In this document: piece by piece, positions 1 through 64,000 of the stretch
Numbering within the stretch: position 1 is the first letter of the stretch
How the letters are laid out: each line of letters begins with the position of its first letter
IMG/VR virus record: IMGVR_UViG_3300010398_000010
Location: 25,349-89,348 of that record
Length of the DNA stretch: 64,000 nt
Source of the DNA: a virus
Taxonomy: Duplodnaviria > Caudoviricetes
Direction: 5' to 3' (one strand)
The notes under the pieces: model-generated
Told to the model about the DNA's origin: nothing
Seen by the model: the letters and a program-made list of their open reading frames with translations, nothing else
Database searches by the model: none
Position numbers and translations under genes: made by a program

Positions 1-4
1 CACG

Positions 5-1414
5 GTGGGGCTCGCAGCAGCGACCGGGTCGGCCCCAACCCCAGCAGCGGCACCGGCCGCAGCGCCGGTTGCGGGACTGGCCAGCGGCACCGGGCAAGCC
101 CCGTCGATCACCCTCGCCGCGACCGCCAAGCTGGGGCTCGCGGCGGGCACCGGCAGCGCACCGGCCGTGCAGCTGGGCGCGTCGGCCACGGTGGGGCTCG
201 CCAGCGCCACGGGGACGGCTCCGTCGCCATCGGTGTCGACCTCATCGTCTGCCACGGCTCAGGCTGGGCTGGCCGCAGGGACCGGCTCAGCGCCGTCCCC
301 GGCGGTTACGGCCACCGTGTCCCCGGTGGCTGGGCTGGCGTCCGGTGCGGGTTCCGCGCCGGCGGTGGGCGCGGCGGTGTCGGTCCGCGCGGGCTTGGCT
401 GCGGGGGCCGGGTCTGCTGCTGGCGTCGGGCTCGCCGCGTCCTCAACTCTTGGGCTGGCGAGCTCGAGCGGATCCGCGTACGCGGTGACCGCTCAGACCT
501 CGGCGGCGTACAACGCGGTCGCTGGCCTTGCCGCCGGCACCGGGCAGGCCCCGGCCGTTACGCTCGCTGCGACGGTCCGGGCCGGGCTCGCGTCGGGGAC
601 GGGTTCGGCCCCGGCCGTCACCCCAGCTATCACTGTGCAGGCGGGTCTGGCCTCCGCGACGGGGACCGCGCCAAGCGTCACGCTCGCCGCGTCGGCCACC
701 GTTGGGCTGGCATCCGCGGCGGGATCTGCGCCAAGCCCAGCGGTGGCCACGTCGGTCGCCGCGACGGTGGGGCTTGCGGCAGGGACGGGGACCGCGCCGT
801 CGCCCTCGGTGTCGACGGTCCCGCAGTTCTCCGCAAACGCCGGGGTGGCGTCGGCTACCGGCTCAGCCCCTACCCCGGTCGCCGCACCGGTCGCGCAGGC
901 GGCAGCGGGGCAGGCCGGCGCGGCCGGTGCGGCATTCCGGCCCGCCGCCCAGGCCGGGTTTACCGCGTTCGCTGGGCTGGCGACCGGGACCGGGTCGGCG
1001 CCGGGGCCGGCGCTGACGCTCACGTCCAGCCCGGCCGTGGGGCTCGCCGCGGGCACCGGGCAAGCGCCCGGGGCGGTAGGCCAGCCGGCGAAGTTCTACC
1101 CGGCCGGGAACGCTGCCGGGACCGGCACGGCGTACGGCGCGCAGGTGACACTGGCCGCCCGGCCATCGGTGGCCGTCGCGGCAGGCAACGGGCAGGCGCT
1201 CAGCCCGTTCGCGCTCGGGCTGATCCCGGCAGTGTTCGCCAGGGCGACCGCGTCCGGGACGGCCAAGACCCCAGCCGGGGTGACCGGCGCTGGCCGCGCC
1301 GCGTCGGCCAGCGGCGGGCAATCAACGTCCGCCGCCGTCAGTGGTGATTCCGCTTCCCGTGGTCACGCTGTCGGCGGCGGCGCAGTTTCAGCAACGGCGA
1401 GAGGTGAGCCCTGA
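5..1414 (+). CDS. Ala/Gly/Ser/Thr-rich repetitive virion-associated protein (probably 5'-truncated by the window edge)
   Basis: Many imperfect GLAxGTGxAP repeats at roughly 20-22 aa spacing; stop overlaps the start of the adaptor gene (TGATG at 1412-1416). Confidence 0.55.
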   Translation: MGLAAATGSAPTPAAAPAAAPVAGLASGTGQAPSITLAATAKLGLAAGTGSAPAVQLGASATVGLASATGTAPSPSVSTSSSATAQAGLAAGTGSAPSPAVTATVSPVAGLASGAGSAPAVGAAVSVRAGLAAGAGSAAGVGLAASSTLGLASSSGSAYAVTAQTSAAYNAVAGLAAGTGQAPAVTLAATVRAGLASGTGSAPAVTPAITVQAGLASATGTAPSVTLAASATVGLASAAGSAPSPAVATSVAATVGLAAGTGTAPSPSVSTVPQFSANAGVASATGSAPTPVAAPVAQAAAGQAGAAGAAFRPAAQAGFTAFAGLATGTGSAPGPALTLTSSPAVGLAAGTGQAPGAVGQPAKFYPAGNAAGTGTAYGAQVTLAARPSVAVAAGNGQALSPFALGLIPAVFARATASGTAKTPAGVTGAGRAASASGGQSTSAAVSGDSASRGHAVGGGAVSATARGEP

Positions 1415-2223
1415 TGTTGTGCGTCGGCCAGGTCTACCACTCGGTGTTCACGATCAAGGGACAGACGACCGCGCCGGGGAACGTCGCGCTGGCGATCACC
1501 AAACCCGATGGCACGCTGGTCTCCCCGGCGCCGTCGCCGCCGGCGGGCAGCCAGGTCGCCGGCGACTGGGTCGTGTTCTACGACTACACGTTGGCCGACG
1601 TGGGGATCCACAAGTTCGCCTGGTCATCAACCGGGCCGGGGACCGCGCCCGCGCCGGTCTATGAGAACGTCCGGGACTACCGGTCGATCGTCGGCCTCGG
1701 TGAGATCCACGATCACCTCAACCTGGCCAGCGACGCCCAGGACAATGAACTGCTCGCGTTCATGCAAGCCTCAACCGAACTCGTTGAGGCGAAGATCGGC
1801 ACGTGCATCCCCCGGACCTACACCGACCGGGTCGAGCAGGGCACTTGGCGGCTGGTGCTGACCCACCGGCCGATCCTGACGGTGACCTCGGTCACGTCGG
1901 TGTGGCCCGGTGGCCCGGCGTGGCCGGGTTCGGCTTTGCGGTGGGACGCCGAGGCGGCGATCGTTGACCAGCTGACGACGGCCGGGCCGTTCTACTGGCC
2001 GCCGTGGGACGTGCTGTATCGGGTCGGCCGGCCGGTGGTTGAGGAACGGTGGATCCAAGCGGCGAAGGAACAGTGCCGGCATCTGTGGGACACCCAGCGG
2101 GGGTCGGCGCCGCCCTCGGTCTTGCAGGGCGAAGAGATCTTTACCGCCAGTACCGGGTTCACGTTCTCGGTGCCGCGGCGGGTGCTCGAGCTGCTTGAGG
2201 CTGACATCGTGCCGGCGGTCTGA
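1414..2223 (+). CDS. head-tail adaptor/connector (gp6/gp15-like) with extra N-terminal domain
   Basis: C-terminal part IHDHLNL...DNELLAFMQASTELVE...YRVGR...AAKEQCRHLWDTQRG resembles actinophage connectors; position before tail genes. Confidence 0.7.
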   Translation: MLCVGQVYHSVFTIKGQTTAPGNVALAITKPDGTLVSPAPSPPAGSQVAGDWVVFYDYTLADVGIHKFAWSSTGPGTAPAPVYENVRDYRSIVGLGEIHDHLNLASDAQDNELLAFMQASTELVEAKIGTCIPRTYTDRVEQGTWRLVLTHRPILTVTSVTSVWPGGPAWPGSALRWDAEAAIVDQLTTAGPFYWPPWDVLYRVGRPVVEERWIQAAKEQCRHLWDTQRGSAPPSVLQGEEIFTASTGFTFSVPRRVLELLEADIVPAV

Positions 2224-2224
2224 C

Positions 2225-2686
2225 GTGAGCTACTTCTCAACGGTGCCCGACGCCCTGGCCGCGCTGGTCGCGATGTTCGGCACCGCGCCCGGTCTTGACG
2301 GCGTTGAGATCATCGACGGCCCGCCGACCCAAGACAGCAGCGCGCTGGAATCGGTGGCGGTCGGCTACTCCCCCAGCGACGGCGTCGACGCGGTCGAAAT
2401 GACCAGCGGGTTCGGGGATCTCGGATCGTCGCGGGACCGGGAGTCCTACACGGTGCACTGCACCCTCGGCGTTCTCAACGGCGACCGGGACACCCTCACC
2501 GCGCGGACCCGCGCCTACCAGCTGTACGACGCGGTCGGGTTCGTCATCAACGACGACACGACGCTGCGCAAGACGGTGATGAAAGCCGGGCTCGGCGCGC
2601 ACAACTTCGCGCAGAACGACACCACGGGCGGGCTGCTCGCGCGGATCGACTTCTCAGTCACCGTGGACGCGTTCACCGGCCGGTGA
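2225..2686 (+). CDS. tail terminator / tail completion protein
   Basis: GTG at 2225 right after the adaptor stop; size, synteny and beta-rich pattern (RESYTVHCTLGV...ARIDFSVTVDAF). Confidence 0.6.
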   Translation: MSYFSTVPDALAALVAMFGTAPGLDGVEIIDGPPTQDSSALESVAVGYSPSDGVDAVEMTSGFGDLGSSRDRESYTVHCTLGVLNGDRDTLTARTRAYQLYDAVGFVINDDTTLRKTVMKAGLGAHNFAQNDTTGGLLARIDFSVTVDAFTGR

Positions 2687-2813
2687 GCCCGGCCGCGCAA
2701 ACGCCCAGGTCGCCCGCGAGTCACTGACCAGCCCTTTTAGGTCCTGGGCGAATTCGCCCAGGTGGCCGGACGGCCCACCCCGGGCCAGCCAACAAATGAT
2801 CGGAGACGGGCCG

Positions 2814-3167
2814 ATGGCCGCTGCACTCACTGCTCAGTCGTTCCCGCCTGCCGGGGCGGCGATCACCTACGCGACCGGCGCCGGCACGCTCACCACCACC
2901 GGCAACACCGCACCGACCGGGCCGGGGCTCGCGCTGCTGGTCAAGAACGGATCCGGTTCCCCCATCACCGTCAACATGGTCATCCCCTCCGGGATCACCC
3001 TCGACGGGATGGTGCAGACAACACCATTCACGGTCTCGGTCGCCGCCGGTGCCGACGAAATCATCCCGCTGCGCGCCGTCCGCTACGCCGACCCGGTCAC
3101 CGGCCTCGCCACGTTCGGATTCTCCGCTGTCACGACGGTCTCGGCCGCCTGCATCAACACGAACTGA
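2814..3167 (+). CDS. small structural protein upstream of the major tail gene
   Basis: GGAG RBS at 2802; LLVKNGSGSPITV motif typical of actinophage genes at this position. Confidence 0.6.
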   Translation: MAAALTAQSFPPAGAAITYATGAGTLTTTGNTAPTGPGLALLVKNGSGSPITVNMVIPSGITLDGMVQTTPFTVSVAAGADEIIPLRAVRYADPVTGLATFGFSAVTTVSAACINTN

Positions 3168-3178
3168 GGGATGAACCC

Positions 3179-3436
3179 ATGAGCGAGCCCGCCGCTGAGA
3201 TCACCGGAAGCTCAGCCGAATTCGTCAACATCATCCACCCGCCGACCGGCAACGTCGCGGAGGTTCCCCAGTCCGCGCTGCCGGTCTATTACCGCGCCGG
3301 CTGGACGCTGCTCACCGCAGACAACGCGCCGCCAGCTGACGCCGAACCCGAAGCGCCCGCCCCGATGACGGCGGCGGAAGCGGCCGCCACGCGAACGGGC
3401 GGCAAGGCCAGCAAGACCAAGAGCACGGAGGGATGA
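3179..3436 (+). CDS. small hypothetical protein (tail gene region)
   Basis: ATG 3179 in frame with track ORF 2762-3436; IIHPPTGNVAEVP..YYRAGW core with low-complexity tail. Confidence 0.55.
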   Translation: MSEPAAEITGSSAEFVNIIHPPTGNVAEVPQSALPVYYRAGWTLLTADNAPPADAEPEAPAPMTAAEAAATRTGGKASKTKSTEG

Positions 3437-3439
3437 CCC

Positions 3440-3919
3440 ATGCCGCCTACGCCGCTGAACGTGACCTCTCGGTACGTTTCCGAGGGCGTCCGGAAGATCT
3501 ATTGGATGGCGACCTCGGCCAACTACCTCAGCCCCACCCGGGCCGAACTCAACGCCGGGATCGACCTGACCAACGAGATCGCGGAAATGACCGGCTTTAC
3601 GGTGTCGTCGGACACCCAGGACGTGCCGGACATGAGCGGGCGCTTCACCGCGAAGATCCCCGGCCGCATCACCGCCGACGACTCGGCCATCCGGTTCTAC
3701 GCGTCCAGCAACAGCAACGACGTGCGGACCGTCTTGCCGAGAGACACGGCGGGCTACGTGGCGACGCTGTGGGAAGGGGACGTGACCGGTCAGAAAATGG
3801 ACGTGTGGCCGGTCAAGGTGACCGCAGCGTCGGTGCAGACCGCGATTGACGACCCCGCCTCGGTCGAGATCGGGTTCACGATCACCCGCGTGCCGGCGCA
3901 GAACGTCACGATCCCTTAG
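3440..3919 (+). CDS. major tail (tube) protein
   Basis: SPTRAELNAGIDLTNEIAEMTGF..SS...VPD...FTAKIPGR pattern of actinophage tail tube proteins; GGAGGG RBS. Confidence 0.85.
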   Translation: MPPTPLNVTSRYVSEGVRKIYWMATSANYLSPTRAELNAGIDLTNEIAEMTGFTVSSDTQDVPDMSGRFTAKIPGRITADDSAIRFYASSNSNDVRTVLPRDTAGYVATLWEGDVTGQKMDVWPVKVTAASVQTAIDDPASVEIGFTITRVPAQNVTIP

Positions 3920-3927
3920 GCCGCGCC

Positions 3928-4434
3928 GTGAGCTACGCGGAGCGGTTCAACCCGAACCACGCGCCGCCCGGCTCGGCAGCAGGTGGGCAGTTCGCCTCGG
4001 CCGCGAGCAGCGGCAGCCAAGCCCAAGCTCAACCCAAGCCGGGCGGGTCGCCAGCGCAGCGGCGGATGCGCAAGGCGCGGCTGCTCGCGGAGGCGCACTC
4101 GCTGCGCGACAAAGCCGGGGTGCTGCGCCAGCAGATGCACCGGCTTGAGGCGCAGCACAAGCAGGTGCAGGCGTCGCACGCCGCCGCAGCCAAGCAAGCG
4201 GCGCACCACACCGCGCAGGCCAAGAAGCAGGCCAAGGGACCGGCGGCCGGCGCAGCTGGGCACACGCACCGCACCACCTCTCATCACCGGCTGGCGGCGC
4301 ATCACCGGAAGATGGCCAGCCACCACCAAGCGCACGCCGCGACGCTCGCTGAGCGGATCCGTGGACTGCGCCGCCAGATCACCAAGCTGATCGACCGGGC
4401 CAAGACCATCGAGGCCGAGGCCGCGAAGCTCTAA
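3928..4434 (+). CDS. basic His/Ala/Gln-rich coiled-coil protein with N-terminal FNPNH..GGQF motif
   Basis: Fills the gap between tail tube and chaperone genes; GTG start; helical charged sequence. Confidence 0.6.
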   Translation: MSYAERFNPNHAPPGSAAGGQFASAASSGSQAQAQPKPGGSPAQRRMRKARLLAEAHSLRDKAGVLRQQMHRLEAQHKQVQASHAAAAKQAAHHTAQAKKQAKGPAAGAAGHTHRTTSHHRLAAHHRKMASHHQAHAATLAERIRGLRRQITKLIDRAKTIEAEAAKL

Positions 4435-4450
4435 CGGGAAGGGCTCACTG

Positions 4451-4882
4451 ATGACCGCTGCCAACGGGAAGGGGCCAGCAGACAAGGTGCTGCTGCTCGG
4501 CCGCGACGCGATCCTCAAGGCGACCGATCTGCCGACCGAGGACATCGAGGTGCCGGAATGGGGCGGCACGGTCCGGGTCCGTGGGCTGACCGGCGAGGGC
4601 CGGGATGAGTATGAGGCGTCCACGTTCGTCATGCGCGACGGGCAGGCGTTCCCCGACACCGCGAACACCCGCGCCAAGCTGTGCGCCCGCTGCATCGTGG
4701 ATGAAGCCGGGGAGCCACTGTTCACCCAGCAGGACGTGCACGCGCTCGGCCAGCTATCAGGCCGGGCGCTGAACATGATCTGGGAACGGTGCCTCGCGCT
4801 GTCGGGGCTGTCCGAAGAGGACACGAAAGAACTAGCGGGAAACTCCGCAGCCGCCCAGAGCGGCGGTTCTACTTCCGCCTAG
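4451..4882 (+). CDS. tail assembly chaperone (gpG-like)
   Basis: EDIEVPEWGGTVRVRGLTG..RD motif; position between tail tube and tape measure genes. Confidence 0.85.
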   Translation: MTAANGKGPADKVLLLGRDAILKATDLPTEDIEVPEWGGTVRVRGLTGEGRDEYEASTFVMRDGQAFPDTANTRAKLCARCIVDEAGEPLFTQQDVHALGQLSGRALNMIWERCLALSGLSEEDTKELAGNSAAAQSGGSTSA

Positions 4883-5073
4883 CCCGCGACCTCGGCAAGA
4901 CCGTCGCCCAGCTGCTGAGCGAGATATCCAGCCGCGAACTCAGCGAGTGGATGGCGTTCTACCAGCTCGAGGATGAGCGCCGCGCAGCTGCCAACGCACC
5001 CCCACAGAACGGAGGCCGCAAGGTCAATGTCCGGGGTACGGGTAAGCGGGCCGGGAGTCCGCAAGCTCTCTGA
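4837..5073 (+). CDS. -1 frameshift extension of the tail assembly chaperone (gpGT-like)
   Basis: Slippery heptamer G-GGA-AAC at 4837-4843 in the correct phase; -1 frame encodes RRFYFRLARDLGKTVAQLLSEISSRELSEWMAFY. Confidence 0.8.
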   Translation, partial: GKLRSRPERRFYFRLARDLGKTVAQLLSEISSRELSEWMAFYQLEDERRAAANAPPQNGGRKVNVRGTGKRAGSPQAL

Positions 5074-5521
5074 ACTCGCCGCGCAGCTTGAGGTCGCGCC
5101 CGCCGATCTGCGGCGCAACATGCGTGGGCGGCTGACCGCCGAGGCAGAGCCGCTAGTCCTCAAGACCAAAGAGTCGATCCTGACGATGCGGGCGAAGTCG
5201 CAGGCGCACACGTTCCGCGGCGAGATCGCCAACACCGTCTCTTCGCGGGTCCGCGCGGGCGGCTCACGGGTCACCATCGAGATCCGCGCAGACGGGCGGA
5301 TGATGCCTCCCGGCATGACGTTGCTGCCCGGGTGGACGAACCTGGCCCGGGGCTGGGGTCATCCCGTGTTCGCCCACGGGGCCAACCGCCGCAAGTGGCA
5401 CTGGGTGCATCAAACCGGCAAGCCGGGCTGGTTTGAGCGCCCGCTGCTTGAGTCCCGTACCAACCTCAAGGCCGCCGTGCAGGCGGCGATTGACGACACG
5501 ACACGCAAACTCACCGGCTGA
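5027..5521 (+). CDS. HK97 gp10-like neck/tail-component protein
   Basis: GGAGG RBS at 5011, ATG 5027; GWGHPVF...W..QTGKPGWFERPL C-terminal pattern. Confidence 0.6.
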   Translation: MSGVRVSGPGVRKLSELAAQLEVAPADLRRNMRGRLTAEAEPLVLKTKESILTMRAKSQAHTFRGEIANTVSSRVRAGGSRVTIEIRADGRMMPPGMTLLPGWTNLARGWGHPVFAHGANRRKWHWVHQTGKPGWFERPLLESRTNLKAAVQAAIDDTTRKLTG

Positions 5522-5537
5522 GCCCGGTCCCTCATCC

Positions 5538-5560
5538 ACCCCCCGGCCGGGCCGGGGGGT
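5538..5560. other. perfect 10-bp GC hairpin (ACCCCCCGGC-cgg-GCCGGGGGGT) upstream of the tape measure gene
   Basis: Exact inverted repeat read from the sequence; no clear U tract, so possibly an attenuator or RNA stability element. Confidence 0.5.
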
Positions 5561-5586
5561 CTTAGCCATGTTCAGGAGGCGCAGCG

Positions 5587-8500
5587 ATGCCGACGATCTT
5601 GCGCTACCTGATCACGGGCGACGATGTCACCGGGTCCAAGGCGTTCGACAACTTCCGCCGCACGGTCGAACGGACCGATGGGGCGGTGCAGCGGCAAAAC
5701 AAGACCCTCAAGCAGCAGGACTCGCTGCTCAAGCAGCACGGCAAAGCGCTACAGCAGGCCGGGAAACAGACCGCGCTGTTCGCCTCCCATGTGACCGGCG
5801 CCGGGGACGCGTTCACGATCTTTAGCCGAAAGGCGAGCATGGCCACGCGGGTCATGGCCGGGCTGAACCTCGCCACCGGGCTCGCGGAACCGCTTGTGTC
5901 GAGCCTGGTCGTGGCGATGGGCGGGCTGGCCGCAGCGACCGCCGCAGCTGGTGCCGGGCTCGCCGCCTACGGGATCGCGCTCAAGCCGCTACTCGGCCAG
6001 GTCTCGGATCTCAACAAGGCGCAGGCGGCGGCGGCGAAGGGCAGCCAAGCGGCCAAGGATCAGTACGCCAAGCTGCTCAAGCAGACCCCGCCGCTCGTGC
6101 GGAAGTTCGCCAAAGAGGTCCGCGACGCGCAGACCGCCTACAAGAAGTGGGCCGACTCGCTGGCCGGGCCGGTGCTCGCGCCGCTACAGATCGCCTTGGC
6201 GAACATCAAGCCGGCGCTCAAGGCGATCCGGCCGCTGGTCGTCGCGGCCGGTGACGCGTTCACGGTGCTGATGACCCAGCTTGATCACAAGATCCAAGGC
6301 GGCGGGATCGAGCGGATCGTCACCAAGCTGCTGCCTGCGGTCAAGCCGGTACTGATCGACCTCGGCCATTCCATCGCCAACGTGTTCGCCGGAATCTGGG
6401 GGATCATCAAGGCGTTTTTGCCGTTCTCGACCACGGTCAGCGGTGGCCTGGTCAAGATGACCGACGCGTTTAAGAACTGGGCTACCACGCTGTCCGGGCA
6501 CAGCGGTTTCCATGCGATCGTCAACCAATGGAAGCAGGACTGGCCGGTCATTAAGCCGGTGCTGGCAAACCTGTTCATTTTCCTCAAGAACATAATTTCG
6601 TCATTGGCGGCGATGACGACCCCGGCGAACAGCAAAGCGCTGTGGATGATCGCCAATCCGCTGATGGCCGTCGCGGTGAAGCTGAGCGAGCACCCGATCT
6701 TTGTGCAGGCGCTCACCTACCTGCTGCTGATCGGTAAGGGCGCGGGGCGGATCAAGAGCGTTTTCGACGCGATGAAAACCGGGTGGGGCACGTTCTCCGC
6801 GATCCTCAACAAGCTGACCGGCGGGAAGATCGGCACGGCGATGGTCGGTGCCGGCGACACGATGCTGCTCGCCTCAAAGAACATGCAAAAGGCGGCGGAC
6901 ACGATGGCCGCCGCGTCTGGGCTGGCGGGCAAGGCCGGTGGCGCTGCGGCGGGCGCGGGCGCGGGCGCGGCTGAGGCGGCGGGCGCGGGCGCGGCGGCTG
7001 GCTCGGCGGGACGCGGTGGGCTGTGGGGAAAGATGTTCGGCCGGTCCGGGATCGCGGCTGGTCTTGCCCGGGCGGGCGGCGTCGCGGTCATCGCCGGGCT
7101 GATCACCGACATGGTCCTCAAGCCGGTGCTGTCGTCGGTCACCCAGAATCAGAGAGCGCAGACGACGTTTTGGGACCGGCCGTTTGGCACCGGGGCCAAG
7201 GGCAGCAGCGCGTTTGAGTCGTGGCGGCAGCTGGGCCGGACCATCACCGGGGTCGGCCATCAGGTCGACCCGGTCATCGCCGGCATGAACAGCAAACTGG
7301 ACACGCTCGGCCGGCCGGGCGGGGTAGCGCCGCGCGCCGCTAACGAGCTTGGCCGGGTCAGTGGGCAGACCAGCCGGCTCGGCGGCGACATGCGCTCAGC
7401 CGCGCAGCCGGTGAACGACCTGACCAAAAAGTCGCAAGCGCTCGCGCAGCAGTTCATGTCCGGGCTCGGTGCCCAGCTGAACCGCCTGCACGCGAACACG
7501 CCGAGGGTCCGGACCGATATCAACAACCTCGCGGACGCGATCAAGACGACGGGTGACAAGTCAAAGGCCACGCAGAAAGACCGGCAGCAGCTAATCCACG
7601 ACCTTGAGCAGTCCGGGGTCAAGTCGTCCACGGCCAAGACGCTGGTCAACCACCTGACCACGGCCATCAACAACATCCCGAACCGGCACTCGACCTACCT
7701 CAAATTTGGGGTCAACGTGCCCCGCGGCGTGCTGGCCCACTACCCGTCAGCGGCGGACATGCGCGCGGCCGGGTTCGCCGCAGGCGGGCCGGTGCGCGGT
7801 CCAGGTGGCCCGACCGATGACCGCGCTGGGCTGTTCCCGCTGTCCAACAAGGAGTGGGTGATCCGCGCATCGTCCGCGACCAGCTACGGCAGCAAGGCGA
7901 TGGACGCGGTGAACAAGGGCACCGCGTCCGTGATCTACCCCGGCATGGCCGCAGGTGGGGAGGTCGGAGATCTGACCGCAGCGAGCGCGCAGAAAGCGCC
8001 CGGCGGGTCGTACCGGATCGGTGACGCGCCGACTGAGACGTTCGCGCTCAAGCTCTGGCAGGTGTGGATCGACCAGCATTCGGGCGGGATGAAGGCCGTC
8101 CGCGAGGCGATGAAATGGATTGGCCAGGTGCCGTATGTGTGGGGCGGGATGAACGTCCCCGGCGGCGCGGACTGCTCCGGGTTCGTCTCCTACGTCTATG
8201 GCAAGGCACTGGGCATCTTGCCGCCGCGCACATCCGAGGCGCAGTACGCGTGGGTCAAGCGCACCGGCCCGCAGCCCGGTGGGCTCGCGTTCTACACCAA
8301 CCCGGGCGGCGGGGTGCCACCGGGACACGTCGCGCTGGTCAAGGACGCCAACACCGTGATCAGCCAGGGTGGCCCCGGCAAGGGGCCGATTGTCATCGGC
8401 CTGCACGGGCCGGGGCCACTGATGGGCACCGGTATCCCCCCGGGCGGGTTCAGCGCCAAGGGCGGGCCGGGCGCGGGCACGTTCGGGGAATCGCAGCTTG

Positions 8501-9027
8501 CCTCGCTGTGGATGCAGGCGGGCGGGGCGCGGAATTTGTCACACCTGATGGCCGCGATAGCGATGGCCGAATCCGGTGGCCGGTCCAACGCGGTCGGTCC
8601 GATGACCCCGTTCGGGCAGGCCAAAGGCTTGTGGCAGATCCTCGGCCAGCTTGTGAGAGGCAACATTTTCGACCCGCTGGTCAACGCGCGCAACGCCCGC
8701 GCGAAGTACCTGACGCAAGGACTCGGCGCGTGGGAGGCGTACACCAACGGCAGCTACCGGCAGTTCATGGCCGGTGGCGGGGCGATCACCGAACCGGTCG
8801 CCGGGGTCGGGCTCAAGACCGGCGCTGAGTACATGCTCGGTGAGGCCGGCACCGAATACGTGTCCAGCCAAGCCGACCTCAAGGACGTGGCCGCGGCGCT
8901 GCGCGCGGTGCTGGCTGAGCTTCGCGCTATCCGCCAGCTGACACATCAGCAGCCCGTCCGCACCGGCCGCGCCGTTGGTGAAGCACTCAACGGAGGCGCC
9001 CGCCGCGCCGCGACGCTGGGGGGCTGA
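5587..9027 (+). CDS. tape measure protein with C-terminal NlpC/P60 and lysozyme-like (SLT) domains
   Basis: 1146 aa helical Ala-rich body; PYVWGG..DCSGF..GHVAL (about 8107-8370); IAMAESGG..AKGLWQI..FDPLVNA (about 8490-8760). Confidence 0.92.
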   Translation: MPTILRYLITGDDVTGSKAFDNFRRTVERTDGAVQRQNKTLKQQDSLLKQHGKALQQAGKQTALFASHVTGAGDAFTIFSRKASMATRVMAGLNLATGLAEPLVSSLVVAMGGLAAATAAAGAGLAAYGIALKPLLGQVSDLNKAQAAAAKGSQAAKDQYAKLLKQTPPLVRKFAKEVRDAQTAYKKWADSLAGPVLAPLQIALANIKPALKAIRPLVVAAGDAFTVLMTQLDHKIQGGGIERIVTKLLPAVKPVLIDLGHSIANVFAGIWGIIKAFLPFSTTVSGGLVKMTDAFKNWATTLSGHSGFHAIVNQWKQDWPVIKPVLANLFIFLKNIISSLAAMTTPANSKALWMIANPLMAVAVKLSEHPIFVQALTYLLLIGKGAGRIKSVFDAMKTGWGTFSAILNKLTGGKIGTAMVGAGDTMLLASKNMQKAADTMAAASGLAGKAGGAAAGAGAGAAEAAGAGAAAGSAGRGGLWGKMFGRSGIAAGLARAGGVAVIAGLITDMVLKPVLSSVTQNQRAQTTFWDRPFGTGAKGSSAFESWRQLGRTITGVGHQVDPVIAGMNSKLDTLGRPGGVAPRAANELGRVSGQTSRLGGDMRSAAQPVNDLTKKSQALAQQFMSGLGAQLNRLHANTPRVRTDINNLADAIKTTGDKSKATQKDRQQLIHDLEQSGVKSSTAKTLVNHLTTAINNIPNRHSTYLKFGVNVPRGVLAHYPSAADMRAAGFAAGGPVRGPGGPTDDRAGLFPLSNKEWVIRASSATSYGSKAMDAVNKGTASVIYPGMAAGGEVGDLTAASAQKAPGGSYRIGDAPTETFALKLWQVWIDQHSGGMKAVREAMKWIGQVPYVWGGMNVPGGADCSGFVSYVYGKALGILPPRTSEAQYAWVKRTGPQPGGLAFYTNPGGGVPPGHVALVKDANTVISQGGPGKGPIVIGLHGPGPLMGTGIPPGGFSAKGGPGAGTFGESQLASLWMQAGGARNLSHLMAAIAMAESGGRSNAVGPMTPFGQAKGLWQILGQLVRGNIFDPLVNARNARAKYLTQGLGAWEAYTNGSYRQFMAGGGAITEPVAGVGLKTGAEYMLGEAGTEYVSSQADLKDVAAALRAVLAELRAIRQLTHQQPVRTGRAVGEALNGGARRAATLGG

Positions 9028-9030
9028 CGC

Positions 9031-12000
9031 GTGGCTGACTCGCTGGTGATCGCCGGGCAGATCGAACTACTCGGCGCCGAGGGCGGCATCCCGTCCACGA
9101 TCCCCATCTGCGCCGGCGCGGCGTTCACGCTGGCACCGTCGTACGACCTCGGCGCTCCGCAGCCGGTGGTCGAGCTACTAGCGGCCGGCCTGCTCGATGG
9201 CGAGCGTCCTATTGGCCGCCGGTCAAGCAACCGGACGATCAGCCTGCCTATCAAGATCACGGCCCCGGACCGGGACACACTCGCGGCGGCGCGCGAGATC
9301 TTGCTCATGCTGGTCGATGAGGACACCTGGCAGTTGGTGTGGACCCGCGACGGTGGCCCGCCGCTGGTGTTCGACTGCTTCCGCGCCGCGCCCTCGGTGC
9401 CGCTCAACGACATCCTGACCGAACAGCAGCTAGTGACCTATGTCACGGTGAGCTTTCCGGCGCTGCCCTACGGGCGCAACGACGTGGCTGAGCAGATCGT
9501 GTTCCCGGTCCCGTCGCAGATCTGGGATCAGCCGACCTCATCGCTGCTGCTCGACAGCTACGGCACCACGACGAACTTTCTGCGCGGCGACGCCACCGGG
9601 TTCGACGCGGGGATCGCCAACTGGGTGCCGGGCACCAACTGCTCGATCGCCCGGAGCACGGCGCAGTCCCACGGGGCACCGGCCAGCTTGGCGCTCACGT
9701 CGGCCGCAGCTGGGAACATGGACGCGCTGCACTGCGCGGCGGCGTCCTATTCGACGCTGGCGCTGCGGGTCCGCCCGGGGCAGACGGTCAACGTTTCGGG
9801 GTGGTTCCGCACTGCGGTCTCGGCGCGGAGCGCGAACGTCGGCGCGCTGTTCTACGACGCGAACGGAACCCAGGTCGGGGCTCGGCTCGCCGGGTCGAAC
9901 ATCACCGACTCGAGCTCGGCGTGGACTCAGGCGACCGGTGCGCTGACCGCCCCGGTCGGTGCCGCCTGGGCGATTCTCGATCCGCAGGTCGTCTCAACTG
10001 GGGCGGCCAATGAGGTGCACTACTTCGATGACGGGGACATCGACACCGGCCCCGTGCAGACCGCCGTCGACAACCACCAATGGTTCCAATCGAACGTGAC
10101 GCCGGTCACCGGGCAGCACTCCGCGAAGTGGGCCAGGACCGCGCAGGACTACCCCGTCTACGACAGCTACCTGCCCGCTGCGGTCGATATCTCGCTGCGG
10201 CCCAAGGCGACGATCTGGCTGGGGCTCGCCACGACCGCAGCGCAGTGGGGGAACTGGCACAAGGGCACGGTGCACGTCCGGCTCGACCTTTACGACACGT
10301 CGGGGAACTCGATCTCGCAGTCGGGGCGGCTGTACTGCCGCGCCGGGGCGATTGAGTCGCAGCCGCATTGGCAGCGGATCGGGATCCACCTCAGCCAGGT
10401 CAACTACGGGTTCGACTACACCAACGTGATCCGCTACGTGGTCAGCGTGTGGAACACGATGGACTCATCGGTGGTCGGCCTATCGGGGACCAAGGGCCAG
10501 CCGGTGTTGCAGGCGTCGGCGTATCTGGCGACGCTGACCGCGACCGCGACCGCGACGAACGTGGCGCTGACGCGGGGGATCTTCGCGGAAATGCCGGGGG
10601 TCATCGGCGCGGCCCGCGCGGAACTGGCGCTCCAAGCGCAGCCCGGTCCCTCGGCGTTTTCCACGGTTACCGAATTCACCACTCCCGGCAGCAACGCGTG
10701 GTCGGCACCGGCTGGGGTCACCCAGGTCGATAAGGCCGAATGCTGGGGCGCTGGTGGCGGTGGTGCCGGGAAGGGGACCGGTGGCTCCGGGCCGGCGATC
10801 GGCGGCGGCGGCGGTGGCGCAGGTGAGTATTCCGCTGAGTACAAGATCCCCGTGACCCCACTGTCGAGCTACCCGGCGACGGTCGGTGCCGCTGGCAACG
10901 GCGGGTCATCCACGAACCCCGGCAGCAGCGGCGGCGACTCATTCTGGTCGGGGCAGTCCGGTCCCCAGGTCCGCGCCAACGGCGGGATGGGCGGATGGGC
11001 CGGCGTGACGTGGGGCGGGGGCAAGGGCGGCACCGGGTCCAGCAATGCGGTGCGCTACCCCGGCGGGAACGGCCATCAGTCCAATGCCAACGGGGACAAC
11101 TTTGGCGGCGGCGGCGGAAGCTCGGGCGGGACCGGCTCAGCTGGGCACAGTGGCGACAACGACACCCGCAACGGCGGCTCGGCGGTGACCGGCGGCGGGC
11201 CTGGCGGCTCGGGCGGGAACTGGGATGGGACGCCCGTCGCGAACGGTCAGCCGCCGAACAAGGGGCCGGGCGGCGGCGGCGGCGGCGGCAGCCAAAAGGC
11301 GGGAGCGTCGGGCGGTAACGGGTTCAACGGCAAGGTCCGGCTGACCTACGGCGCGACCGGGATCCTGCCCCTGGCGTCGCTGCTTGTGCACGCCCCGGGC
11401 CGGGACGCTCCCCCGACCTATCAGCCGATATGCGCGGTCGGGAACGGTGCCGACACGCCCAACGGGGCGACCGAATATCTGGTGCCGCCGCCGACCGGGG
11501 TCAACCTCAACGCGAGGTTCAACGGGACGCACGTCGTCTACCTGATCGCCGGGACGTGGAACACGCCGGCCAACTCGCGGACCCTCACGGTGCAGCTGCG
11601 GCAGTACCCCTACTCGGGTGGCGCGGTCGCCTCGGTCAACCTGACCCGCACGGTGACGCCGAACGCGGACATCACCAACGGCTACGTCGACATGGGCGCG
11701 GTCACGCTGCCGATCAACGCGATCCCGTCGGGCTCGGTCTCGGCGTATTTCGGGCTCACCGTCACATCGAGCAACACCGCCGATCGGTTTCTCGACTGTT
11801 TGATCATGGATGTCACCGGGTCGCTGGTGCTCATGAACCAAGCGGGCTCAAGCGTGCTGCAAAACGTGTGGCTTGACCCGCCCGACACCAACCACCCGCT
11901 CGGGCTGGTCTCCGGGTCGAACACCGACCGGGATCAGGCGTACTCGCTGACCCAGTCGATCGAGCGCTACTCCGGGCACCCCATGTCGGTCGATCCACAG

Positions 12001-12099
12001 ATCACCAACCGGTTGCTGGTCTACGCCGCGCAGGGGGTGCCGGGGTTCACCGCGACGTACCTGCCGCGGTGGTGGATGGACCGGGCGGCTGGCCGATGA
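9031..12099 (+). CDS. distal tail / fibre fusion protein with carbohydrate-binding-like and glycine-rich regions
   Basis: N-terminal SNRTISLPIKI Dit-like segment; CBM-like NFLRGDATGFD segment; Gly-rich GGGGGAG region (about 10740-11340). Confidence 0.75.
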   Translation: MADSLVIAGQIELLGAEGGIPSTIPICAGAAFTLAPSYDLGAPQPVVELLAAGLLDGERPIGRRSSNRTISLPIKITAPDRDTLAAAREILLMLVDEDTWQLVWTRDGGPPLVFDCFRAAPSVPLNDILTEQQLVTYVTVSFPALPYGRNDVAEQIVFPVPSQIWDQPTSSLLLDSYGTTTNFLRGDATGFDAGIANWVPGTNCSIARSTAQSHGAPASLALTSAAAGNMDALHCAAASYSTLALRVRPGQTVNVSGWFRTAVSARSANVGALFYDANGTQVGARLAGSNITDSSSAWTQATGALTAPVGAAWAILDPQVVSTGAANEVHYFDDGDIDTGPVQTAVDNHQWFQSNVTPVTGQHSAKWARTAQDYPVYDSYLPAAVDISLRPKATIWLGLATTAAQWGNWHKGTVHVRLDLYDTSGNSISQSGRLYCRAGAIESQPHWQRIGIHLSQVNYGFDYTNVIRYVVSVWNTMDSSVVGLSGTKGQPVLQASAYLATLTATATATNVALTRGIFAEMPGVIGAARAELALQAQPGPSAFSTVTEFTTPGSNAWSAPAGVTQVDKAECWGAGGGGAGKGTGGSGPAIGGGGGGAGEYSAEYKIPVTPLSSYPATVGAAGNGGSSTNPGSSGGDSFWSGQSGPQVRANGGMGGWAGVTWGGGKGGTGSSNAVRYPGGNGHQSNANGDNFGGGGGSSGGTGSAGHSGDNDTRNGGSAVTGGGPGGSGGNWDGTPVANGQPPNKGPGGGGGGGSQKAGASGGNGFNGKVRLTYGATGILPLASLLVHAPGRDAPPTYQPICAVGNGADTPNGATEYLVPPPTGVNLNARFNGTHVVYLIAGTWNTPANSRTLTVQLRQYPYSGGAVASVNLTRTVTPNADITNGYVDMGAVTLPINAIPSGSVSAYFGLTVTSSNTADRFLDCLIMDVTGSLVLMNQAGSSVLQNVWLDPPDTNHPLGLVSGSNTDRDQAYSLTQSIERYSGHPMSVDPQITNRLLVYAAQGVPGFTATYLPRWWMDRAAGR

Positions 12100-12686
12100 C
12101 CAGTGAAAAGGCGTACTCGGTTGAGGCGCGGCTCAACGCCCTGATCGCGGCCGGGGTGGACTCCACGATCACCGACACCGGGATAACCACCGTCACCCAG
12201 GCCACCGACAACCTGCTCAGCGCGTCGTTCACGATCCCCACCGACATCGCCGGGCCGAACCTCGGCACCGAATATGAACTGGTCGCGTTCGGCTCAGGCA
12301 CCTGGGGCTCGACACAGCAAGCACTGACGCTCAACCCGCAGCTAGGCGGCACGACAGCGGGCAATACGACGGCGATCGGTCAAACACAGTTCAACGCGGG
12401 CGCTGGGTTCCGGTGGCAGTTCCGGTTCATCGCGCTCTGCACGGCAACGGGGGCCGGTGGCGCGTTCGTCATCGGCACGTTCGGCGGCGCGTCGGTCGTG
12501 TCTGGCAACATCCTTTCGGGCATCGGCAACAATGCGTCCCTGGGGTTCGCGAACGGCTCCACCCCAAGCCAGAGCATTGACACCACGGCACCGTTCACGA
12601 TGAAGCTCACCGCGTCGTGGGCATCCACCACCGGCTCCCCGTCGATCACCTGCCGGGGCACCTTGCTACACCGGAGGGGACCATGA
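12096..12686 (+). CDS. minor tail protein
   Basis: ATGA overlap with the upstream gene; Thr/Gly-rich beta-type sequence. Confidence 0.6.
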   Translation: MTSEKAYSVEARLNALIAAGVDSTITDTGITTVTQATDNLLSASFTIPTDIAGPNLGTEYELVAFGSGTWGSTQQALTLNPQLGGTTAGNTTAIGQTQFNAGAGFRWQFRFIALCTATGAGGAFVIGTFGGASVVSGNILSGIGNNASLGFANGSTPSQSIDTTAPFTMKLTASWASTTGSPSITCRGTLLHRRGP

Positions 12687-13027
12687 CCACAGTGCCGCCG
12701 GCCGCCGCGCAAATCGACGCGTGGGTAGATGGGCAGCCGGGTCTGGCGCAGCTAATCCAGAACGCCGTTCAGCAGCCCGGCCAGCCGGTCACCGCCGTGA
12801 TCGTCGCGTGGACGCAGAACGACACCACGGCACAGTTCCGCCACATCCCGCGCCCTGACCAGAACGGCGAATCGGCCGACTTTGTGCGCGGCCTGGTCGC
12901 CACCTACGGCGCGGTGACGTTGCGCGCCTACTCGTTCACCTGGGCTCAGCCCACCGCCGCGTCCATCGCCTCACCGGCGGGGACACAGACCGCAGTGAAC
13001 AACCCGGCCAACTGGGTCGTGGCCTGA
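12683..13027 (+). CDS. hypothetical protein (tail region)
   Basis: ATGA overlap, GGAGGGG RBS. Confidence 0.55.
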   Translation: MTTVPPAAAQIDAWVDGQPGLAQLIQNAVQQPGQPVTAVIVAWTQNDTTAQFRHIPRPDQNGESADFVRGLVATYGAVTLRAYSFTWAQPTAASIASPAGTQTAVNNPANWVVA

Positions 13028-14178
13028 TGGCGTCGGACCTGACCCAGATCATGACCAGCAAGGCGGACGGGTCGGATCAGCGGCTACTGAGCCAAGAGGG
13101 GTCGGTCACCGGGCTCAGCTATTCGTTCAGCACGCCGGGCGGCTGCAATCAGATGCAGTGCACGCTGGCGGTCTCAGCCGGGTGGCGGGGTAACGCGCTG
13201 AACCCCGGCCGGCTGGTGCAGGCGTGGCGCGGCGGCGCGGTCGCCTGGGCGGGGATCCTCGATGAACCCGTCCCCGGGCAAGACGGGTGGCAGGTCACCG
13301 CGCACGGCGCCGGCGCGTTCGGGGATGACTACCTCGCGCTGTGGACTGGCAGCTGGGGGACCGGCGTCTTTGACAACGCGGTCAACGCCGCCATCGGCCG
13401 CGGGCTGCCGTGGGTCAACCCCGGCATCGGCGCACCGTCTGGGATCTGGACGGGTCAAACCGTCGACTCCGGGGCGCAGACGATCACCGACTTGCTCAAT
13501 CTTGGCTGCCACAAGGGTGGCCTGACGTGGATGGTCCGCACCGGCCCCGGCGACGCCAACACGCTGTCGGTGTTCGCGCTGCCCACCGCGAGCAACCGGT
13601 ACCTGATCACCGGCGACCCCGCTGGCCGGTCGATCGGGGACGGGCCGACGACGCTGTACGTCCGGTATCAGGCGACGTGGGACACCGGCAAGACCGCCGC
13701 GACGTTCGCCACGACCTCGGTGACCAACAGCGCGCAGGAGGCCGCGTTCGGCCGGCGTGAGGACATCATGGACATCAGCAGCGCCGGGGTCTACACCGCA
13801 GGCAACGCCCAGGCGGTCGCCAGCCAAGCGCTCAAGCGATACCAGCGGGTCGCGTTCGCGGACCCGTTCACCGTCCAGCCGGGTGACCTGCTCGCGCTCG
13901 GCGGCGAGCCCGTCGACCTTGGCCTGTTCTTCGCTGACGGGTTCACGGCGATGGTGTGTGAGCTATGGCTCGCTGATTACCCCTACGGCGGCGAGGTCGC
14001 CGGCGGGCCGGTCGTTTTCCTGGTCGGTGAGTACGTCTTTAACGCCGATGGCACGGCGACGATCACCCCATTCAACTCGGAGCGGCACGACTGGTCATCA
14101 GTCATGGGTGCCGCCGTCGACGCGACCCCCGTACGCGTCAAGCCGCACAAGAAGCACAAGCGCAAGCACAAGAAATAG
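13027..14178 (+). CDS. baseplate hub / Tal-like minor tail protein
   Basis: GRLVQAWRGGAVAWAGILDEP pattern of siphovirus hub proteins; basic C-terminal tail. Confidence 0.65.
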   Translation: MASDLTQIMTSKADGSDQRLLSQEGSVTGLSYSFSTPGGCNQMQCTLAVSAGWRGNALNPGRLVQAWRGGAVAWAGILDEPVPGQDGWQVTAHGAGAFGDDYLALWTGSWGTGVFDNAVNAAIGRGLPWVNPGIGAPSGIWTGQTVDSGAQTITDLLNLGCHKGGLTWMVRTGPGDANTLSVFALPTASNRYLITGDPAGRSIGDGPTTLYVRYQATWDTGKTAATFATTSVTNSAQEAAFGRREDIMDISSAGVYTAGNAQAVASQALKRYQRVAFADPFTVQPGDLLALGGEPVDLGLFFADGFTAMVCELWLADYPYGGEVAGGPVVFLVGEYVFNADGTATITPFNSERHDWSSVMGAAVDATPVRVKPHKKHKRKHKK

Positions 14179-14194
14179 CGACGGGGGGCCGGCC

Positions 14195-14473
14195 GTGACT
14201 GATCCCAATCACCGCTATGTGGATTTCGGCCGGTGGGAAGAGGCGCACCGGGCGCTGACGGAGCGGGTCGCGGACCTTGAGCGCGCAATGATCCCCGGCC
14301 TAGAACAGCGGCTCAGCCATCTGGAGAGGGCGGTCGGGGGATGGCAGGAACGTCAGGATCAGGCGCAGCTGACCCGCCGCACGCGGGCGTGGCAGGTGGC
14401 GCTGGCGGTAGTGACCGGGCTGGTGCTGCCGCTGGCGACGATCGGGCTGGTGGCACTGTTCCACCTCGAATGA
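14195..14473 (+). CDS. coiled-coil plus C-terminal TM protein (lysis cassette, holin-like accessory)
   Basis: GTG 14195; heptad region followed by one hydrophobic helix; next to the endolysin. Confidence 0.55.
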   Translation: MTDPNHRYVDFGRWEEAHRALTERVADLERAMIPGLEQRLSHLERAVGGWQERQDQAQLTRRTRAWQVALAVVTGLVLPLATIGLVALFHLE

Positions 14474-14700
14474 GGCGGCGATTGTGGCTGGTGCAGGTCA
14501 CGGTCACGCTGCTGGTGCTGATCGGTGCCGCGTCGGTGATCATCATCGGCGTGGCCGTCGCGAACCTGTACGACCAGCAGCGCCAAACCGACGTGCGACT
14601 GTGCGTCATCGCGCAAGCCGAATGGCGGCAGATCCGCCGCCTCGCCGCCAACCAGGGCATCAGCGTGCCGCCGACCCCGCCGCCGTGCCCCAAGCCGTAA
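14470..14700 (+). CDS. small N-terminal TM protein (lysis cassette)
   Basis: ATGA overlap; one TM helix, two Cys, Pro-rich end. Confidence 0.55.
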   Translation: MRRRLWLVQVTVTLLVLIGAASVIIIGVAVANLYDQQRQTDVRLCVIAQAEWRQIRRLAANQGISVPPTPPPCPKP

Positions 14701-14714
14701 CGAGAGGCAAAGCC

Positions 14715-15647
14715 ATGACCCTGTTTGGTCCCGACGCGTCCTCATTCCAAGGCGACGTGAACTGGGGTGCCGTCGATAGCTCGATGGCGTTCGGGTTTGA
14801 AAAGGTCACCCAAGGCACGGGCTACATCAACCCGCGCTGGCAGCCAGAGAAGCCGGAAATGCTCGCGCGAGCCCGCGCTACCGGGTTCGTGCCCGGCGCG
14901 TACCTGTTCCTTGAGCAGGGCAACGGCTCCGGGCAGGCCGACTTTTTCCACCGGGTCGCCGGCGACCTCACCGGGTTCGCCCTGGCCGTGGACATTGAGC
15001 CCTCGACTTCGCGGCCGGACATGGTGACGGCCCGCTCATGCGTGTCGCGGCTGCGCCACCTGTACCCCGGAAAGCCGGTCATCGGCTACATCCCGCGCTG
15101 GTACTGGGGCAATCAGGACACGACTTTCGTGGATGTGCTCTGGGCGTCCAACTACGTCGTGCCCGGCCCAGCCGGTGCCGCCGCCTTGTATGGCCACGTC
15201 GTGCCCGCGCAATGGGCACCGTACGGCGGCCGGGCCGTGTCGCTGTTGCAGTTCACCGACAAGGCGATCATCGCCGGGGTCGCCGGGCCGTGTGACTGCT
15301 CGGCGTTCCGCGGCACAGTCCCCCAGCTGCGGGGGCTGCTGATGGCTGGCGTCGGCCAGCCACCAACAAGTGAAGGGGAGACCGACATGCACCCGCATTT
15401 CCTCAACAAGGGCAAGGGCGCCGTCACCCCGGTCGCGCTGATCGAGGCGTTCGACCGGCTGCTGTTCTTTTCCAACCAGCCGGCGGTCGTCCGCGTGGAC
15501 TGGGTCGGCGTCGATGCCAAGACGGCCGAGGTGCCCCTCGGCTACGACAAGGGGCGGCAGTCCGCCGCGATCCCGCCGAAAGCTCACGCCGCCGTGGTGC
15601 GCCGCGTCGATGACGGCGACAACGACGTGTCGATGCTGATCACCTGA
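14715..15647 (+). CDS. endolysin, GH25 muramidase
   Basis: PDASSFQG..EKVTQG..GAYLF..VDIE..IGY..LWAS..LLQFT GH25 motif series. Confidence 0.9.
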   Translation: MTLFGPDASSFQGDVNWGAVDSSMAFGFEKVTQGTGYINPRWQPEKPEMLARARATGFVPGAYLFLEQGNGSGQADFFHRVAGDLTGFALAVDIEPSTSRPDMVTARSCVSRLRHLYPGKPVIGYIPRWYWGNQDTTFVDVLWASNYVVPGPAGAAALYGHVVPAQWAPYGGRAVSLLQFTDKAIIAGVAGPCDCSAFRGTVPQLRGLLMAGVGQPPTSEGETDMHPHFLNKGKGAVTPVALIEAFDRLLFFSNQPAVVRVDWVGVDAKTAEVPLGYDKGRQSAAIPPKAHAAVVRRVDDGDNDVSMLIT

Positions 15648-15961
15648 TGGCCGGTGGCCCGATTGAGCAAAAGGCGGCGGCTGGCCCGGCCGCGACTTTG
15701 ATAGCGGGCTACCTCTCGGCGGTGCTGGTCGAGGCGGTGCCGTGGCTGCACGACCACCTCACCCCCGACCAGCGGCAGAACTTGCCGGTCATCATCGCGT
15801 TCGCGCTGTCCGCGCTGGCGGCGTGGCTCGCGCCGCACACCCACCGGCCCGACCTCGCCCCAGGCGACCCGGACACGGGGCAGGTGCAGGTCACCTACAC
15901 CCCGCCGCAGATCGGCCCGCAGACGATCACCACGACGGGGCAGCGGGGCCGGCACGAGTGA
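15647..15961 (+). CDS. holin
   Basis: Two TM helices and AAWLAPHT motif typical of actinophage holins; overlaps the endolysin stop. Confidence 0.75.
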   Translation: MAGGPIEQKAAAGPAATLIAGYLSAVLVEAVPWLHDHLTPDQRQNLPVIIAFALSALAAWLAPHTHRPDLAPGDPDTGQVQVTYTPPQIGPQTITTTGQRGRHE

Positions 15962-17442
15962 TGGACTCGACCAATGGGCACCATCCCCGTCGATCTGTGG
16001 GCGCACGCGCTGCCGAGGCTGCTCGCGGTCAGCTACGGAGCGGCGATGCTGGCGGCGCTGGCGATCCGCCTGCTGTGGCGCCGCCGCCGCTCGCATCTGT
16101 CATACCGATCCGCCCGGGCGGGCAGGCACGCCCGGTCACCCCTGAAATCAGGTACCGGCCCCGGCGCTGGCTGATCACCATCCCGCTGCTGCTGCTCGGC
16201 TGCGCGAGCGTGATCTTGCATCAGCGGCTCATCCGCGCTGAGCACATCCCCCCAGCTGCGGCGGTCGTGTGGGCATTAGCGCTGTCCGCCGTGACCGCGC
16301 AGGTCGTCATGGCGTGGCTCGGCCGCCCCTACACCGCCGACCCGCCGGCCGGGCTGCGGGTGTGCGTGATCGTCCCCTGCTATAACGAGGACCCGGCGTA
16401 CTTGCGGCGCGTGCTCGACTCGCTGCGCTGCCAGACCCGCAAGGCCGACCGGGTCATCGTTTGCGACGACGGGTCCAAGGTGTCCTACGCCGGGATCCCG
16501 GAGGCATACCCCGAAGTCACGTTCCTGCGGCAGGACAACGCGGGCAAGAAACACGCGCAGGCGGCGTGCTGGCGGGCCGACTGGGACGCGGACATTTACT
16601 GCAACATCGACAGCGATTCCGCGCTTGAGCCCCGCGCGCTTGAGCAGGGCTTGCGCCCGTTCGCTGACCCGCGCGTGCAGGCGGTCGCCGGGGTCGAGTG
16701 GGCCAGCAACTACAGCCAGAACATCCTGACCCGGTCGATGGGCGCGCGGTCGCTCGCGTTCCAACTGTTCGCGATGTCCAGCCAGAGCACCGCCCGGGGC
16801 AACGTGCTGATCGCCCCCGGCGCGTTCAGTCTCTACCGCGGGCCGATGATCCGCGAGTGCGTCGACGCCTACCTCGGTGAGACGTTCGCCGGGATCCCCG
16901 TCACGCTAGGCGACGACACGATGCTGACCTTTTTCGCGCTGATGCGCGGGCGGGTCGTGCAGCAGCCAACCGCCGTCGCGTTCCCGGCCTACCCGGAGAA
17001 GATCAGCCACCACCTGCGGCAGTGGGTCCGGTGGATGCGCGCCTCAACGATCCGGCAGATCTGGCGACTCAGGTATCTGCCGATCGCCAGTTACGGATGG
17101 TGGTTCTCGGTCTGGCAGCTGGGCGCGTTCACCGCCGGCGTCGCCGCGTCCGCGCTCGTTCTCGCGGCGTGGCCCGCCTCCGGGCAGCTGCTCATAGGAT
17201 CGCTGGCGGGCCTGTTCATGTGGCCGCTGATCCTCGCTACGCGGCTCGCGTGCCTTTCGCGTTCGGATCTGTCGGCCTGGTCAATCCTCGGCGGCGTGCT
17301 GCTCATGCCGCTCGCCGGGCTCTGGTACCTGGTCGTGCTCCGTCAGATCCGGCTGTACGGCATCGCGACGTGCACACGCCAAGGCTGGGTCACCCGCAAG
17401 AAAGTCGAGGTCCGGTTGCATGACGCGCAACCCCCGTCATAG
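15961..17442 (+). CDS. processive GT2 glycosyltransferase, hyaluronan synthase/NodC/chitin synthase-like
   Basis: VPCYNED, DDGS, NAGKKHAQ, NIDSDS, GDD and QWVRW (QxxRW) motifs; 2 N-terminal and about 3-4 C-terminal TM helices. Confidence 0.88.
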   Translation: MDSTNGHHPRRSVGARAAEAARGQLRSGDAGGAGDPPAVAPPPLASVIPIRPGGQARPVTPEIRYRPRRWLITIPLLLLGCASVILHQRLIRAEHIPPAAAVVWALALSAVTAQVVMAWLGRPYTADPPAGLRVCVIVPCYNEDPAYLRRVLDSLRCQTRKADRVIVCDDGSKVSYAGIPEAYPEVTFLRQDNAGKKHAQAACWRADWDADIYCNIDSDSALEPRALEQGLRPFADPRVQAVAGVEWASNYSQNILTRSMGARSLAFQLFAMSSQSTARGNVLIAPGAFSLYRGPMIRECVDAYLGETFAGIPVTLGDDTMLTFFALMRGRVVQQPTAVAFPAYPEKISHHLRQWVRWMRASTIRQIWRLRYLPIASYGWWFSVWQLGAFTAGVAASALVLAAWPASGQLLIGSLAGLFMWPLILATRLACLSRSDLSAWSILGGVLLMPLAGLWYLVVLRQIRLYGIATCTRQGWVTRKKVEVRLHDAQPPS

Positions 17443-18688
17443 CGCGAAACCCCGCTCAACCTCCCTCGCCCTGGCCGGCGTCGCCGTGCTCATGGTGCTC
17501 GGCGCGGTCGCCGCCGTGTTCATCCCCCTCAGCAACGGCGACGGCGCGACCTCGCTGCCGATCATGCCGGGGCTGAGCCCGGCACCGGCCAGCTTGAGCC
17601 CGGCCGCGACCGGCACGCCCAGCTCGAGCCACCCTCCGACGACCAGCCCGGCCGGCTGCTGCCCGGTCCGCCAGCCGTCGCCCGGATCCGGGGTCGTGCC
17701 GGTCGCCTACCCGGCACCGACCAAGACCTACCCGGCGCCGAACCGCACCTATCCGGCACCGTCGCGGACCTACCCGGCACCGACGACCAGCTACCCGCCG
17801 CCGCCGCCCTCACCGACGCCGCCGCCGGGCTCGGATCTGCCGCCGCCGATGAAGCTGACCGCGCCGATGACCGGTGCCGCCACGACCGACCTGGCCGCGT
17901 GGGACGCCGCGACCCACTCGACCGCGCAACTGATGGTCCGCTACGTGTCGATGGCGTCGCCGCTGTCCCCGACGTTCATTCACTCCGCGCTGCGGGTCGC
18001 CAACGGCGCGACCCCGGTGATCGAGATCCTGCTCCGCGACAGCGCCTCAACCTCCGGGCAGGGCATCACGCTGGAATCGGTCGCCAGCGGATCGCAGGAC
18101 GCGTGGCTGTCCCAGCTGCGCGACCAGATCACCGCGATGGGCCACCCGGTCATACTCAGCTTCGCCCCCGAACCCAACGGTGCCTGGTACACCTGGGGCC
18201 AGGATCCGGGCGGGTTCATCACCGCCTACCGGCATGTGCACACCGTGGTCGGCACCAACGACGTGACGTGGATGTGGCAGCCCTCGGCCAGCCAGTCGCC
18301 GCCCACCACCTCAACCGACGACCTCGGCCACTACTGGCCCGGGGCGAGCTACGTCGACTGGGTCGGGCTGGACGGCTACTACTACGTGCCCGGCGACAGC
18401 TTTGAGCACCGGTTCGCGCACAGCCTGGCCGAACTCGCGACGTGGTGGACCGGGCCGGTGATCATCGCGGAGACCGCCGTCAGCCCGGACACCAAGAACA
18501 TGCCGAACGACGTTACCGACCTGTTCGACGGGGTAACCCGTCACCACCTGCTCGGGCTGATCTATTTCGACCTCAAGCCCGTGTGCCCGCCCGAATGCGG
18601 GCAGTTCCACCCCGATTTCCGCCTTGAGTCTTACCCCCCCGCCTTGGCGGCCTACGTCAAGGCGGTTTCGACATGGCCATCCCCCTAG
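17420..18688 (+). CDS. exported/membrane-anchored GH26-family glycoside hydrolase
   Basis: N-terminal hydrophobic helix, Pro/Thr linker, LSFAPEPNGAWYTW, YWPGASYVDWVGLDGY and IIAET catalytic motifs. Confidence 0.82.
   Translation: MTRNPRHSAKPRSTSLALAGVAVLMVLGAVAAVFIPLSNGDGATSLPIMPGLSPAPASLSPAATGTPSSSHPPTTSPAGCCPVRQPSPGSGVVPVAYPAPTKTYPAPNRTYPAPSRTYPAPTTSYPPPPPSPTPPPGSDLPPPMKLTAPMTGAATTDLAAWDAATHSTAQLMVRYVSMASPLSPTFIHSALRVANGATPVIEILLRDSASTSGQGITLESVASGSQDAWLSQLRDQITAMGHPVILSFAPEPNGAWYTWGQDPGGFITAYRHVHTVVGTNDVTWMWQPSASQSPPTTSTDDLGHYWPGASYVDWVGLDGYYYVPGDSFEHRFAHSLAELATWWTGPVIIAETAVSPDTKNMPNDVTDLFDGVTRHHLLGLIYFDLKPVCPPECGQFHPDFRLESYPPALAAYVKAVSTWPSP
17706..17803 (+). repeat. five 21-nt tandem coding repeats (xxYPAP) in the GH26 linker
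   Basis: cctacccggcaccg-like units at 17706, 17727, 17748, 17769 and 17790. Confidence 0.85.
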
Positions 18689-19104
18689 CAGTCAAACTCG
18701 GCGCGCTCGCTGCGGCCGGGATCATCGGCTCGGCCTCGACCACCCCGCCGTGCGTCTGCCAGCCGGAAACCGAAACCATCAGCTGCACCGATGGGGTCTC
18801 ATCGTTCGCGGCGGCGGTGTGCACGCAGACGCCGGTCCCCGCTGGTCTGCACGCAGGTGCCGACCCCGCAGCCCCCGCTCTGACTGAGGTGACGCTGCTC
18901 TGCCCACCCGGCCATGAGACCGCGATCTCGGCCGGGTTCCGGCACCTGGCCGGCCCGTTCCGGCCGCTGCTGGAAATGTCGCCGCTGGTGCCGTCCGGCC
19001 CGCACGCCATCGGTTACCGGTTCATCTGGCGGACCAAGGGCGGGACCGACCTCAAGGTTTACATCACCTGCCAAGCGGTGACCCCCGCCGCAGCGGCCAC
19101 CTGA
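18673..19104 (+). CDS. secreted Cys-rich protein
   Basis: Signal-peptide-like N-terminus, six Cys, CPPG..AISAG...VYITC pattern; overlaps the GH26 stop. Confidence 0.6.
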   Translation: MAIPLAVKLGALAAAGIIGSASTTPPCVCQPETETISCTDGVSSFAAAVCTQTPVPAGLHAGADPAAPALTEVTLLCPPGHETAISAGFRHLAGPFRPLLEMSPLVPSGPHAIGYRFIWRTKGGTDLKVYITCQAVTPAAAAT

Positions 19105-19130
19105 ACGATCGACGATCGAAAGGGTCCGGC

Positions 19131-19829
19131 ATGGCAACTATCAGCTGGATAACCCCGTGGGGCCAGATGGCCTACGTCCGCAGCCTCAACGACGGCGTCG
19201 CACGAGCGGCGTACGACACGCCCGGTTCTTACGTGATCGGCGGCGCGGTGCCCGGCTACCGGTGCACACCGGTCCGCATGTTTTCCAGCTTCGACGCCTA
19301 CGACGCAGCCGAAATGACCGCCGGCGCGTGGGTCTGTCACGACATGGAAAAGGGCGACGGGTTCCCCGCCCCGGCGCTGGAAAAGCAGCATCCGGCGCTG
19401 GCGCACTCGGTGTTCATCAACAAGGCCAAGCGCCGCGGGCACGGGCTGATCTCCGCGCCCGGCCGTGATCTGGTCTACGTCCCCGGTGCCGACAACATGG
19501 CCAAGCCGGGGGAGGACATCAACGACGCCTACCTGCGGTGCGGGATCCCCGGCATGTGCGCGGGCGCGCAGGTGCTCTCGGTGCAGAGCCAGGGCGCGCA
19601 AAAGGATCTGGTGGCGTTCACGAACCTGCTGACCGCCGCCAAGGCGCAGCTGCCCGACCCGAACCAAGCCCTATGGATGGGGCTGACCACCCAGTTCGCG
19701 ACGGCTAAGAACCTGGTCGACGCGTACAACGCGGCGATGCCGATCGGTGTTTCGGGCTGCTGGCTGACGGTGACCAAGGACAATGCGCAGGCGGCGGTCG
19801 ATTTCCTCAAGTGGGCGTGTGTAGCCTAA
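19131..19829 (+). CDS. hypothetical protein, possibly glycoside-hydrolase-like barrel
   Basis: GAAAGG RBS; HDMEK..P..EKQHP...GLISAPGRDL...SVQSQ...WMGLTT pattern recalled from actinobacterial proteins near GT2 genes; fold is inferred. Confidence 0.45.
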   Translation: MATISWITPWGQMAYVRSLNDGVARAAYDTPGSYVIGGAVPGYRCTPVRMFSSFDAYDAAEMTAGAWVCHDMEKGDGFPAPALEKQHPALAHSVFINKAKRRGHGLISAPGRDLVYVPGADNMAKPGEDINDAYLRCGIPGMCAGAQVLSVQSQGAQKDLVAFTNLLTAAKAQLPDPNQALWMGLTTQFATAKNLVDAYNAAMPIGVSGCWLTVTKDNAQAAVDFLKWACVA

Positions 19830-19847
19830 GTCCGTCGCTGAGGCGCA

Positions 19848-19898
19848 ACCGGCCCGGTCCCCTCTCCCACGGGGGGGCCGGGCCGGTCTTTGCGTTTT
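19848..19898 (+). terminator. Rho-independent terminator ending the late operon
   Basis: ACCGGCCCGG..CCGGGCCGGT stem followed by CTTTGCGTTTT. Confidence 0.8.
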
Positions 19899-20005
19899 CA
19901 TGGGCCGGGCGTGGCGGGCTCAGCGCCTCGCAGCCAAACAGGCCGCCCCGGGCAGTGAGGGGTGGCCCGGCCCGCCGGCGCGGCACAGAGCCGCACAGAG
20001 CCGCG

Positions 20006-20296
20006 CTAGGGGTCGGTCAGGTGCATCGCGTGGACCACGGCCAGCGCGAGCAGTTCGTCATCCACCGGCCGCGACCAATCCGCTTCCGGTAGCTCGCTCA
20101 TGTCGAGGGCAACCGCGCCCTCCGGGCCGTAGTGCGCGCGGGCGGCGTCGGTCAGCCGGCGCAGGTTCGCGCCCAGCATGTCAACGTGGCTATCGCAGCA
20201 CGGGCACGCGAGGTGATAGACCTCGGTGTCGCTGAACGGTTTGAGATCATGATGCGGGCGGCGGCGCGGGCGCTGCCCGGGGTGGCGTCGTCTCAC
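20006..20296 (-). CDS. hypothetical protein with CPCC motif
   Basis: ORF track; start uncertain. Confidence 0.4.
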   Translation of the reverse strand: MRRRHPGQRPRRRPHHDLKPFSDTEVYHLACPCCDSHVDMLGANLRRLTDAARAHYGPEGAVALDMSELPEADWSRPVDDELLALAVVHAMHLTDP

Positions 20297-20443
20297 CGGT
20301 CGAGCCTAGCCGCCAAGCGGAACGCCCCGCCGCCATTGGGACGACGGGGCGCAGGCACCCTCGGGGCGAAACTACTGGACGGGGCACCTTGGCGGCGGCG
20401 TTTCCTGAGGCGCCACCGCCCCGGCTCTTAAGGGGTAACCCCG

Positions 20444-20471
20444 CCGGCCGGGAGCGTGACCTCCCGGCCGG
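20444..20471. terminator. 11-bp stem hairpin, possible terminator for - strand genes
   Basis: CCGGCCGGGAG-cgtgac-CTCCCGGCCGG; weak U tract. Confidence 0.45.
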
Positions 20472-20530
20472 GGGGCAGGTGCCGATTCTGAGCAGATGGT
20501 GTTCTGCGGCACCTTGACGGCGGCCACTCG

Positions 20531-20674
20531 TTAACCACCGCCCCGTTTGCCGCGCCCGGCGCGTTCAGCGATCGTCAGCAGAACCGCGCGGGCGGCCGAC
20601 CAGATGAGCACCGCGACCACGACGGAGACCGCCACCGTGACCGCAAGCTCGGTCCATTGGTTATCGGGCAGCAT
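20531..20674 (-). CDS. small membrane protein (47 aa)
   Basis: Hand translation MLPDNQWTELAVTVAVSVVVAVLIW...; not in the ORF track. Confidence 0.45.
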   Translation of the reverse strand: MLPDNQWTELAVTVAVSVVVAVLIWSAARAVLLTIAERAGRGKRGGG

Positions 20675-20822
20675 GGGCACCGGGATCCGGGCAGTCGTCA
20701 GGTGGTGCGCTGTCCAGCCGCTTGCGGCAGTGCGGGCAGTCCGCGAGCGAGTAGCCCAGATCAGGCGGATCGCCTAGCGGGTAGCTACTCCCCGACTCGG
20801 CCGCTGTCAGTTGGCCGCTCAT
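20661..20822 (-). CDS. small CxxC protein
   Basis: MSGQLT...CPHCRK; ATGA coupling with the upstream gene. Confidence 0.45.
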   Translation of the reverse strand: MSGQLTAAESGSSYPLGDPPDLGYSLADCPHCRKRLDSAPPDDCPDPGAHAAR

Positions 20823-20929
20823 CGCCGGGTCCTGCGGCTGCGCCGGCCGGACGCCCAGATGGCCACAAAGACGATGGCCGCCAAGATGGCGAGCAGCATG
20901 AGCAGGATGAGCGTGTGCCAAGGGGTCAT
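20819..20929 (-). CDS. small membrane peptide (36 aa)
   Basis: Hand translation MTPWHTLILLMLLAILAAIVFVAIWASGRRSRRTRR; GGGAGG RBS. Confidence 0.5.
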   Translation of the reverse strand: MTPWHTLILLMLLAILAAIVFVAIWASGRRSRRTRR

Positions 20930-20935
20930 GGTTGA

Positions 20936-21421
20936 TCACCTCCCGTCCGCTCGCCGGGTCCATGCAGCGGCCATCATTTCGACCAGGCACACCGGGCAGC
21001 CCTTGGTCCCGATGTGAACCGCGAGCAGGTGCCCGCACTGCGGGCAGCCGGTGAATATGTCATCGGTGCCAAGGATCTCCCGGTGGCAGATGTCATCGAG
21101 GTCGGCCGGCCGTGGTGCCCGCCGCTGGCGGTGCTTGCCGTTGCCGGGCGTGCCGATCACCACCCGCGCGGCATCGCCAAGGTCGAGCCCCAGCACTGTG
21201 CTGGCCGGCACGGGCAGCGGCTCAGCGGCGGTCCCGTGGACCGGGCAGTCGAGGTTCGCCTTGGTGATGTGATAGCCGGGCTGGCGCTCGGCTTTGAACC
21301 GTGGGCAGCGGCAGCCGGCCCGGTCGCGGGTCAGGTGCGCGAAACAGCTTGGGTCGCCGCAGGAGCCGGGCCAGTTGCCCAGCTGAGCGCGTTCGGTCGT
21401 GGTCTTGGTCGTGGTCGTCAT
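20936..21421 (-). CDS. Cys-rich hypothetical protein
   Basis: Several CxC/CxxC/CPVH clusters; ATGA coupling. Confidence 0.55.
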   Translation of the reverse strand: MTTTTKTTTERAQLGNWPGSCGDPSCFAHLTRDRAGCRCPRFKAERQPGYHITKANLDCPVHGTAAEPLPVPASTVLGLDLGDAARVVIGTPGNGKHRQRRAPRPADLDDICHREILGTDDIFTGCPQCGHLLAVHIGTKGCPVCLVEMMAAAWTRRADGR

Positions 21422-21714
21422 TTTGGGAGGGATCCCCCTTCCGGATCGCTGCTGACCTCAGCTTGATACGCCTTAGCAAAGGCGTCCACCGCGTTCTGAG
21501 CGGCGGTGAGGTCGTCATAGGTGCCGTTGGCAGCCGGGTGCTCGATGCGCTGGCCGTGCGCCTCTGACTGCGGTGAGGCTGGGTCGCGGGCGAAATATTG
21601 CAGGTAGTCGCCTGGCCCGCCCCACAAGATATGCGCGGTGGTGCCGGGGATCGGTCCCCAGATTTCCATGCCGCTGCCCCGGGCGAGGGCGCGGCGGCGC
21701 AGCGCGGCGCTCAT
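21418..21714 (-). CDS. hypothetical protein
   Basis: ATGA overlaps at both ends. Confidence 0.55.
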   Translation of the reverse strand: MSAALRRRALARGSGMEIWGPIPGTTAHILWGGPGDYLQYFARDPASPQSEAHGQRIEHPAANGTYDDLTAAQNAVDAFAKAYQAEVSSDPEGGSLPK

Positions 21715-22223
21715 GCGAGCACCCCCGCGAAGATGCCGTGCAGCGCCTTAGCCAGCCCAGCCGAGGTGCGGCACCCCAGGCAGGTGCCGAACGTGATCTG
21801 CACCGGAGGCCAGATCCGCCCATCGGGCATCGTGTGCGCCGGGGTCGTCAGGAACGTCGCCTCAAACCCCTGCTCTTGCACCGGCCGCAACTGGCGGCAA
21901 AGGTCGCAGGTCCAATCCTCAGCGGTGCCGGACATCGCCATCATCGGGGACAGCATGCACCGGGCGCACAGCAGCGCCTTGGTGACCATCGACCAGGTGA
22001 GCATGTCGGTCCGCCAGATGTGCCGGCAGTAGGGCCGGCCACCGGTCGCTTGCAGCCACCGGCAGAACTCGGCCCACACCGGCTCACCCCACGGCTGCAT
22101 GTCGGGCCGGTACCGCTCGCCGTAGGACGCGAAATACTGCGCGTTGTCGTCGTGGACGCGGCGGGTCATCAGCGCCGCCGCCTGCGCCGCGGACGGCACC
22201 CGGCTGTCCTTGCGCTTACCCAC
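21711..22223 (-). CDS. Cys-rich hypothetical protein
   Basis: CRH, CARC and CDLC motifs; GTG start estimated. Confidence 0.5.
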   Translation of the reverse strand: MGKRKDSRVPSAAQAAALMTRRVHDDNAQYFASYGERYRPDMQPWGEPVWAEFCRWLQATGGRPYCRHIWRTDMLTWSMVTKALLCARCMLSPMMAMSGTAEDWTCDLCRQLRPVQEQGFEATFLTTPAHTMPDGRIWPPVQITFGTCLGCRTSAGLAKALHGIFAGVLA

Positions 22224-22345
22224 CGCGCACCGAGCTCGAGCTGCTGGGCGTCGCGTTGACGGGCCGGCCCGGGCAGCGGACCTCACCCCACGGCGCGAGC
22301 GTGAACACATGCGGGCCGTGGGGGGCGAAGTTCCCGCAGGAAATC

Positions 22346-22621
22346 TCACGCATCGCTGCCCCCCTCGGCGGACGGCCCACAACTGGCGCAATCCTCATCG
22401 GGCAGCTTGGCCGCATCGCCGCCGGCCTCGCGGATCAGCGTGATGATCGCGAGCTTGAGCAGGTTGAGGTCGAGCACCCCGGCGAACCCAAGCCCGGAGT
22501 TGAGCGGGCCGGGCTCGATGGGGACGGGGTCGCCTAGCGTCACCCCGTTGGCCTCAAGCCAGGTGTGAAAGCTGTTCATGAACTGGCCGTGCCGGAAATC
22601 ATGCTGCAAGTTCTCACGCAT
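22346..22621 (-). CDS. hypothetical protein
   Basis: ORF track; coupled to a downstream small ORF (22216-22353). Confidence 0.45.
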   Translation of the reverse strand: MRENLQHDFRHGQFMNSFHTWLEANGVTLGDPVPIEPGPLNSGLGFAGVLDLNLLKLAIITLIREAGGDAAKLPDEDCASCGPSAEGGSDA

Positions 22622-22708
22622 CGTCGGCCGGACCCCCTTTCGGTTGGAAACCGGTTCTGGTCGGGAACCGGGCCGGACGCACCGTCAGCGGCGATGCGCC
22701 CTACTCGG

Positions 22709-23080
22709 TCACCAATCGGAATGATCCTCAAGGTCGGCTATCGACTCGCGGCTGTCCACCTCGGCCTCCGGGTAGCCGATGGCCAGCATCACCTTGCGGG
22801 CCAGCAGCAGATCGAACTTGTGCTCGCCGCCGTCGTGGTGGTCATCCCAGCAGTTCCCCCGGAACGCCTCGACCGCGTCCCCGACCGTGACGGCGCGGAT
22901 GCCGGACGGCAGGTCGGGCTGGCTGATGGCTTGCTCCAGCCATCCGAGGCGGATCAGGATCTCATCGAGCAGCAGTCCCAGTTCGGCGCGGCTGATCTGG
23001 TCGCCGTCGCGTTCCACGATCTCGACCACCTGCTGCGCGCCGGCCCGCTCATCCTCGGTCACGTCATAGCGCTCGGTCAT
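22709..23080 (-). CDS. hypothetical acidic protein
   Basis: ATGA overlap with the upstream gene. Confidence 0.55.
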   Translation of the reverse strand: MTERYDVTEDERAGAQQVVEIVERDGDQISRAELGLLLDEILIRLGWLEQAISQPDLPSGIRAVTVGDAVEAFRGNCWDDHHDGGEHKFDLLLARKVMLAIGYPEAEVDSRESIADLEDHSDW

Positions 23081-24078
23081 TCCATGATCCCTTCGATTGC
23101 GGAAACCCAGCCGGCCAGGGCAGCAGCAGCCACATCGGCCGGGCTGGCGATCTCGCCCGTTTCCACGGGCTCACCGTTGACCATCGCGGTCAGCAGCCGG
23201 CGAAGAGTGTTGATCTCTTCCATCACCGGGGCTAGGTCGGGGTTCTGGTCAAGGTCGGTCTGGTCGAACGGGTCGCCGTCAGTCAGCCGGGCGAGCAGTT
23301 CGGACCGCGGGTCACCGCCCGGCAGCAGCGTGACCGGCGGCACCAGCATGGCCGTACGCGGCAGCGGGCCAAGCTCGGCCGTGAACGCCTCCTGGCTCCC
23401 CAGCAGGTCGAGATCCGCCCGCCCGCCGACGACCTCGACCTCAGTGATCCGCGACGCCTCGGCCGACTCGATGTCCGGGTGGGTCACGATCACCGTCACC
23501 TCACCGGGCATCAGCCGGGCGAGCAGTTCCCCGCGCTGGGCCGGGTCGAGCCGGCCCGCCGCCTCAACGATCCCGTCAAGCGTGGCGCGGCCGATCTCCC
23601 CGGCGCGGTGGAAGTAGACCCGGACGAACACGTCGCCGCCCTCACCGGACGGCGCGTCGGTGCGGATCGCCTTAGGCATCGAGGACAGCCACGCCTGCGC
23701 TTGCAGCGCGTCCGCGCCCTCGGCCACGTTCACCGACACGACGATCTCGGCCGTGCCGATATACCCGGCGCGGACCGAGGTGACCGGCAGGCGCTTGCCC
23801 GCCAGCACGTCGGCCACCTCGGTCTCAGCGGCGGTCAGTTCCGCCGGCATCGGCCGCTCGGCCTCGCGTAGCGCCGCGACCGTGGTCTCATACGCCGCGC
23901 GCCAATAGCGGTCGGTGCCGACCAGTTGATCGGATGTCCGCACCCCGGTTGGGTAGTCGGCCTGCGCCTCTTCCGCGCCGGCTTGGGCGTTCATCGCCTG
24001 CAAATTGGTGGTCGGGATGAACCGGCCCTGACGGCGGCTGCGCGCCGCCTCGGCCTGGTCATCAATGAACTTGCTCAT
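23077..24078 (-). CDS. hypothetical protein
   Basis: GAAAGGA RBS before ATG 24078. Confidence 0.6.
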   Translation of the reverse strand: MSKFIDDQAEAARSRRQGRFIPTTNLQAMNAQAGAEEAQADYPTGVRTSDQLVGTDRYWRAAYETTVAALREAERPMPAELTAAETEVADVLAGKRLPVTSVRAGYIGTAEIVVSVNVAEGADALQAQAWLSSMPKAIRTDAPSGEGGDVFVRVYFHRAGEIGRATLDGIVEAAGRLDPAQRGELLARLMPGEVTVIVTHPDIESAEASRITEVEVVGGRADLDLLGSQEAFTAELGPLPRTAMLVPPVTLLPGGDPRSELLARLTDGDPFDQTDLDQNPDLAPVMEEINTLRRLLTAMVNGEPVETGEIASPADVAAAALAGWVSAIEGIME

Positions 24079-24646
24079 GACTGTCCTTTCCGTGCATCGC
24101 CTCATCCAAGGTCAGTTGCGAACCCGGCACCGGCACCGGCCGCTCACGGCGCAGCATGCGGGCACCGGTCAGCTGAAACGCCAGATACCCGTCATCCACG
24201 GTCTGCCCGACGTGCCGCCACCCGGCCCGCAGATAGCAGTAGCCCGGCACCTCGCTGGCCACCTCCGCCGGGTCGACAAAAGTCACGATCCCTAGCGGCG
24301 GCACATCCGGCCAGCGGTGCATCGAATGCGCCACCGCCCACCGGATCAGCTCAGACGCCGGTCCTGGGCCACCCTCGCGGCGGTACAGCGTGTTGATCCA
24401 CGCCCCGGCCCAGCGGTGCTTGACCCACTGCGCCTGCGGCCATGAGGTGACCCACACCGCCCACGGGCGGCGGGTCACCGGGCTGGTCTCGGTCTTGAGC
24501 ACCAGGCAGCTGCCCGGCGGGACGAACCCCGACGCGCCAACGTGCTGCCGGTTGTAATGCCGGTCAGCCACCGCCCGCGCGGCCGGGTCATCCCGCCACG
24601 ACAGCCGCCACGGCGACTGCCCCGTCAAAGCTCCCATCGCCGTCAC
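24062..24646 (-). CDS. Mom-like GNAT-fold protein (putative DNA base acyltransferase)
   Basis: ADRHYNRQ..FVPPGSCLVL..WVTSWP..INTLYRRE..SELIRWA..IVTFVD..PGYCYLRAGWRHVGQT; GTGA coupling. Confidence 0.55.
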   Translation of the reverse strand: MTAMGALTGQSPWRLSWRDDPAARAVADRHYNRQHVGASGFVPPGSCLVLKTETSPVTRRPWAVWVTSWPQAQWVKHRWAGAWINTLYRREGGPGPASELIRWAVAHSMHRWPDVPPLGIVTFVDPAEVASEVPGYCYLRAGWRHVGQTVDDGYLAFQLTGARMLRRERPVPVPGSQLTLDEAMHGKDSHEQVH

Positions 24647-24891
24647 GCCCGGTAGGAGTAGGGCGGCAGCGTGAACAGCGGCACCGGATCCGAGGTACCG
24701 GCGCGGTTCGCCGCCCACGCCTCATGGCGCTCCCGCGCCTGCTCGGCGGCGTCCTCATCGGAACTGAACGCCAGCCCTTCTTCCCAGTACCACATCGCCT
24801 CTTTGACCAGGCTGTAGGCGTCCGGGGACAGCTTGACCAAGGCGGCGATCACCTCATCTGCCGCCGCGCGTGCCCGCTGCGCCTCAGTCAT
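24643..24891 (-). CDS. hypothetical protein
   Basis: Coupled overlaps at both ends. Confidence 0.5.
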   Translation of the reverse strand: MTEAQRARAAADEVIAALVKLSPDAYSLVKEAMWYWEEGLAFSSDEDAAEQARERHEAWAANRAGTSDPVPLFTLPPYSYRA

Positions 24892-25415
24892 CGAAGCTCA
24901 CCACCCTTTCCGTGCTCGCGCTCATGGTGGACGCTGTACGCGTAGCTCGCGCCCTTGGTCACCGCATCCTCATAGGTGGCCCGGTCGCCGGGGCTCAGCG
25001 ACTCGATGGCCGAGGGCTCCGGGCGGCACCGCGCGCCGCACTCTGGGCAGACCAGGTGGTAGCCGTGCCGGTCGGTGCCGGCCTCGGCGTAGGGGATCCC
25101 GACCTCGGCGGCGTAGTGCGCCGCGTCCGCCCCGGGCTCGCTGGTCAACTGGACGCGCTCGCCCTCAGACTGCGCAGCCAGCGTGGTGATCGCCACAAGC
25201 TCGTTGGTCACCATGTCAGCGCCTAGCCGCTCGGTCAGCAGTTCCCGCACCAAAGCGGCGTGCCGCCTGGTCAGATCCACCCCGGCCGACGCGCGGATCG
25301 CCTCGGCCTCTTCCGGTCGCCAGCCCGACGCCGGGCCGGCGTACTGCTCGCAGCCCGACTCAAAGCAGATCGCTGAGTCGTCGTGCCGGTGGATGAACCG
25401 CAGGCCCATGCTCAT
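24888..25415 (-). CDS. hypothetical protein with CPEC Zn-ribbon
   Basis: ORF track; ATGA overlaps. Confidence 0.5.
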   Translation of the reverse strand: MSMGLRFIHRHDDSAICFESGCEQYAGPASGWRPEEAEAIRASAGVDLTRRHAALVRELLTERLGADMVTNELVAITTLAAQSEGERVQLTSEPGADAAHYAAEVGIPYAEAGTDRHGYHLVCPECGARCRPEPSAIESLSPGDRATYEDAVTKGASYAYSVHHEREHGKGGELR

Positions 25416-26695
25416 GACGCACCCCGCTGACGGTCACGGCGGGCGAACGACGACAGAGCCGCAACGGCCTGCCAGATCTGCCCCGCCGACGCGTCGCTGA
25501 CCGCGACCCCATCGGGCAGGTAGCCCGCCGCCATCTGCGCCAGCCACACCGGGGGCGTGGTGTCCGTCAGCGGGACGTGCGGGCCGAACGAGCGCGGCGG
25601 CTGGGCCGGGTCGCCCTGCGGGTTGTCAAGGCACTCATCGTCGCCCGATGAGTCCCACCAGATCCCTTGCAGGTGCGGGTGGTCGTCGGTCGCGGTGTGG
25701 ATCTCATCGCCGCAGCCGGCGCAGCGGACGCCGCCGTCGTTGTCGGGGAACAGCGCGGCGAGCGCCTTGCGCAGCCCGGCGTAGTCGCACAGCCCGACCC
25801 GGACGTTGCGCCCGGTCTCGGTGTCGGTGACCGTCACATGCGGGATCTCGGTGATGTCCGCGACGAACCGCGCCGGGAGCGGCTGCCCCTCGGCGGCCGT
25901 CACCATCGCCTCGCGCAGGTCGGTGACCTGCTCATCGAAGTTGCCCCGCTCGGCGTCCGCGACGCACTCGGTGCACGCCTCGGTCATGATCGTCATGCAG
26001 GTGAAGTGGCGGCACTCGTAGGCGCAGCCGACCACGCCGGTCTTGTGCGGCAGACCGCCGCAGTCGCAGGGCGTGGCGGGCTCGGCCTGCCGGACGCACA
26101 CCGGACCCTCATGGTGGTAGTGCCACGCCGCGCTGTTCGCGTCGCGTAGCTCATCGAGCAGGTCGCCGTCGATCACGCCGTAGTCACGGGTGCCGTCGTC
26201 GCTCGGGCACCATTCGTGGTTCGCGACCCGCCCGGAGATCTCGACCGCCTCAGCGGCCAGCTGGGCATCCACCGCATCCGACACGGCGTTGGTCATGGCC
26301 ATCCACGCCTCAACCGAATCATCGTCGGGGCGCTCATCGGAGAACCGGTAATCGCACGCGCCGCACGTCTCCTGCTCGGCGTCGGTCGGGTTCATCGGGT
26401 CGGCCGTGTCCGGGCCAAGCCCCCACTGGCGGCGACCGCAGCGCGGGCACGGCTCATCGTGGGGAAAGTCGAGGTGATCCTGCCTGCGGACCTCGGCCGG
26501 GGCCATCCGGTCGCCGCAGTGGTCGATCAGGTATTGGTTGGCGTCCACGTAGTCGTGCAGCGCGGAGAACGAGCCGACGTTGCGCGGGATCTGCTTGCCC
26601 CACGGGAACGGCTTGCGCATGTCGTCGTGGATCTCGGCCATGATCGCGGCTGCCTGCTCGCGGACCTTGGCCCGGTCTATCTCGGTGGTGCTCAT
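25412..26695 (-). CDS. multi-domain Cys/His-rich hypothetical protein
   Basis: CAGGAG RBS before ATG 26695; several CxxC clusters separated by acidic helices. Confidence 0.6.
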   Translation of the reverse strand: MSTTEIDRAKVREQAAAIMAEIHDDMRKPFPWGKQIPRNVGSFSALHDYVDANQYLIDHCGDRMAPAEVRRQDHLDFPHDEPCPRCGRRQWGLGPDTADPMNPTDAEQETCGACDYRFSDERPDDDSVEAWMAMTNAVSDAVDAQLAAEAVEISGRVANHEWCPSDDGTRDYGVIDGDLLDELRDANSAAWHYHHEGPVCVRQAEPATPCDCGGLPHKTGVVGCAYECRHFTCMTIMTEACTECVADAERGNFDEQVTDLREAMVTAAEGQPLPARFVADITEIPHVTVTDTETGRNVRVGLCDYAGLRKALAALFPDNDGGVRCAGCGDEIHTATDDHPHLQGIWWDSSGDDECLDNPQGDPAQPPRSFGPHVPLTDTTPPVWLAQMAAGYLPDGVAVSDASAGQIWQAVAALSSFARRDRQRGAS

Positions 26696-26781
26696 CGAGT
26701 GTGTCTCCTGGTCTCGGTTTGGGTTGGGGCTGAGAACCCCGCGCGGTGGGCCAGCCGGGGCCGGCCCGCCGCGCGCGATCA

Positions 26782-27795
26782 TCAGTTCGCGGCGACCTCA
26801 AGCGCGAGCTTGGCAGCGCGTGCCTTGAGGGGTTCGGGACGGATCAGCGACCGCTTGATCTTGGTCTCCCACGACCGCGCGTCCCGCGCATGGTCGAGGT
26901 ATTCGCCCGCCGCCTGCACCAGACCAGCGGCGGTGTACCGGATGCCGGCACCCTCAACGGTCTCGCTGGCCAGGATCCCTCGCACAGCTTCGCGGGCCTG
27001 CTCAACGTTGCGGGCGACCCGGTCGGTCACCAGCGGGCTTGAGGGGACGAACTCGGTGATGAACAGTTCCTCCTGCGCCTGGCTGATCGAGACCCCGGTC
27101 AGGTGCTCCATGTACTCGACATAGTCCTTGATCTCGGAACGGACGCCCCGGATCGCCTGCCGCGCCTCATCGGCGTGGTCGCGCCAGTTGCCCCGGTGCA
27201 GGAACGTGTACGTCGCGCCGGTCCGCTCGCCCTCAAGCTCGGCAAAGCGGAACGTGTTGGCGCAGACGATCCGGACCGCAGTGGCCCGGAGCACCACCCC
27301 GCCCTTGGCGTCGTGCCGGGCGGTGATGGCCAGGTACGGCATGATCATGGATCCGTCGCCGCGCACCGCGATGGGCTCATCGAGGCGGATCAGCATCCAC
27401 ACCTTGCGCCCACCCTCAAGCACCCCGCCGGTCTCGGCCTTGAGGTGGTCGGGGTCGGTCTCAAGGATCGCCTCAAAGATCTCCCCGAACTCACCGTGAC
27501 CGATGATCGGGTAGGACTCGGCGGTCAGCGCCAGCGTGGCCCCGGTGTCGGACCGCTGGATCTGCTTGAACTTGGGGATCTCGCGGTAGATGGGCTGGCC
27601 GGTTTCGGCGTCGATCCCATCGAGCGAGTAGACGGGGGCGTCGACCGGTTCCCAGTCGAGCCCGGCCGCAGTGCGGGCACCGGCCCACGTCTGCGGATAG
27701 TCATCGAGGATCAGGGCTTGGCCGTGGTCCTCGCTGGTGCCCTGCCACCAGACGGGCTTGTTAACGCTGAACATCTGCTCGACAGATGCGCTCAT
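26782..27795 (-). CDS. DUF932 (phage/plasmid TIGR03299-like) protein
   Basis: AGLDW..RSDTG..ETGGVLEGGRKVW..HD..RIVCANT motifs. Confidence 0.85.
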   Translation of the reverse strand: MSASVEQMFSVNKPVWWQGTSEDHGQALILDDYPQTWAGARTAAGLDWEPVDAPVYSLDGIDAETGQPIYREIPKFKQIQRSDTGATLALTAESYPIIGHGEFGEIFEAILETDPDHLKAETGGVLEGGRKVWMLIRLDEPIAVRGDGSMIMPYLAITARHDAKGGVVLRATAVRIVCANTFRFAELEGERTGATYTFLHRGNWRDHADEARQAIRGVRSEIKDYVEYMEHLTGVSISQAQEELFITEFVPSSPLVTDRVARNVEQAREAVRGILASETVEGAGIRYTAAGLVQAAGEYLDHARDARSWETKIKRSLIRPEPLKARAAKLALEVAAN

Positions 27796-27807
27796 GGCTT
27801 GTGTCTC

Positions 27808-27866
27808 CTGTTCTGTTGGTCACTACTAGAGTAACACCGAACCCCGACAAAATCATCCGTCCAGAG
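27808..27866 (-). promoter_or_regulatory. conserved promoter/leader element, copy 1 (extended -10 TGTTACTCT plus GACCAACAGAACAGGAG leader)
   Basis: 53/59 nt identical to 30522-30580 by manual alignment. Confidence 0.7.
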
Positions 27867-27936
27867 CCGAAATCAGCCTACCAGCGCAGGCAATTTGGTC
27901 TCACAGCCTTGGTCAGCTGGGCAACGGCGACCAACG

Positions 27937-27975
27937 AAAAAACCCGCCCGCCGCCACCAGGGCAGCGCGGGCGGG
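27937..27975 (-). terminator. Rho-independent terminator
   Basis: CCCGCCCGC/GCGGGCGGG stem followed by T6 on the - strand, just after the stop at 27987. Confidence 0.8.
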
Positions 27976-27986
27976 CTCGCTCGCGG

Positions 27987-28274
27987 TCAGGATCCGATGC
28001 AGGCGTAATAGCCGGCTGCGTCAACGATCAGCCAGCCCGTCTCATCGGGGTCGGGGTAGATCTCGGCGTGCGACCCGGTGAAAAACGCCACCGCGTCCGC
28101 GATCAGGTTGGTGTCGACGCCCTCGGCGGGGATCCGCGCGTCGACCGGGTATTTCCAGTTCTCCGGGTTCGCGACCGCGTCGAACGCGCGGTGCAGTTCG
28201 CGCTCGGTGTACTTGCCGAATGCGGGGCGCTCGTTGTCGAACTGCTCGTAATAGCTGTCTGGCTTGATGGGCAT
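27987..28274 (-). CDS. hypothetical protein
   Basis: AAGGA RBS; MPIKPDSYYE...; ends before the terminator. Confidence 0.55.
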   Translation of the reverse strand: MPIKPDSYYEQFDNERPAFGKYTERELHRAFDAVANPENWKYPVDARIPAEGVDTNLIADAVAFFTGSHAEIYPDPDETGWLIVDAAGYYACIGS

Positions 28275-28275
28275 G

Positions 28276-28845
28276 TCAGTTGTCCTTGATCTCGTTTGCT
28301 GGGTGGGTTCGGCCGCAGGTGACGCAGTGGCCGTCCATGATGGCGTGCTCAACGCCTTGGGGGCTCGGCCAGAGCCGCACGCCCGGCGGCAGCGGGCGTG
28401 GCAGGTCGGGGACGCCGCGCAGTTCCTCGCCGGCGTGCTGGGAACCGGGCTCGCCGCACCCGCACTGGCGGCACCACGGCTCGGTGTCATGACCGTCCGG
28501 GTCGCCGCTGAACGGGTGGCTGGGGCTGCCCGCCTGCATCCACGCACCCGACCGGGTCATCGCCTCATCGAGGTCGACGCAGCGGGTCAGCCACTCAACC
28601 GGCTCGCCGCCGGCCTGGGCATTCAGCGCCTCTTCGCCGGTCAGGAACCGGGAGTAGCGCGAGCGGGCACGCGGGTTCGGGTTGACGATCCCGGCCACGA
28701 CGCCCCGGAACGTCGCGCCGCCCCGCGGGCGCAGCGTCAGTTCGTAGACGCGGGCACCCTCGCGGACAGCGGTCGCCACCTGGTCGCGGGTGATGTCGAT
28801 CCGGTCGGATCCGTAGCCGATGGTGTAGAGCCTGGCCGCGCTCAT
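28276..28845 (-). CDS. hypothetical protein
   Basis: ORF track, coupled overlap. Confidence 0.5.
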   Translation of the reverse strand: MSAARLYTIGYGSDRIDITRDQVATAVREGARVYELTLRPRGGATFRGVVAGIVNPNPRARSRYSRFLTGEEALNAQAGGEPVEWLTRCVDLDEAMTRSGAWMQAGSPSHPFSGDPDGHDTEPWCRQCGCGEPGSQHAGEELRGVPDLPRPLPPGVRLWPSPQGVEHAIMDGHCVTCGRTHPANEIKDN

Positions 28846-29195
28846 GGCCGGTTTTCCGTTGGGGTGGGCTGCTCCGGGATCTCATCGCCATAGGCGGGCA
28901 TCCCGCAGCGGGTGCAGTTGTAGGTCGCGTCCGGGCCGGGCTCAGCCGGCGGGTCGCCGGGCTCGGCGGGCACCAGCCGCCAGAGGTGATCGCAGTGGGT
29001 GTAGCGCCGCGCCGCGAGCCCCACGGCCGGCTGCGCCGCCTGCCGCACGATGGCGTGCAGGTTGTGGCACAGCCGGCGGTCGGTGGCCCGGCCGAGGCTG
29101 GCGATCAGGCCGTCAGCCCCGGCGCGGGTGAACGGGCCGGCGGCGTAGTCCGCGCAGACGACCCAGTGATCCTTGGGGGTGGTTGGCTTGCTCAT
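28842..29195 (-). CDS. Cys/His-containing hypothetical protein
   Basis: ATGA overlap; HCDHLW..CTRCG. Confidence 0.5.
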   Translation of the reverse strand: MSKPTTPKDHWVVCADYAAGPFTRAGADGLIASLGRATDRRLCHNLHAIVRQAAQPAVGLAARRYTHCDHLWRLVPAEPGDPPAEPGPDATYNCTRCGMPAYGDEIPEQPTPTENRP

Positions 29196-29381
29196 GTCAG
29201 TCCGTCCAGTCGGGTTGGCTGGTGTGCAGTTCGATGGCGGCGGGCTCGGCCCGGCCGCCCGGGTGGCGCACCGCGAGGTGCGTCTTGGCCTGGGTCACGT
29301 CCGACCGGCTGTAATCGTCGTTCAGGACGTGCACCGGCAGATCCGGGCGGGCGAGCAGCCAGGCGGCTAGTTCGTGCGAGG

Positions 29382-29774
29382 TCACCGGGCACCGCCTCGG
29401 TCTGCCTCGCACTGCTCATCCCAGCGGTGCTCCCACAGCGCCTCTTCCACGCGCGCCTTGATGGCCCCCCCGGTGCGGGAGTCCCACCCGCAAGAGCAGG
29501 CCACGTCGTACCCGGCCCACCGGCCACGCATGGTCGCCGTGTGGGGGATCCGCGTGGTGGGCTCGCCCCACCCGCCGGCGTAGACCGACCAGGTGGCGCG
29601 GTGCTCGGCCAAGATCTCGGCGCGGATGCCGTAAGTGGTCCGGCCCGTGCGGGGCAGGGGTGCGGAGATCCACGCCGGGCTGTTGGCGGTTGCTTCCAGT
29701 TCCGGGCCGGCCCGCCACGGGGCCAGCGCGTCGGGCACGTCGTTGCGGCCGGGCTGCGGACGGTCGGTCGTCAT
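29382..29774 (-). CDS. hypothetical protein
   Basis: YDVACSCGWDSRTGG..LWEH motif; coupled overlap. Confidence 0.5.
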   Translation of the reverse strand: MTTDRPQPGRNDVPDALAPWRAGPELEATANSPAWISAPLPRTGRTTYGIRAEILAEHRATWSVYAGGWGEPTTRIPHTATMRGRWAGYDVACSCGWDSRTGGAIKARVEEALWEHRWDEQCEADRGGAR

Positions 29775-30172
29775 CGGGCACCGCCGTTGGGGCAGGCGAG
29801 GTCGCCGCAGCTTTCGCCGCGCTCAAGCGCCTCATTGGAGCAGAGGCAGATCTCAACATCCTCGGCCGTGCCGGGCTGGTCGCCGGGGCAGCGGTCGCAG
29901 TCGCGGCCGGTGCACCCGTGGGGCTCGATGTCCGGCACGCCGAACGCGCGGCGCACCAGATCCCGGGCCGGTGCCTCGCGCAAGATCTCCGACGCCTCGG
30001 CCCACGCCATCGCGTAGCGGTACATGTCGGTGTCGGGTGCCTGGTACCAATCGGCCAGGAACGCCGTCACGACCCGCTCGCCCTCGCGGCCCTCAAGCGC
30101 CCGGAACGCCGGGATCTCAAGCAGCGCCGTGAAAGCGAGCGAGCGGTCTATGTCGAGTTTGGTCTTGGTCAT
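29771..30172 (-). CDS. hypothetical protein with Cys-rich C-terminus
   Basis: ATGA overlaps. Confidence 0.5.
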   Translation of the reverse strand: MTKTKLDIDRSLAFTALLEIPAFRALEGREGERVVTAFLADWYQAPDTDMYRYAMAWAEASEILREAPARDLVRRAFGVPDIEPHGCTGRDCDRCPGDQPGTAEDVEICLCSNEALERGESCGDLACPNGGAR

Positions 30173-30507
30173 CGGGTCTCAGTCCCTCCGTGGATCTCGC
30201 ACCCGGCGATGGGTCCGGTGATGTTGTCCAGATCGTCGCGGTGCCCCTTGTAGCAGGTGCACGTCGCGGCAAGCTGCGAGTCGAGGTGCGCGGCAAGGCG
30301 CTCGTTGCGGTCGCCGCGCGCCTTGACCAGCTGGCGCTCAACCGCAGCGGTGATGATCGCCGGGTCGACGCCGGGGTGCAGCTTGGCGTACAGCTGCGGC
30401 AGGTCGGCCATGAGGCCGAGGCGCTGCTCGGGGCCGGCGCGGTACAGGAACCACTCAACGACGGCCTCAAGTTCTCCGGTGCTGAGCGGGTGCTTGTCGG
30501 AAAGCAT
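30169..30507 (-). CDS. hypothetical protein
   Basis: True start MLSDK at 30507, downstream of leader copy 2. Confidence 0.55.
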   Translation of the reverse strand: MLSDKHPLSTGELEAVVEWFLYRAGPEQRLGLMADLPQLYAKLHPGVDPAIITAAVERQLVKARGDRNERLAAHLDSQLAATCTCYKGHRDDLDNITGPIAGCEIHGGTETR

Positions 30508-30521
30508 CTGGGGTTCTCCCT

Positions 30522-30580
30522 CTGTTCTGTTGGTCACTACTAGGATAACACCGAAGGCAGACAAAATCATCCGCCCAGAG
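30522..30580 (-). promoter_or_regulatory. conserved promoter/leader element, copy 2 (TGTTATCCT)
   Basis: Near-identical to 27808-27866. Confidence 0.7.
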
Positions 30581-30627
30581 ACGATCCCAGCCGATTAGAG
30601 CAGGGTATCTCTGGGCGGATGCGTGGG

Positions 30628-30813
30628 TCAGCGCTGGACAAGCTGCGGGCCGACGAACCACGCGAGCGACCCGTCCAGCCGTTCCCGCAGCGATGCGGTC
30701 CACCGCTCGCAGGCCAGCTTGGGGATGTGCCGGGCATGGCTCTTGGCACCGCGCTCGGTGCTCGCGTGGCCGATGACCGACCCGTTGGGCGCGTAGATCA
30801 CTGGGTGCCTCAT
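30628..30813 (-). CDS. small hypothetical protein
   Basis: ATGA overlap. Confidence 0.45.
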   Translation of the reverse strand: MRHPVIYAPNGSVIGHASTERGAKSHARHIPKLACERWTASLRERLDGSLAWFVGPQLVQR

Positions 30814-31241
30814 GCCGCCGCCTCTTCCACCTGGTCAACGTCGACCAGCGACAGCCGCACCACCCGGTGCGCGTACCGGTGGCCCGGTCCCATCGCGGCG
30901 TTCGCGGTCTCGGCGTAGCGCGCCGCAGCCGTCAGGTCGAACGGGTGCCCGTCCGCGCCGTGGGTCACGGCCTTGCCACCGGCCGTCGTGTCGAGCACGG
31001 CGTAGGTCGGTAGCTCGGCCAGGTCTGCCAACTGCCAGCCCTCATGCTCAGCGAGCGCGGCCAGATCATCGAGGCTCGGGGAGTACCAGCGGTCACGGTC
31101 GCGGGGACCGGTCCGCCGCAGGTACTCACGCGGCTGATAGTGCTTGGCTGGGTCGCCGGGCTTGGACGGGTTCGGCGTCTGGCTCAGCGTTATCTGCTCA
31201 ACGGTGACGCCACTTGGGGTGGCGTACCGGCCGGTGCTCAT
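30810..31241 (-). CDS. hypothetical protein
   Basis: CAGGAG RBS within leader copy 3. Confidence 0.55.
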   Translation of the reverse strand: MSTGRYATPSGVTVEQITLSQTPNPSKPGDPAKHYQPREYLRRTGPRDRDRWYSPSLDDLAALAEHEGWQLADLAELPTYAVLDTTAGGKAVTHGADGHPFDLTAAARYAETANAAMGPGHRYAHRVVRLSLVDVDQVEEAAA

Positions 31242-31250
31242 CGGATTGGT

Positions 31251-31296
31251 CTCCTGTTCTGTTGGTCATCAGTGACAACAACGAACAGAGCCGAAA
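31251..31296 (-). promoter_or_regulatory. partial leader element, copy 3, in the divergent intergenic region
   Basis: CTCCTGTTCTGTTGGTCA at 31251-31268; CAGAGCCGAAA at 31286-31296 shared with copy 1. Confidence 0.6.
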
Positions 31297-31343
31297 CCTT
31301 CCGTGCAGTGGTTAATCGAGACGATCCGGGGTACCCTCAACCT

Positions 31344-31577
31344 ATGAGCTACAACGACCACCAGATCGAGATCACCGATCCCGATGACCTGCTCGCTGAC
31401 CGGGGCGTGGCCCACGAACTGCGGTTCACGACCCGCCTCGGCGGCAACTCATCGAGCACCGAAGTGATCCACCTGACCGAAACCGACCTTGACCAGCTGG
31501 CCTACGCGGTCGCCGCCCGGCGGCTCGACCAGCGCCGCAAGTCCGGCGCAGCCTGGCCAGCCGGCAAGACCAGCTAG
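31344..31577 (+). CDS. hypothetical protein, first gene of the + strand island
   Basis: ATG 31344 in frame with the track ORF. Confidence 0.45.
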   Translation: MSYNDHQIEITDPDDLLADRGVAHELRFTTRLGGNSSSTEVIHLTETDLDQLAYAVAARRLDQRRKSGAAWPAGKTS

Positions 31578-31591
31578 GGAGGCACACACCG

Positions 31592-31840
31592 ATGGCAGAC
31601 ACCGCCAAGCGCGCCCGGCGCAAGACCCCGGTCGACCGGACTGCGCTCACGCGCCTGCGCCTGGAAAAGGGCTGGACGATCAGCGAGCTATCACGCCAGT
31701 CCGGCGTGACCGCCTCGCACATTTCGGCGGTCGAGCAGGGCGCGGACATCCGCATCACCACACTCGCCAAGCTGGCCGACGCGCTGGGCGTCCGCCTGCC
31801 GGCGATGCTGCTGCCACAGAACGGAGACAGCGATGGCTGA
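31592..31840 (+). CDS. XRE/Cro-family HTH regulator
   Basis: LTRLRLEKGWTISELSRQSGVTASHISAVEQG..IRITTLAKLADALGV. Confidence 0.9.
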   Translation: MADTAKRARRKTPVDRTALTRLRLEKGWTISELSRQSGVTASHISAVEQGADIRITTLAKLADALGVRLPAMLLPQNGDSDG

Positions 31841-32036
31841 GACCCTGCACAACACGCTGCCGATCCACGCCGACCTAGCGCGGAAGATCGCAGACGACGC
31901 CATCGGCCTGTTCCTTGAGTACCGCGACCAGTTCGGCTACGCCGAGGGTGAGGCGCGGGCGCAAGCGCTCATCGACGTTGCTGAGGGCGCGTCGGTGGAC
32001 ATCGAGGCGATGCGCGATGAAGAGGCCGCACCCTGA
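31833..32036 (+). CDS. small hypothetical protein
   Basis: GGAG RBS; overlap with the HTH gene. Confidence 0.5.
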   Translation: MAETLHNTLPIHADLARKIADDAIGLFLEYRDQFGYAEGEARAQALIDVAEGASVDIEAMRDEEAAP

Positions 32037-32209
32037 TGTGGCACGCGATCCTCTGGCCCATCTGGCTCGGCGTCGCCGGGACCATCGCCCGCAAGGCGCA
32101 TGACGATTGGGTCAACCCGAATGAGTCGCGGGGCGTGACCCTGTTCCTGATCGCCGTGTTCGGGACCGTGCTCGCGGTCGCCGCGTTCTGCATCTGGCGG
32201 TTCGCATGA
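32036..32209 (+). CDS. small two-TM membrane protein
   Basis: Hand translation MWHAILWPIWLGVAG...LFLIAVFGTVLAVAAFCIWRFA; coupled at both ends. Confidence 0.5.
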   Translation: MWHAILWPIWLGVAGTIARKAHDDWVNPNESRGVTLFLIAVFGTVLAVAAFCIWRFA

Positions 32210-32387
32210 GCCGCAGCGATCAGGCCAAGCTGACCGGCCGCGCGCCGGTCTCAAGCCAGCAAGGTCTGTACGGCACCGATGGCGGCGCGACCGATCACCA
32301 CCCGGCCGGCTGCGACTGCCGCCAGTGCCGACGCCTGCGCGTGGCCGAGACCCGCCGTCGGCGCAAGAAGCTGATGCGAGGCGTGAC

Positions 32388-32666
32388 ATGAGGCTCCCCG
32401 GCGAGTGCACCGGATGCCACCGGCCCCGGCAGGTCTTGGTGACCGGCGCGGCGCTGGCCACCGCCGCCGCCCGGGGCAGGCCCGGCATCCCGCAAGGGCT
32501 CTGCGCCGACTGCGAGGATCCGCACACCGGCACCTGCCGCCACTGTGACAAGCCGGTCCGCCGCAACGGTGCCGGCGTGTGGGGGGCTCGCGCCCGCAAC
32601 GACCCGCACCCGTGGTACTGCGCCGCCGAACCCCATCCCGACCCCCACCGGAGACACCACCCATGA
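32388..32666 (+). CDS. Zn-finger-like small protein
   Basis: CxxC pairs (CTGC, CADC, CRHC); ATGA overlaps. Confidence 0.5.
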   Translation: MRLPGECTGCHRPRQVLVTGAALATAAARGRPGIPQGLCADCEDPHTGTCRHCDKPVRRNGAGVWGARARNDPHPWYCAAEPHPDPHRRHHP

Positions 32667-32995
32667 CCCGCGACGCCCGCACGTTCCGCAAGCTGACCGC
32701 CGATGAGGTGATCGCTGAGCTTGAGCGGCAGTGCCGCCTGCGCGGCATCAGCTGCGGCGACCCCGAATGCACCGACCCGGCGCACCGCGTCAGCTGGGAA
32801 CGGATCGAGCCCGGCGACTGCGACTGCCACCACCCGCCGATGCGGCACGACCGGTGGGTCATCACCTGGGCCGGCCGGGACCGGCTGATCACCGACTTTG
32901 CGATCAAGAGCTACGGCCGGCGTCACATTGAGAAGCTGCTCCGCGACCTGCCGCCGCTGCCCGAACAGGCGTGGGCGGCGGACACCCACGGGTAG
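32663..32995 (+). CDS. hypothetical protein
   Basis: GGAG RBS, ATGA overlap. Confidence 0.5.
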   Translation: MTRDARTFRKLTADEVIAELERQCRLRGISCGDPECTDPAHRVSWERIEPGDCDCHHPPMRHDRWVITWAGRDRLITDFAIKSYGRRHIEKLLRDLPPLPEQAWAADTHG

Positions 32996-33001
32996 GCCGG
33001 C

Positions 33002-33265
33002 GTGGAACCCTGCCCGGTGCCGATCTCGCCGCCGCCGCCGTGGACCCCGCATCAGATCAGCGGCGGCGTGTTCTGGTGCCCCGACCCGGCAGCGCCGGGT
33101 CCGCCGCTGCTGCCGGCGCTGCTGCTGTTCGCGTGGCACCTGCTGACCGCCGCCGCGCTGATCATCATGGCGTTCACGGTGATCCGCGCGAACGCCGGCC
33201 CCTGGCTTGAGCGCGCGATGCGGCCGGTGCTGTGGAACACCACCAACGGGCGGCAGCCGCAATGA
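33002..33265 (+). CDS. small membrane protein
   Basis: Pro-rich N-terminus plus hydrophobic helix. Confidence 0.5.
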   Translation: MEPCPVPISPPPPWTPHQISGGVFWCPDPAAPGPPLLPALLLFAWHLLTAAALIIMAFTVIRANAGPWLERAMRPVLWNTTNGRQPQ

Positions 33266-33522
33266 GAACCCGCCCCGACCTGCTCTGGCCGGTCGAAACG
33301 GACGACCCGCCGCAGGCCGCCCGCCGCGACGCCTCATGGTGGGACCGGCCCGGCACCGCCTACACCTACCACGTCGCCACCACCTACATGAGCGCGTGCT
33401 GTTTCCGCGACCAGCCGTTAGCCGAATTCACCGCGCGACCCGCCGCCGAGGTGCCACCGTTTCAGCGGTGCGGGCGACCCGCCTGCCGCAAACGCTGGCC
33501 CGACTATGAGGGGAACCCATGA
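33262..33522 (+). CDS. small Cys-containing protein
   Basis: ATGA overlaps; SACC..CGRPAC. Confidence 0.45.
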   Translation: MRTRPDLLWPVETDDPPQAARRDASWWDRPGTAYTYHVATTYMSACCFRDQPLAEFTARPAAEVPPFQRCGRPACRKRWPDYEGNP

Positions 33523-33839
33523 AAGACCGTTCAGCTACCCACGCCGCCGCTGTCTTGCGCCAGCCGGTCACGATCCGGGTCTGGCACCTGCTGGCCGTCG
33601 CCGCCATCGTCGCCCTTGGGATCGCCGGGTGCGGCGCGAAGTTCAGCGAGCCATTCAAGGACGCGCCGCGGGCGGGGCCGACGAACTCGGCACCGGCTCA
33701 GGTCATCGAAATGCCGGACGGGTTCAACAACATGGCCACCAAATGCGATCACGGGTTCCGGATCTGGGCCAGCTATCACGGTGATGGTGGCTACGGGTTC
33801 GGTTTCGCCCAGCCCGACCCGGCCTGCCAAGGCAAATAG
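33519..33839 (+). CDS. actinophage-type lipoprotein
   Basis: Lipobox IAG-C followed by KFSEPFKDAPR..IEMPDGFNN.ATKCD..YHGD..C pattern. Confidence 0.75.
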   Translation: MKDRSATHAAAVLRQPVTIRVWHLLAVAAIVALGIAGCGAKFSEPFKDAPRAGPTNSAPAQVIEMPDGFNNMATKCDHGFRIWASYHGDGGYGFGFAQPDPACQGK

Positions 33840-33885
33840 CTCCGGGGCAACTCGGCCCCGGTGAGTGGAAGGAAACCAACAACCG

Positions 33886-34272
33886 ATGATCAGACGACTA
33901 GCAGCCATCGCCGCCGTCTGCGCCGCGCTCGCCACGGGCAGCGCAGCGCTCGCGACGGTTCCCGCGTCGGCCTCACCAACCGGGCCGGCGAGCGCGACCG
34001 CCCAGCACGCCTCGACCGCCGCAGCGCGGCGCTGTTCCACCACCGGGCAGAACCTCCGCGTCACCCACAACAGCACCGAAACCGTGCTGACGATCATCAC
34101 CCGCCGCTGCGGCCGGTCCTACCGGGCGTGGCTGCGCACCCGCACCGGGGTGAAGCGCGTCGGCGTCTGGCGCACGTCGGGCCAATCAGTCGTGCTCGGT
34201 AACGGCTTTGACGGCGGCTGGCAGCGGGAGCCGACCGGCGGCGGGACGCTCACCACCCACACCAGCTACTAG
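33886..34272 (+). CDS. secreted protein
   Basis: Sec-type signal MIRRLAAIAAVCAALA..ASA; two Cys in the mature part. Confidence 0.65.
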   Translation: MIRRLAAIAAVCAALATGSAALATVPASASPTGPASATAQHASTAAARRCSTTGQNLRVTHNSTETVLTIITRRCGRSYRAWLRTRTGVKRVGVWRTSGQSVVLGNGFDGGWQREPTGGGTLTTHTSY

Positions 34273-34286
34273 CAGGTGAGCCGCAG

Positions 34287-34865
34287 ATGATGGGGGCCAC
34301 ACACGCTGAGTCGGGGTTCGCGGCCGGGTTCGCCCTGGTCGCGGTCACCCACCCGGCGCCGCTGGTCGCGGTGTCTGGCCCCCTCATCTGCGCCGCGTTC
34401 GCGCTCATGCCCGACCTCGACCACGCCTCATCCAAGGCGACTCACTCGTGCGGGATCCCCTCGGAGGCGCTGTCGTGGATCATCCGCCGCCTGCCCGGTG
34501 GCAAGCACCGCTGGGCTCTGCACTCGCTGACCGCCGTCGCCGTCTGCGCCGCCGTCGCCGCTGTCATTGACGCAATGATTCACGGGCCGTGGATCTGGGT
34601 GGTCTACGCCGCGCTCGGATGGGCCATGCACATCGCCGGGGATCTGATGACCGACCGGCCGGTGCGGCTGCTGTGGCCGTTCAGCGACCGTCCCGTCTGG
34701 GGTCTGCCCGGCTGGCATACCAAGGTGCTCGGCGTCACCCTCAAGGTCCGGCTGACGACCAACGGCCCGGTCGAGCGTGGCGCGGTCCGGCTGTGGCTCG
34801 CGCTGATCATCGCCGGGTCGCTACTGCTGATCTTGCGGCACATCACGATGACCGGCGGCGTCTAG
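34287..34865 (+). CDS. YdjM-like membrane metal-dependent hydrolase
   Basis: TH..PDLDH..HRWALHS..HIAGD..LLWP motif series. Confidence 0.85.
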   Translation: MMGATHAESGFAAGFALVAVTHPAPLVAVSGPLICAAFALMPDLDHASSKATHSCGIPSEALSWIIRRLPGGKHRWALHSLTAVAVCAAVAAVIDAMIHGPWIWVVYAALGWAMHIAGDLMTDRPVRLLWPFSDRPVWGLPGWHTKVLGVTLKVRLTTNGPVERGAVRLWLALIIAGSLLLILRHITMTGGV

Positions 34866-34875
34866 GAGAACCCCC

Positions 34876-35067
34876 GTGGAAACCGACCGTCTTGACATCG
34901 GCCCGCTCGATGGGACCGCTCTGGTCGCGGCGCTGCTGCTCGCCATCGGGAACTGCGCACCGGAGATCGGGCGCACCACGCTGATCACCAGCGGGGGCCG
35001 GCCGCTGGCCGTGCTCAGCCCCGTGACGGCCGGGGGGAGTGGGCGCGTAGCGTCGCCCCGTTCTTAG
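34876..35067 (+). CDS. small hypothetical protein
   Basis: AGGAG RBS, GTG start. Confidence 0.4.
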   Translation: METDRLDIGPLDGTALVAALLLAIGNCAPEIGRTTLITSGGRPLAVLSPVTAGGSGRVASPRS

Positions 35068-35209
35068 GCCGCAGCCAAGCGCCAATCCTCAGCCGCAGTG
35101 GATCCCGGAGGACCTTTGCAGCATCACCCGGCTCATGGCCTGCCAGCACGTTTAGGGAACCTGCCCTAGTACCTCGCTGCGGTCTCCGCACCCGGCCGCC
35201 AGCGGCAGG

Positions 35210-35767
35210 CTAATCCGGCGACGCAGGCGGGCTCGACTGAATTTCGGTCGGCGGCGGGGTCGGTGGCAAGCTGGTCGCGCTCGGTGCCGGTGCCGGGCTG
35301 GTCGGGCTCGGTGCCGGCACCGGCTCGCTCGAGCTCGGCGGCGGCGGTTCGATCATCGATCGCTGCGGGACTGGGACGGGTTGCCCAGCTGGCGCGGCCG
35401 GGATGACGACCGGCACCGGGGCGGGCTCAACCGGGGTCGTGTTTCGTGAACCGTGGTAGTGGCGGCGGTGCGAGGGCGTGGGCGCTGGCGGCGTGGTGGA
35501 CGGCGAGACCGTGACCTCGACCACGGGCAGCTGCACCCGCCACCACGGCTGCTGCGCCGAACCCCAGAACGCGCCCGCCGCGGCGAGTACCCCGGCGATC
35601 AGGATCAGCCAGGTCGGCACCCGCCGCCGTCTGCGGCCGGGCGGGGACGGCGGCAGCTTAGGCGCGGTGGGCAGCAGCCACGGATCGGTGACCGTGTCAT
35701 CAAGAGGGGCCGGCCTTGGGCTCAAGCGGGATGATCTCGATCTGCTCAGGCGGGGGCGCGTACACAT
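35210..35767 (-). CDS. Pro-rich single-TM protein
   Basis: RRRR followed by a TM helix, then Pro/Ser/Thr-rich tail; start uncertain. Confidence 0.55.
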   Translation of the reverse strand: MCTRPRLSRSRSSRLSPRPAPLDDTVTDPWLLPTAPKLPPSPPGRRRRRVPTWLILIAGVLAAAGAFWGSAQQPWWRVQLPVVEVTVSPSTTPPAPTPSHRRHYHGSRNTTPVEPAPVPVVIPAAPAGQPVPVPQRSMIEPPPPSSSEPVPAPSPTSPAPAPSATSLPPTPPPTEIQSSPPASPD

Positions 35768-35999
35768 GCCCGCCGCCCGGGGCAGCGGCGCTCGGCAGGG
35801 CCGTCGCTGAGAGGGTCTGCCCTCGGCATTGCTCTATCGACCAAGCCCCGTCAAGGGTAAGGGTGTCAAGGTTGCCGCACCCGGCGCAACGCCGCAGCAC
35901 GATGGTCCGCGGCACCGCCTTGCCCCAGAGCACCCCGGCCGGCAGCAGCTCGAGCGGCTGAACGTCAACGGGGCGCAGGTCGCAACGGTGGCGGCGCAT
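35700..35999 (-). CDS. small Zn-ribbon-like protein
   Basis: HRC..RCAGCG motif. Confidence 0.45.
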   Translation of the reverse strand: MRRHRCDLRPVDVQPLELLPAGVLWGKAVPRTIVLRRCAGCGNLDTLTLDGAWSIEQCRGQTLSATALPSAAAPGGGHVYAPPPEQIEIIPLEPKAGPS

Positions 36000-36079
36000 T
36001 GATCACCTCTCGGTGATGGCAGTGGTGCGAGCAGCGCGGGTCGGTGCACCGCTCGCACTCGCAGCCCATCCGGCAGAAC

Positions 36080-36601
36080 TCACTGATCAGTGCCACGTCG
36101 TCGCCTGCCTCTTGCCTTTGCCAGGAACGGCCGGGCGGGCGGCTGCTCGGATTCTTGCCAGATGACGGAAAGCCGTTTCAGCCTCGCGTCGGTGTCCTCA
36201 TCGTTCCACTGCCCGGCTGGCAGCGGCACCGAGGGGTGATCGGTGATGACCTCGGCTGCGGCGGCGGGCAGCGCGAGCAGCTTGGCGGGCGGGGCCGAGG
36301 GCTGCACCCGCACCGTGAACGTCGGCGGCGGGCCGTCCAACGCGGGCTGCGGCCAGGTGTGTGAGGGCAGCGGCTTGACCGGTTCCACGTAGGTCGTCCA
36401 CATCGCTTCGCCGCCCGCTGGGCGAGGGCCGTTTGCCCAGCGGGCGGCGACGCGGGTCTGCTCATCCCACAGTGACGGGCTGTCGCCGCATCTGTGGGCG
36501 GGCCGGTGTTTCCACTCGGCGGCCAGTTGCCAGAACGACGGGATCCCCCCATCGAGCGGCACCGGGAACAGCTTGTTGAGCGGGTCGAGGTAGCCGGTCA
36601 T
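36080..36601 (-). CDS. hypothetical protein
   Basis: ORF track. Confidence 0.45.
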   Translation of the reverse strand: MTGYLDPLNKLFPVPLDGGIPSFWQLAAEWKHRPAHRCGDSPSLWDEQTRVAARWANGPRPAGGEAMWTTYVEPVKPLPSHTWPQPALDGPPPTFTVRVQPSAPPAKLLALPAAAAEVITDHPSVPLPAGQWNDEDTDARLKRLSVIWQESEQPPARPFLAKARGRRRRGTDQ

Positions 36602-36612
36602 GGGCTACAGAT

Positions 36613-36876
36613 CTACCATCCGCCCGCGAGGATCTGCATGAGATCCGGGTCAATCACCGCGATCAGGTCGAGGTCGGCGTCCAGCGCGGAGGCCAGGGCG
36701 AGCACCCATTCCTCATTGATGTTGACCCACAGATCCCGTTCCGCGATGGCCACGAACGACGGGTTGGTGCCGGGCATCCCGGCCTTGCGCATCCCTGCGG
36801 CGACCTCGGCCAGCGTCATCCGCCGCGCCTGCCGCAGCGCGCGCACGGCCTGCCCGGAGACCATCATGGCGTCCAC
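36613..36876 (-). CDS. XRE-like HTH protein
   Basis: VRALRQARRMTLAEVA....PSFVAIAER...LALASAL. Confidence 0.7.
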   Translation of the reverse strand: MDAMMVSGQAVRALRQARRMTLAEVAAGMRKAGMPGTNPSFVAIAERDLWVNINEEWVLALASALDADLDLIAVIDPDLMQILAGGW

Positions 36877-36935
36877 TCCGTGCCGGGGATCTTGCTCGGA
36901 TGGGTCTGCCCGTACTTGGATTCGGTCGCCATCGC

Positions 36936-37244
36936 TTACTCCGGGTCCGGTTCCATCAGCCGCATCTGGCCGGTCCGCTCGGATTGCAGCCGGTCGGCCA
37001 TCTGGTGCAGCGTCTTGATGTCATCGGGGTCGAGGGGGATCTCGATCTGCCGCAGCCGCACGGTCGGCCGCAGCGCGCCCGTGTCGGTCTCGCTGCGGAC
37101 GTGCATCGCGTCCACGAACACGATCCCGATGTGAATGTCGCCGGGGCTGTTGACTAGCTGCTCAAAGATCTCCCACAGCCCGCACGCGGGCAGGGCTGGC
37201 ATCGTGCCGGCGAGCACGATCTCCCGGTCGTCGTTCTTGGCCAT
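36936..37244 (-). CDS. hypothetical protein
   Basis: GAAAGGA RBS before MAKNDD. Confidence 0.55.
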   Translation of the reverse strand: MAKNDDREIVLAGTMPALPACGLWEIFEQLVNSPGDIHIGIVFVDAMHVRSETDTGALRPTVRLRQIEIPLDPDDIKTLHQMADRLQSERTGQMRLMEPDPE

Positions 37245-37276
37245 CGCGGGTGTCCTTTCGGTCGGTCTATCCATTT

Positions 37277-37699
37277 CTATCCGGTGGTTACGACAGTTTG
37301 CGCCTCGCGGCACACGACGTAACGCACCACGACCGCGCCCAGCTGCTCGGCGCGGTCCGCTGTCCAGCCTGACCCGTAGGTCCGCGACTGGCGGCACGCC
37401 ATCCTCAGCAGGTGGGTGCAGTCGGCGGCGATGATCTCATCGCGCCACCGGTAGCCCCCCTCGCCGCCCCACCGCCGCACACGCGGCCGGTGGATGATCA
37501 GCGTCCCGTTCTCTTCCCGGTACCCCAGCGCCCGCGCGCAGTTCTCGGCCAGGTCGTCGCAGCCTGGGGCACCACCGGAGATCACCACGTCCGGGCACAG
37601 CCGTTCGATCGCCAGCGACGCGCGCTGGCTCGCCCGCCACACGTCGCCCTGGCAGGCGAGCACGACGGTCCCGATGATCGCCAGCCGCTTACTGCTCAT
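37277..37699 (-). CDS. SLOG-superfamily (YspA/DUF2493-like) protein
   Basis: VVISGGAPGCDDLAENCARALG..W..GY..RD..I..C..GSGWT..A pattern. Confidence 0.7.
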   Translation of the reverse strand: MSSKRLAIIGTVVLACQGDVWRASQRASLAIERLCPDVVISGGAPGCDDLAENCARALGYREENGTLIIHRPRVRRWGGEGGYRWRDEIIAADCTHLLRMACRQSRTYGSGWTADRAEQLGAVVVRYVVCREAQTVVTTG

Positions 37700-37855
37700 C
37701 GCCGGCGTCCCGCCCGCGGCGCTCGATTCGCGGGTTGCGGACCGCTGGCCCCTTGTGGCGCCCACGGTGGAACAGCCGCCGATGGCAGACCCGCCACACG
37801 CCCGGCCCGTCGTCGGCCGTGGTGAACAGCCAAGCGCACCGGGGCCACCAACTGC

Positions 37856-38179
37856 TCATGGCGCATGGAACTCCCGCCAGACCCGCAGCGCCTCGCCGTC
37901 GCCCCACCGGGGCCGGGTCTCGATGGGTTCATAGAACCCGCCGCCCCGGCTGGTGTACCGGCAGTTGCAGGAGATCGCGATCCCGCCGCTCTTGCCGTGC
38001 TCGATGACGATCTGGTGCGGCAGGCGCGGGTCGCGCATCACCGGCTGGCCGTACCAGCCGGTCGGCCTCGGGTAGACCGCGACCATGCCGTACCGCGACA
38101 CCGGAGCCCCAGGCGGCAGCCGCTTGCGGATCTGCTCGATGCAGTAGCCCGCCTCGGCCTCGGGGTCGAGGTAGCTCAT
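37856..38179 (-). CDS. hypothetical protein
   Basis: ATGA overlaps. Confidence 0.5.
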   Translation of the reverse strand: MSYLDPEAEAGYCIEQIRKRLPPGAPVSRYGMVAVYPRPTGWYGQPVMRDPRLPHQIVIEHGKSGGIAISCNCRYTSRGGGFYEPIETRPRWGDGEALRVWREFHAP

Positions 38180-38724
38180 GAGTACGCCGCCTGAATTCGC
38201 CCAGCGGCGCGGCCGACCGCGATCAGCCCGTCGACCATCTGCCCGCCGATCCGGTCGCCGCCAGCGGTGAGCCGGTCAGCCGCGTAATAGTGCTGGCCGA
38301 TGCCCTCGGCCTCGCGGCCCCGGATCTTCGCCGCGACCCACAGCTGCCCGTGGGTGTCGGTGCAGTACGCGACCGCCGACTCAACCGCGTCCGGCAGCTT
38401 GTGGAACTCGCGGTGGCGGCGGGCATGGTCGAACGCGGCACGCTCGATGGGGCTGGCGTCCGGGCCGGGCTCGGTCACGCCGTGCGCCTCGATCTGCAAC
38501 AGGTAGCCCGCCGCCGCCGCCAGCCCATCCTTGGCAGCTGCCCCGGCCATCATCATCGGGTATTCCTCCGGGTGCACGTCTGGGGCGATCGCCATGTAGG
38601 TCATCACATGGATCCGCCCGGCCGGCTGCTCGGTCAGCGTGAGGAACGCGTGCAGGCTGTCCCACTCGGTGTGGGTCTCGATGGCGCGGCGGGTGAACGC
38701 CGCGAACTCGCGATCCCCGATCAT
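38176..38724 (-). CDS. hypothetical protein
   Basis: ATGA overlaps. Confidence 0.55.
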   Translation of the reverse strand: MIGDREFAAFTRRAIETHTEWDSLHAFLTLTEQPAGRIHVMTYMAIAPDVHPEEYPMMMAGAAAKDGLAAAAGYLLQIEAHGVTEPGPDASPIERAAFDHARRHREFHKLPDAVESAVAYCTDTHGQLWVAAKIRGREAEGIGQHYYAADRLTAGGDRIGGQMVDGLIAVGRAAGRIQAAYS

Positions 38725-39191
38725 GACGCCACCTCATCCTCCGGGCAGAACCGCGCCGTCCCCCGGCTCGGTGAATACCCGCCCGCCAGATACGACCGGT
38801 ACTCGGCCAGCCATTCCGGTGGCCCCGGTGGCTCCCGGTTCGCGAACAGCGGCTCCGGGAACTCAAGATCGGGGCGCGGCCTCGGCGCGTGCGGGCGCCG
38901 GTTCCCCGTCGCTTCCATCAGCCGCCGCCACCGGCCATACACCGCCGAGAACGACAGACCCATCCGCTCGGCCAGTTCCGGCCAGCTTGAGAACTTGTCA
39001 CCCGCCCGCTCGCGGCACACCTCAAGCCACGCCTCAGGCACCCGCGGCGGATCGGCCAAGATCTGCTGGGCGGTCGCGTGGTCCCGCGCCGCGCACTCCG
39101 CGACCCGCGCCTCATTCGCGCCGTGCAGCCGCTCGAGCTGAGCCGCGCTCGCGTTCAGTGGCCGGCCAAGACCCGGCACGCGGCGGCTCAT
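38721..39191 (-). CDS. WhiA C-terminal HTH-like DNA-binding protein
   Basis: AN.AR...A...ILADPPRVPEAW....RE...SSWPELA..MGLSFSAVYGRWRRL parallels the WhiA CTD (ANLRRS..ASLEELG..TKDAVAGRIRRL). Confidence 0.65.
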   Translation of the reverse strand: MSRRVPGLGRPLNASAAQLERLHGANEARVAECAARDHATAQQILADPPRVPEAWLEVCRERAGDKFSSWPELAERMGLSFSAVYGRWRRLMEATGNRRPHAPRPRPDLEFPEPLFANREPPGPPEWLAEYRSYLAGGYSPSRGTARFCPEDEVAS

Positions 39192-39853
39192 CGCCGCCTC
39201 ACCCGGATCACCACGCCCGGCCGGGGCAGCGAGTCGATATCGCCCAGCCCGGCCCACACCATTTCCAGCCGGTCATAGCCGACGATCCGCGCGTCGTCCA
39301 CGATCACCTTGCCGACCTTGAGCGCGTCACCCGCCGCACGTGCGAGCTTGTCGAGGTCGGGTTCCCCAGCTGGTGCCTCGGGCCAGAGCGCGGCGGCGCT
39401 GCCCTTGCGCGGCTTGGCCGGGTAGCCCATCGAGAACGTGAACGCGGCCCGCAGCGGCCCATCGAGCGGATCCCGGCCCGCCATCGTGATCTCACCTTGG
39501 GCGGCGATGTCCTTGGCCCACCGCTCAAGCGCGTGCCCGGCGGACTCGCGCATGTGCGTCATCCGCCGCGCCGGCCCCTTACCGGAGTAGCCCGGCACCT
39601 TGGACCCTTTCGGCTTGGGGTCGCCGTAGACCACGAACTGCACCGGGTAGCCCGCCGGGAACAGCGACGCCTGCGGCCACGGCTGCGCGGGCACCGGCTC
39701 ATCCGGAGTCGGGTAGTCCGGCCACGGCACGCCCGCCCTGGCCATGCCCGCGCGCAGTTGCAAGCTGGCGCTGATCGCCTGCTCGCACATAAGCTCACCC
39801 GCCGCGCACGCCGGGCTCAAGCAGGCAGAGCAGATCACCTCAACCTCGCCCAT
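39188..39853 (-). CDS. rusA: RusA-family Holliday junction resolvase
   Basis: FVVYGDPKPKGSK...PDLDKLARAAGDAL..VIVDDARIV. Confidence 0.9.
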   Translation of the reverse strand: MGEVEVICSACLSPACAAGELMCEQAISASLQLRAGMARAGVPWPDYPTPDEPVPAQPWPQASLFPAGYPVQFVVYGDPKPKGSKVPGYSGKGPARRMTHMRESAGHALERWAKDIAAQGEITMAGRDPLDGPLRAAFTFSMGYPAKPRKGSAAALWPEAPAGEPDLDKLARAAGDALKVGKVIVDDARIVGYDRLEMVWAGLGDIDSLPRPGVVIRVRRR

Positions 39854-39890
39854 CACGTCTCCCCTTCCGAGAGTGACCAACCAACAGAAC

Positions 39891-40928
39891 TCACGCCGCA
39901 TCACCGTCATCGGCGCCAGACGACCGGCACGCGAACGGCCCGCACCCGTCCGGGCTGCCCTCTTCCGCGAGCAGCGCCTCGGGCCCGAGGCCAGCCTCGG
40001 TGTCCGCGATCAGGTCGAGCAGATCCCCCTGCCGTTCGCGCCACTCGCGGCGGGTGTACCGGTCGATGTTCGCCTCGCCCAGCGGGACACGCTCGCGGTG
40101 CAGGAACGCCTCACCATCGAGGGGCAGCCCGTGGGATCCGCCCTTGCGGATCGCCGCGTCGAACTCGACCGCAGCCCGCCACTCATCCGGGTGATTGTCA
40201 CGCATGTTCCGCCACTGCCGGTTCCCGTGGTAGGGGCAGAACACGCACGCCGACTTAGCCACCGAGGTCCACCCCTGGCTGTGCAGGAAACGCAGGCACG
40301 CCTTGCGGTCGAGGTCGAGCTCGAGCAGCGGGTGCCGCACCCGCACATAACCGGGTGCGGCGTCGTTGACGCGACCGATCTCATCGGTGGAAAAACCGAC
40401 CCATAGCTCAGCGTGCCGCCCTTTCGGCACCCGCAGGTGACGCGGCGGCCGGGCACCAAGCAATTCCCGGACCTTGCGGTAAATGGGCTCGATCTTGTAT
40501 TCCGACGTGCACTGCCGCCGGCCCATCCCCTGACCGTTGTCCCACCCGGAGCCTTTGCACCGCGGGCAGCGCCGCTCACCGGCCTCATCGGTGACCCGGC
40601 CAGTCGTCCCGCACTTCTCACACGGCCCCGGCGCGTTCTGCACGAAATAGGGCACCGACGCGTACCGGTGATCAGGGTCGACGGCGTCGCGGGCCAGATT
40701 CCCCTTACTCACCTTGATGACCGGCAGGCCATAACCCGCGCAATAGTCGGTCAGCTGGGCAAGGTGGTCATAGACGCGCCGCGGCTCGCCCCCGGTGTCA
40801 GCGAAGATCGCCAGATCGAGGCGGGGCAGCTGCCCGTGACACGCCATCAGCGCGAGCGTCGTGGACTGCACCCCGGCGCCGAGGGACAGCACCCGGATCC
40901 ACGGCCGGCCAGTCTCAAGCGCGAGCAT
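39891..40928 (-). CDS. PAPS-reductase-like (adenine nucleotide alpha hydrolase / PP-loop) protein
   Basis: LSLGAGVQST, IFADTG, RQCTSEYKI, GFSTDE, KSACVFCPY motifs; start may be 40982. Confidence 0.8.
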   Translation of the reverse strand: MLALETGRPWIRVLSLGAGVQSTTLALMACHGQLPRLDLAIFADTGGEPRRVYDHLAQLTDYCAGYGLPVIKVSKGNLARDAVDPDHRYASVPYFVQNAPGPCEKCGTTGRVTDEAGERRCPRCKGSGWDNGQGMGRRQCTSEYKIEPIYRKVRELLGARPPRHLRVPKGRHAELWVGFSTDEIGRVNDAAPGYVRVRHPLLELDLDRKACLRFLHSQGWTSVAKSACVFCPYHGNRQWRNMRDNHPDEWRAAVEFDAAIRKGGSHGLPLDGEAFLHRERVPLGEANIDRYTRREWRERQGDLLDLIADTEAGLGPEALLAEEGSPDGCGPFACRSSGADDGDAA

Positions 40929-41157
40929 CGGCCCCCGCCTCCGCTCTGTTCCGCGCTCGCCACCGGTAGATGGTCCGCTCATCGACCCGCCAGCCCGCGA
41001 ACGCGTACCGCGCCGCGACCCGGGCGTGCGTTCCGGGATGCGCCCGGTCCCACCTCGCCAGCGCCGCCCGCCGCTCGGCTGCCTGCTCGACCCACCGCTC
41101 ACCCGCGTACAGAACCGCCGCCCACTGCATCTGCGTGCCCACCCACGCGGCCATCAC
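40915..41157 (-). CDS. hypothetical protein
   Basis: GTGA coupling with the MazG-like gene. Confidence 0.4.
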   Translation of the reverse strand: MMAAWVGTQMQWAAVLYAGERWVEQAAERRAALARWDRAHPGTHARVAARYAFAGWRVDERTIYRWRARNRAEAGADARA

Positions 41158-41702
41158 AGACCCGCTTCCGGGCAGACCGCGAACCCGGTCTCGACCGTGA
41201 ACGTCCGCCCGCACGAGCAGCGCCACCCGTCCTGGGTGCCGTCCAGCGGCGCGACCTTGTGACCGGCGCGGCGCACACCGACGACGCTGGCCAGTATGGC
41301 GGCGGCGGGTGGCCGCGACGCTCGGTCGATCGCCCCGGCCCACTGAGTGAACACCGCAGCCGCCTGCACGACCTCGGTCCGCAGCGCCACCGGGTCGGTC
41401 TCGGCCGCCGCCTCAAACACCTCTTCCAACGCGACCAGCAGCCAGGTGCACTCGCCGCGTTTCGCCGCGTCCTGGCACGCGCGGCGCATCGTGTCCCGCA
41501 GCCACAGCATTGACCGGCCCAGCAGCGCCGCGTCGCCGCCCGTGCCGTCCGGGTGGTTCTGCTCGCCCCACTGGGCATCCTGGGCGCCCATTTCCGCGCC
41601 CACGTCCGCGAGCAGCCGCCACCGTTCAGCGGTCTTGCCGTGGTCGTGCGCCGGGTCGGTGCACCGGCCGGTCAGCGATTGCAGATCACAGCCCTCGGTC
41701 AT
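41154..41702 (-). CDS. MazG-like nucleotide pyrophosphohydrolase
   Basis: QDAQWGEQNHPDG..TWLLVALEEVFEA.AE.DP..LRTEVVQAAAV. Confidence 0.75.
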   Translation of the reverse strand: MTEGCDLQSLTGRCTDPAHDHGKTAERWRLLADVGAEMGAQDAQWGEQNHPDGTGGDAALLGRSMLWLRDTMRRACQDAAKRGECTWLLVALEEVFEAAAETDPVALRTEVVQAAAVFTQWAGAIDRASRPPAAAILASVVGVRRAGHKVAPLDGTQDGWRCSCGRTFTVETGFAVCPEAGL

Positions 41703-42006
41703 CGCGCACCCCCCATGCAGACGCCACGCGGGCAGCCGGGGCAGGTGATCGCGATCAGTTGGCCGTCGTCGCCGCGCACGCCGACGTGCTGACGCGGGTG
41801 GTGGCACCGGGCGCACGGTGGCCACCCGGTGCCGGGCAGGTCGGCCATAACTCGGCCCGCCTGCGGTCCGGTCGCCACGTCGCGAACGCCGACCGCCGGG
41901 CGGTGTCCATGCACCGCCCCGGGCAGCACGGCACGACGTGGACCGTGCAATGCTCGGCCAACGTCTGGTGACAGTTCACGCACCGAAGCTCGGCCATCGG
42001 TCCCCC

Positions 42007-42498
42007 TCATTGGTCATCACCCGCCGGCTTGGCCTTGGTCTTTTTCGGCGGCGGGTTCTTACACGTCACCCAGTGCGCCACGCCGCGTTTCTCACCACGC
42101 CGCAGATCCGGCTCGGCCTTGGTCAGCATCCGGAACATCAGCTGCCCGCCCTCGCGGTGGACCGCGACCCGGCCCCGCTGGTCACCGGCCGACCAGTAAT
42201 CAACCGGCATCTTGGTGTCGCGGCCGGGCTCGGCTGAGACCGCCCACTCGATATCGGCACCGCACCCCTCGCGGCTGCATTGCGTCATTCCTGCCATGTC
42301 CAGTTCCCGCCCTTCCTCGGCGTCTGGTGGTGGGGCTAGTGACTCGGTGTCCGGTGGCCCCGCCCCGGTGACCTCCCGGTTCCACGCGCGCAGCTTGACC
42401 AGGGCCGGATCGTCCGGGCCGATCCCGGCCGCGCGCAGCTTCGCGTCGACCAGCTGGGCAAGCGGCACCTCAACCCGCGCGGCGGCGGTGGCCATCAC
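42007..42498 (-). CDS. hypothetical protein with Zn-binding-like C-terminal domain
   Basis: CSREGCGADIEW..MPVD..HWVTC; GTGA coupling. Confidence 0.55.
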   Translation of the reverse strand: MMATAAARVEVPLAQLVDAKLRAAGIGPDDPALVKLRAWNREVTGAGPPDTESLAPPPDAEEGRELDMAGMTQCSREGCGADIEWAVSAEPGRDTKMPVDYWSAGDQRGRVAVHREGGQLMFRMLTKAEPDLRRGEKRGVAHWVTCKNPPPKKTKAKPAGDDQ

Positions 42499-43334
42499 CG
42501 GACCCACCGCTCATCGGGGTCGAACAGGTCGCCCTGCACCCACCGGTCATTGACCATCCGCACCGTCCGTTCGTACGCCCAGGCGCAACGGCGCGGGCAG
42601 TTCTGGCACGTCTTGTGCGAGCAGCCAAGCTCGACCTTGGCGCCCTTGGGACGGCGGGCGTCGTCGGACCACGACGAACTGTCCGCCGAGACCAGCCGGT
42701 GCCCGAACTGCGCCAGCCCCCCGGTCTTGACCCCGAACCCGTGCAGCCGCAACGGTGCCAGCGACCTGACGATCTGGTCGGCCTCGGCGGTGTCCTGCCG
42801 GCGGCACATCGAGCCCAGCAGCACAAGCGGCTCATCCTCAAGGTGCACGCCGTGCCGCTCGTACAGATCCCAGCAGCGGTGGTAGTCGTCGCGCGTCCAC
42901 CCCTGCAACGTCAGCCGGATCGGCAGCGACGCGTCGGCCATCCGCAAGTCGAGCAGGTTCTCAACCGTCAGCCGCAGATGCTCGGGCACGTCCAGCCCGG
43001 TGCCGTGGAACCACTGCTGGCGGCCAGCCGGACCCCACCAGCCGCCGGCGATGATCGCCGGTTCGCACATCATGTCCTGCGGTGCCGCGAAGTCGAGCCG
43101 GCCGACCTCATCGGCGGCGCGGCGCATGAGCGCCACATACTCGGCCGGGGACAGCAGGTGCTTGCCCTCACGCTGCACGACCGTGAACGCCCCGGAGTCG
43201 AGCATCCAATCGCGGATCGCCGGGCGCCACGTCTTGACCAGGCCGAGGCGCGCGGCCGATACGCACACGGGGAACTCGCCGCGTTCGGCCAGCCACAGCC
43301 ACGCGGCAGAGTTGATCCCCGGATAGAACCTCAC
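42495..43334 (-). CDS. dpdA: TGT-fold DpdA-like 7-deazaguanine DNA insertion enzyme
   Basis: LDSGAFT, APQDMMCEP, LQG, LGSMCRRQ, LHGFGVK, SADSSSWS and terminal C-x4-C-x2-C motifs; coupled to the VUT gene. Confidence 0.75.
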   Translation of the reverse strand: MRFYPGINSAAWLWLAERGEFPVCVSAARLGLVKTWRPAIRDWMLDSGAFTVVQREGKHLLSPAEYVALMRRAADEVGRLDFAAPQDMMCEPAIIAGGWWGPAGRQQWFHGTGLDVPEHLRLTVENLLDLRMADASLPIRLTLQGWTRDDYHRCWDLYERHGVHLEDEPLVLLGSMCRRQDTAEADQIVRSLAPLRLHGFGVKTGGLAQFGHRLVSADSSSWSDDARRPKGAKVELGCSHKTCQNCPRRCAWAYERTVRMVNDRWVQGDLFDPDERWVR

Positions 43335-43909
43335 GGCGTGGTCGCCGCCAGCAGGTTCGACCGGCGCAGGAACCACGTCACCGGCAAGCCGACCAGAGCG
43401 ATCACTTCCAGCTTGCCGGTGATCTGCCCCGCCAGCGCGACGGAGTAGGGGATCCCGGCCAGCGCGAGGAACAGCAGCGAGTCGACCACCGCCGCGGCCA
43501 CGCTCGACACGGCGACACCGCGCACGAACCACCGCCGCGCCATCGGCGTATAGATCGCCATGTCCAAGCCCTCTGAGACCAGGAACGTCACCCCGGACGC
43601 GACCGCCAGCACCGGGCTGATGGCGTAGGTGAGCCCAGCTGCGAACACGATGGCCGCGACGCCCCACCACCGGCCAAGGCCACGCTGCACCAGATCGCGC
43701 AGCGGGAACGTCAGCCCCGCCATGTAAACCCCGGCCGGGGCGACCAGCAGCCACCACGGGGCCGTGCCCGGGGCAGGCGCGGGCCGGCCGGGGACGGGGA
43801 ACACCTCGATGAACCCGACGTGCACGATCAGCCAGTTGGCCAGATAGATCGCGGCGACGTAGGCCACCAGGGCGAGCCCGCCGACGACCCGGTCACGGTT
43901 CTCAGGCAT
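43331..43909 (-). CDS. VUT/QPTR (YhhQ-like) queuosine-precursor transporter
   Basis: Multiple TM helices; ANW..PAG..GLTFPLRDLVQ..ASG..FLVSE.LD..Y..DSLLF..GQITGK. Confidence 0.85.
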   Translation of the reverse strand: MPENRDRVVGGLALVAYVAAIYLANWLIVHVGFIEVFPVPGRPAPAPGTAPWWLLVAPAGVYMAGLTFPLRDLVQRGLGRWWGVAAIVFAAGLTYAISPVLAVASGVTFLVSEGLDMAIYTPMARRWFVRGVAVSSVAAAVVDSLLFLALAGIPYSVALAGQITGKLEVIALVGLPVTWFLRRSNLLAATTP

Positions 43910-43971
43910 GGCAAAATCTCACTCTCTGTAGTGGTTGAGGGTTCGCCCAAACAGGGCTGTTTGATCTTGAT

Positions 43972-44142
43972 CCGGGGGGGGTCAAGCCGCCGGGGGGGGT
44001 CGGGGGGGTCGTGACCCCCCCCGTTACCAAAAACACCCCTATCTTGATACTGACAAAATAGACTTTAGACTTATTTATATATAGGGAGTCACACCAGTTT
44101 CGTACAAACGCGACCCCCCCCGGACCCCCCGACCCCCCCCGG
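43972..44142. repeat. putative replication origin: inverted G8TC/GAC8 iterons around an AT-rich core
   Basis: CCGGGGGGGGTC at 43972 and 43990; GACCCCCCCCGG at 44112 and 44131; further partial copies; AT-rich 44028-44108. Confidence 0.65.
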
Positions 44143-44143
44143 C

Positions 44144-46249
44144 TCACGACTCGGCCCGCCGGTAGATCACACCGCTGCCGCCGCGCCCGTTCGCGTCACG
44201 TTCCGTAGGCACCGCAATGATCTCCCCACGCCGCACCAACTCGGCCAGGGCGTCATCGAGCACATCACGATGGCGGTTCATCGCCCCGCGCAGTTGCTTG
44301 CGTCTGACGCCATCCCGCGCAGCGCTGACCATTGAGAGGATCCGGGCACAAGCCTGATCAATAGACCGCCGCGCCGTGTCGTCCGCCACGATGGCCTGCC
44401 GGGCGGCGTCCGAATGCGCCCGCGACTCGTTCCGCTCCTGCGCCTCACGGCTCATCGCGTCCGCAGCTGCCTGCCGCGTCCGGTCCGACATCGCCATCAC
44501 GACCCCGGCCAGATCCCAGTCATCCTCACCCACGCCATCGAGGTGCATCACGTCCGGCCGCGACAGCCACGCCAGCGCCGCCGCCACCTTGAGCCGGCAC
44601 AGCGCCGCATGAGCCGCATAGGCGACCTCACCGCCGCGCAGCCGCGCCAGCCGGTCAGCCCGGATCACCGCCCGCGCCTTATCGCACACGCCGAGGGTCA
44701 GTTCCCCGTCGTGGTCACCGATCTCAGACAGACCCGGCATCCCCCACGACACCCCCCGCGGCGGCGGCGGCGGCTCATCCGGCGCGTTCGGGTCGTTCAC
44801 CGGCAGCCAGATGAACCGCTGCGGCGTCCCGCCGTCCACGTCATCGAGCAGAGCCCCAGCGTGCGTCGGCTGCACCCCGGCGATCAGCGACAGCCGGTAA
44901 GAGTGCCCCGGCACCAGCAGCCGCTTGTCCTTGGTGGCGTACTGGAAAGCAAGCTGCTCACCCATCCACGCCTTGCGAAGCTCGGGCAGCAGCGTCGACC
45001 CGCGCCGCGAGTTGAGCGCGGCCATCGTGTCGATCTCGGGCACCGTCATGAGCACGCACCGGTTGCGTTTCTGAACGCACGCGCCCTTCCGGTCGACCTC
45101 GGCGTACAGATGCGCGATCCCCTCACCCGACCCGACCCCGGAGGTGATCACGTCAACACCCCGGCCGAGGAACTGCTCAGCCGCCCGCTCGGCCACGCCC
45201 TTACCGGCACCGGACGGGCCGACCAGGGCGACGAACAGATTGAGCGACGCCCGCCCGCCGGTCAGCGCCGGCAGCATGACAGCTGGGGACATCGACGCGG
45301 TCATCCGCGCCAGCGCCGCACCCAGCACGGCCCACGGCCCGGCTTGGCTGGCCTGGGCGAAATCGTGCAACCGGGCCAGCACGTCACGCGCCTGCCAGAA
45401 CTCTTCCGGCGTGATCACCGGCTCGGATGGCTCGAGCTCGGCCGGTGGCTCACCAGCCTCAGCCACATCGAGCAGACCCGGCTCAGCCTCGACTGGGACG
45501 AACTCATCGAGCTTGAGCCCGGCGGCCAGATGATCGCTGGTGTCCTTGCCCGCAGCCGGGCGGACGATCCGCACCGACGCGGCGGCGACCTCAAGCTCAC
45601 CCCACACCCGCCGCGCATGGTCGAGCCCGGCGTGCCCGCCGCCACGGCCAGCCGGGTCGATGTCCGCGACGATCACCACGTCGGCACCCTCAAGGCTCGC
45701 GGTGTACCCGTCGTCCCACTTGCCCGCGCCCATCGGGTTGCACGTCGCGACCTGCCCGGCCCGCTCAAGCGCGTGCACGTCTTTCTCGCCCTCGACCAGC
45801 CAGATCGTGCTGCCGTTCGCGACGCCCATGACCACCTGCGGCAGGTGGTACAGCACCCGCCGCACGTCACCGAGGCCGGGCACCTGCCGCCCCCGCACGT
45901 AGCGGCCTTGGCGGAACGCCTTGGGGAACATCCGCTCGGTGTAGTGCAGCGGCGAGCCGAATTCGTCGGTGTAGACGTAGGTCGCGACCACCACCGGCCG
46001 GTCACCGTTGGTCGACGGCGCGCAGATGTCGGCCCAGCTGAGCGCGAGCGCGGCCATGACATCTTCGACATGGCAGCCGGCGTGGCAGTTCAGGATCACC
46101 GGCTGCGTCTTGCCGGTGGTGACCGACAGCGACGGGTTGTGATCGTCGTGCGCCGGGCACCGGGCGACGTAGCTGGTACCGGACTGCTTGCGCACCTTGT
46201 CCAGCTTGGCCAGCACCAGATCGAGCACGTCGGTTTCAGCCATCGGCAT
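44144..46249 (-). CDS. DNA primase-helicase (Zn-finger, TOPRIM, C-terminal P-loop/DUF3987-like)
   Basis: ARCPAHDDHNPSLSV; LVEGEKDV..CNPMGAGKW..VADID; GPSGAGKG Walker A. Confidence 0.88.
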   Translation of the reverse strand: MPMAETDVLDLVLAKLDKVRKQSGTSYVARCPAHDDHNPSLSVTTGKTQPVILNCHAGCHVEDVMAALALSWADICAPSTNGDRPVVVATYVYTDEFGSPLHYTERMFPKAFRQGRYVRGRQVPGLGDVRRVLYHLPQVVMGVANGSTIWLVEGEKDVHALERAGQVATCNPMGAGKWDDGYTASLEGADVVIVADIDPAGRGGGHAGLDHARRVWGELEVAAASVRIVRPAAGKDTSDHLAAGLKLDEFVPVEAEPGLLDVAEAGEPPAELEPSEPVITPEEFWQARDVLARLHDFAQASQAGPWAVLGAALARMTASMSPAVMLPALTGGRASLNLFVALVGPSGAGKGVAERAAEQFLGRGVDVITSGVGSGEGIAHLYAEVDRKGACVQKRNRCVLMTVPEIDTMAALNSRRGSTLLPELRKAWMGEQLAFQYATKDKRLLVPGHSYRLSLIAGVQPTHAGALLDDVDGGTPQRFIWLPVNDPNAPDEPPPPPRGVSWGMPGLSEIGDHDGELTLGVCDKARAVIRADRLARLRGGEVAYAAHAALCRLKVAAALAWLSRPDVMHLDGVGEDDWDLAGVVMAMSDRTRQAAADAMSREAQERNESRAHSDAARQAIVADDTARRSIDQACARILSMVSAARDGVRRKQLRGAMNRHRDVLDDALAELVRRGEIIAVPTERDANGRGGSGVIYRRAES

Positions 46250-48287
46250 CGACCTCGATGGTCCGGTTGATCACCCAGCACGCGGCGGGCAGCGCGACGG
46301 CGTTGCCGATCATCCGGTACCGCGCCGCATCCGACAGCGGGCCGGCAGCGGTGCGGGCGGTCCACCCGTCCGGGAACCCTTGCAGCCGCTCACATTCCAG
46401 CGGGGTGAGCCGGCGCACCGCCATGCCCGGGGCGGCGACCTTGGGCTCATGATGACCCGAATGAGTGTTCGACGCCCCGGCGAGCGTCGGGCTGATGCCG
46501 CCCTCACCGATCACCTGGTCTTGGTTCGACCCGCCCTGCCAGTTCCCGTCAACCACGCCCTCGCCGGCGACCATGTTGGCACCATGCCGGCCGGTGACCG
46601 GTGGCGCACCCGGCAGCGACATGCCCAGCTGACTGTTGCCCGCCGTGTTCGCGAACGGGATCAGCGGCGTCCCCCGGCCGGTGCCATCCTCCGACGCGTC
46701 CGCGCCCTCAGACGTGAGCGCGTGGGTGACCAGGTTGACATCGTCCTCTTTCCGCCGGCCCGGAGGGTTGACCCCATCCGATGCTGACCGGCCAGAGGTG
46801 AGCGTCGCCGCGACCATCGCCGCCGACGACCCCCCATCGGCGGCGCGGAGGGTGAACGCCGGATCCCCCGGCTGCCCGGCCTCGGCGGTGTTGCCGCCCT
46901 CGCGTCCCCGCAATGCGACCGGGAACGCCTCGGCGTCCGGGTCGACGGCGATGAAGTTGTCCAGTTCGCCATGCGCCCGGTCGCCCTTGGCGGTCAGCGT
47001 GTGCCCGACGATCAGATGCGAACCCGGCTGCCCGTCGTCACCCAGCCGCGCGCCCGGGGTCAGCACCCCGGCGACCTGATCAGCGGCGACCGGGATCAGG
47101 TGGCCACCGGCCGCGCCCTCAGCGTCGACGCGGTGCCCACGCCGCCCGCCGCCCTGCAACGTGGTCGCGACACCGGCCTGCCCGGTCGTGTCGAGGGTGT
47201 ACGCCGGGTCACCCGACTCGCCCAGCCCGACGCCGTTGGATCCGGTCTGGTGCTCACGCAGCGGCAGCGGCTCGATGATCGCGTGCCCCTGCTTCGCCTC
47301 CTGCACCGACAGCCGCGACCCGGCCGGCCCATGCGGGCCATCCTGCGCCGGGGTAGTCAGCGCGCCAACGGTCTCGACTACGCGGGAGGTGACGGCGGAT
47401 GCGGACTGTCCGACCCCGCCGAGGCCACCGCTTCCAGCGCTCGCCGCAAGGGCACCGGCAACTCGCGACCCCGTCGTCTGGCCCGGCGCAAGATCCCGCT
47501 CGCCCCCCTCGGGCTCAAGCAGTATTTCGCAAGGTGCGGCCCGGTCTCCAAGACGGCAGACAATGAACACACGGTTGCGTCGCTGGGGTACGCCGAAGTA
47601 TTGAGCGTCCAGCACTCGGTAGGCCCACCCATACCCGCGCTGCCCCAACGCCCCGACGACGGCACCCATAGCTCCCCCGTGGGTTGCCATGCACCCGCCC
47701 CGGCAGGATCCGCCTTTGGGGAGGTGGGCGACGCGGGCGGCAAAGACCCGGTGCTTGATTCCGTCGCGGTGGTGGGTGACCCATTTTCCGCATCGAACAG
47801 ACTGCCCTGTTCGTAGACAGGTCTCGTCACCGGGGCATTGGCAGACGGTGTCGAGCAGACCATCAACGTTCTCAAAGCAGAGCCAGAGTGGGCGCAATTC
47901 GTCGGCCAGCCGCATGATGTGCCAGAACAGTCCCGAACGTGCCCCAGATAGGCCCGCACGGCGGCCCGCCACGGAGAAATCCTGGCAAGGCCACCCGGCC
48001 GTGACAATTCCTCGGCTGGGATCAAAGCCGGTGGCTCGCAGCTGGTCACCTGTAACCGTCCTAACATCATCGAATTGGGGAACCTCAGGGAAGTGGTACG
48101 CGAGCAGCGCCCGGCAAGTGGGGTCGATCTCAACCGACGCGCAGACCTTGGCACCGCCCCGGCGCAGCGCCTCACCGAACCCGCCCATCCCCTCAAACAG
48201 GCACACAGCCGTGAGAGGTTTGGCCGGACCGTTACCGGCCCTTGAGACAAGCTCGCTTGCGTTGCGGCGGGCTGATTGCGCTACCAT
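46236..48287 (-). CDS. DNA cytosine-C5 methyltransferase with long repetitive TRD
   Basis: LFEGMGG, GWPCQDFS, ENVDG, QRRNRVF, RRLTPLECERLQGFP, GNAV motifs. Confidence 0.93.
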   Translation of the reverse strand: MVAQSARRNASELVSRAGNGPAKPLTAVCLFEGMGGFGEALRRGGAKVCASVEIDPTCRALLAYHFPEVPQFDDVRTVTGDQLRATGFDPSRGIVTAGWPCQDFSVAGRRAGLSGARSGLFWHIMRLADELRPLWLCFENVDGLLDTVCQCPGDETCLRTGQSVRCGKWVTHHRDGIKHRVFAARVAHLPKGGSCRGGCMATHGGAMGAVVGALGQRGYGWAYRVLDAQYFGVPQRRNRVFIVCRLGDRAAPCEILLEPEGGERDLAPGQTTGSRVAGALAASAGSGGLGGVGQSASAVTSRVVETVGALTTPAQDGPHGPAGSRLSVQEAKQGHAIIEPLPLREHQTGSNGVGLGESGDPAYTLDTTGQAGVATTLQGGGRRGHRVDAEGAAGGHLIPVAADQVAGVLTPGARLGDDGQPGSHLIVGHTLTAKGDRAHGELDNFIAVDPDAEAFPVALRGREGGNTAEAGQPGDPAFTLRAADGGSSAAMVAATLTSGRSASDGVNPPGRRKEDDVNLVTHALTSEGADASEDGTGRGTPLIPFANTAGNSQLGMSLPGAPPVTGRHGANMVAGEGVVDGNWQGGSNQDQVIGEGGISPTLAGASNTHSGHHEPKVAAPGMAVRRLTPLECERLQGFPDGWTARTAAGPLSDAARYRMIGNAVALPAACWVINRTIEVDADG

Positions 48288-48301
48288 CTGGTCTGATCAC
48301 C

Positions 48302-48317
48302 CTCTGTTCTGTTGGTC
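48302..48317 (-). promoter_or_regulatory. leader element core, copy 4, upstream of the methyltransferase
   Basis: CTCTGTTCTGTTGGTC matches copy 2. Confidence 0.55.
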
Positions 48318-48593
48318 GCAAAGCGGTGGGTGTCGAGCACAGATCCTCGCGGTCTCGCGGGTGGCGGCGATCACAAGGCGTCTGCGCTCATGGGCGGCGG
48401 GGCCACTGGCCCCGCCGTTCTCACATGAACGGGAAGCTACACCCCCCCGGCTAGTTCCCGGAACCCCGGCCGGCCCAGCGGTGACGGATCACCAGGCAGG
48501 GCAGCGGGCACCAAAACGTCACCCGCCCCAATGGGTCAACGAACCGGCCCACCCACTGATCGCGCCGGTCGAAATAGACCCGCCACTGGCCCA

Positions 48594-49901
48594 TCACTCG
48601 CCGTCCAGCGGCGGTTCGGCCGGGCCGGGGTCGTCGTCGGCCATTGGTGGCGGCTCGTTGCGCGGCCGGGCTCGGCGCTGGCCACCCTGCTGCTCGCCCT
48701 TGGCCTTGGCCTTGCTGGGGGCCGGCTCGGCCTGCGCGGCGGCGGCGGTTTTCTCCTGCTCGGTGACCACCTCACCCACCGCGCGGAACGCCGCCTGCCG
48801 CTGCTCGTTCTCATCCTCGCTCTGGGTCTTGCCGAACGCGATGGCACCGTCCAGCGCCGCCGCGACCTTGAGCGCGTCGGTGACGGTCAGGTCATCGAGG
48901 GAGTTGATCGTGCCCCGCTCAGACAAAGCCCCGGCGACCCGCAGCCGCAGATCCCGCTGCTGCCGCTGCTGCCCGCTGATCCCGACCTCGCGGAACAAGG
49001 CGAACAGCCGTTTGTGCAACGGGTGCTCCGGGCCGATCAGCGTCGTGTCCGGGTCCGGCTTCGGGACGGCCGGCTCCGGGGCCGGCTCACCGCCGCCGCC
49101 GCCGCCAGCTGGGGGCTCGGTCAGGTCAGGTTCACCGGCTGCCCGGCCCGGCCGGGCCGGCGTCGCGCGCTGCGCCTTGCGCTTGGGCTCAGCCGGCACC
49201 GACCCGGCATCGGCCACCTCGGCGTAACCGGCGAACGGGTCAGCGTCGGTGCCCGCCTCGACAAGCTCGGTCGTCGGCAGGCCGAGGGTCACGTCAGCGA
49301 ACAGCGCATCGCAGCCCTCCGATGACGCGCGGGCGAACAGCATCCGCCGCGGGCGGGTCACCCACGCGCTGTCGGACTTGACCAGACCCGCCGCGCGGGC
49401 GTCATCGAGGCTGAACTTAAACTCGGTCCACTCGGCCACCCCACGGCGGCGCATCATCAGGATGCACCGGCTGGTCGTCCGCTCAACGATCCGGAACCCG
49501 TGCCCGGCGGCGAGCACCCGGGCGCGCTTGTACTCAGCGGCCAGCGTCGGGTAGCCCCGGACGATCTGCACGTACCGCAGGCTCATCATCGGGCCGATGG
49601 CCAGTTCGCGGCCGGTCAGGATGCAGCACGCGATGGCCGGCGCGTTGCCGCGCAGATCCTTGGGCACGAAAGCGGTGTCTTGGATCTTCTCAGCCAGCGT
49701 CCAGATCTGATTCGCGTGAGCTACCCAGCCGTCAACGACGTCGGACACGGCCGGCGCGTCGCGCCACACTGGGCGCAAAGCAAGCTCACGGCTGGGGGTC
49801 GGCGCGACGGCGTCGCCGTTGGCCGCCGGGCTCGGCGTGCCGAACGGGCCGGCGTCGTCTGCGAACTCGGCCTCAACGATCTCGGTGTCGGGTGTGGTCA
49901 T
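48594..49901 (-). CDS. RecT-like single-strand annealing protein with Pro/Ala-rich C-terminus
   Basis: ILTGRELAIGPM.SL..VQIV.G.PTL...F..DDA..AGL....W...PRRML.ARA. Confidence 0.75.
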   Translation of the reverse strand: MTTPDTEIVEAEFADDAGPFGTPSPAANGDAVAPTPSRELALRPVWRDAPAVSDVVDGWVAHANQIWTLAEKIQDTAFVPKDLRGNAPAIACCILTGRELAIGPMMSLRYVQIVRGYPTLAAEYKRARVLAAGHGFRIVERTTSRCILMMRRRGVAEWTEFKFSLDDARAAGLVKSDSAWVTRPRRMLFARASSEGCDALFADVTLGLPTTELVEAGTDADPFAGYAEVADAGSVPAEPKRKAQRATPARPGRAAGEPDLTEPPAGGGGGGEPAPEPAVPKPDPDTTLIGPEHPLHKRLFALFREVGISGQQRQQRDLRLRVAGALSERGTINSLDDLTVTDALKVAAALDGAIAFGKTQSEDENEQRQAAFRAVGEVVTEQEKTAAAAQAEPAPSKAKAKGEQQGGQRRARPRNEPPPMADDDPGPAEPPLDGE

Positions 49902-49904
49902 CGG

Positions 49905-50366
49905 TCAGCTTTCCCCTCGGTTGAGTGCGGCTCGGCCTTGGTCTAGGTACCGCTGATAGAGCGTCTGCCCCTCATCGCTGACGATCAGGTAGGGCAGCAT
50001 CACCTGCTCGAGCTCGACTATCTGCGCCTCGATCAGCGCCAGCTGAGCCTCAAGCCAGTCCTTCATAACCCGCCACGCGGTGCGCTCGGCCTGCTCGCGG
50101 GTCGCGTACCGGGGCGGGATCCGGCCGCTGCGGCTGTACTTGACCAGCGCGGAGTAGACGCCGTCAGGGTTGGCGGGCAGCATGAAAAACCGCAACCCGT
50201 GCGGGGTCTCGATGCTGAACGCCAGCCCACCCGGCTTGCCCTGGTCGAAGTCGATGCTCACCCGCGACGCGCCGTGCCGGGCGAGGATCGCCACGCACTC
50301 GCTCGCGGTCTTATCCGCGTCGATCGACGTGGTGTAGTTCAGCGGACCCTTCCGCTGCGCGCTCAT
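49905..50366 (-). CDS. conserved phage hypothetical protein
   Basis: NYTTSID..KT..E...IL..HGA..QAERTAWRVMKDWLEAQLA. Confidence 0.7.
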   Translation of the reverse strand: MSAQRKGPLNYTTSIDADKTASECVAILARHGASRVSIDFDQGKPGGLAFSIETPHGLRFFMLPANPDGVYSALVKYSRSGRIPPRYATREQAERTAWRVMKDWLEAQLALIEAQIVELEQVMLPYLIVSDEGQTLYQRYLDQGRAALNRGES

Positions 50367-50713
50367 GACCGGCTCGCGTCGTGGTAGCAGGACCGCTCGG
50401 CCGTGTGGCAGTAGAACGCGCCATTGACGACCTGCGCATCGCGGACCGCCCGCCCGCAGACGGGGCACGTCGGGATCCCCGGGCAGCCCGGCTCAAGCGT
50501 GGCGTGCGTCCCCTCAAGGGCGGCGGTCACGTCGGCGTCGGTCAGCCCATCGGGGCAATGCTCGATCCACGTCCGGAACGCGGTCACAAGCTCAGGCCGG
50601 GACGTGACCCAGTGGATCAGCATTCCCGCAGTGGCGAGCGCCTGATCCACGCCCGGGTGCCGTAGCTCACCCTGGCTCGGCACGGCGGTGATGTGCTCAC
50701 GCGGCCCGCTCAT
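50363..50713 (-). CDS. hypothetical protein
   Basis: ATGA overlaps. Confidence 0.5.
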   Translation of the reverse strand: MSGPREHITAVPSQGELRHPGVDQALATAGMLIHWVTSRPELVTAFRTWIEHCPDGLTDADVTAALEGTHATLEPGCPGIPTCPVCGRAVRDAQVVNGAFYCHTAERSCYHDASRS

Positions 50714-51081
50714 GCCGGCACCTGCGCCCGGCCGGCGAGGATCGCCTCATCGAGCTTCGCGTGCACCCACGCGAGGTCATGGCCTGCCTCGGCCCACCCA
50801 TCGAGGATCGCCTCAACCGGCGCGTAGTACCGCACCCGCGACAGGATCCCCTCATCGGGGCCGGGTTCCACTATCGCCAGCACCCGCACGGCCGGGCCGG
50901 GACCGGGACCGTTGCGCCGTGTGTAGACCTCGCCCGTGTTCTGAATGTAGGACAGCGAATAGCTCGGCCACGGCTGGCCGTCCTTGGTCCAGTTCACCCC
51001 GTAGTCGACCTCAGGTGAGTGCTCCCGCCCGGCCGGGTCGTCGGCCCAGAACGCGGCCAGCGTGACGTAGCAGCTGCTCAT
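50710..51081 (-). CDS. hypothetical protein
   Basis: ATGA overlaps. Confidence 0.5.
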   Translation of the reverse strand: MSSCYVTLAAFWADDPAGREHSPEVDYGVNWTKDGQPWPSYSLSYIQNTGEVYTRRNGPGPGPAVRVLAIVEPGPDEGILSRVRYYAPVEAILDGWAEAGHDLAWVHAKLDEAILAGRAQVPA

Positions 51082-52025
51082 GCCGTCACCGCCGCCCGGC
51101 GCGGCGGGGTCAGCGCGGCCATCCGGTAATCCCGGCAGTCATCCATCGCCTCGGCCACCATCTTGATGTAGAGGAACTGCTTGTGAACGCGGCGGTTCGT
51201 TTCCATCGGCACCACCTGGTAGGAGTCGGACCGCAGCCACACGATCCAGCACTCATCAGCCAGCGGCAGCGCACCGGTCAGGTCGTTACCACCGGGGTCG
51301 CCGCTAGGTGCCCAGGCCCACGGGATCTCATGCGCGGTGTGCGGCTGATCGCCGTTCCCCTCGCACAGCGGGCACCCGTCAAAGTGCCCCTCACCCAGCT
51401 CGAGCCGGAACTCGGCCCACCGGTACGCCGCCAGCTGGTAGGCGTCGGTGCCGAACGGCCCGGACTTTTTCGTTTTCCAGTCGATCAGCACCCGCCACCG
51501 GTCCTCACCGAGGCCGGGCACCACCGAGGGCGGCGCACCGTCAGGCCGGTCCACGTCGAACAGCGCATCGGGGCTGCCGCCGTACATCCATTTGCGGGAG
51601 AACACATGGGTCTCGGTGAACAGCGGGTGCGCGTGCCAGTCATCGAGGAACCCAACACACGCCTCGACATAGCCGGTCAGCGGCTCAGGCACCTCGACCT
51701 GATCGCCGTGCGACAGCGGCTCGGCCAGCTTGTGCACCTTGGTTCCCCGGATCCCGGCCTCATCGCGGGCGCGGTCCGGAGCCTTAGCCAGGTATTTCAT
51801 CCGCTCAGACGGCGGCATCGCCGCGAGGGCGTCCCACTCATCAATGGCGCAGCCGGCGACGGTGTCGCACATCCACTTGTTGAGCCCCTTGGACGGGGTG
51901 CCCGCGCTGATGATCGTCGTGGCGCCTAGCACCTTGACCCCGTCGATCTTGTAGGAGTGACCAGCGCCGTGACGGCGAAAGCTGGTCGGGTACTCGCCCG
52001 CGGCGGTAGTGCGCTGGCTAGTCAT
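51078..52025 (-). CDS. PD-(D/E)xK exonuclease (RecE/Cas4-like)
   Basis: HSY..DG..GATTII..RGTKVH..YGGSPD..IDWKT..YQLAAY. Confidence 0.85.
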   Translation of the reverse strand: MTSQRTTAAGEYPTSFRRHGAGHSYKIDGVKVLGATTIISAGTPSKGLNKWMCDTVAGCAIDEWDALAAMPPSERMKYLAKAPDRARDEAGIRGTKVHKLAEPLSHGDQVEVPEPLTGYVEACVGFLDDWHAHPLFTETHVFSRKWMYGGSPDALFDVDRPDGAPPSVVPGLGEDRWRVLIDWKTKKSGPFGTDAYQLAAYRWAEFRLELGEGHFDGCPLCEGNGDQPHTAHEIPWAWAPSGDPGGNDLTGALPLADECWIVWLRSDSYQVVPMETNRRVHKQFLYIKMVAEAMDDCRDYRMAALTPPRRAAVTA

Positions 52026-52119
52026 CCGTCGATCCCCTTATCCTGTGATCTCGGTTGTTGGGTTTTTGGTCGGTCAGAGTCCCGGTGCCCGCTTGGTCGG
52101 CGGCCCGGGGCTCGCCGTC

Positions 52120-52368
52120 TCAGCTGTGGATCCCGCCACCATCCGGGCTGCCGCTGGCAGTCCACCCGGCCGGCACCCGCTGCTCACGCAACCACTGGCC
52201 GACCTCGGCCGCGTCGTACTGCCGCATCCGCCCGATCCGGTAAAACGGCGGACCCTTGCCCTGCCGCGCCCAGTCATCGAGCGTGCCCCGGCTCTTGAGC
52301 CCCAGCATCCGGCAGACGGCCTCGGAATCAAGCCACTGACGTTCGGTCGGCTGGTCACTGTCGGCCAT
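52120..52368 (-). CDS. HTH_17/AlpA-type DNA-binding protein (Xis/Cro-like)
   Basis: WLDSEAVCRMLGL.SRGTLDDWARQGKGPPFYRIGRMRQYD..EV.QWL. Confidence 0.85.
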   Translation of the reverse strand: MADSDQPTERQWLDSEAVCRMLGLKSRGTLDDWARQGKGPPFYRIGRMRQYDAAEVGQWLREQRVPAGWTASGSPDGGGIHS

Positions 52369-52463
52369 GCTCTCACCCTGTTTCCCTGTTCCTGGCACGG
52401 TGTAGACACAGCCAACGCTAACAGGGGGGTCTGACAGTCCGATGCGGGCGTTGCGGCCAGAAA

Positions 52464-52474
52464 GGTGTTACCGT
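52464..52474 (+). promoter_or_regulatory. candidate extended -10 promoter (GGTGTTACCGT) for the transfer module
   Basis: Same GGTGTTANNNT pattern as copies 1 and 2; about 110 nt upstream of the DUF2637 start. Confidence 0.4.
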
Positions 52475-52581
52475 GTGCAGTTAGCCGCGCACAAGCGCGA
52501 CCGGGGCGCCGATTCCAACCGTCTCAGCACCCCGGCCACTTGGCTCGGGCCACCTGTGGAAGGGTCGGTGACCGTCACCCA

Positions 52582-53319
52582 ATGACGAACGATAATCTGT
52601 CCGCTGCGGCGGGCCAGGCTGACCATTGGTGGCAGCACCGGCCCCAGCTGCCCGCCCCGCGCACCATCGCCCTCGGTGCCCTGGCCGCCACCGTGCCGAT
52701 CGCCACTGGCGTCGCGTTCCTGCTGAGCTACCGGGGGCTGGTCGATTTCGGGCTCAGCGTCGGTGTCCCCATCTGGCTCGCATGGGCCTACCCCTTGATG
52801 TTCGACCTGCCCATCGTCGCGGGTGAGGCCGTGCTGTTCATCGCCGCCCTCGACAGCAAGACCAAGGGTCACGTCACCGGGTGGGCCTGGGTGGTGACCA
52901 TCGGGTTCGCGGTGGCGTCCGCCGCTGGGAACGCCGGGCTGCTGCCGCAGGTGCTCGCCCGCGCGCTGCCCCCCATCGTGCTCGCCATCCTGCTCGGGTT
53001 CGGCCTCGGTGAACTCAAGCGCCAGTCCCCCAAGAACGTGCGGCGGTCTGCCGACCCTTCCCCGGGAATCTCGCGACCGCCGCACCCTAAGCCCTCCACA
53101 GCCCGTTCCACAGCCGGTGGAAAGACCAGCGGGCACCTCGATGAGGTAGCCGAACGCCGCGCCGCTGACCGCGCCAAGGAACTGCTGCGCGACGGCCCGC
53201 TGCGCGAGCGGACCCTCGCCGCCGACCCCGTGTGCAAGGGCAACCGGCACATGGCCAAGCGCGCGATGGCCACCGCCACCAGAGAACTCGCCCAAGAACC
53301 CGACCGCGCCACCAACTAG
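52582..53319 (+). CDS. DUF2637 (SpdA-like) membrane protein of actinomycete conjugative elements
   Basis: AFLLSYRGL..G...LAWAYPL.FD...4 TM..ALPPIVL, then basic C-terminal region. Confidence 0.8.
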   Translation: MTNDNLSAAAGQADHWWQHRPQLPAPRTIALGALAATVPIATGVAFLLSYRGLVDFGLSVGVPIWLAWAYPLMFDLPIVAGEAVLFIAALDSKTKGHVTGWAWVVTIGFAVASAAGNAGLLPQVLARALPPIVLAILLGFGLGELKRQSPKNVRRSADPSPGISRPPHPKPSTARSTAGGKTSGHLDEVAERRAADRAKELLRDGPLRERTLAADPVCKGNRHMAKRAMATATRELAQEPDRATN

Positions 53320-53373
53320 CCGCCACCCGCGAGACCAGGAGGTCACCAACACGCACTAACGGAAGATCCGGCG

Positions 53374-55122
53374 ATGACCACCACGACCGCCAAACGGCCG
53401 TCGACGGCAACCGGTGAGACCACCACCCGCCGCCGCCGGCCCCACCGGATGCTGTGGCCCGTGCTGATCCTGACCGCGATCCTCGCTGGGATCGCACACC
53501 GGTTCGGCGCCCGCTGGCTGATCGTCGCCGTGATCGTCCTGCTGCTGATGCTGGTCGGCGGCGGGCTCGCCGCAATCTCAGCCAGACGCGGCCGGACCCG
53601 CACCCGCACCCGCAGATGGCGGCGGACCCGAAGCTACCGGCCACCTCGCCCGCCTCACGGGGGTGCTGCCCGATCCCCGCGGCTCGGACGGTTCGGCGGG
53701 CGGGGTGGCCGGTCGGGTAGCAGGCGGGCCGGCGGTGGTGGCAGAGTGGGGGGTGCCAGTTCTGGGCGGGGCCGGCTCTCTAAGCCCGGTCGGCCGCGCG
53801 CAGGATTGCCCCGCCGAGGGACCGGGCGTGCGCCGCTTTCTCCTACTGGACGTGGTGCCGGTCAGAACCCACGACCGAGGCGGAACCGGCCCGGTGGGCG
53901 TCCCGCCGGCCCCCGCCGCGTCACCCCCGGGCGTGGCGGCGCGAGCAGCGGACACGCCCACCGAGGCCGGGCAGGACGCCGCTCAACCCCGCAGAGCGGT
54001 GGTCGGCGCGGCGGGCGGTGGAGTCCCCGCTCCCCGCACCGCCCGTCCGCGCCGGGCAGGGGCCAGCGTCCCGGTTTCATCCGCCGCATCAGCCGAGGCC
54101 ACCGCAGACCCACCGGCAGACCCGGCACCACCGGCCGGCGACCCGGCACGAACCGCCCAGCTGGCCGGCCACCGCCGCTGCGCCAACGGCTCGCCCCGAC
54201 CAGCCGAGGCCGCCAGGCCCGCCGCCAGGCCCGCGCCATCCGCGCCAGCCGGCCACCGGGCATCATCGGCCGGACCCGCCGCCGCGCCCGGGTCAAAGCC
54301 GCGCAGATCCGCGCCGCGCAGGTGCGCGCCCGCCGCCGCGGCCACGCCGGGCCACCATCGAACCGCCGCGCCGCAGCCAGGATCGCCCTCGGGCGGCTGG
54401 CTCACCGCGCCGGGATGCGCCGCGCCGCCGCCCGGATCAACCGCCGCGTCAGCCCCGCGCAGCAACGCGCCGCCCGGGTGCGCCGGCTGCGCCGCACCGC
54501 GAAGTGGAACCGCCGCCGCTGGCAGCTGAGGGCACAAGCGCTGCGCCGCGCCCGCTGGCTACGCGGCTGGGGCACGACCATGCGGCACAACCTCGCCCGC
54601 CGCAAGTGGTGGAAGCGCAACCTCGCGACCGCTCAGCCCGCCCCCACACCACCCCGGCCGAAACCCAGCGCGCCACCCCGGCCCGCGCCCGCGAGCCCCT
54701 TGACCCCACCAGCCGGCGCACCCAAACCGGCACCACCCATCAGCCCAGTCACGGGAAGGATCACCATGCCACGCGGAGGAACCGGCCACCCGGCCGTAGA
54801 CCATGCAGCCAGCGGGATGCGGCACGTCAGCGGCTACCACCCCAAGAACGGCCCCGACCTCGATCATTTCCTCGGTGCCCTGCCCGATGCCCTGTTCGCG
54901 GAGATCGCCAAGCACCTCTACCACCTGGCCGACCGGGCACAGTCCGAATGGCCGCTCAACCCCGAAGTCATCAACGAGCTACGCCAAGGCGCGCAGCACA
55001 TCGTCAGCGTCGGTGAGGCGTACCGGCAGGTCTATGAGACATGGCGGCAGTCCCACGCCGACGACATCCGCCGCTGGGAAAACCCCCGCCCCGGCGAGCC
55101 CATCATGAACGTCCCCGGCTGA
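53374..55122 (+). CDS. TraA-like transfer accessory protein: N-terminal TMs, very Arg-rich middle, conserved C-terminal domain
   Basis: C-terminal YHP...L..LP...IA..L...P....V...H.DDIRRWENPRPGE pattern recalled from genes preceding traB; possible internal start at 54766. Confidence 0.6.
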   Translation: MTTTTAKRPSTATGETTTRRRRPHRMLWPVLILTAILAGIAHRFGARWLIVAVIVLLLMLVGGGLAAISARRGRTRTRTRRWRRTRSYRPPRPPHGGAARSPRLGRFGGRGGRSGSRRAGGGGRVGGASSGRGRLSKPGRPRAGLPRRGTGRAPLSPTGRGAGQNPRPRRNRPGGRPAGPRRVTPGRGGASSGHAHRGRAGRRSTPQSGGRRGGRWSPRSPHRPSAPGRGQRPGFIRRISRGHRRPTGRPGTTGRRPGTNRPAGRPPPLRQRLAPTSRGRQARRQARAIRASRPPGIIGRTRRRARVKAAQIRAAQVRARRRGHAGPPSNRRAAARIALGRLAHRAGMRRAAARINRRVSPAQQRAARVRRLRRTAKWNRRRWQLRAQALRRARWLRGWGTTMRHNLARRKWWKRNLATAQPAPTPPRPKPSAPPRPAPASPLTPPAGAPKPAPPISPVTGRITMPRGGTGHPAVDHAASGMRHVSGYHPKNGPDLDHFLGALPDALFAEIAKHLYHLADRAQSEWPLNPEVINELRQGAQHIVSVGEAYRQVYETWRQSHADDIRRWENPRPGEPIMNVPG

Positions 55123-55130
55123 GGCACCCT

Positions 55131-57113
55131 ATGACCGTGACCGACGACGACGATCCCACGACCGCGCGGCGGCGCTTCCCGTGGATCGGCGTTGAGCTAT
55201 CCGCCGGCGGCGGGCTCGGCCTGTGGGTCGGCTCACTTGCCGTGGGATGGTTCGCCCTGCCCCCGGGCACGGTCATGTGGATACTCGGCGCGGCCGGGAT
55301 CTGCGCCACGTTCGGCGTGTTTTTCCGCACCGGCTCAATGCCGCTCACCATGCTCACCCTCGCGTGGACCGTGCTCACCTTGGCGTGGTTCATTTACGCG
55401 CTGTCCCGCTCACCGTGGGACAGCCACGCGCTCACCCTGCTCATCTGCGCCGTGCTGTTCCTCGCGTTCCTCGGAACCGAGACCTGGGCCAGATGGGATA
55501 AGGCGATGGACCGGTACGCCGCCGGCGAACTGGCGCGGATGGACCTGCTCGAACGCCGCCGCTACGAAAAGATCTTCGCGCTGCTCGGCCAGCCGGTCAC
55601 CGTCACCGCCGTCGATGAGGACCGGTCGGGGACGCTCGTGCGGATCCAGCCACCCAGCGACGGGAAGATCACCCTCACCTCACTGGACAGCATCGCCCGC
55701 AATGTTGAGGTCGCGCTCAAAGCCCGGCCAGGCTCGATCCGGTTTGAACACGGCGCCCACGCCGGCGAGATCACCATGCGCCGGTCCGAAAAAGACATCC
55801 TGGTACAGCCCGTCCACATGCCCGCCGACTACGGCCCGCTGACCGTCAACCGGCCCGTCCGGATCGCCACCCTTGAGGATGGCCGGCCCTACGAAACGCT
55901 GTTCCGCGAGGTCGCGACCCTCGCGGTCGGGGAACGCGGCAGCGGCAAGTCCAACCTGGCCAACGTCATCATCGCCCAGCTGGTGCGCTGCATCGACGTG
56001 ATCGTCCTGGTCATCGACCTCAAACAGGGCCGGATGGCCCGGCCGTGGGTCGCGCCGTGGGTCAACAACCCGGCCGTCATTGGCCGCCCGTCAGTGGACT
56101 GGGTCGCCACCACCCGCGAAGAGGCGCACATCATGCTCTCGGCCCTGGTCAGGGGGATCGAGGCACGCGCCGGGTCCGGGTACGGCGGCGAGAAGCTGAC
56201 CCCCGACCGTGAACACCCCGCCGTGCTGCTGGTCACCGATGAGATCAAAGTCATGTTCGACTACCGGCGCGGCCCCAAGATCCCGATGGACCCCGACGCC
56301 CCGGCGGTGATCACCAACTCCGAACTGGCCATGCTCGGCACCGACGTGACCGAACGCGGCCGGTCCGAGGCCATCGACCCCATCCTGTTCGCGCTGCGCG
56401 GCGTGTCCGACTCAACCGGAGGAACAGACATCAAGGCGCAGTGCCACAAGCGCATCGGGCTGCGCTGCGCGAGCGAAGCCGAGGCCAGATACGTCCTTGA
56501 GGACGACGCCCGCGTGCAACGGATCCTCGCCGGGATGAAACACGCCGGCTCAGCCGTCATCCAAGATGAGCGCACCGGCCCGCACGTGCTCAAGATCGAC
56601 CGGGTCGAGTACGAGCAGATCGCGGAGATCGCCGCCGCCACCTGGGCATTGCGCCCAGAACCCGAACCGCTGCTCGCTGACGCGTGGGGCTCAGCATGGG
56701 CCGACCGGTGGTCCGATGAGCGGGCGGGCGCTTTCAAACGGGCGCTGATGGCCACCCCGTCAGCTGGGGGCGTCGCGCTCACCGTCGCATCCGACCACGT
56801 CCGCCTGACCGATGATCAGGCATTCAAGGATCTGGTGTCATCTGGTGCGCTCGGCGCCGACCCGGAGGCCGGCCTCGATGAACGGCACCGGTTCATGCGG
56901 CAGCTGATCTTCGACGCCAAGGGGTCGGTCTCCCCGAAGTGGCTGCTGCGGCTGCTCGGTGAGGCGCACCGGCAAGGCCGGCTCGACCGCGACGCGCCCG
57001 CACGTGCGGTGCTGCACCGCTGGCTCAAGGCCGACGTGGCGGACGGGATCATCGTCAAAGACTCGTTCGGGGCGTACGCGAAACCGCGCCCGGGGCAGTC
57101 GCGGGCGGCATGA
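55131..57113 (+). CDS. traB: TraB-like FtsK/SpoIIIE conjugative DNA translocase
   Basis: N-terminal TMs; VGERGSGKSN Walker A; VIDLKQG..PW; VLLVTDE Walker B; GRS; C-terminal wHTH-like (VLHRWL..G). Confidence 0.82.
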   Translation: MTVTDDDDPTTARRRFPWIGVELSAGGGLGLWVGSLAVGWFALPPGTVMWILGAAGICATFGVFFRTGSMPLTMLTLAWTVLTLAWFIYALSRSPWDSHALTLLICAVLFLAFLGTETWARWDKAMDRYAAGELARMDLLERRRYEKIFALLGQPVTVTAVDEDRSGTLVRIQPPSDGKITLTSLDSIARNVEVALKARPGSIRFEHGAHAGEITMRRSEKDILVQPVHMPADYGPLTVNRPVRIATLEDGRPYETLFREVATLAVGERGSGKSNLANVIIAQLVRCIDVIVLVIDLKQGRMARPWVAPWVNNPAVIGRPSVDWVATTREEAHIMLSALVRGIEARAGSGYGGEKLTPDREHPAVLLVTDEIKVMFDYRRGPKIPMDPDAPAVITNSELAMLGTDVTERGRSEAIDPILFALRGVSDSTGGTDIKAQCHKRIGLRCASEAEARYVLEDDARVQRILAGMKHAGSAVIQDERTGPHVLKIDRVEYEQIAEIAAATWALRPEPEPLLADAWGSAWADRWSDERAGAFKRALMATPSAGGVALTVASDHVRLTDDQAFKDLVSSGALGADPEAGLDERHRFMRQLIFDAKGSVSPKWLLRLLGEAHRQGRLDRDAPARAVLHRWLKADVADGIIVKDSFGAYAKPRPGQSRAA

Positions 57114-57123
57114 TAGGGCTGAC

Positions 57124-57333
57124 ATGGGATCGTGGCCACTGTTCGGCTGGGGTGCCGGTGGTGTCGCGGTTGGCTGCGCCATCGGCTACGGGCTACAGGT
57201 GCCGCCGTGGACGTTCGCGGTGCTCGGCGCGCTCGGCGCGATCTGCGGATGGGTGGCCGGCTTGTGGGTGCAGAGCCGGATTGAGAGGGACGATGATGGC
57301 GGACACGGGCCGGGATCACACGGGGACGGCTGA
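57124..57333 (+). CDS. small Gly-rich membrane protein
   Basis: Two hydrophobic helices; directly after traB. Confidence 0.5.
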   Translation: MGSWPLFGWGAGGVAVGCAIGYGLQVPPWTFAVLGALGAICGWVAGLWVQSRIERDDDGGHGPGSHGDG

Positions 57334-57733
57334 GTCGATTTTGCGGTTGCGCGCCGATGAGGGCGCGTCGTTTGTGCTCCGGATCGTCCTTGAGCCGGTG
57401 GCCCCCAATGGGGCCGGCCAAAGTGACCGGTGGCCAAGTGACACCATGCCGTCGACCTGGGCCGGGGCGTCGGCGGGTGGGACCGTTGGCGGTGGTGGAA
57501 CCGGGGCGGGTTCACCGGGAGTCTCGGCCGGGTCACATGGGCCGGTGACAGCGCCGCCGCCGGTCCCGGAGGTCCCGGCTGGGGTCCGGTGGGACATCGT
57601 TGAGAAGCAGGCGCGGCTGCTGAACCTCAGGGCGCCTAGTCATGTCGGCCGGGCTCCGGTCTGGTCGCTTGAGGGGTATGAGTGGGTGCTCGAGCTGGCG
57701 GTTGAGGGCGCGAACGCGCGGGGGCTGCTGTGA
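57293..57733 (+). CDS. hypothetical protein
   Basis: GAGAGG RBS; GTGA coupling downstream. Confidence 0.45.
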   Translation: MMADTGRDHTGTAESILRLRADEGASFVLRIVLEPVAPNGAGQSDRWPSDTMPSTWAGASAGGTVGGGGTGAGSPGVSAGSHGPVTAPPPVPEVPAGVRWDIVEKQARLLNLRAPSHVGRAPVWSLEGYEWVLELAVEGANARGLL

Positions 57734-58194
57734 GGGTCACCGTCGATGGGCTCGATCTGTCGACGCCGCTGGGCGGCGACGATGAGAACCGGGTGACGCT
57801 GGCGGATCTGATCGCGGCCGAGGTCGGCCGGTCGATGGTGGCCCAAGGTATCGCTGAGCTCGAGTCGTTGCGGGAGCGGGTGCGGGGGATCCGCGATGAG
57901 CAGATCCGCGAGCAGGTCGCCGCGGAGGTCCGCGAGGCGCTGCATGGTGTGCCGTCGCATGTGCCGGTCACCTTGGCTGAGGTGATCCGCGTCGAGGCGT
58001 GGCAGCAGATCCACCGGGGCGATCTCTATCAGGGAACGTCGACGCCGCTCAAGCAGGTGGTGGCCGCGCTGGTCTATGACCAGTTGCACGCCGAGGCGGA
58101 TGCGCTGGTCAAGGACGCGCGTGACAAGATCCGGGAGCAGGTGCGGGAAGAGATCGCTACCATCGTGTCCCGGAATTTCCGCACGCTGGAGTGA
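57730..58194 (+). CDS. coiled-coil hypothetical protein
   Basis: IRDEQIREQVAAEVREAL helical repeats. Confidence 0.6.
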   Translation: MRVTVDGLDLSTPLGGDDENRVTLADLIAAEVGRSMVAQGIAELESLRERVRGIRDEQIREQVAAEVREALHGVPSHVPVTLAEVIRVEAWQQIHRGDLYQGTSTPLKQVVAALVYDQLHAEADALVKDARDKIREQVREEIATIVSRNFRTLE

Positions 58195-58198
58195 GCCG

Positions 58199-58426
58199 TT
58201 GATCATCGTCGTTGGGATGCTGGTGCGGCCGGGCCGGGGACAGGCCCGGCGGCTGGCGCTGGCTGAGGCGCGGTTCTGGCAGCTGGCGTCGATGACGGCG
58301 GCGCTGCTGGCGCTGTTGACCGGCTGGGCGTTCGCGCGGATGCTGCTGCTCATGTTCACGCTGTATACGGCGACGTGGATCAAGATTTACCTGATGCTGC
58401 GGCTGCTGGCGGTGACCCGATGGTGA
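58199..58426 (+). CDS. small membrane protein
   Basis: TTG start estimated; hydrophobic helices. Confidence 0.4.
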   Translation: MIIVVGMLVRPGRGQARRLALAEARFWQLASMTAALLALLTGWAFARMLLLMFTLYTATWIKIYLMLRLLAVTRW

Positions 58427-58758
58427 TGGCCGTGGTGGGCGCGTTGCTCACCCTCGCTGTGCTGCTGCGGCTGCTCGCCACCGCCGCGCGGACGTTCGTG
58501 TCTGACCTGAATTTCCTTGGCAGCGAGATCGGTTTGGGTATCGCGTCGGTGTTCATGCGCCCGATCCGCCGTGAGCAGGCGTGGATGGCTGGCCTCGATG
58601 AGGTGTTTCCCAACGCGGTGCTGCCGCTGATGGGTGATTTCACCAGCTGGCGGTATGTGCCGATGGTGGGCGTGACCGCCCGCGCTGATGGGGTCAGGCA
58701 CCGGGAGATCGACAAGATGCACCGGGTCATCCTCGCCCTCACCATCAACCGATGGTGA
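58420..58758 (+). CDS. membrane-anchored hypothetical protein
   Basis: N-terminal TM; overlap with the upstream gene. Confidence 0.45.
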   Translation: MVMAVVGALLTLAVLLRLLATAARTFVSDLNFLGSEIGLGIASVFMRPIRREQAWMAGLDEVFPNAVLPLMGDFTSWRYVPMVGVTARADGVRHREIDKMHRVILALTINRW

Positions 58759-58854
58759 CCAGGTGAACGCGTAACTGACCAGCGTGTTCGCGGCGTGCCG
58801 GGGTAGCTGCCGGTGCGATAATTTCACCCCTATCCCCGTGATCTGGCCCGTGTA

Positions 58855-59220
58855 TTGTGCCCATCGAAGGGTGGCAGTGGCGCGTTGACCGACCTACCGG
58901 CGCGGATCGAAGTCCAAGCGCCCGGCGTTCTGCTGATGGCGCTCGATGCCGCTGTGCCTTGGTGGATGGTGCAGCTGTCGTTGATGACCAAGACGGACCG
59001 GCTCACCATCGCGCAGGCCGACGCCATGCTGATCGCGGATCACCTCGACACCCTCGACACGGCCGACGTGCTCGATCTGCGCCAAGACGTGTTCAGCGCG
59101 CTGGCGCGGGCGATCGCGTTTGGCGCACTTAACGGCGGCGTCTGGGCGTTCGGCCGCCACTGGGGCGGCGACGATGAAGTGAACCCGCCCGGTCCGGAAA
59201 CCGAACCGGTTGGCACGTAG
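58855..59220 (+). CDS. hypothetical protein
   Basis: ORF track. Confidence 0.5.
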   Translation: MCPSKGGSGALTDLPARIEVQAPGVLLMALDAAVPWWMVQLSLMTKTDRLTIAQADAMLIADHLDTLDTADVLDLRQDVFSALARAIAFGALNGGVWAFGRHWGGDDEVNPPGPETEPVGT

Positions 59221-59263
59221 CAGATCTGGCCTTGGCCCGGCCTTGGCGTTCTAAGGTGGACCG

Positions 59264-60049
59264 ATGGGCGGGGACGGGCGCGATCCGGTAGCTGACGCTG
59301 CCTCGGTACTGATCCGGTGCCTAGCGGCGGCTGAGGCGGTCGTCGCGGTGCGCGATGCCAGCGGAAGCGGGCTGATCACCGGGACGGCGGCTGAGTCAGA
59401 GCCACCGGGCAACTGGCTCGCGCTGTGCGCGCTGATGATCCCGCACCGGGAGGTGCGGGTGCTCGAGTGGGAAGTACGGCGGCAGGTGACCGGTACTGAT
59501 CTTTTCCGCGGCGGCTCGGCCGCGAACACCCAAGGCGCCATCGCGGCGCTTGTGTCCATGTCCGCGACGCTGCCCCGCGAGCAGTCAAGGATGATCGAAA
59601 CGCAGATCGAACGATGGTCGTCGCTCGCGCTCGCGCTCCCCGCCGTCGACCGTCTCCCCCAATGGCTCGATGGGTTCATGGGCGACTGGCCCGATCCTGA
59701 CTGCCCCTACTGCGGGCATGGGACGCTGCGGGTCAACGACGCGGTCGGGATCGTCGCCTGCCTGAAACCGTCGTGCCCCGGTGTGATCGACGGCACCCGG
59801 CTCTGGGCTCGGGTCGACCGTGATGACGCCGGCCGTGTTGTGCTCCGATGGGTAGACGGGACCACCCAGACCTATGAGCGAACTGACCGGCCCGGTCGGC
59901 ATGACGCTGGACGAACTCGCGGGGTTCCTGCGCCGGCCGATGGTGACCAAGGAACAGATGGCGCGGATCTTCGCCCAGCTGCCGGGGATGGTGCCGATCG
60001 GCACCCGGCCCTCAGGCGGCGGCCGTCCGATAGATGTGTACGACGCTGA
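59264..60049 (+). CDS. Zn-ribbon-containing hypothetical protein
   Basis: CPYCG..VACLKPSC; C-terminus overlaps the next ORF. Confidence 0.55.
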   Translation: MGGDGRDPVADAASVLIRCLAAAEAVVAVRDASGSGLITGTAAESEPPGNWLALCALMIPHREVRVLEWEVRRQVTGTDLFRGGSAANTQGAIAALVSMSATLPREQSRMIETQIERWSSLALALPAVDRLPQWLDGFMGDWPDPDCPYCGHGTLRVNDAVGIVACLKPSCPGVIDGTRLWARVDRDDAGRVVLRWVDGTTQTYERTDRPGRHDAGRTRGVPAPADGDQGTDGADLRPAAGDGADRHPALRRRPSDRCVRR

Positions 60050-60152
60050 TCACGTCATCGAATGGCACCACGCCAACCGGCGATGGCTCACCGAACCCGC
60101 GCCGCCCCGGGCAGCCTTAACCCCGGTCTGGCGCACCGCCGCCGGCCCCTGA
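59874..60152 (+). CDS. putative MerR/wHTH-like small DNA-binding protein
   Basis: MTLDELAGFL...GRPIDVYDA..V..W. Confidence 0.5.
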   Translation: MSELTGPVGMTLDELAGFLRRPMVTKEQMARIFAQLPGMVPIGTRPSGGGRPIDVYDADHVIEWHHANRRWLTEPAPPRAALTPVWRTAAGP

Positions 60153-60512
60153 TGGTCGCGGCCGACTTGCCCCGGCCGGCTTTCGGGAGATAAGTTGCGC
60201 CTGACGAACCCTGCCCGGAAACAGGCACCAGAGCCCTACGGGGACGGCCTGACGGGCACGGGGGGCTTGACAAAGCAGGCCCGCGCCGCAGTTGCGCCGG
60301 CCTGCCCCGCCCATACGAGCAGGCCGGCCGAATGCCACCCTCGGCACTACGGCGCGGGTCTACCATCCCGTCATGGCTGGCCCGCCGCGCAAACCGAAGT
60401 GGCCCCGCCGCTGCCCCTGCATCCGCCCGGCATGGTCGGACGTGTGGGTCATCGCGCACCCGGCGTGCCGGATCCACGGCGACGGCCGGGAATGGCGCGT
60501 TAAGCTGCTCTG

Positions 60513-60695
60513 ATGCTGATCGCGGTCACGATCTACCAAGGCGAAAAGATCATCTGGGACAGTCACATCAGCGGCGGTCTCATCCCGGCGCCGGGCGACT
60601 CGATTTCGATCGACGGCAAAACCCATCAGGTCACCCACCGCAGGTGGCTGTTCAGCCTCGGCACCATCAACGGGGTCGAGATCGCGGTTAGCTGA
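60513..60695 (+). CDS. small hypothetical protein
   Basis: IPAPGDSISIDG..HQV beta-rich pattern; TGATG coupling. Confidence 0.5.
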   Translation: MLIAVTIYQGEKIIWDSHISGGLIPAPGDSISIDGKTHQVTHRRWLFSLGTINGVEIAVS

Positions 60696-60704
60696 GGGGC
60701 CACC

Positions 60705-60989
60705 ATGCGCTGCGCCTGGAAGATCCACTGGGGCACCCTGCAAGAGCACACCACCCAATGCGACCGTGATGAGCACATCACCATCCCAGCTGACGCGCCC
60801 GAAGAGGCCATGCGCTCGATCCTGCTCACCCAAGGCGACGGCCAGCACCGCGGCCAAGCGGGAAACGGCGTCACCATGATCGAATGGATGGCCGGTGACC
60901 GGCGCGAATACACCGGCCCCTGGCCCGGCCTCTGCCCCTATCAGCCGTGCGTCTTGCACGCCGGTCACTACGGCGACCACGCGCCATGA
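60705..60989 (+). CDS. Cys/His-containing hypothetical protein
   Basis: GAGGGG RBS; C..H..H motifs. Confidence 0.5.
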   Translation: MRCAWKIHWGTLQEHTTQCDRDEHITIPADAPEEAMRSILLTQGDGQHRGQAGNGVTMIEWMAGDRREYTGPWPGLCPYQPCVLHAGHYGDHAP

Positions 60990-61345
60990 GACCGCGCCTG
61001 ACCACCACCCAGCGTGGGCTAGGCGCTGGCCATCAGCGAGCGCGCCGCGACATGGTCGCCGCCCTGGTCGATGGCACCCGCTGCCCGCGGCGGTCGATCT
61101 GCGGCGGGCTGCCGATGTACTCAACCCCGGCTGCCGCTGCTGCGGCCGGGCTACCGCGCAAGCTGTGGAACGTCAACGCCGACCATGTGATCCCCCGCGC
61201 GCTCGGCGGCGCGAAAGGTCCTATGGTCCTCGCCCATGAGCACTGCAACAAATCGGCCGGCGCGACCCTCGGCAACAAGCTCCGCGCAGCTAGGCGCGCA
61301 GCCGCACGAGCGGCCACCATGCCCCGCACCTACACCCGCTGGTGA
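60986..61345 (+). CDS. HNH endonuclease (packaging-associated type)
   Basis: CP..C...ADHVIPRALGG....LAHEHCNKSAG; ATGA overlap. Confidence 0.85.
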   Translation: MRPRLTTTQRGLGAGHQRARRDMVAALVDGTRCPRRSICGGLPMYSTPAAAAAAGLPRKLWNVNADHVIPRALGGAKGPMVLAHEHCNKSAGATLGNKLRAARRAAARAATMPRTYTRW

Positions 61346-61351
61346 CCAGCC

Positions 61352-61561
61352 ATGACCACACCCGACCCGGCTGACTACGCCGCCGCCATCCGGCAGGCGA
61401 TGGGCATGGTCCCCCCAGGCACAGCCGACCCGGTCGCCTGGGTCGCTGACCTGCTCGGCATCACCCCCGCGCAGGTGCAAGACGTGCTGTCCCCCGTGCT
61501 CAACCCGCACGGCTACTGGGATGGATGGTTCCACCTCGGGATGCAACCCGAAGATGAGTGA
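61352..61561 (+). CDS. small hypothetical protein
   Basis: ORF track. Confidence 0.45.
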   Translation: MTTPDPADYAAAIRQAMGMVPPGTADPVAWVADLLGITPAQVQDVLSPVLNPHGYWDGWFHLGMQPEDE

Positions 61562-61590
61562 ACGTCGCACCATGCCGATAGCCTGCGAAT

Positions 61591-62208
61591 ATGACCATGC
61601 CCTACCCCGACTGGGCTGCTGAGCCCGGACTATCCCAAGTGATCTGCCACTGCACGGGCGAGGAATTCGTGTTCCTGGTCTCCGACGTGGCCGCCCGCCT
61701 GGTCTGCACCCGCTGCCAAGCCGTCAACGGCGTCTTTTCCCGCATCCAAGGCGAGCCCTTGGTCACCTTTGACGACGTGCCACCCATGCCACCCGGCCTG
61801 CCCAGGCAGCTGCCCCACACGCCGCCACCCGAAGAGATCATGCCCCCCCGCGACACGCTGCCACCATCAGGTGCCACCTGGGGCGACCCACCACCCGGCA
61901 TCCCACCCGAACCCCTCGACCAGCCACCGGACATCATCGACATCAGCAGCATGGGTGACGCGCCGCAAGACGCCACCGGGCTACTCGCCGGGAAATACAA
62001 CGTCGATGGTGGCCTGCCCGAAATGAGCCCCGAAGTGTGCAACGCCATCCTTGTAGGCGGCATCCTCGACGGCCGGCTCACCTACGTCCCCCCCGACGTA
62101 GCCACCTACATCATCGCCGGATCCGGCACCTGGCTGCGGACCGCCGAAACCACGCCACCCGAACCCACCGCGCCACAAGGACGCCGCGTCTACCTATTCA
62201 AGGGGTGA
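61591..62208 (+). CDS. Zn-ribbon plus Pro-rich hypothetical protein
   Basis: ICHC..CTRC then Pro-rich linker. Confidence 0.5.
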   Translation: MTMPYPDWAAEPGLSQVICHCTGEEFVFLVSDVAARLVCTRCQAVNGVFSRIQGEPLVTFDDVPPMPPGLPRQLPHTPPPEEIMPPRDTLPPSGATWGDPPPGIPPEPLDQPPDIIDISSMGDAPQDATGLLAGKYNVDGGLPEMSPEVCNAILVGGILDGRLTYVPPDVATYIIAGSGTWLRTAETTPPEPTAPQGRRVYLFKG

Positions 62209-62450
62209 CCAACCATGTGCCAGCATGGCCGCACCGGTCCGTGCAAGCAATGCCGCAACCAAGGCAGCTGAACGCTAAATCTCCTGGGTCAATCCCGCCG
62301 CCACCCAGGCACGGCGCACCCCGCACTGCATGGGCGGGTCCGGGTTGCGCCGGATGGGCCGGGCAGCCCCACGCACCACCTTTCTGTGATCCTCCCGATC
62401 GCTGCGCCCGCGTGGGCCACCTGCTGCCCGGCCCTGCCACACTTGCCACC

Positions 62451-62651
62451 ATGACCAACGCCGGCCAGCGCGACGCCCAGCTTGAGCGCTACACCGGCCT
62501 GCGCGATGGTGGCCTCAACCGGTACGACGCCGCCGCGCAGCTGGGCATCACCGGAGGTGCCGCCGACCGGTACGAACGCCAATACCGCGAACGACGCCAC
62601 CTGCCCCCACGCCGCCGGCTCATCCCCGAACAGCTGCCCCGCAGACTCTAA
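62451..62651 (+). CDS. small HTH-like protein
   Basis: LRDGGLNRYDAAAQLGIT...RYER. Confidence 0.5.
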   Translation: MTNAGQRDAQLERYTGLRDGGLNRYDAAAQLGITGGAADRYERQYRERRHLPPRRRLIPEQLPRRL

Positions 62652-62669
62652 CCATCAAGGGGACAGACC

Positions 62670-63215
62670 ATGCCTGACGGACTGCTCCCCGGCGACCTGC
62701 TCGCCACCCGCGGCGACGGCTGGACATCCGCGCTCATCCGCCTCGGCGCCGCGCTGCTCGACCACCCCAACATGATCAACCACATCGCCATCGTCCACCA
62801 CCGCGACGCCACCGGCACCCTATGGTGCATCGAAGGCCGCCCGGGGGGAGTCGGCTGGCGCGACGCGCAAGGCTACCTGGGCAGCCATTGGACGCTGTGC
62901 AACACCACCCAGCCCAAAACCGACAAACAACGCGCCGCCATCGCCAAAGGCGCCGAGGCGCTGATCGGCACCGAATACGACTGGGCAGCCATCGCAGCCG
63001 ACGCCGGCCAAGCGTTCCGCCTCGGCCAAGCATGGTCACTCAAATGGCGCGACGGCCAAGTCCCCGGCCAAGTCGTCTGTAGCAGCCTCGCCGCCTACCT
63101 CTACGACAAAGCCGACCTCGACCACCCCCCCGGCGACCGCAAAGTCTCCCCCGCCAACTGGGTCGACCTATGGGTCAACCACGACTGGGCCACCCGCCCC
63201 CACCAAACGGCCTAA
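62670..63215 (+). CDS. permuted NlpC/P60 (YiiX/YebB-like) amidase/peptidase
   Basis: LPGDLL..NHIAI..CIEG..IGTEYD..VVCSSL (His before Cys). Confidence 0.85.
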   Translation: MPDGLLPGDLLATRGDGWTSALIRLGAALLDHPNMINHIAIVHHRDATGTLWCIEGRPGGVGWRDAQGYLGSHWTLCNTTQPKTDKQRAAIAKGAEALIGTEYDWAAIAADAGQAFRLGQAWSLKWRDGQVPGQVVCSSLAAYLYDKADLDHPPGDRKVSPANWVDLWVNHDWATRPHQTA

Positions 63216-63383
63216 CCTGCTAACCTCACAGCGCTGGCCACCCGGACCAAGCACCCTTCAACGCCACGGGGGGGCCAAGCCCGCATCCGTTCCCTTGCGG
63301 CTCCGGACGCCAGCGCGGGCGGCAGCGCGCCACACCCACCCCGGCGCACTGCCGCCCCCAACACGCCACCAAGGAACCCCCGC

Positions 63384-63803
63384 ATGGCGACCTACGGACC
63401 ATACCCAGCACGCGTCATCGCGGTCCACGACGGCGACACCATCCTGCTCGATCTTGACGTGGGCTTTGGCGTCGTCATGTCCGCCCGTGACTTCCACGGC
63501 AAAACCACCCTCGCCATGCGCGCCTACGGCATCAACGCCCCCGAACTATCCACCACCCCAGGAACCGACGCCCTCGACTACGCCCAAACCCTGCTACACC
63601 CAGGCGACCTAGTCACCGCCACATCACACTCATGGGACAAATACGGAGGCCGATGGCTCGGCACCATCACCCTCCCAGACGGCACCGACTACGCCCAGCG
63701 GATGCTACAAGCAGGCCACGCCAAGCCCTACACAGGCCAAGGGCCAAAAGACGCAGGGGAGCCACCGCGCCAGAACACTCGCGGCGGCTCAGGCGCAACC
63801 TAA
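63384..63803 (+). CDS. thermonuclease (SNase-like)
   Basis: RVIAVHDGDT..RAYGINAPE..DKYGGRWLG..MLQAGHA. Confidence 0.9.
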   Translation: MATYGPYPARVIAVHDGDTILLDLDVGFGVVMSARDFHGKTTLAMRAYGINAPELSTTPGTDALDYAQTLLHPGDLVTATSHSWDKYGGRWLGTITLPDGTDYAQRMLQAGHAKPYTGQGPKDAGEPPRQNTRGGSGAT

Positions 63804-64000
63804 CCTGCACACATGACACATGACATGCACCTCGCCTAGTCACCAACCGGCCACTGGTCACCAACAGGGAACTCGCCCACCCATCATCTTGGACCCCCCC
63901 ATCGTCCTGACCACCCCACTGATCGACCACCCCGGGCGCTGGCTCAGCGACCATCCCCCGCGCGCCGGACAGATAGTCGTTCATGATCCTTTCCGGCGAC

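What the first reader, a model, noticed from the sequence alone, without database searches (positions are those of the whole stretch)
15961..19898. Hyaluronan/chitin-synthase-like polysaccharide cassette translationally coupled to the lysis genes
Seen: the holin stop overlaps the GT2 start (TGATG 15959-15963). GT2, GH26 and the Cys-rich secreted gene overlap each other, a fourth hydrolase-like gene follows, and the first clear terminator is at 19848. The GT2 has the complete processive motif set (DDGS, DSD, GDD, QWVRW) and multiple TMs. Established: synthase plus exported hydrolase pairs make and process surface glycans, and chloroviruses use hyaluronan/chitin synthases to coat infected cells. 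Inference: this phage makes a beta-glycan coat on the host. With no obvious separate promoter it looks like part of the late operon rather than a classic lysogenic moron, which suggests receptor masking, cell aggregation or protection of progeny at lysis.
Basis: partly seen in the sequence, partly recalled or inferred. Interest (0 to 1): 0.82.

Follow-up and report, generated by a model that had tools for sequence, protein, structure and literature searches.

The report
Phage-borne hyaluronan-synthase-like glycan cassette
A soil actinobacterial phage with no integrase found carries, right after its cell-bursting genes, a five-gene kit copied from its hosts for making and trimming a surface sugar polymer, the bacterial-virus counterpart of the hyaluronan synthase of algal chloroviruses; polymer and purpose are still unknown.

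Summary
The cassette is real, intact and phage-borne, but the gene map needs one correction. The TGATG at 15959-15963 exists, yet ATG 15961 is not the GT2 start. A conserved 66-aa one-helix membrane gene (15974-16174) lies between the holin-like gene and the GT2, which most likely starts at GTG 16075 inside it. A co-fold supports binding of this small protein to the synthase.

The GT2 has every processive-synthase motif and five predicted TM helices. Chlorella-virus hyaluronan synthase is its best solved match by sequence and by fold. The GH26 keeps both catalytic Glu. The fourth gene is a small TIM barrel with an invariant D-x-E and no signal peptide.

Every related phage contig with enough sequence downstream carries the same cassette. 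Where the upstream flank could be read (four contig groups), it directly follows the endolysin region, although the endolysin types differ. Its closest relatives are GT2-GH26 modules of Streptosporangiaceae-like soil actinomycetes.

No integrase was found, and the gene array ends at the strong terminator at 19848. Best reading: a host-derived glycan synthase and trimming module expressed during lytic infection. The polymer and the benefit to the phage are inferred, and hyaluronan itself is unlikely. Earlier notes of this scan describe similar cassettes on other actinophages.

The parts
14484..15647 (+). GH25-type endolysin (387 aa); context, not part of the cassette
   Evidence: Pfam PF01183 1.7e-14; PHROG endolysin families, best 9.4e-33. 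Its stop overlaps the next gene's ATG by 1 nt.
15647..15961 (+). Putative holin (104 aa, two hydrophobic helices); context
   Evidence: Two TM-like segments, 10-28 and 46-64. No family match. 95% identical copy in L066 after the same endolysin. The holin role is inferred from position only.
15974..16174 (+). orf66: small single-TM protein with a basic tail, predicted accessory subunit of the synthase
   Evidence: Present with its own start in all 16 phage-clade loci, and in bacterial locus L070 just upstream of its GT2. Codon-position substitution pattern shows coding in this frame. Co-fold with the GT2: ipSAE 0.76 against a best control of 0.01. Streptomyces phage Kromp gp78 is a similar small TM protein overlapping its GT2 gp79.
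16075..17442 (+). GT2 membrane-embedded processive synthase, hyaluronan-synthase/NodC-like (455 aa from GTG 16075; frame open from 15742)
   Evidence: Pfam GT2 families. NCBIfam best match NodC, 3.5e-27, far below its cut-off. PDB best match is Chlorella virus HAS, 2.8e-16 with the single sequence and 1.8e-24 with a profile. AF2 model pLDDT 86; Foldseek best CvHAS, E 2e-18, TM 0.68 over 433 columns, ahead of chitin and cellulose synthases. Catalytic motifs conserved.
17420..18688 (+). Membrane-anchored GH26 hydrolase with a long Pro/Thr/Tyr-rich linker (422 aa)
   Evidence: Pfam PF02156, 30.6 bits against a cut-off of 20.2. PDB best matches are beta-1,3-xylanase XYL4 (5.8e-12) and C. thermocellum endoglucanase H (8.5e-12). 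E251 (FAPExNG) and E351 (AETA) are invariant in 12 phage and bacterial homologues. One N-terminal TM helix at 17-35.
18673..19104 (+). Secreted Cys-rich 143-aa protein, function unknown; variable member of the cassette
   Evidence: N-terminal hydrophobic signal-like segment and 6 Cys. No family or informative Atlas match. Besides the window, found in only 2 further phage-clade lineages, L053 and L061-63.
19131..19829 (+). p232: small TIM-barrel, glycoside-hydrolase-like protein without a signal peptide
   Evidence: AF2 pLDDT 91.8, eight beta/alpha units. VIA-align top rows are GH18 enzymes (SleL Z 13.3, rmsd 3.6, 193 aligned) but tied with unrelated TIM barrels. Foldseek gives only generic TIM barrels. 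D71 and E73, just after strand 4, are invariant in 40/40 phage and bacterial homologues. Bacterial homologues carry an N-terminal export signal; the phage ones do not.
19848..19897 (+). Intrinsic terminator closing the gene array
   Evidence: 17-bp stem with 14 G-C pairs, 6-nt loop, tail CTTTGCGTTT; the strongest site in 12000-22000.

Best explanation
The stretch 15974-19829 is a five-gene, host-derived, synthase-dependent polysaccharide module fixed in a lineage of apparently lytic actinophages. A small one-helix membrane protein (orf66) docks onto a hyaluronan-synthase/NodC-type GT2. The GT2 polymerises a UDP-sugar at the cytoplasmic face and extrudes a beta-linked glycan through the membrane. 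A membrane-anchored GH26 on a long Pro-rich stalk trims the polymer outside the cell, as cognate hydrolases do in other synthase-dependent systems. A secreted Cys-rich protein is an optional extra. A signal-less TIM-barrel hydrolase-like protein either acts in the cytoplasm or reaches the glycan only once the holin opens the membrane.

The module sits at the 3' end of the tail-lysis array with almost no intergenic space and ends at a strong terminator, so it is most likely transcribed with the late genes.

Shown: gene content, conservation, catalytic residues, fold, host origin, recurrent position after lysis genes, purifying selection. Inferred: that a polymer rather than an oligomer is made, the timing of expression, and the benefit. 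My preferred benefit is that the infected cell and its debris are re-coated late in infection, so that receptors are masked and progeny are not lost by re-adsorption. The sugar is unknown. A HexNAc-containing or mixed beta-1,3/1,4 polymer is the best guess; true hyaluronan is unlikely.
For: GT2 identity: all D,D,D,QxxRW-type motifs are conserved. The best solved relatives by sequence and by whole-protein fold are class I hyaluronan synthases.

Small partner: it is conserved, codes in its own frame, and is present beside the GT2 in a bacterial context and in phage Kromp. Co-fold ipSAE is 0.76 against a best control of 0.01. That mark was reached by 58 of 80 solved complexes and 2 of 110 mismatched pairs. 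The runs agree in at least 68% of contacts and the partner's pLDDT is at least 57.

GH26: both catalytic Glu are invariant.

Module conservation: GH26 lies downstream on the same strand in 39 of 41 bacterial genome loci, 41 of 41 other metagenome loci, and all 10 phage-clade loci with room. p232 is on the same strand in 8 of 8 phage-clade loci with room.

Position: the cassette directly follows the endolysin region in the window/L066 (GH25 type), L058 (another endolysin), and L055 and L057 (transglycosylase type).

Selection: GT2 against L066 shows 21 synonymous-only and 10 replacement codon differences, with differences by codon position of 6/5/27. dN/dS is 0.26-0.59 for GT2, GH26 and p232 against more distant relatives.

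Origin: the phage GT2s form one clade (SH-aLRT 100) sister to a 59-sequence Streptosporangiaceae-type bacterial clade.

Lifestyle and operon: no tyrosine or serine integrase in a record rated 98% complete. A strong terminator lies right after p232. GC content is not anomalous.
Against: No expression data exist. The promoter scan covers only sigma-70 consensus sites and found none on either strand, so an internal actinobacterial promoter is not excluded.

A coat made only late, alongside the lysis proteins, has little time to form. Chloroviruses express their synthase early (my own knowledge).

GH26 enzymes are known for mannan, beta-1,3-xylan and mixed-linkage glucan, not for HexNAc polymers (PMC13390465 for mannanases). 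This fits poorly with a HAS/NodC-type synthase.

No UDP-glucose dehydrogenase lies in the phage or next to the bacterial GT2. The CapD-like enzyme found beside 15 of 40 bacterial genome copies is missing from the phage.

The best NCBIfam match, NodC, is an oligosaccharide synthase, so chain length is open.

The record is linear and could lack an integrase at a missing end.
Confidence: 0.55

Rival explanations
1. Lysis-completion module. The host already wears the glycan made by its own GT2-GH26 system. The phage's GH26 (anchored, on a long stalk) and the signal-less p232 (released through holin lesions like an endolysin) exist to cut that layer at lysis so that virions escape, as LysB does for the mycolate layer of mycobacteria. 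The synthase would be secondary, for example needed to place or activate the hydrolase.
For: The cassette always lies directly after the endolysin region, even when the endolysin type differs. Phage p232 copies have lost the export signal that bacterial homologues carry. Phage GH26 copies have gained a long TYPAP-repeat stalk that bacterial ones lack.
Against: The synthase and its small partner are kept intact under purifying selection in every phage relative, with all catalytic residues. A pure degradation role does not need them. Phage Kromp keeps only the small protein and GT2, with no hydrolase. Only 19 of 151 sampled genomes of the bacterial family hold the GT2 at E <= 1e-60, so many potential hosts may lack the layer (one of the 19, G128, is an unpublished genome).
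Confidence: 0.15
2. Accessory cargo used outside the lytic burst. The cassette has its own unrecognised promoter and acts in a carrier, pseudolysogenic or slow-growing hyphal state. It gives the infected mycelium a new coat (adhesion, desiccation protection or phage exclusion) in the manner of a conversion gene.
For: The region just after the lysis genes is a classical site for phage cargo genes (my own knowledge). The module is a patchy accessory trait in the bacterial family. An earlier scan note describes a HAS-like gene as a stand-alone moron on a temperate actinophage (unchecked).
Against: No integrase was found. Only 12 nt separate the holin-like gene from orf66, the other cassette junctions are overlaps apart from a 26-nt gap before p232, and there is no terminator between the lysis genes and the cassette. 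The cassette shares the strand and the terminator of the late genes.
Confidence: 0.12
3. Oligosaccharide factory. Like NodC, the GT2 makes short chito-oligosaccharide-like products rather than a polymer, and the hydrolases size them. The products would act as signals or primers that alter host wall growth or development.
For: The best curated family match is NodC (95 bits). p232 is cytoplasmic and could act on short products.
Against: The NodC score is far below the 550-bit cut-off. The whole-protein fold, including the TM region, matches polymer-exporting hyaluronan synthases best. An exported, stalked GH26 implies an extracellular polymer substrate.
Confidence: 0.08
4. Virion glycosylation. 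The GT2 decorates capsid or tail proteins with sugars, as some mycobacteriophages do.
For: Phage glycosyltransferases of family GT2 that glycosylate virions are known (my own knowledge).
Against: This enzyme is an integral membrane synthase with five TM helices and a HAS-like architecture. It is paired with hydrolases and copied from a bacterial exopolysaccharide-type module.
Confidence: 0.03

Closest known systems
Chlorovirus hyaluronan synthase (PBCV-1 A98R / CvHAS; PDB 7SP6-7SPA) and chlorovirus chitin synthases
   Same: A virus-encoded class I HAS-type GT2 membrane synthase taken from cellular life. It is the best solved match by sequence (1.8e-24 with a profile) and by fold (TM 0.68). Same motif set.
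   Different: That virus is eukaryotic and expresses the enzyme early, alongside its own UDP-GlcA and GlcN-6-P supply genes (my own knowledge). Here the host is an actinobacterium and the gene sits after the lysis genes. There is no sugar-nucleotide supply gene. Identity is only about 20%. A separate small TM partner and two hydrolase-type genes are attached.
Synthase-dependent exopolysaccharide systems with a small membrane partner and a cognate hydrolase (PgaC-PgaD/PgaB, IcaA-IcaD/IcaB, BcsA/BcsZ; Streptomyces CslA/GlxA/CslZ)
   Same: The logic is the same: a processive GT2 synthase, a tiny membrane subunit encoded by an adjacent overlapping gene, and an exported enzyme that processes the product. 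The co-fold supports orf66-GT2 binding.
   Different: No sequence relation to PgaD or IcaD was tested. The hydrolase family (GH26) and the TIM-barrel p232 differ from those systems. The GT2 is HAS/NodC-like rather than PgaC- or BcsA-like (PgaC family only 2.9e-08; BcsA absent from the sequence hits). Those systems are chromosomal, not viral.
Uncharacterised GT2-GH26(-TIM barrel) modules of Streptosporangiaceae-type soil actinomycetes
   Same: They are the direct relatives and likely source: GT2 42-60% identical, GH26 immediately downstream, and a p232 homologue nearby.
   Different: In the bacteria, p232 is on the opposite strand and carries an export signal. GH26 is often duplicated. A CapD-like sugar-nucleotide enzyme and a GH12 often lie upstream. 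The GT2 has a long N-terminal extension. No function has been published that I could find.
Streptomyces phage Kromp gp78-gp79 (MH744420)
   Same: A cultured actinophage with a 42% identical GT2, preceded by an overlapping 56-aa one-helix protein whose post-helix motif (IRFGFRRG) resembles that of orf66.
   Different: The pair is in the right arm among small membrane proteins, not after the lysis genes. It has no GH26 or p232. It is annotated only as 'glycosyltransferase'.
Phage O-antigen/serotype conversion glycosyltransferases (GtrABC type)
   Same: Phage-encoded enzymes that change the host surface glycan and affect adsorption. The only PHROG match of the GT2 is the GtrB-like family (3.8e-4).
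   Different: Those are non-processive lipid-carrier glucosyltransferases of temperate phages that add side-chain sugars. This is a processive, channel-type synthase on a phage with no integrase found.

Membership tests
Processive membrane-embedded GT2 synthases (HAS / chitin synthase / NodC / BcsA type) | GT-A domain with the D, DxD, (G/T)ED/GDD and QxxRW motifs | tested here: met
   DDGS, DSDS, GDD and QWxRW are invariant in 30 homologues apart from G171 (at least 90%) and the x position. They align with IDSDT, GDDR and QQTRW of CvHAS. Pfam PF13641, PF00535 and PF13632 score above their cut-offs.
Processive membrane-embedded GT2 synthases (HAS / chitin synthase / NodC / BcsA type) | TM helices on both sides of the GT domain, forming a translocation channel | tested here: inconclusive
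   Two N-terminal and three C-terminal TM helices are predicted. The whole-protein fold match to CvHAS and XlHAS1 has TM 0.68-0.71. Whether the channel is open was not examined.
Processive membrane-embedded GT2 synthases (HAS / chitin synthase / NodC / BcsA type) | Makes and exports a polymer | not testable with these tools
   Needs expression and product analysis.
Class I hyaluronan synthase (functional HAS) | Closest solved relatives are HAS enzymes | tested here: met
   CvHAS 1.8e-24 and XlHAS1 8.2e-15, against chitin synthase 0.009 and no cellulose synthase hit. The Foldseek ranking agrees.
Class I hyaluronan synthase (functional HAS) | Linked UDP-glucuronate supply (hasB-type UDP-glucose dehydrogenase), as in has operons and chloroviruses | tested here: not met
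   No PF03721 match in the phage record. In bacterial genome G001 the matches lie on contigs other than the one with the GT2.
NodC chitooligosaccharide synthase (TIGR04242) | Score above the curated equivalog cut-off | tested here: not met
   95.4 bits against a cut-off of 550.
Glycoside hydrolase family 26 | Family profile match above threshold | tested here: met
   PF02156, 30.6 bits against 20.2, though over only part of the domain. PDB GH26 enzymes match at 6e-12 to 1e-10 over residues 217-417.
Glycoside hydrolase family 26 | Two catalytic glutamates (acid/base in the ExNG motif, nucleophile in the AE motif) | tested here: met
   E251 and E351 are invariant in 12 homologues. They align with the HEANG and IIAEF segments of C. 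thermocellum endoglucanase H. That these are the catalytic residues is from my own knowledge.
Glycoside hydrolase family 26 | Substrate (mannan, beta-1,3-xylan or mixed-linkage glucan) | not testable with these tools
   Needs an enzyme assay on the synthase product and on standard glycans.
GH18/GH56-type substrate-assisted hydrolases (considered for p232) | (beta/alpha)8 barrel with a D-x-E at the end of strand 4 | tested here: met
   TIM barrel with pLDDT 91.8; strand 4 spans residues 67-72. D71 and E73 are invariant in 40/40 homologues.
GH18/GH56-type substrate-assisted hydrolases (considered for p232) | Sequence or structure match that stands clear of other TIM barrels | tested here: inconclusive
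   No Pfam, NCBIfam or PHROG match. GH18 enzymes take ranks 1, 2, 4, 5 and 9 in VIA-align (Z 12.1-13.3) but are tied with synthases and aldolases. Atlas names GH56 and GH18 clusters only at 0.79-0.85.
Holin (for the 104-aa gene) | Small membrane protein encoded next to the endolysin | tested here: met
   Two hydrophobic helices; its start overlaps the endolysin stop. No family match, so the assignment rests on position only.
PgaD/IcaD-like small synthase subunit (for orf66; works-like, not membership) | Tiny membrane protein, gene overlapping the synthase gene, binds the synthase TM region | tested here: met
   100-nt overlap with the GT2 gene. Co-fold ipSAE 0.76 against a best control of 0.01, a mark reached by 58 of 80 solved complexes and 2 of 110 mismatched pairs; contact agreement at least 68%; partner pLDDT at least 57. 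The interface joins orf66 residues 3-36 to GT2 residues 48-69 and 329-375. Homology to PgaD or IcaD was not tested.

The most novel reading that the evidence does not exclude
Actinophages have repeatedly captured a two-component hyaluronan-synthase-like machine (a tiny TM subunit plus a GT2) together with its trimming hydrolases, and they run it from the lysis operon. At the moment of burst the dying cell and its debris are wrapped in a new HexNAc-type beta-glycan that hides receptors or embeds the progeny. This would be the first bacterial-virus equivalent of the chlorovirus hyaluronan coat, and it would also define an uncharacterised exopolysaccharide system of Streptosporangiaceae-type actinomycetes.
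Probability: 0.3. Interest if true: 0.8.

Novelty: new variant of a known kind. Interest (0 to 1): 0.62.

Why it matters
Virus-made surface polymers are known from algal chloroviruses, and phage conversion enzymes only decorate existing glycans. I found no paper describing a phage-borne processive synthase module.

If this module is active, phages can rebuild the host surface during lytic growth. That bears on superinfection, on loss of progeny to debris, and on aggregation in soil mycelia.

It also warns against reading viral GH26 genes in soil viromes as carbon-degradation genes. Here the GH26 is part of a biosynthetic module.

The predicted small subunit suggests that some HAS-like synthases work as two-protein machines. 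Phage Kromp (gp78-79, host Streptomyces lividans) offers a cultured system in which to test this.

Tried and rejected

Searches that found nothing useful:
- Megablast of the region against phage records: no match.
- PADLOC: no defence family for any of six proteins.
- PHROGs: nothing for GH26, the Cys-rich protein, p232, the holin-like protein or orf66.
- The Cys-rich protein gave no useful Atlas match; its Atlas model has pLDDT 0.51.
- Foldseek on p232 gave only generic TIM barrels.
- Pfam on tail and neighbouring proteins added nothing about a virion depolymerase.
- tRNA scan: none found.

Literature: the one GH26 plus GT2 actinomycete paper found (PMC13390465) concerns a Wzx/Wzy cluster of Actinoplanes and is a different system.

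An error I corrected: my first dN/dS for the GT2 against L066 was out of frame (2.5). I redid it in frame.

Readings rejected:
- ATG 15961 as the GT2 start.
- A host flank or a prophage edge. The cassette lies at 41-45 kb of an 89-kb virus record, between tail-lysis and replication genes, and relatives share it.
- True hyaluronan as the product.

Full report
SETTING. The window is bases 25349-89348 of an 89,348-bp IMG/VR virus record, linear and rated 98% complete by CheckV. GC content is about 70% throughout, with no dip or rise over the cassette. On the + strand lie a tape-measure gene (5587-9027), minor tail genes, a GH25 endolysin (14484-15647) and a 104-aa protein with two hydrophobic helices that starts on the endolysin's stop (15647-15961). 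The stretch in question follows. Neither a tyrosine nor a serine integrase family matches anywhere in the record, and the window holds no tRNA.

CHECK OF THE OBSERVATION. The TGATG at 15959-15963 is there. So are the GT2/GH26 overlap (23 nt), the GH26/Cys-rich overlap (16 nt), the fourth gene (19131-19829) and the terminator at 19848-19887. The terminator has a 17-bp stem with 14 G-C pairs and a T-rich tail, and it is the strongest such site between 12000 and 22000.

One point is wrong: ATG 15961 is not the start of the GT2. A 66-aa ORF in another frame (15974-16174) encodes one TM helix followed by RRRR. It recurs with its own start codon in all 16 loci that carry close relatives of the GT2. 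Between relatives, substitutions in 15974-16074 fall 172/101/227 on positions 1/2/3 of that small frame. This is the pattern of a coding frame, and the third position of the GT2 frame is the least variable. After 16175 the pattern flips to the GT2 frame, and in 16075-16171 it is flat, as expected for double coding.

The record's own gene call (P0005, 455 aa) starts at GTG 16075, and calls in two relatives start at the same alignment column. That GTG is kept in the six nearest DNA relatives. I therefore read the GT2 as 16075-17442, overlapping orf66 by 100 nt. The exact start is still an inference.

THE SYNTHASE. The GT2 matches three Pfam GT2 families. Its best curated match is NodC, but at 95 bits against a 550-bit cut-off. 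Against solved structures the best match is Chlorella-virus hyaluronan synthase: 2.8e-16 with the single sequence and 1.8e-24 with a 30-sequence profile. Xenopus HAS1 follows at 8e-15, chitin synthase reaches only 0.009, and no cellulose synthase appears.

An AlphaFold model (pLDDT 86) has two N-terminal and three C-terminal TM helices around a GT-A domain. By Foldseek it matches CvHAS best (E 2e-18, TM 0.68, 433 columns) and XlHAS1 next (TM up to 0.71). Yeast Chs1 and BcsA come well behind, at E of about 1e-10 to 1e-11.

DDGS, DSDS, GDD and QWxRW are invariant across 30 homologues apart from G171 (at least 90%) and the x position. The enzyme is thus a member of the processive HAS/NodC/chitin-synthase branch. 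The product is not known. No UDP-glucose dehydrogenase lies in the phage or near the bacterial homologues, so I do not call it a hyaluronan synthase.

THE SMALL PARTNER. orf66 is not simply a lysis gene. A similar small ORF sits just upstream of the GT2 in L070, whose neighbours are ordinary bacterial genes: a melibiase, a luciferase-like oxidoreductase and a Ser/Thr kinase. In the cultured Streptomyces phage Kromp, a 56-aa one-helix protein (gp78) overlaps the start of its 42%-identical GT2 (gp79). Its post-helix motif, IRFGFRRG, resembles that of orf66.

A co-fold of orf66 with the GT2, both given as alignments, scored ipSAE 0.76 against a best control of 0.01. That mark was reached by 58 of 80 solved complexes and by 2 of 110 mismatched pairs. 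The three runs agree in at least 68% of contacts, and the partner's pLDDT is at least 57. The orf66 helix (residues 3-36) packs against GT2 residues 48-69 and 329-375. I know of no solved complex of this kind, so memory of a template is unlikely. Still, this is model confidence and not a measurement. The arrangement works like PgaD with PgaC or IcaD with IcaA; homology to those proteins was not tested.

THE OTHER THREE GENES. The GH26 passes the Pfam cut-off. Its best solved matches are a beta-1,3-xylanase and the C. thermocellum endoglucanase H domain (about 1e-11). Both catalytic glutamates (E251, E351) are invariant in 12 phage and bacterial homologues. It has one N-terminal TM helix. In the phage copies only, a long stalk of TYPAP-type repeats follows the helix.

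The 143-aa Cys-rich protein has a signal-like N-terminus and no informative relatives. It is present in only some phage relatives.

p232 folds with confidence (pLDDT 91.8) into a small TIM barrel. Foldseek finds only generic barrels. The exhaustive aligner puts GH18 enzymes at ranks 1, 2, 4, 5 and 9 (best: SleL, Z 13.3, rmsd 3.6, 193 residues aligned), but these are tied with unrelated barrels. The Atlas names GH56 and GH18 clusters only at lead level.

D71 and E73, just after strand 4, are invariant in 40 of 40 phage and bacterial homologues, and no conserved Glu follows strand 7. From my own knowledge, that is the layout of substrate-assisted enzymes acting on N-acetylhexosamine linkages. 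It is a lead, not a family assignment. Bacterial homologues carry an N-terminal export signal, and none of the eleven phage-clade copies aligned does.

RELATIVES AND ORIGIN. A search of 5.8 billion proteins found homologues at 60-82% identity on contigs of up to 127 kb, and many more at about 50-55%.

Fetched loci fall into two groups. The first is a phage clade of 16 loci, about ten of them distinct, with the GT2 60-94% identical to the window's.
- All carry orf66 before the GT2.
- All 10 with at least 1.1 kb of room carry GH26 next.
- All 8 with room carry p232 on the same strand.
- L066 repeats endolysin, holin, orf66 and GT2 at 86-98% identity.
- L058 is a 49-kb viral contig sharing the tape-measure and tail genes, but it has a different endolysin before the cassette.
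- L055 and L057 have a transglycosylase-type endolysin before it, and L057 also has primase/helicase genes upstream.

The second group is bacterial. It comprises 46 genome loci, almost all Streptosporangiaceae or unclassified Actinomycetes MAGs, and 64 further metagenome loci.
- The GT2 is 42-60% identical.
- GH26 lies downstream on the same strand in 39 of 41 and in 41 of 41 loci with room.
- A p232 homologue lies on the opposite strand in 17 of 37 genome loci.
- A CapD-like sugar-nucleotide enzyme lies just upstream in 15 of 40.
- A GH12 lies upstream in 11 of 39.

In a quick maximum-likelihood tree of 102 GT2s, the phage-context sequences plus a small bacterial subgroup (L067, L068, L071, L072) form one clade with SH-aLRT support of 100. 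That clade is sister to a 59-sequence bacterial clade. The tree is unrooted and drawn at its midpoint, so the direction of transfer is inferred.

Other viral contigs (L003-L006) hold more distant GT2-GH26 pairs on separate long branches. L006 looks phage-like, with a GH25 endolysin carrying a PG-binding domain 7 kb away. Together with Kromp, this suggests more than one capture.

In the bacterial family of one source genome, 19 of 151 sampled genomes hold the GT2 at E <= 1e-60. One of the 19, G128, is unpublished, and this tally partly rests on it. The module is therefore an accessory trait in the bacteria.

SELECTION. The GT2 differs from its L066 copy at 31 codons, of which 21 are synonymous-only, with differences by codon position of 6/5/27. 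Against more distant relatives, dN/dS is 0.26 for the GT2, 0.43 for the GH26 catalytic part and 0.52-0.59 for p232, with synonymous sites near saturation. The cassette is being kept.

HOW IT MOST LIKELY WORKS. The parts add up to a synthase-dependent polysaccharide system: a synthase with a small membrane subunit, an exported trimming hydrolase, and a second hydrolase-like barrel. The phage copied it from the kind of bacteria it infects and keeps it at the end of the tail-lysis array. Apart from a 12-nt gap before orf66 and a 26-nt gap before p232, the genes overlap, and there is no terminator until 19848. No integrase was found.

The simplest reading is therefore expression with the late genes during lytic growth. 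A beta-glycan would be laid on the infected cell, trimmed outside by GH26, and met by p232 either in the cytoplasm or after the membrane is breached. The benefit I favour is masking receptors on the infected cell and its debris, so that other phages are excluded and progeny are not wasted.

Evidence on the sugar is mixed. HAS/NodC kinship, the D-x-E barrel and the CapD-like neighbour in the bacteria point to N-acetylhexosamine. The known GH26 activities point to mannan, xylan or mixed-linkage glucan.

RIVALS. A lysis-completion role for the hydrolases fits three things: the position, the loss of p232's signal peptide and the new GH26 stalk. It does not explain why the synthase and its partner are conserved, nor Kromp's hydrolase-free pair. 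The other rivals are cargo expressed from a hidden promoter in a carrier state, a NodC-like oligosaccharide product, and virion glycosylation. They are weighed in the rival list.

COMPARISON AND NOVELTY. The nearest known case is the chlorovirus hyaluronan synthase, which belongs to the same enzyme branch and is also viral. Here the host is a bacterium, the gene sits with the lysis genes, no sugar-nucleotide supply gene is present, and a small partner and hydrolases come with it. Full-text searches found no report of a processive polysaccharide synthase in a bacteriophage. They also found no study of the bacterial GT2-GH26 module.

Earlier notes of this scan describe HAS-like synthases on other actinophages. 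One has a 'tiny membrane partner'. Two describe cassettes that add GH26, GH18, a deacetylase and a sugar dehydrogenase. These notes are unchecked leads, but they agree that the theme recurs. I rate this a new variant of a known kind.

LIMITS. There are no expression data and no product, and the host is inferred only from homologues and GC content. The GT2 start is inferred.

Noticed in passing
window 17420-18688 (GH26 residues about 100-140): Phage GH26 copies carry 3-6 tandem (R)TYPAP-type repeats in a Pro-rich stalk between the TM anchor and the catalytic domain. Bacterial homologues lack this stalk.
   Followed up: partly
L133 5639-7317 (Streptomyces phage Kromp gp78-gp79): A cultured phage has the same pairing of a small TM protein and a HAS-like GT2, with overlapping genes, but no GH26 or p232. 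Several small membrane proteins follow it. It is a tractable test system.
   Followed up: partly
L009 4806-7549 and L028 5019-7712: In the bacterial clade, a GH12-family protein and a CapD-like Polysacc_synt_2 sugar-nucleotide dehydratase/epimerase often lie just upstream of the GT2, with a LuxR-type response regulator nearby in L009. The phage has neither enzyme.
   Followed up: partly
L029, L032-L035, L044, L046, L047, L049-L052: In many MAG loci the GT2 or GH26 match is split into several frames. This may be long-read assembly error or real pseudogenes. L029 is labelled Acidobacteriaceae but its GT2 sits inside the Streptosporangiaceae-type clade, which suggests a binning error.
   Followed up: no
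L055 3733-4041 and L057 9400-9840: In two phage relatives the ORF between the endolysin and orf66 is a soluble Cys-containing protein (shared motif ERLAALSEG.CILC) with no TM helix. No holin is evident at that position there.
   Followed up: no
L006 9815-12825 and 18613-20100; L003-L005: Other large viral contigs (37-160 kb) carry distant GT2-GH26 pairs at 39-44% identity. L006 also has a GH25 endolysin with a PG-binding domain 7 kb away on the other strand. These may be independent captures.
   Followed up: partly
window 1-1414: An earlier scan note reports a fibre-like protein with a DUF4038 glycosidase-like domain ending here. Pfam found nothing in the 469 aa that lie inside this window. 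If it is a virion depolymerase, it may bear on which host glycan the phage meets.
   Followed up: no

What the first reader, a model, noticed from the sequence alone, without database searches (positions are those of the whole stretch)
42495..43909. Salvage-only 7-deazaguanine DNA modification pair: QPTR/VUT transporter coupled to a DpdA-like transglycosylase
Seen: the VUT-family transporter stop overlaps the GTG of a TGT-fold protein that retains DSG, QD, QG, HGFG and SADS motifs and a C-terminal Cys cluster. No folE, queD, queE or queC genes appear in the window. Established: DpdA exchanges guanine in DNA for preQ0/preQ1-type bases, protecting against restriction, and YhhQ/QPTR imports these precursors. 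Inference: the phage imports precursor from the environment instead of synthesising it, so protection would depend on external deazaguanine supply.
Basis: partly seen in the sequence, partly recalled or inferred. Interest (0 to 1): 0.72.

Follow-up and report, generated by a model that had tools for sequence, protein, structure and literature searches.

The report
Phage import-and-insert deazaguanine gene pair
A nearly complete 89-kb soil actinomycete phage carries two overlapping genes, a small membrane transporter and a DNA base-swapping enzyme, and no genes to make the base, so it most likely scavenges a queuosine-type base to disguise its DNA; this is a known idea, never tested.

Summary
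On the minus strand, a 192-aa membrane protein (43331-43909) ends in a GTGA overlap with a 279-aa TGT-fold protein (42495-43334).

- **Enzyme:** it matches Pfam DpdA (E 1.6e-47) and not tRNA TGT. The three aspartates and a Cys/His zinc cluster are conserved. The model is confident and TGT-like.
- **Transporter:** it is a short, divergent VUT/COG1738 member. It scores below the Pfam and QPTR cut-offs, so the label "QPTR" is unproven.
- **Precursor genes:** no QueC, QueD, FolE or radical-SAM gene occurs in the whole record (89 kb, 98% complete).
- **Recurrence:** the same DpdA type adjoins the transporter in 10 of 80 related viral loci, in 9 Streptomyces genomes and in cultured phage phiLM21. 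In 65 more viral loci the transporter sits beside one of two other DpdA-like families that Pfam does not cover.
- **Family record:** this is the "orphan DpdA" family of mycobacteriophages. No member has shown activity, and Orion DNA is unmodified.

Best reading (0.6): import of a 7-deazaguanine base and its insertion into phage DNA. Whether the base comes from the host or from outside is open, and the host is unknown.

Hutinet 2019 raised the idea, and this scan holds 96 notes on salvage-type cassettes in at least 84 genomes. I class it as a new variant of a known kind.

The parts
43331..43909 (-). Short VUT/COG1738-family membrane protein (192 aa, about 6 hydrophobic segments), the putative importer of a 7-deazaguanine base
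   Evidence: phrog_4899 E 9e-24. Pfam Vut_1 gives 22 bits, below its cut-off. Relatives at 45-63% identity carry PF02592 and are named queuosine precursor transporter or YhhQ by their sources. The family profile against E. coli YhhQ gives hhalign E 6e-5.
42495..43334 (-). DpdA-family TGT-fold transglycosylase (279 aa, GTG start overlapping the transporter's stop)
   Evidence: Pfam PF23859 E 1.6e-47 and phrog_1279 E 1.3e-51. AF2 pLDDT 90.9, with Foldseek top hits to tRNA-guanine transglycosylases and DpdA 7ui4. D46, D87 and D218 are invariant, and C238/H240/C243/C246 are conserved.
42007..42495 (-). 162-aa ORF of unknown function whose ATG overlaps the DpdA stop (TGATG); coupled in this phage but not a conserved partner
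   Evidence: Sequence. The only family hit is phrog_5984 (unknown function, E 7e-7). No homologue follows DpdA in the other VUT-DpdA loci.
43910..44143 (.). 234-bp intergenic region upstream of the pair, with six GGGGGGGTC repeats in inverted orientation around an AT-rich core; candidate promoter, regulatory region or origin
   Evidence: Six of the seven occurrences in the 64-kb window lie at 43975-44139. Sequence. There is no Rfam match and in particular no preQ1 riboswitch.

Best explanation
This is a two-gene import-and-insert module for 7-deazaguanine DNA modification. Both genes sit in the replication/recombination gene block, after a C5-cytosine methyltransferase and the primase-helicase, and are probably translated as a coupled unit. 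The small VUT-family permease brings a free 7-deazaguanine base into the infected cell. The base is most simply preQ0 or preQ1, but its identity is unknown. The DpdA enzyme then exchanges guanines in the phage's double-stranded DNA for that base, using the double-displacement chemistry of TGT enzymes. By analogy with Asp256 and Asp95 of Salmonella DpdA, D218 would be the nucleophile and D46 the general acid/base. D87 would read the base, and a Cys/His zinc site holds the C-terminal part. The modified DNA would resist restriction enzymes. Shown here: the family and fold of both proteins, conservation of the catalytic residues, the gene overlap, the absence of precursor biosynthesis genes in the genome, and recurrence of the pair. 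Inferred: the substrate, the direction of transport, DNA rather than RNA as target, and the benefit.
For: Identity of the two proteins:
- The enzyme matches Pfam DpdA at 162 bits and does not match PF01702 TGT.
- Its model has pLDDT 90.9, and the best structural matches are TGT enzymes and DpdA 7ui4.
- All three active-site Asp positions and F50 are invariant in 35/35 homologues, and the zinc ligands are conserved. Their roles are taken from PMC10164549.
- The transporter's relatives carry PF02592 and are named queuosine precursor transporter or YhhQ. The family profile aligns to E. coli YhhQ at E 6e-5.

No precursor genes:
- No QueC, QueD, FolE or radical-SAM gene occurs in the 98%-complete genome.

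Recurrence of the pair:
- A PF23859-type DpdA adjoins the transporter gene in 10 of 80 related viral loci. In 9 the order is VUT then DpdA, in several with overlapping stop and start codons.
- The pair also occurs in 9 Streptomyces genomes and in cultured Sinorhizobium phage phiLM21.
- Of the 8 of these records searched whole, 7 lack QueC and all 8 lack QueD and FolE; 5 of them are 100% complete.
- In 65 more of the 80 loci the transporter sits beside one of two other DpdA-like TIM-barrel families, phrog_887 and phrog_15826. In all, 75 of 80 phage copies adjoin a DpdA-type gene.

Likely hosts:
- None of the 9 Streptomyces genomes has tRNA TGT, and 4 of 9 lack a real QueC, so import is the only visible source there.
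- The window holds no tRNA gene.
Against: - No member of this DpdA family has been shown to act on DNA. Mycobacterium phage Orion carries a DpdA that PF23859 scores at 468 bits, yet its DNA has no deazaguanine (PMC6884629). That fits a lack of substrate in M. smegmatis, but it equally fits a different function.
- The window's DpdA shows no significant BLASTP similarity to the validated Rosebush DpdA. Profile searches did not reach the solved Salmonella DpdA by sequence.
- The transporter is below the curated cut-offs and is only remotely related to YhhQ.
- Deleting the phage yhhQ in CAjan had no effect on modification (PMC7544227).
- No preQ1 riboswitch precedes the gene.
- The host is unknown, and so is the availability of free deazaguanines in its habitat.
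Confidence: 0.6

Rival explanations
1. The chemistry is the same, but the host supplies the base. DpdA draws on a preQ0 pool made by the host's own QueCDE enzymes. The phage transporter is an accessory that tops up or recaptures the base, as the dispensable yhhQ of phage CAjan appears to do.
For: 5 of 9 Streptomyces genomes carrying the same VUT-DpdA pair have a strong QueC of about 250 bits. [quoted passage not shown] Hutinet 2019 names host supply as one option for DpdA-only phages.
Against: 4 of those 9 genomes have no real QueC, and none has tRNA TGT. A transporter that merely tops up would not be expected to stay beside a DpdA-type gene in 75 of 80 phage loci, in several with overlapping stop and start codons. 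Orion lacks both a transporter and a host pathway, and its DNA is unmodified.
Confidence: 0.15
2. The pair salvages and inserts a different base from preQ0 or preQ1. Candidates are 7-carboxy-7-deazaguanine, 7-deazaguanine, queuine, or a deazapurine released by antibiotic-producing actinomycetes. The DNA would then carry another, possibly undescribed, modification.
For: The transporter belongs to a distinct short subfamily that fails the QPTR equivalog model. COG1738 members are known to differ in substrate (own knowledge of the queuine-transporting Chlamydia YhhQ, not checked here). The closest viral relative, L002, has the order DpdA-VUT-QueC with no QueD or FolE, which would fit import of the QueC substrate CDG. 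Phage DpdA subfamilies insert varied bases (PMC10516641).
Against: Nothing in the sequence points to a particular alternative substrate. No decorating enzyme is conserved next to the pair.
Confidence: 0.12
3. The enzyme acts on RNA (host tRNA) rather than DNA, using the imported base to change translation during infection.
For: The fold and catalytic residues are shared with tRNA-guanine transglycosylases. Database names for the relatives are 'queuine tRNA-ribosyltransferase'.
Against: It matches the DpdA model and not the TGT model. It lacks the extra tRNA-binding parts of the longer TGTs (279 aa against about 370-580 in the matched structures). Relatives sit in phages and prophages of hosts with no tRNA TGT, hence no queuosine in tRNA by the known route (mycobacteria per PMC6884629). 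The gene lies among DNA replication and modification genes. The window has no tRNA gene.
Confidence: 0.05
4. The pair is carried but gives no modification under natural conditions, either as an inactive remnant or with a function unrelated to base exchange.
For: Orion's DNA is unmodified. No member of the family has been validated.
Against: The catalytic and zinc residues are invariant across 35 diverse homologues, and both reading frames are intact. Gene order and coupling are conserved across distant phages. All of this argues for selection on activity.
Confidence: 0.08

Closest known systems
Phage DpdA systems with full precursor pathways (Escherichia phages 9g and CAjan, Mycobacterium phage Rosebush; Hutinet et al. 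2019, PMC6884629)
   Same: A TGT-fold DpdA is proposed to replace guanine in phage DNA with a 7-deazaguanine base to block restriction. CAjan's cluster also holds a yhhQ-type transporter (PMC7544227).
   Different: Those phages encode FolE, QueD, QueE and QueC, and this genome has none. Their DpdAs belong to other sequence families: Rosebush gp2 is not significantly similar and is not hit by PF23859. In CAjan the transporter is dispensable; here it would be the only phage-encoded route to the base.
'Singleton' DpdA of mycobacteriophages (Orion and about 400 SEA-PHAGES genomes; group 3 of Hutinet et al. 2019)
   Same: They belong to the same protein family: PF23859 scores Orion at 468 bits, and the window protein is 38-42% identical to these DpdAs. 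Those phages also lack precursor genes.
   Different: Neither of my two transporter searches of the phage collection hit a phage of the singleton-DpdA groups, and the three loci I inspected have no transporter next to DpdA. Orion DNA is unmodified. In a tree they form one clade (100/100) nested among transporter-linked DpdAs. They look like a derived, transporter-less branch, though the backbone of the tree is unresolved.
E. coli YhhQ / QPTR, the preQ0/preQ1 importer (COG1738, PF02592, TIGR00697)
   Same: It is a polytopic inner-membrane protein of the same superfamily. The conserved motifs align: RD/TD, AS..F..SE..D, and DSL.F/DTL.F.
   Different: It is about 30 residues shorter, has roughly 23% identity over 117 aligned columns, and fails the QPTR equivalog cut-off (20.4 against 50.95 bits). 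Its substrate is untested.
Bacterial Dpd system (DpdA-DpdB-DpdC of Salmonella Montevideo; PDB 7ui4; PMC10164549)
   Same: It shares the TIM-barrel TGT fold, three conserved aspartates and a structural zinc site.
   Different: The phage locus has no DpdB ATPase partner, no DpdC and no restriction genes. There is no detectable sequence match to 7ui4, even with a family profile.

Membership tests
DpdA (Pfam PF23859, TGT-fold DNA transglycosylases) | Matches the family HMM above the curated cut-off and does not match tRNA TGT (PF01702) | tested here: met
   162.4 bits against a cut-off of 27, over residues 3-269. PF23859 was the only Pfam family at E up to 1.
DpdA (Pfam PF23859, TGT-fold DNA transglycosylases) | TGT-type TIM-barrel fold | tested here: met
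   AF2 model with pLDDT 90.9 and pTM 0.88. The Foldseek top 50 are all tRNA-guanine transglycosylases plus DpdA 7ui4 at rank 2.
DpdA (Pfam PF23859, TGT-fold DNA transglycosylases) | Three active-site aspartates (general acid/base, base recognition, nucleophile) and a stacking Phe | tested here: met
   D46 with F50 (DSGAF), D87 (PQD) and D218 (SADS) are invariant in 35/35 homologues. Equivalence to Asp95, Asp130 and Asp256 of Salmonella DpdA is by motif, not by a residue-level superposition.
DpdA (Pfam PF23859, TGT-fold DNA transglycosylases) | Structural zinc site of Cys/His ligands | tested here: met
   C238 (30/35 Cys, otherwise His), H240 (34/35), C243 (34/35) and C246 (35/35). This is sequence evidence only.
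DpdA (Pfam PF23859, TGT-fold DNA transglycosylases) | Exchanges guanine in DNA for a 7-deazaguanine base | not testable with these tools
   No member of this sequence family has been validated. Orion, a member, has unmodified DNA (PMC6884629).
VUT / COG1738 transporters (Pfam PF02592) | Matches the family HMM above the curated cut-off | tested here: inconclusive
   The protein itself scores 22 bits against a cut-off of 27.2, over residues 95-153 only. Relatives at 45-63% identity carry PF02592, and the family profile aligns to E. coli YhhQ at E 6e-5, probability 65%.
VUT / COG1738 transporters (Pfam PF02592) | Polytopic membrane protein with about six transmembrane segments | tested here: met
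   The hydropathy scan finds segments near residues 11-29, 84-102, 101-119, 132-150 and 157-181, plus a weaker one near 52-70.
QPTR / YhhQ queuosine precursor transporter (TIGR00697 equivalog) | Reaches the equivalog cut-off | tested here: not met
   20.4 bits against a cut-off of 50.95. It is a separate short subfamily, so it should not be filed as QPTR.
QPTR / YhhQ queuosine precursor transporter (TIGR00697 equivalog) | Transports preQ0/preQ1 | not testable with these tools
   The only support is genomic linkage to DpdA-type genes in 75 of 80 viral loci.
Complete phage preQ0-pathway clusters (CAjan/Rosebush type) | FolE, QueD, QueE and QueC encoded by the phage | tested here: not met
   No match to PF01227, PF01242, PF04055 or PF06508 at E up to 1 in the 89,348-bp record, which is 98% complete.

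The most novel reading that the evidence does not exclude
The short VUT permease and a DpdA-type enzyme form an old, near-obligate two-part salvage system that spans three DpdA-like families, two of which have no Pfam model. The hundreds of 'orphan' DpdA genes of mycobacteriophages would then be a derived branch that lost the permease, and that loss would explain why no modification was found in Orion. In soil actinomycete phages the imported base could be a deazapurine other than preQ0/preQ1, giving a DNA modification not yet described.
Probability: 0.2. Interest if true: 0.75.

Novelty: new variant of a known kind. Interest (0 to 1): 0.5.

Why it matters
Phage 7-deazaguanine DNA modification is an established anti-restriction strategy. 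The largest group of DpdA-carrying phages, those with DpdA and nothing else, has stayed unexplained since 2019. The one such actinophage examined (Orion) had unmodified DNA; Salmonella phage 7-11 carried only a trace of dADG.

This locus and its relatives show that the same DpdA family is repeatedly welded to a small permease in genomes that lack every precursor gene. That gives a concrete, testable reason: the enzyme needs an imported base.

If the reading is true, protection of these phages from restriction would depend on which deazapurines are available in the host or in the soil around it. That would link phage defence evasion to community metabolism. Cultured phages with the same kind of pair exist: phiLM21, StevieRay and its relatives, Aoka and ReqiPine5. 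The question can therefore go straight to the bench.

Tried and rejected
- The genomic context of the closest metagenomic homologues (P0005, 86% identical transporter; P0124/P0125 DpdA) could not be read.
- **Single-protein scan:** a viral-contig scan with the transporter alone found nothing. It worked only with a family alignment.
- **Solved structures:** sequence and profile searches of solved structures with the DpdA gave no hit. Only the fold search linked it to TGT and DpdA.
- **Riboswitch:** a preQ1 riboswitch upstream of the transporter would have named the substrate. None was found; there were only sub-threshold chance matches.
- **Promoter and terminator scan:** it gave nothing useful on the coding strand.
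- **Conserved third gene:** The 162-aa coupled ORF has no homologue after DpdA in the other loci, and the genes downstream of DpdA differ from locus to locus.
- **PAPS-reductase-like gene:** the gene two genes downstream recurs near some pairs, at most about 12 of 80 loci, so I did not count it as part of the module.
- **Other DpdA-like families:** hhalign between the DpdA family and the two other transporter-linked families was weak (50% and under 1% probability). Pfam gave nothing for them. Their DpdA-like nature rests on motifs, PHROG and SEA-PHAGES names, a structure model and language-model neighbours.
- **Host:** cultured phages did not identify it. The best primase matches are about 40% identical, to Gordonia phages.
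- **Streptomyces loci without DpdA:** neighbour clustering in the 48 such loci gave no clear partner.
Full report
**What is there.** The window is bases 25349-89348 of an 89,348-bp IMG/VR virus record that CheckV rates 98% complete. Its G+C content is 69.7%. The finding covers two minus-strand genes.

The first is 43331-43909. It encodes a 192-aa hydrophobic protein with about six membrane segments. The second is 42495-43334. It encodes a 279-aa protein that starts at a GTG. On the coding strand the junction reads GTGA, so the stop of the first gene overlaps the start of the second. The longer 420-aa ORF listed at 42495-43757 is only the same frame read back into the transporter gene. Homologues and the Pfam model begin at the GTG.

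A third ORF (42007-42495, 162 aa) starts at an ATG that overlaps the DpdA stop (TGATG).

The genes upstream are a 683-aa C5-cytosine DNA methyltransferase and a 701-aa primase-helicase. Downstream lie a PAPS-reductase-like protein, a RusA resolvase and small unknown proteins. The pair therefore sits in the DNA replication and modification block.

**The enzyme.** Pfam places the 279-aa protein in DpdA (PF23859, E 1.6e-47) and reports no other family, in particular no tRNA TGT. PHROGs gives phrog_1279, 'queuine tRNA-ribosyltransferase'.

An AlphaFold model built on 35 homologues is confident (pLDDT 90.9). Its best matches among solved structures are tRNA-guanine transglycosylases and the Salmonella DNA preQ0 insertase DpdA, 7ui4.

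- D46-S-G with F50
- Q86-D87
- Q144-G145
- H198-G-F-G
- S-A-D218-S
- the ligand set C238/H240/C243/C246

In Salmonella DpdA the corresponding aspartates are the general acid/base (Asp95), the base-recognition residue (Asp130) and the nucleophile (Asp256) (PMC10164549). I assigned the equivalence by motif, not by a residue-level superposition.

**Which DpdA family.** This point changes how the finding should be read. PF23859 scores the DpdA of Mycobacterium phage Orion at 468 bits and does not hit the experimentally validated DpdA of Rosebush. The window protein is not significantly similar to Rosebush gp2. Neither the protein nor a family profile reaches the solved Salmonella DpdA by sequence.

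Its best matches among cultured phages are about 400 mycobacteriophage 'queuine tRNA-ribosyltransferase' genes at 38-42% identity. This is the 'singleton DpdA' group of Hutinet et al. 2019. Those authors found no deazaguanine at all in Orion DNA. They noted that neither Orion nor M. smegmatis can make preQ0 (PMC6884629). The enzyme family is therefore DpdA by homology and fold, but its activity has never been shown.

**The transporter.** On its own the 192-aa protein reaches only 22 bits on Pfam Vut_1 (cut-off 27.2) and 20.4 bits on the QPTR equivalog TIGR00697 (cut-off 50.95). It does match phrog_4899 at E 9e-24.

A search of the large protein collection found 362 relatives. From about 63% identity downwards, most carry PF02592 and are named 'queuosine precursor transporter' or 'YhhQ (DUF165)' by their sources. 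They form a short subfamily of about 170-195 residues with 20 invariant positions.

A profile of this subfamily aligns to E. coli YhhQ over 117 columns (hhalign E 6e-5, probability 65%), with the conserved acidic and serine motifs in register. I conclude that it is a VUT-superfamily permease. It is not an orthologue of QPTR, so its substrate is inferred only from its neighbours.

**No precursor genes.** Searches of the whole record with the Pfam models for QueC, PTPS/QueD, GTP cyclohydrolase I and radical SAM (QueE) found nothing at E up to 1. The control genomes rang as expected.

**Is the pair a real unit?** A scan of viral contigs with the subfamily alignment found 177 contigs encoding a relative of the transporter, and 80 loci were kept.
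- **Same DpdA type.** A PF23859-type DpdA is present in 10 of the 80, and in every case it is the adjacent gene. In nine the order is transporter then DpdA, in several with overlapping stop and start codons. In one (L002) the order is DpdA, transporter, QueC.
- **Precursor genes in those records.** Of the eight of these records searched whole, seven lack QueC and all eight lack QueD and FolE. Five of them are rated 100% complete.
- **Bacterial genomes.** 58 loci, almost all Streptomyces, Nonomuraea and relatives, encode the short transporter. Nine of them again have a DpdA directly downstream.
- **Cultured phage.** Sinorhizobium phage phiLM21 has the two genes side by side, both annotated 'hypothetical'.

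**A wider pattern.** The other 70 viral loci were not random.
- **phrog_887 family (35 loci).** The gene next to the transporter, mostly just upstream, is a ~226-aa protein of phrog_887, 'queuine tRNA-ribosyltransferase'. Its motifs are DNGAF, PDVI, HMLRG and SADS.
- **phrog_15826 family (30 loci).** The gene just downstream is a ~220-aa protein of phrog_15826 (unknown function). Its motifs are ADNG.F, APDV, AQ(N/D)G, HMGRVN and DS.DGT.

Neither family has a Pfam match, and profile comparison with the DpdA family is weak. Other evidence still points to DpdA-like enzymes:
- A model of the phrog_15826 family is a confident TIM barrel.
- In the viral structure library, phage 'queuine tRNA-ribosyltransferase' proteins are the only recurring named family among its best matches.
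- Among solved structures its top matches include the TGT-like Cap10, TGT, archaeosine TGT and DpdA. Generic TIM barrels score about as well.
- For both families the nearest named language-model cluster is DUF6610, the family that Cui et al. 2023 renamed DpdA4.
- SEA-PHAGES annotators already call these short proteins 'DpdA-like tRNA-guanine transglycosylase' in Mycobacterium phage StevieRay and Arthrobacter phage Aoka. There the neighbouring transporter is labelled only 'hypothetical' or 'membrane protein'.

Taken together, 75 of 80 phage copies of this permease lie beside a DpdA-type gene. [quoted passage not shown] At the level of gene adjacency the link is in fact very tight.

**Hosts.** The host of this phage is unknown. 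Cultured-phage matches are too distant to help.

In the nine Streptomyces genomes that carry the same pair, none has tRNA TGT. Five have a genuine QueC, and four have only weak PP-loop matches. Some likely hosts therefore cannot make preQ0 at all, and others can. This is why I cannot decide between an external and a host source.

The window has no tRNA gene. That, together with the absence of queuosine-tRNA machinery in the related hosts, argues against a tRNA target.

**Family tree.** The tree holds 33 DpdA sequences. The four mycobacteriophage orphan DpdAs form one clade (100/100) whose sister is a transporter-linked DpdA. Transporter-linked members are spread over the rest of the tree. The backbone is unresolved and the root is only a midpoint. 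This fits the idea that the orphans are a branch that lost the transporter, but it does not prove it.

**Mechanism proposed.** The permease imports a free 7-deazaguanine base. DpdA swaps it for guanine in phage DNA through a covalent Asp218 intermediate, and the modified DNA resists restriction. The shown and inferred steps are separated under Best explanation.

The main rivals are:
- host supply of the base, with the transporter as an accessory
- a substrate other than preQ0 or preQ1
- a tRNA target
- no activity

**Comparison with what is known.** The concept is in the literature. Hutinet 2019 proposed that DpdA-only phages might rely on host preQ0 or on uptake. CAjan carries a yhhQ in its cluster, which proved dispensable (PMC7544227). 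About 9% of bacterial dpd islands include YhhQ (PMC11888242).

This scan has also noted salvage-type DpdA-plus-transporter cassettes before, in 96 notes from at least 84 genomes.

Three things are new here. The pair is translationally coupled in a high-G+C actinophage whose nearly complete genome has no precursor gene. The enzyme is placed in the unvalidated 'orphan DpdA' family. The permease is almost always next to a DpdA-type gene. My literature searches found no paper describing that adjacency.

**Verdict.** This is a real, well-supported gene pair and a new variant of a known kind of system. Its main value is that it turns the orphan-DpdA puzzle into a simple feeding experiment with phages that are already in culture.

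Noticed in passing
window 43910-44143: The 234-bp gap between the primase-helicase gene and the transporter holds six of the window's seven GGGGGGGTC copies: three on each strand, flanking a strikingly AT-rich core in a 70% G+C genome. It could be a replication origin or a regulatory region. The seventh copy is at 63892-63900, near the genome end.
   Followed up: partly
L003-L081 (e.g. L020:4181-4861, L008:5763-6452): Two protein families with no Pfam model lie directly beside the short VUT permease: phrog_887 (~226 aa) in 35 viral loci and phrog_15826 (~220 aa) in 30. Both have DpdA-like motifs, and the one modelled (phrog_15826) is a TIM barrel. They look like further DpdA subfamilies, near DUF6610/DpdA4.
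   Followed up: partly
L002:4171-6154: The closest viral relative of the transporter has the order DpdA, transporter, QueC, yet its record (64% complete) has no QueD or FolE. This would fit import of 7-carboxy-7-deazaguanine and its conversion to preQ0 by QueC.
   Followed up: partly
L043:3806-4939: One open frame joins the N-terminal half of a phrog_887-type DpdA-like protein to a full QueC domain, directly upstream of the transporter. It is either a real fusion or a sequencing frameshift.
   Followed up: no
window 39891-41102: A 403-aa PAPS-reductase-like protein (phrog_424; no Pfam hit at E 0.01) lies three genes downstream of DpdA. Similar genes lie close to the transporter/DpdA-like pair in Rhodococcus phage ReqiPine5 (gp04-gp03-gp02) and in loci L010, L045 and L060. 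It belongs to the same PP-loop superfamily as QueC, but the link is not consistent.
   Followed up: partly
L082-L139 (Streptomyces, Nonomuraea and other genomes): 48 of 58 bacterial loci with the short VUT permease have none of the three DpdA-like families within 4 kb, so the partner there, if any, is unknown. Five of nine Streptomyces genomes with the pair have QueC but no tRNA TGT, so their preQ0 serves something other than queuosine.
   Followed up: partly
L151, L152 (Mycobacterium phages Niklas, LilPharaoh): In these temperate mycobacteriophages the orphan DpdA sits just upstream of the tyrosine integrase, a position typical of genes expressed from the prophage.
   Followed up: no
window 46236-48287: A 683-aa C5-cytosine DNA methyltransferase lies just upstream of the primase-helicase gene. 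Its methylase domain is split into three matched stretches. The phage would thus carry at least two kinds of DNA modification enzyme.
   Followed up: no

What the first reader, a model, noticed from the sequence alone, without database searches (positions are those of the whole stretch)
52582..57113. Actinomycete plasmid/AICE-type conjugation module (DUF2637, TraA-like, TraB) inside a tailed phage genome
Seen: three co-oriented genes encoding a 4-TM DUF2637-type protein, a TM plus Arg-rich protein with a conserved-looking C-terminal domain, and an N-terminally membrane-anchored FtsK-like ATPase (GERGSGKS, LLVTDE, wHTH-like end). They are divergent from an Xis/AlpA-type HTH and flanked by phage recombination and packaging-region genes, with no visible insertion boundary. 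Established: TraB alone moves double-stranded circular DNA between Streptomyces hyphae, Spd proteins aid intramycelial spread, and this gene set is typical of actinomycete plasmids and AICEs. Inference: the element may be a dual-mode phage that spreads as a virion and also by TraB conjugation of its circular form, bypassing receptors and superinfection barriers.
Basis: partly seen in the sequence, partly recalled or inferred. Interest (0 to 1): 0.88.

Follow-up and report, generated by a model that had tools for sequence, protein, structure and literature searches.

The report
Plasmid-type DNA pump module in actinophage
A nearly complete 89-kb tailed phage of a high-GC, probably filamentous actinomycete carries as its own inherited genes a membrane DNA pump and two helper membrane proteins like those Streptomyces plasmids use to push double-stranded DNA between hyphae; such modules are already known (plasmid-phage pZL12, several cultured actinophages), so this is a new example, not a new kind.

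Summary
Three co-oriented genes encode:
- a 4-TM DUF2637 protein (52582-53319);
- a 2-TM, 29%-Arg protein with a conserved 110-aa helical C-domain (53374-55122);
- a membrane-anchored ATPase with an FtsK-like fold (55131-57113).

They diverge from an HTH_17 gene inside a CheckV-98%-complete tailed-phage record.

The ATPase is TraB-like, not chromosomal FtsK. My family HMM gives plasmid and phage homologues 150-310 bits over nearly their full length, against about 30 bits for Streptomyces FtsK. The middle protein's C-domain sits directly upstream of the pump in about 60 of 70 loci. These include small conjugative plasmids, pZL12, Hiyaavirus Keanu and Thermobifida phage P1312.

The pump falls in a clade of eight viral contigs (99/97 support). 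It lies upstream of the terminase, as in many relatives, and has no att repeats, so it is not a nested AICE.

The dual-mode reading is only partly supported. pZL12 is a published precedent, but this phage and its subclade have no recognisable integrase, resolvase, ParA/ParB or protelomerase, and no clt was found near the pump.

Most likely the module moves phage DNA between hyphal compartments without virions; this is untested. The scan has reported the same kind at least eight times on other DNA. I class it as a new member of a known kind.

The parts
52120..52398 (-). Small HTH_17 (Xis/AlpA/MerR-type) protein of 92 aa, transcribed divergently from the module; candidate regulator. It also ends the leftward recombination/replication operon.
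   Evidence: PF12728 at 37.3 bits, E 3.4e-10, above cut-off, at window 52177-52335 (-). In frame with the GC3-supported ORF g106.
52399..52581 (.). 183-bp divergent intergenic region (presumed promoter/operator). It holds one copy of GACCCCCC (52424-52431) and a weak sigma-70-like match at 52568-52596.
   Evidence: Sequence; motif hit; promoter-like match. These are consensus matches only.
52582..53319 (+). DUF2637 integral membrane protein, 245 aa, four TM segments; it holds the place of the Spd membrane proteins of plasmid and AICE transfer loci, and I read it as SpdB2-like (inference).
   Evidence: Pfam PF10935 at 51.5 bits. Four hydrophobic segments. An HMM built on it finds the same family just upstream of the partner gene in L018 and L056 and about 1.1 kb upstream of it in L059 and L062, and next to short FtsK-like genes in L073-L076. 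SpdB2 is a 4-TM pore-forming protein (PMC4447253). Homology of SpdB2 itself to DUF2637 was not tested.
53374..55122 (+). Partner protein, 582 aa: two N-terminal TM helices, a roughly 370-aa Arg/Gly/Pro/Ala-rich basic linker (29% Arg) and a C-terminal helical domain.
   Evidence: No family in Pfam, PHROGs, NCBIfam or PADLOC. The frame is conserved in L084.
54784..55119 (+). Conserved ~110-aa C-terminal domain of the partner: helical hairpin/bundle ending in the motif ENPRPxExxWDV. It marks the gene directly upstream of TraB-like pumps in plasmids, phages and MAG chromosomes.
   Evidence: Iterated HMM finds 70 domain hits, directly upstream of the pump in nearly every locus. Alignment A2 has R102 and E105 invariant. 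AF2 pLDDT 93.9. No PDB fold match at E<1.
55131..57113 (+). TraB-like dsDNA translocase, 660 aa: N-terminal TM anchor (about aa 18-150), FtsK-like alpha/beta motor (Walker A GERGSGKS, Walker B LLVTDE) and a C-terminal three-helix plus hairpin domain (584-650).
   Evidence: AF2 pLDDT 85.7. Foldseek matches the FtsK motor on dsDNA, 6t8b, E 2e-16, TM 0.67-0.70. phrog_31069 at E 1.5e-30. HMM scores; trees.
57110..57733 (+). Possible fourth gene (207 aa) whose ATG overlaps the pump's stop codon (ATGA). Function unknown and coding signal only moderate.
   Evidence: Sequence. GC3 0.72-0.82. No family and no homologue in any fetched locus.

Best explanation
This is a resident plasmid-type DNA-translocation module of a tailed actinophage.

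Proposed mechanism (all steps below are inferred unless marked as shown):
- The 660-aa protein is a TraB-like, membrane-anchored, presumably hexameric FtsK-fold motor. Its C-terminal winged-helix-like domain would recognise a repeated motif on the phage DNA.
- The 582-aa partner is a membrane-anchored, very basic protein. Its conserved C-terminal helical domain most likely docks on the pump.
- The DUF2637 protein is an SpdB2-like 4-TM channel or spreading protein.
- Together they would pump unprocessed double-stranded phage DNA across membranes and septal cross-walls into neighbouring hyphal compartments or touching hyphae, without virions. This is how TraB and the Spd proteins spread plasmids.

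No integration, partition or repressor genes are recognisable in this phage or its closest relatives. I therefore favour spread of replicating phage DNA during infection or a carrier state over stable conjugative inheritance.

Shown: gene content, folds, homology, synteny and phage ancestry. Inferred: DNA as the substrate, the partner-pump contact and the biological role.
For: The record is a tailed phage.
- TerL, portal, protease/MCP, tape measure and GH25 lysin are present. It is 98% complete by CheckV.

The pump is TraB-like.
- FtsK motor fold on dsDNA, with a TM anchor and a C-terminal HHH-beta-beta domain.
- The family HMM scores plasmid and phage TraB-like proteins at 150-310 bits over positions ~20-630, against ~30 bits over 55 positions for Streptomyces FtsK.

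The partner is conserved.
- Its C-domain lies directly upstream of the pump in four small conjugative plasmids, pZL12 (72c), Keanu gp93, P1312_064 and about 50 further loci.

DUF2637 is linked to FtsK-like genes.
- It lies next to short AICE-type FtsK-like genes, and upstream of the partner gene (directly in L018 and L056, about 1.1 kb away in L059 and L062).

The module is ancestral to the phage.
- The pump falls in a 9-row clade with 8 viral contigs, UFBoot 99 / SH-aLRT 97. Of 13 viral contigs with a phrog_9 TerL, 10 have it 5-21 kb downstream of the pump on the same strand, and so do 3 Streptomyces prophages.
- No att repeats and no GC break.

Experimental precedent.
- pZL12 transfer needs tra plus two adjacent genes (PMC3583192).
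- SpdB2 homologues on actinophages were proposed to spread phage DNA (PMC4447253).

No maintenance genes.
-. Cultured Keanu also lacks an integrase and a resolvase.
Against: - No function was tested; everything rests on homology.
- Curated family thresholds are not met: NCBIfam plasmid_TraB 25 of 800 bits; Pfam FtsK_SpoIIIE 16.2 of 24 bits.
- No clt-like repeat array lies in or downstream of the pump gene. The only strong repeat array in the genome (GACCCCCC at 43970-44140) looks like a replication origin.
- The GntR-type kil/kor regulator typical of plasmid loci is absent.
- The host is unknown, so hyphal growth is inferred only from relatives in Streptosporangiaceae-labelled MAGs and in Streptomyces and Thermobifida phages.
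- The closest cellular homologues sit as bare two-gene pairs among housekeeping genes. The pump family is therefore not strictly tied to mobile-element transfer.
- Failing to recognise lysogeny genes does not prove the phage is lytic.
Confidence: 0.6

Rival explanations
1. One reading: a true dual-mode element. It persists as a circular plasmid-like or prophage replicon and conjugates to new recipients through TraB, giving stable transconjugants and bypassing receptors and superinfection barriers.
For: - pZL12 does this (PMC3583192; PMC4487206).
- The phage has its own primase/helicase next to an origin-like structure: an AT-rich core flanked by inverted iterons. Autonomous replication is therefore plausible.
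- The record's two ends share 13 nt, which is compatible with circularisation.
Against: - No ParB, ParA (AAA_31, CbiA), tyrosine or serine recombinase or protelomerase in a 98%-complete record.
- No integrase, resolvase or ParB in the eight closest viral contigs either, two of which have terminal repeats.
- No GntR kil/kor regulator and no CI-like repressor recognised; only a small HTH_3 at 31592-31840.
- pZL12 itself has ParAB and a tyrosine recombinase.
Confidence: 0.17
2. A septum-clearing or segregation role. The pump acts like FtsK or SffA, moving phage (or host) DNA through closing sporulation or vegetative septa, so that phage genomes end up in spores or compartments rather than being transferred between cells.
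For: - FtsK-like fold and membrane anchor.
- Chromosomal pump/short-partner pairs in MAGs lie among housekeeping genes, in two loci next to PBP2 and FtsW/RodA.
Against: - Only ~30 bits of local similarity to Streptomyces FtsK, against full-length similarity to plasmid transfer proteins.
- The partner and DUF2637 context is that of transfer loci.
Confidence: 0.1
3. Superinfection exclusion or defence: a membrane complex that expels or blocks incoming foreign DNA.
For: - Membrane location.
- DUF2637 'membrane proteins' also occur in phages of non-filamentous hosts such as Gordonia and Microbacterium.
- In two MAG loci the pair lies next to Wadjet JetC/JetD.
Against: - No PADLOC family apart from a 17-bit P-loop match.
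- The homologues with known function are transfer proteins.
- Conserved position and phylogeny within phages fit a core phage function.
Confidence: 0.06
4. A nested AICE or plasmid remnant, recently inserted in the phage and absent from its relatives.
For: The gene set is typical of plasmids and AICEs.
Against: - No integrase, rep or att-like repeats around it and uniform GC.
- The pump clusters with pumps of other viral contigs, which keep the same position relative to TerL.
- A 76%-identical relative keeps the partner-pump pair.
Confidence: 0.03
5. A protein-export device. The FtsK-like ATPase recognises the C-terminal tail of the helical-hairpin partner, as EccC recognises EsxB in type VII secretion, and moves protein rather than DNA.
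For: - The partner C-domain is a ~110-aa helical hairpin with an invariant C-terminal tail motif.
- EccC and EssC are among the structural matches of the pump.
- In MAGs the partner is just this domain.
Against: - A single ATPase domain with FtsK-like alpha/beta architecture and a DNA-binding-type C-terminal domain.
- The best matches are FtsK on dsDNA.
- The WXG100 match of the partner is not significant (E 3.6).
Confidence: 0.03

Closest known systems
Transfer locus of Streptomyces plasmid-phage pZL12 / phiZL12 (pZL12.73c-72c-71c; Zhong et al. 2010, J Bacteriol 192:3747); pFP4 (Chen et al. 2012, Plasmid 68:170) is a second plasmid-phage
   Same: - A tailed-phage genome of about 90 kb.
- The order is membrane protein, then a large partner carrying the same C-domain, then a TraB-like pump, on one strand a few kb upstream of the packaging genes.
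- pZL12 transfer needs the tra gene plus two adjacent genes (PMC3583192).
   Different: - Only ~25% identity in the pump.
- pZL12.72c has two copies of the C-domain.
- pZL12.73c shows no detectable DUF2637.
- pZL12 has a GntR regulator, ParAB and a tyrosine recombinase; this phage has none of them.
- I could not read the pZL12 paper itself, and pFP4 was not compared.
Transfer operons of small actinomycete plasmids pFQ12 (Frankia), pSQ10 (Nocardiopsis), pAGRA3207_2 (Actinomadura) and pADI95-16c (Streptomyces)
   Same: - A 524-580-aa partner with the same C-terminal domain lies directly upstream of a 728-755-aa TraB-like pump.
- A larger membrane protein lies further upstream.
- The pump matches my family HMM over nearly its full length at 156-310 bits.
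   Different: - They are 10-22-kb plasmids with a DUF3307 gene and, in one case, a GntR regulator.
- They have no phage genes.
- Pump identity is 26-34%.
TraB with SpdB2/SpdB3/Spd79 of pSVH1 (also pIJ101 and pSG5), the experimentally dissected system (Thoma et al. 2015, PMC4447253)
   Same: - A membrane-associated FtsK-like hexameric pump with a C-terminal clt-recognition domain.
- A 4-TM oligomeric pore-forming SpdB2.
- The proteins form one membrane complex that spreads dsDNA through mycelium.
- The authors already noted SpdB2 homologues on actinophages.
   Different: - No sequence from pSVH1 was available here, so homology to its TraB and SpdB2 was not tested directly.
- NCBIfam plasmid_TraB scores only 25 bits.
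- The paper does not describe a partner with this C-domain in pSVH1.
- The regulator there is the GntR-type TraR.
Cultured actinophages with annotated FtsK-like translocases: Hiyaavirus (Keanu, Hiyaa, Spocter, Galactica) and Thermobifida phage P1312
   Same: - Keanu has gp91 (membrane protein, weak DUF2637, E 1.2e-3), gp93 (576 aa with the C-domain) and gp94 (pump) near the right genome end.
- Keanu also lacks an integrase and a resolvase.
- P1312 has the 064/063 pair.
   Different: - 26-31% identity, and they sit in another branch of the tree, mixed with plasmid pumps.
- P1312 carries a serine recombinase beside the module.
- I know of no functional study of these genes.
Chromosomal FtsK (Streptomyces; P. 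aeruginosa and E. coli motor structures 6T8B, 2IUT, 2IUS)
   Same: Same motor fold with Walker A and B, an N-terminal TM anchor and a small C-terminal DNA-recognition-type domain.
   Different: - Sequence similarity is only local: ~30 bits over 55 HMM positions.
- No long linker.
- No detectable similarity to the gamma domain, though that hhalign target was contaminated.
- The gene context differs.

Membership tests
Streptomyces-type conjugative translocase TraB | FtsK-like alpha/beta motor domain with Walker A and B | tested here: met
   GERGSGKS and LLVTDE. Foldseek FtsK motor 6t8b, E 2e-16, TM 0.67-0.70.
Streptomyces-type conjugative translocase TraB | N-terminal membrane association | tested here: met
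   Hydrophobic segments at aa 47-65, 72-90 and 98-116. Four long N-terminal helices in the AF2 model.
Streptomyces-type conjugative translocase TraB | C-terminal wHTH that binds 8-bp repeats of a clt locus | tested here: inconclusive
   Helix-helix-helix-strand-strand topology at 584-650, pLDDT ~90. No repeat array in or after the gene. The only array (GACCCCCC x7, 43970-44140) looks like an origin. DNA binding cannot be tested here.
Streptomyces-type conjugative translocase TraB | Passes the curated family models (NCBIfam NF041214 plasmid_TraB; Pfam PF01580 FtsK_SpoIIIE) | tested here: not met
   NF041214 at 25.1 bits against a cut-off of 800. PF01580 at 16.2 bits against 24. NF041214 scores Streptomyces FtsK higher (67 bits), so it does not discriminate at this distance.
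Streptomyces-type conjugative translocase TraB | Encoded in a transfer operon with Spd-type membrane proteins under a GntR-type kil/kor regulator | tested here: inconclusive
   A DUF2637 4-TM protein and the conserved partner are present in one co-oriented row. No GntR; an HTH_17 gene is divergent instead.
Streptomyces-type conjugative translocase TraB | Moves dsDNA between hyphae | not testable with these tools
   Needs mating or spread assays.
Pfam DUF2637 (PF10935) | Match above the gathering score; multi-pass membrane protein | tested here: met
   51.5 bits against 22.8. Four TM segments.
pZL12-type three-gene tra locus | Pump, upstream partner and upstream membrane protein are each homologous to pZL12.71c, 72c and 73c | tested here: inconclusive
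   Pump: tblastn E 7e-17 and HMM 157 bits. Partner C-domain: E 3.5e-41 with the iterated HMM. Membrane protein: no detectable similarity, and 73c has no Pfam family.
AICE (actinomycete integrative and conjugative element) | Integrase, replication gene and tra bounded by att repeats, often at a tRNA gene | tested here: not met
   No Phage_integrase or Resolvase in the record. No att-like repeats around the module. The element is a tailed phage.
Phage-plasmid | Phage genome plus plasmid maintenance genes (partition and/or plasmid rep) | tested here: not met
   No ParB_N, AAA_31, CbiA or protelomerase. A primase/helicase and an iteron-flanked AT-rich region exist, but these are ordinary phage features too.
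Chromosomal FtsK/SpoIIIE | Full-length similarity including the gamma domain; chromosomal cell-division context | tested here: not met
   About 30 bits of local match only. hhalign of the C-terminus against the FtsK gamma domain gave probability 0.1, though the gamma alignment was contaminated by wrong-frame ORFs. The correctly picked FtsK rows are the outgroup in the tree.

The most novel reading that the evidence does not exclude
A whole subclade of tailed actinophages (this record plus eight viral contigs, two of them ~160 kb with terminal repeats) keeps an intact TraB pump, basic partner and SpdB2-like module. None has any recognisable integration or partition gene. The pump would then not serve a plasmid-like lifestyle at all. 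It would act as a viral 'movement' device, pushing replicating phage DNA through hyphal cross-walls ahead of lysis. The 110-aa helical domain with the ENPRPxExxWDV tail would be the universal, so far undescribed adaptor of TraB-type pumps in plasmids, phages and chromosomes.
Probability: 0.3. Interest if true: 0.7.

Novelty: new member of a known kind. Interest (0 to 1): 0.36.

Why it matters
If phages of filamentous actinomycetes routinely carry a working TraB-type pump, part of their spread in soil mycelia needs no virions. That spread would escape receptor-based resistance, which bears on phage ecology, on gene flow in antibiotic producers and on how plaques form on mycelial hosts.

This record adds no new principle. 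It does add three usable facts:
- The module is ancestral in a phage lineage that seems to lack lysogeny genes.
- A conserved 110-aa partner domain marks TraB-type loci across plasmids, phages and chromosomes. It could serve as a search key for these otherwise poorly annotated systems.
- Cultured surrogates with the same trio (Hiyaavirus on S. lividans) exist, so the idea can be tested.

Tried and rejected
- The look-up of encoding contigs. The contigs of the closest proteins P0006 (76%) and P0007 (66%) could not be fetched that way. One close contig (L084) came from the metagenome scan instead.
- Complex prediction. The partner-pump contact remains inference.

Searches that gave little or nothing:
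- Single-sequence scan of viral contigs. The alignment-based scan worked.
- Megablast of 20 kb against phages and plasmids: no close relative.
- NC_003904 (SCP2) is not held and the pZL12 paper is not held. Canonical SCP2 and pSVH1 proteins were therefore never compared directly, and 'TraA-like' stays unverified.
- tblastn of the partner C-domain alone: two plasmid hits and no phage hit. Only the HMM sees the family.
- Foldseek of the partner C-domain: no match at E<1. ESM Atlas: only unnamed clusters.
- PADLOC: no defence family.
- hhalign of the pump C-terminus against FtsK gamma: no similarity, and the gamma alignment was contaminated by wrong-frame ORFs.

My own errors:
- In the first tree the row L068 was a wrong-frame ORF picked by my script. 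Its placement there is meaningless.
- I first scanned the wrong frame for the divergent HTH and corrected it.

Rejected ideas:
- Nested AICE: no att, no integrase, viral phylogeny.
- Packaging ATPase: a separate TerL exists and the pump has TM helices.
- A clt inside or after the pump gene: only chance-level repeats.


Full report
WHAT THE RECORD IS

The window is the last 64 kb of a single 89,348-bp virus record from IMG/VR, classed 'linear' and 98% complete by CheckV. GC is about 70% throughout, with no break at the module. The first and last 13 nt of the record are identical.

It is a tailed phage. The following genes are present:
- large terminase (record 1651-3147);
- portal (record 4659-6158);
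- protease and major head protein;
- tape-measure/minor tail protein (window 5587-9027);
- a GH25 lysin (window 14484-15647).

The leftward early block holds a primase/helicase, a C5 methylase, RecT, an exonuclease and RusA.

THE OBSERVATION

Gene 1 (52582-53319) is a DUF2637 protein (51.5 bits against a cut-off of 22.8) with four hydrophobic segments.

Gene 2 (53374-55122) has two N-terminal TM helices, then about 370 residues with 29% Arg plus Gly/Pro/Ala, then a C-terminal domain.
- GC3 cannot choose the frame at 53600-54100.
- A 76%-identical metagenome contig keeps this frame over residues 294-580.
- Partners in the same subclade are built the same way: two N-terminal TM segments in most of them, and 18-25% Arg.

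Gene 3 (55131-57113) carries GERGSGKS and LLVTDE.
- Its AF2 model (pLDDT 85.7) shows four N-terminal helices, a RecA-type motor and a C-terminal helix-helix-helix-hairpin unit.
- The best structural matches are the FtsK motor on dsDNA (6t8b, E 2e-16, TM 0.67-0.70), then TcpA, EccC and HerA.

The divergent gene is a real HTH_17 protein, in the frame 52120-52398. A 207-aa ORF starts on the pump's stop codon, but it has no relatives.

TRAB-LIKE OR FTSK?

Curated models do not settle this.
- Pfam FtsK_SpoIIIE gives 16.2 bits, below its cut-off of 24.
- NCBIfam plasmid_TraB gives 25 bits against a cut-off of 800, and it scores Streptomyces FtsK higher.

An HMM of the pump's own family (alignment A1) does discriminate.
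- Pumps of small conjugative plasmids score 156-310 bits over nearly the whole model: pFQ12 310, pSQ10 214, pAGRA3207_2 210, pADI95-16c 156.
- So do phage and phage-plasmid pumps: P1312 217, Keanu 217, pZL12 157, and an 86-kb S. albidoflavus plasmid that carries a terminase, 305.
- Streptomyces FtsK scores about 30 bits over 55 positions.
- PHROGs already holds a phage family for the pump (phrog_31069, E 1.5e-30).

THE PARTNER DOMAIN

The last ~110 residues of gene 2 define a family. An iterated HMM finds it in the ORF directly upstream of the pump in nearly every fetched locus:
- the four small plasmids (partners of 524-580 aa);
- pZL12.72c, with two copies;
- Keanu gp93 and P1312_064;
- most IMG/VR contigs;
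- Streptomyces prophages;
- about 25 MAG chromosomal loci.

The domain is a confident helical hairpin/bundle (pLDDT 93.9) ending in ENPRPxExxWDV. It has no significant PDB match and no family in any library. Its constant adjacency makes a physical link with the pump likely.

DUF2637

An HMM built from gene 1 finds the family in several places:
- directly upstream of the partner gene in L018 and L056 (L056 is a S. fumanus prophage that also holds a portal homologue);
- about 1.1 kb upstream of the partner gene in L059 and L062;
- next to short FtsK-like genes in four Streptomyces genomes (L073-L076), the AICE-type arrangement.

Keanu gp91 matches weakly (E 1.2e-3). DUF2637 proteins also occur in Gordonia and Microbacterium phages, so DUF2637 alone does not indicate transfer.

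RESIDENT MODULE, NOT AN INSERTION

- There are no att-like repeats, no integrase and no GC shift.
- In a careful ML tree the pump sits with eight IMG/VR contigs (UFBoot 99 / SH-aLRT 97; the same clade appears). Five of those contigs hold a phrog_9 terminase.
- Of 13 viral contigs with a phrog_9 terminase, 10 have it 5-21 kb downstream of the pump on the same strand. The same holds for three Streptomyces prophages. Here the distance is about 8.5 kb across the record's ends, and it is about 5 kb in pZL12 and the S. albidoflavus phage-plasmid.
- In the wider tree, plasmid and phage pumps are interleaved (P1312 with pAGRA3207_2, pSQ10 with a viral contig). This points to repeated exchange.

LIFESTYLE

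The record has no tyrosine or serine recombinase, no ParB, no ParA (two families) and no protelomerase.

The eight closest viral contigs also lack integrase, resolvase and ParB, including two with terminal repeats. Other branches do have them.

Among cultured references:
- pZL12 has ParAB and a tyrosine recombinase;
- P1312 has a serine recombinase;
- Keanu has neither recombinase.

The module is therefore not tied to a plasmid or prophage state. This weakens the 'stable conjugative second lifestyle' reading for this phage. It favours movement of replicating DNA within or between hyphae, as Thoma et al. suggested for SpdB2 homologues on actinophages (PMC4447253).

CIS SITE

No repeat array lies in or after the pump gene. 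The one striking array in the genome is at 43970-44140. An AT-rich core of about 90 bp is flanked by inverted sets of GACCCCCC(C), seven copies in all, directly after the primase/helicase gene. It looks like a replication origin, but it is also the only candidate recognition array. One further copy lies in the divergent promoter region of the module (52424-52431).

COMPARISON WITH WHAT IS KNOWN, AND VERDICT

The concept has an experimental precedent: transfer of pZL12 needs tra plus two adjacent genes (PMC3583192). There is a second plasmid-phage, pFP4 (cited in PMC6950372). FtsK-like translocases are already annotated in cultured phages. This scan has reported the same kind at least eight times on other DNA.

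I therefore rate this a new member of a known kind, of moderate interest. The points worth keeping are:
- the conserved partner domain;
- the apparent lack of lysogeny genes in this subclade;
- the bare two-gene chromosomal copies noted in passing.

LIMITS

- The host is unknown.
- No functional data exist for this phage.

Noticed in passing
window 43970-44140: Origin-like structure directly after the primase/helicase gene. An AT-rich core of about 90 bp is flanked by inverted arrays of GACCCCCC(C): four copies on the left (one inverted) and three on the right. Seven of the window's 11 copies lie within 160 bp. It is probably the phage replication origin, but it is also the only candidate TraB recognition array.
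   Followed up: partly
L028-L055 and L063 (MAG chromosomes, labelled Streptosporangiaceae or Actinomycetota): The pump's closest cellular relatives (37-45% identity) occur as bare two-gene pairs: a 113-122-aa protein that is just the partner C-domain, plus the pump. They lie among housekeeping genes in varied contexts (Ppx/GppA and LMW-PTP; GGDEF-EAL; PBP2 with FtsW/RodA; Wadjet JetC/JetD), with no integrase or phage genes nearby. Six copies are split or frameshifted (L048, L052-L055, L063). They may be domesticated, decaying remnants, or a host system of unknown role.
   Followed up: partly
G000 record ends (record 1-13 and 89336-89348; the latter is window 63988-64000): The first and last 13 nt of the record are identical (CCTTTCCGGCGAC). 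This could be an assembly overlap of a circular or permuted genome, or short terminal redundancy. IMG/VR classes the record as linear.
   Followed up: no
L002 (pZL12.72c) and L059, L061, L062 (Streptomyces contigs): In these loci the partner protein carries two tandem copies of the 110-aa C-domain instead of one.
   Followed up: no
window 31592-31840 (+): A small HTH_3 (XRE/Cro-like) gene (48 bits) opens a rightward block at a divergent junction with the leftward genes that end at 31241. It is the only switch-like region seen, and no CI-like partner was recognised.
   Followed up: no
window 57640-58383 (-): This 247-aa ORF is probably spurious. GC3 supports + strand genes here instead (57730-58194 and 58076-58426).
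   Followed up: partly
window 39891-41102 (-) and 42495-43909: A PAPS-reductase-like protein (phrog_424, E 1.4e-43) lies near the region that another first-stage note reads as a DpdA-like 7-deazaguanine DNA-modification pair. Together with the C5 methylase at 46236-48287, this suggests the phage modifies its DNA heavily.
   Followed up: no
L005 (IMG/VR contig, 63 kb) against L029 and L032 (MAG chromosomes): A viral contig that has a tyrosine integrase and a long (593-aa) partner is sister (100/100) to MAG chromosomal pumps with the short partner. This hints that the chromosomal pairs derive from integrated phages or elements, or the reverse.
   Followed up: no
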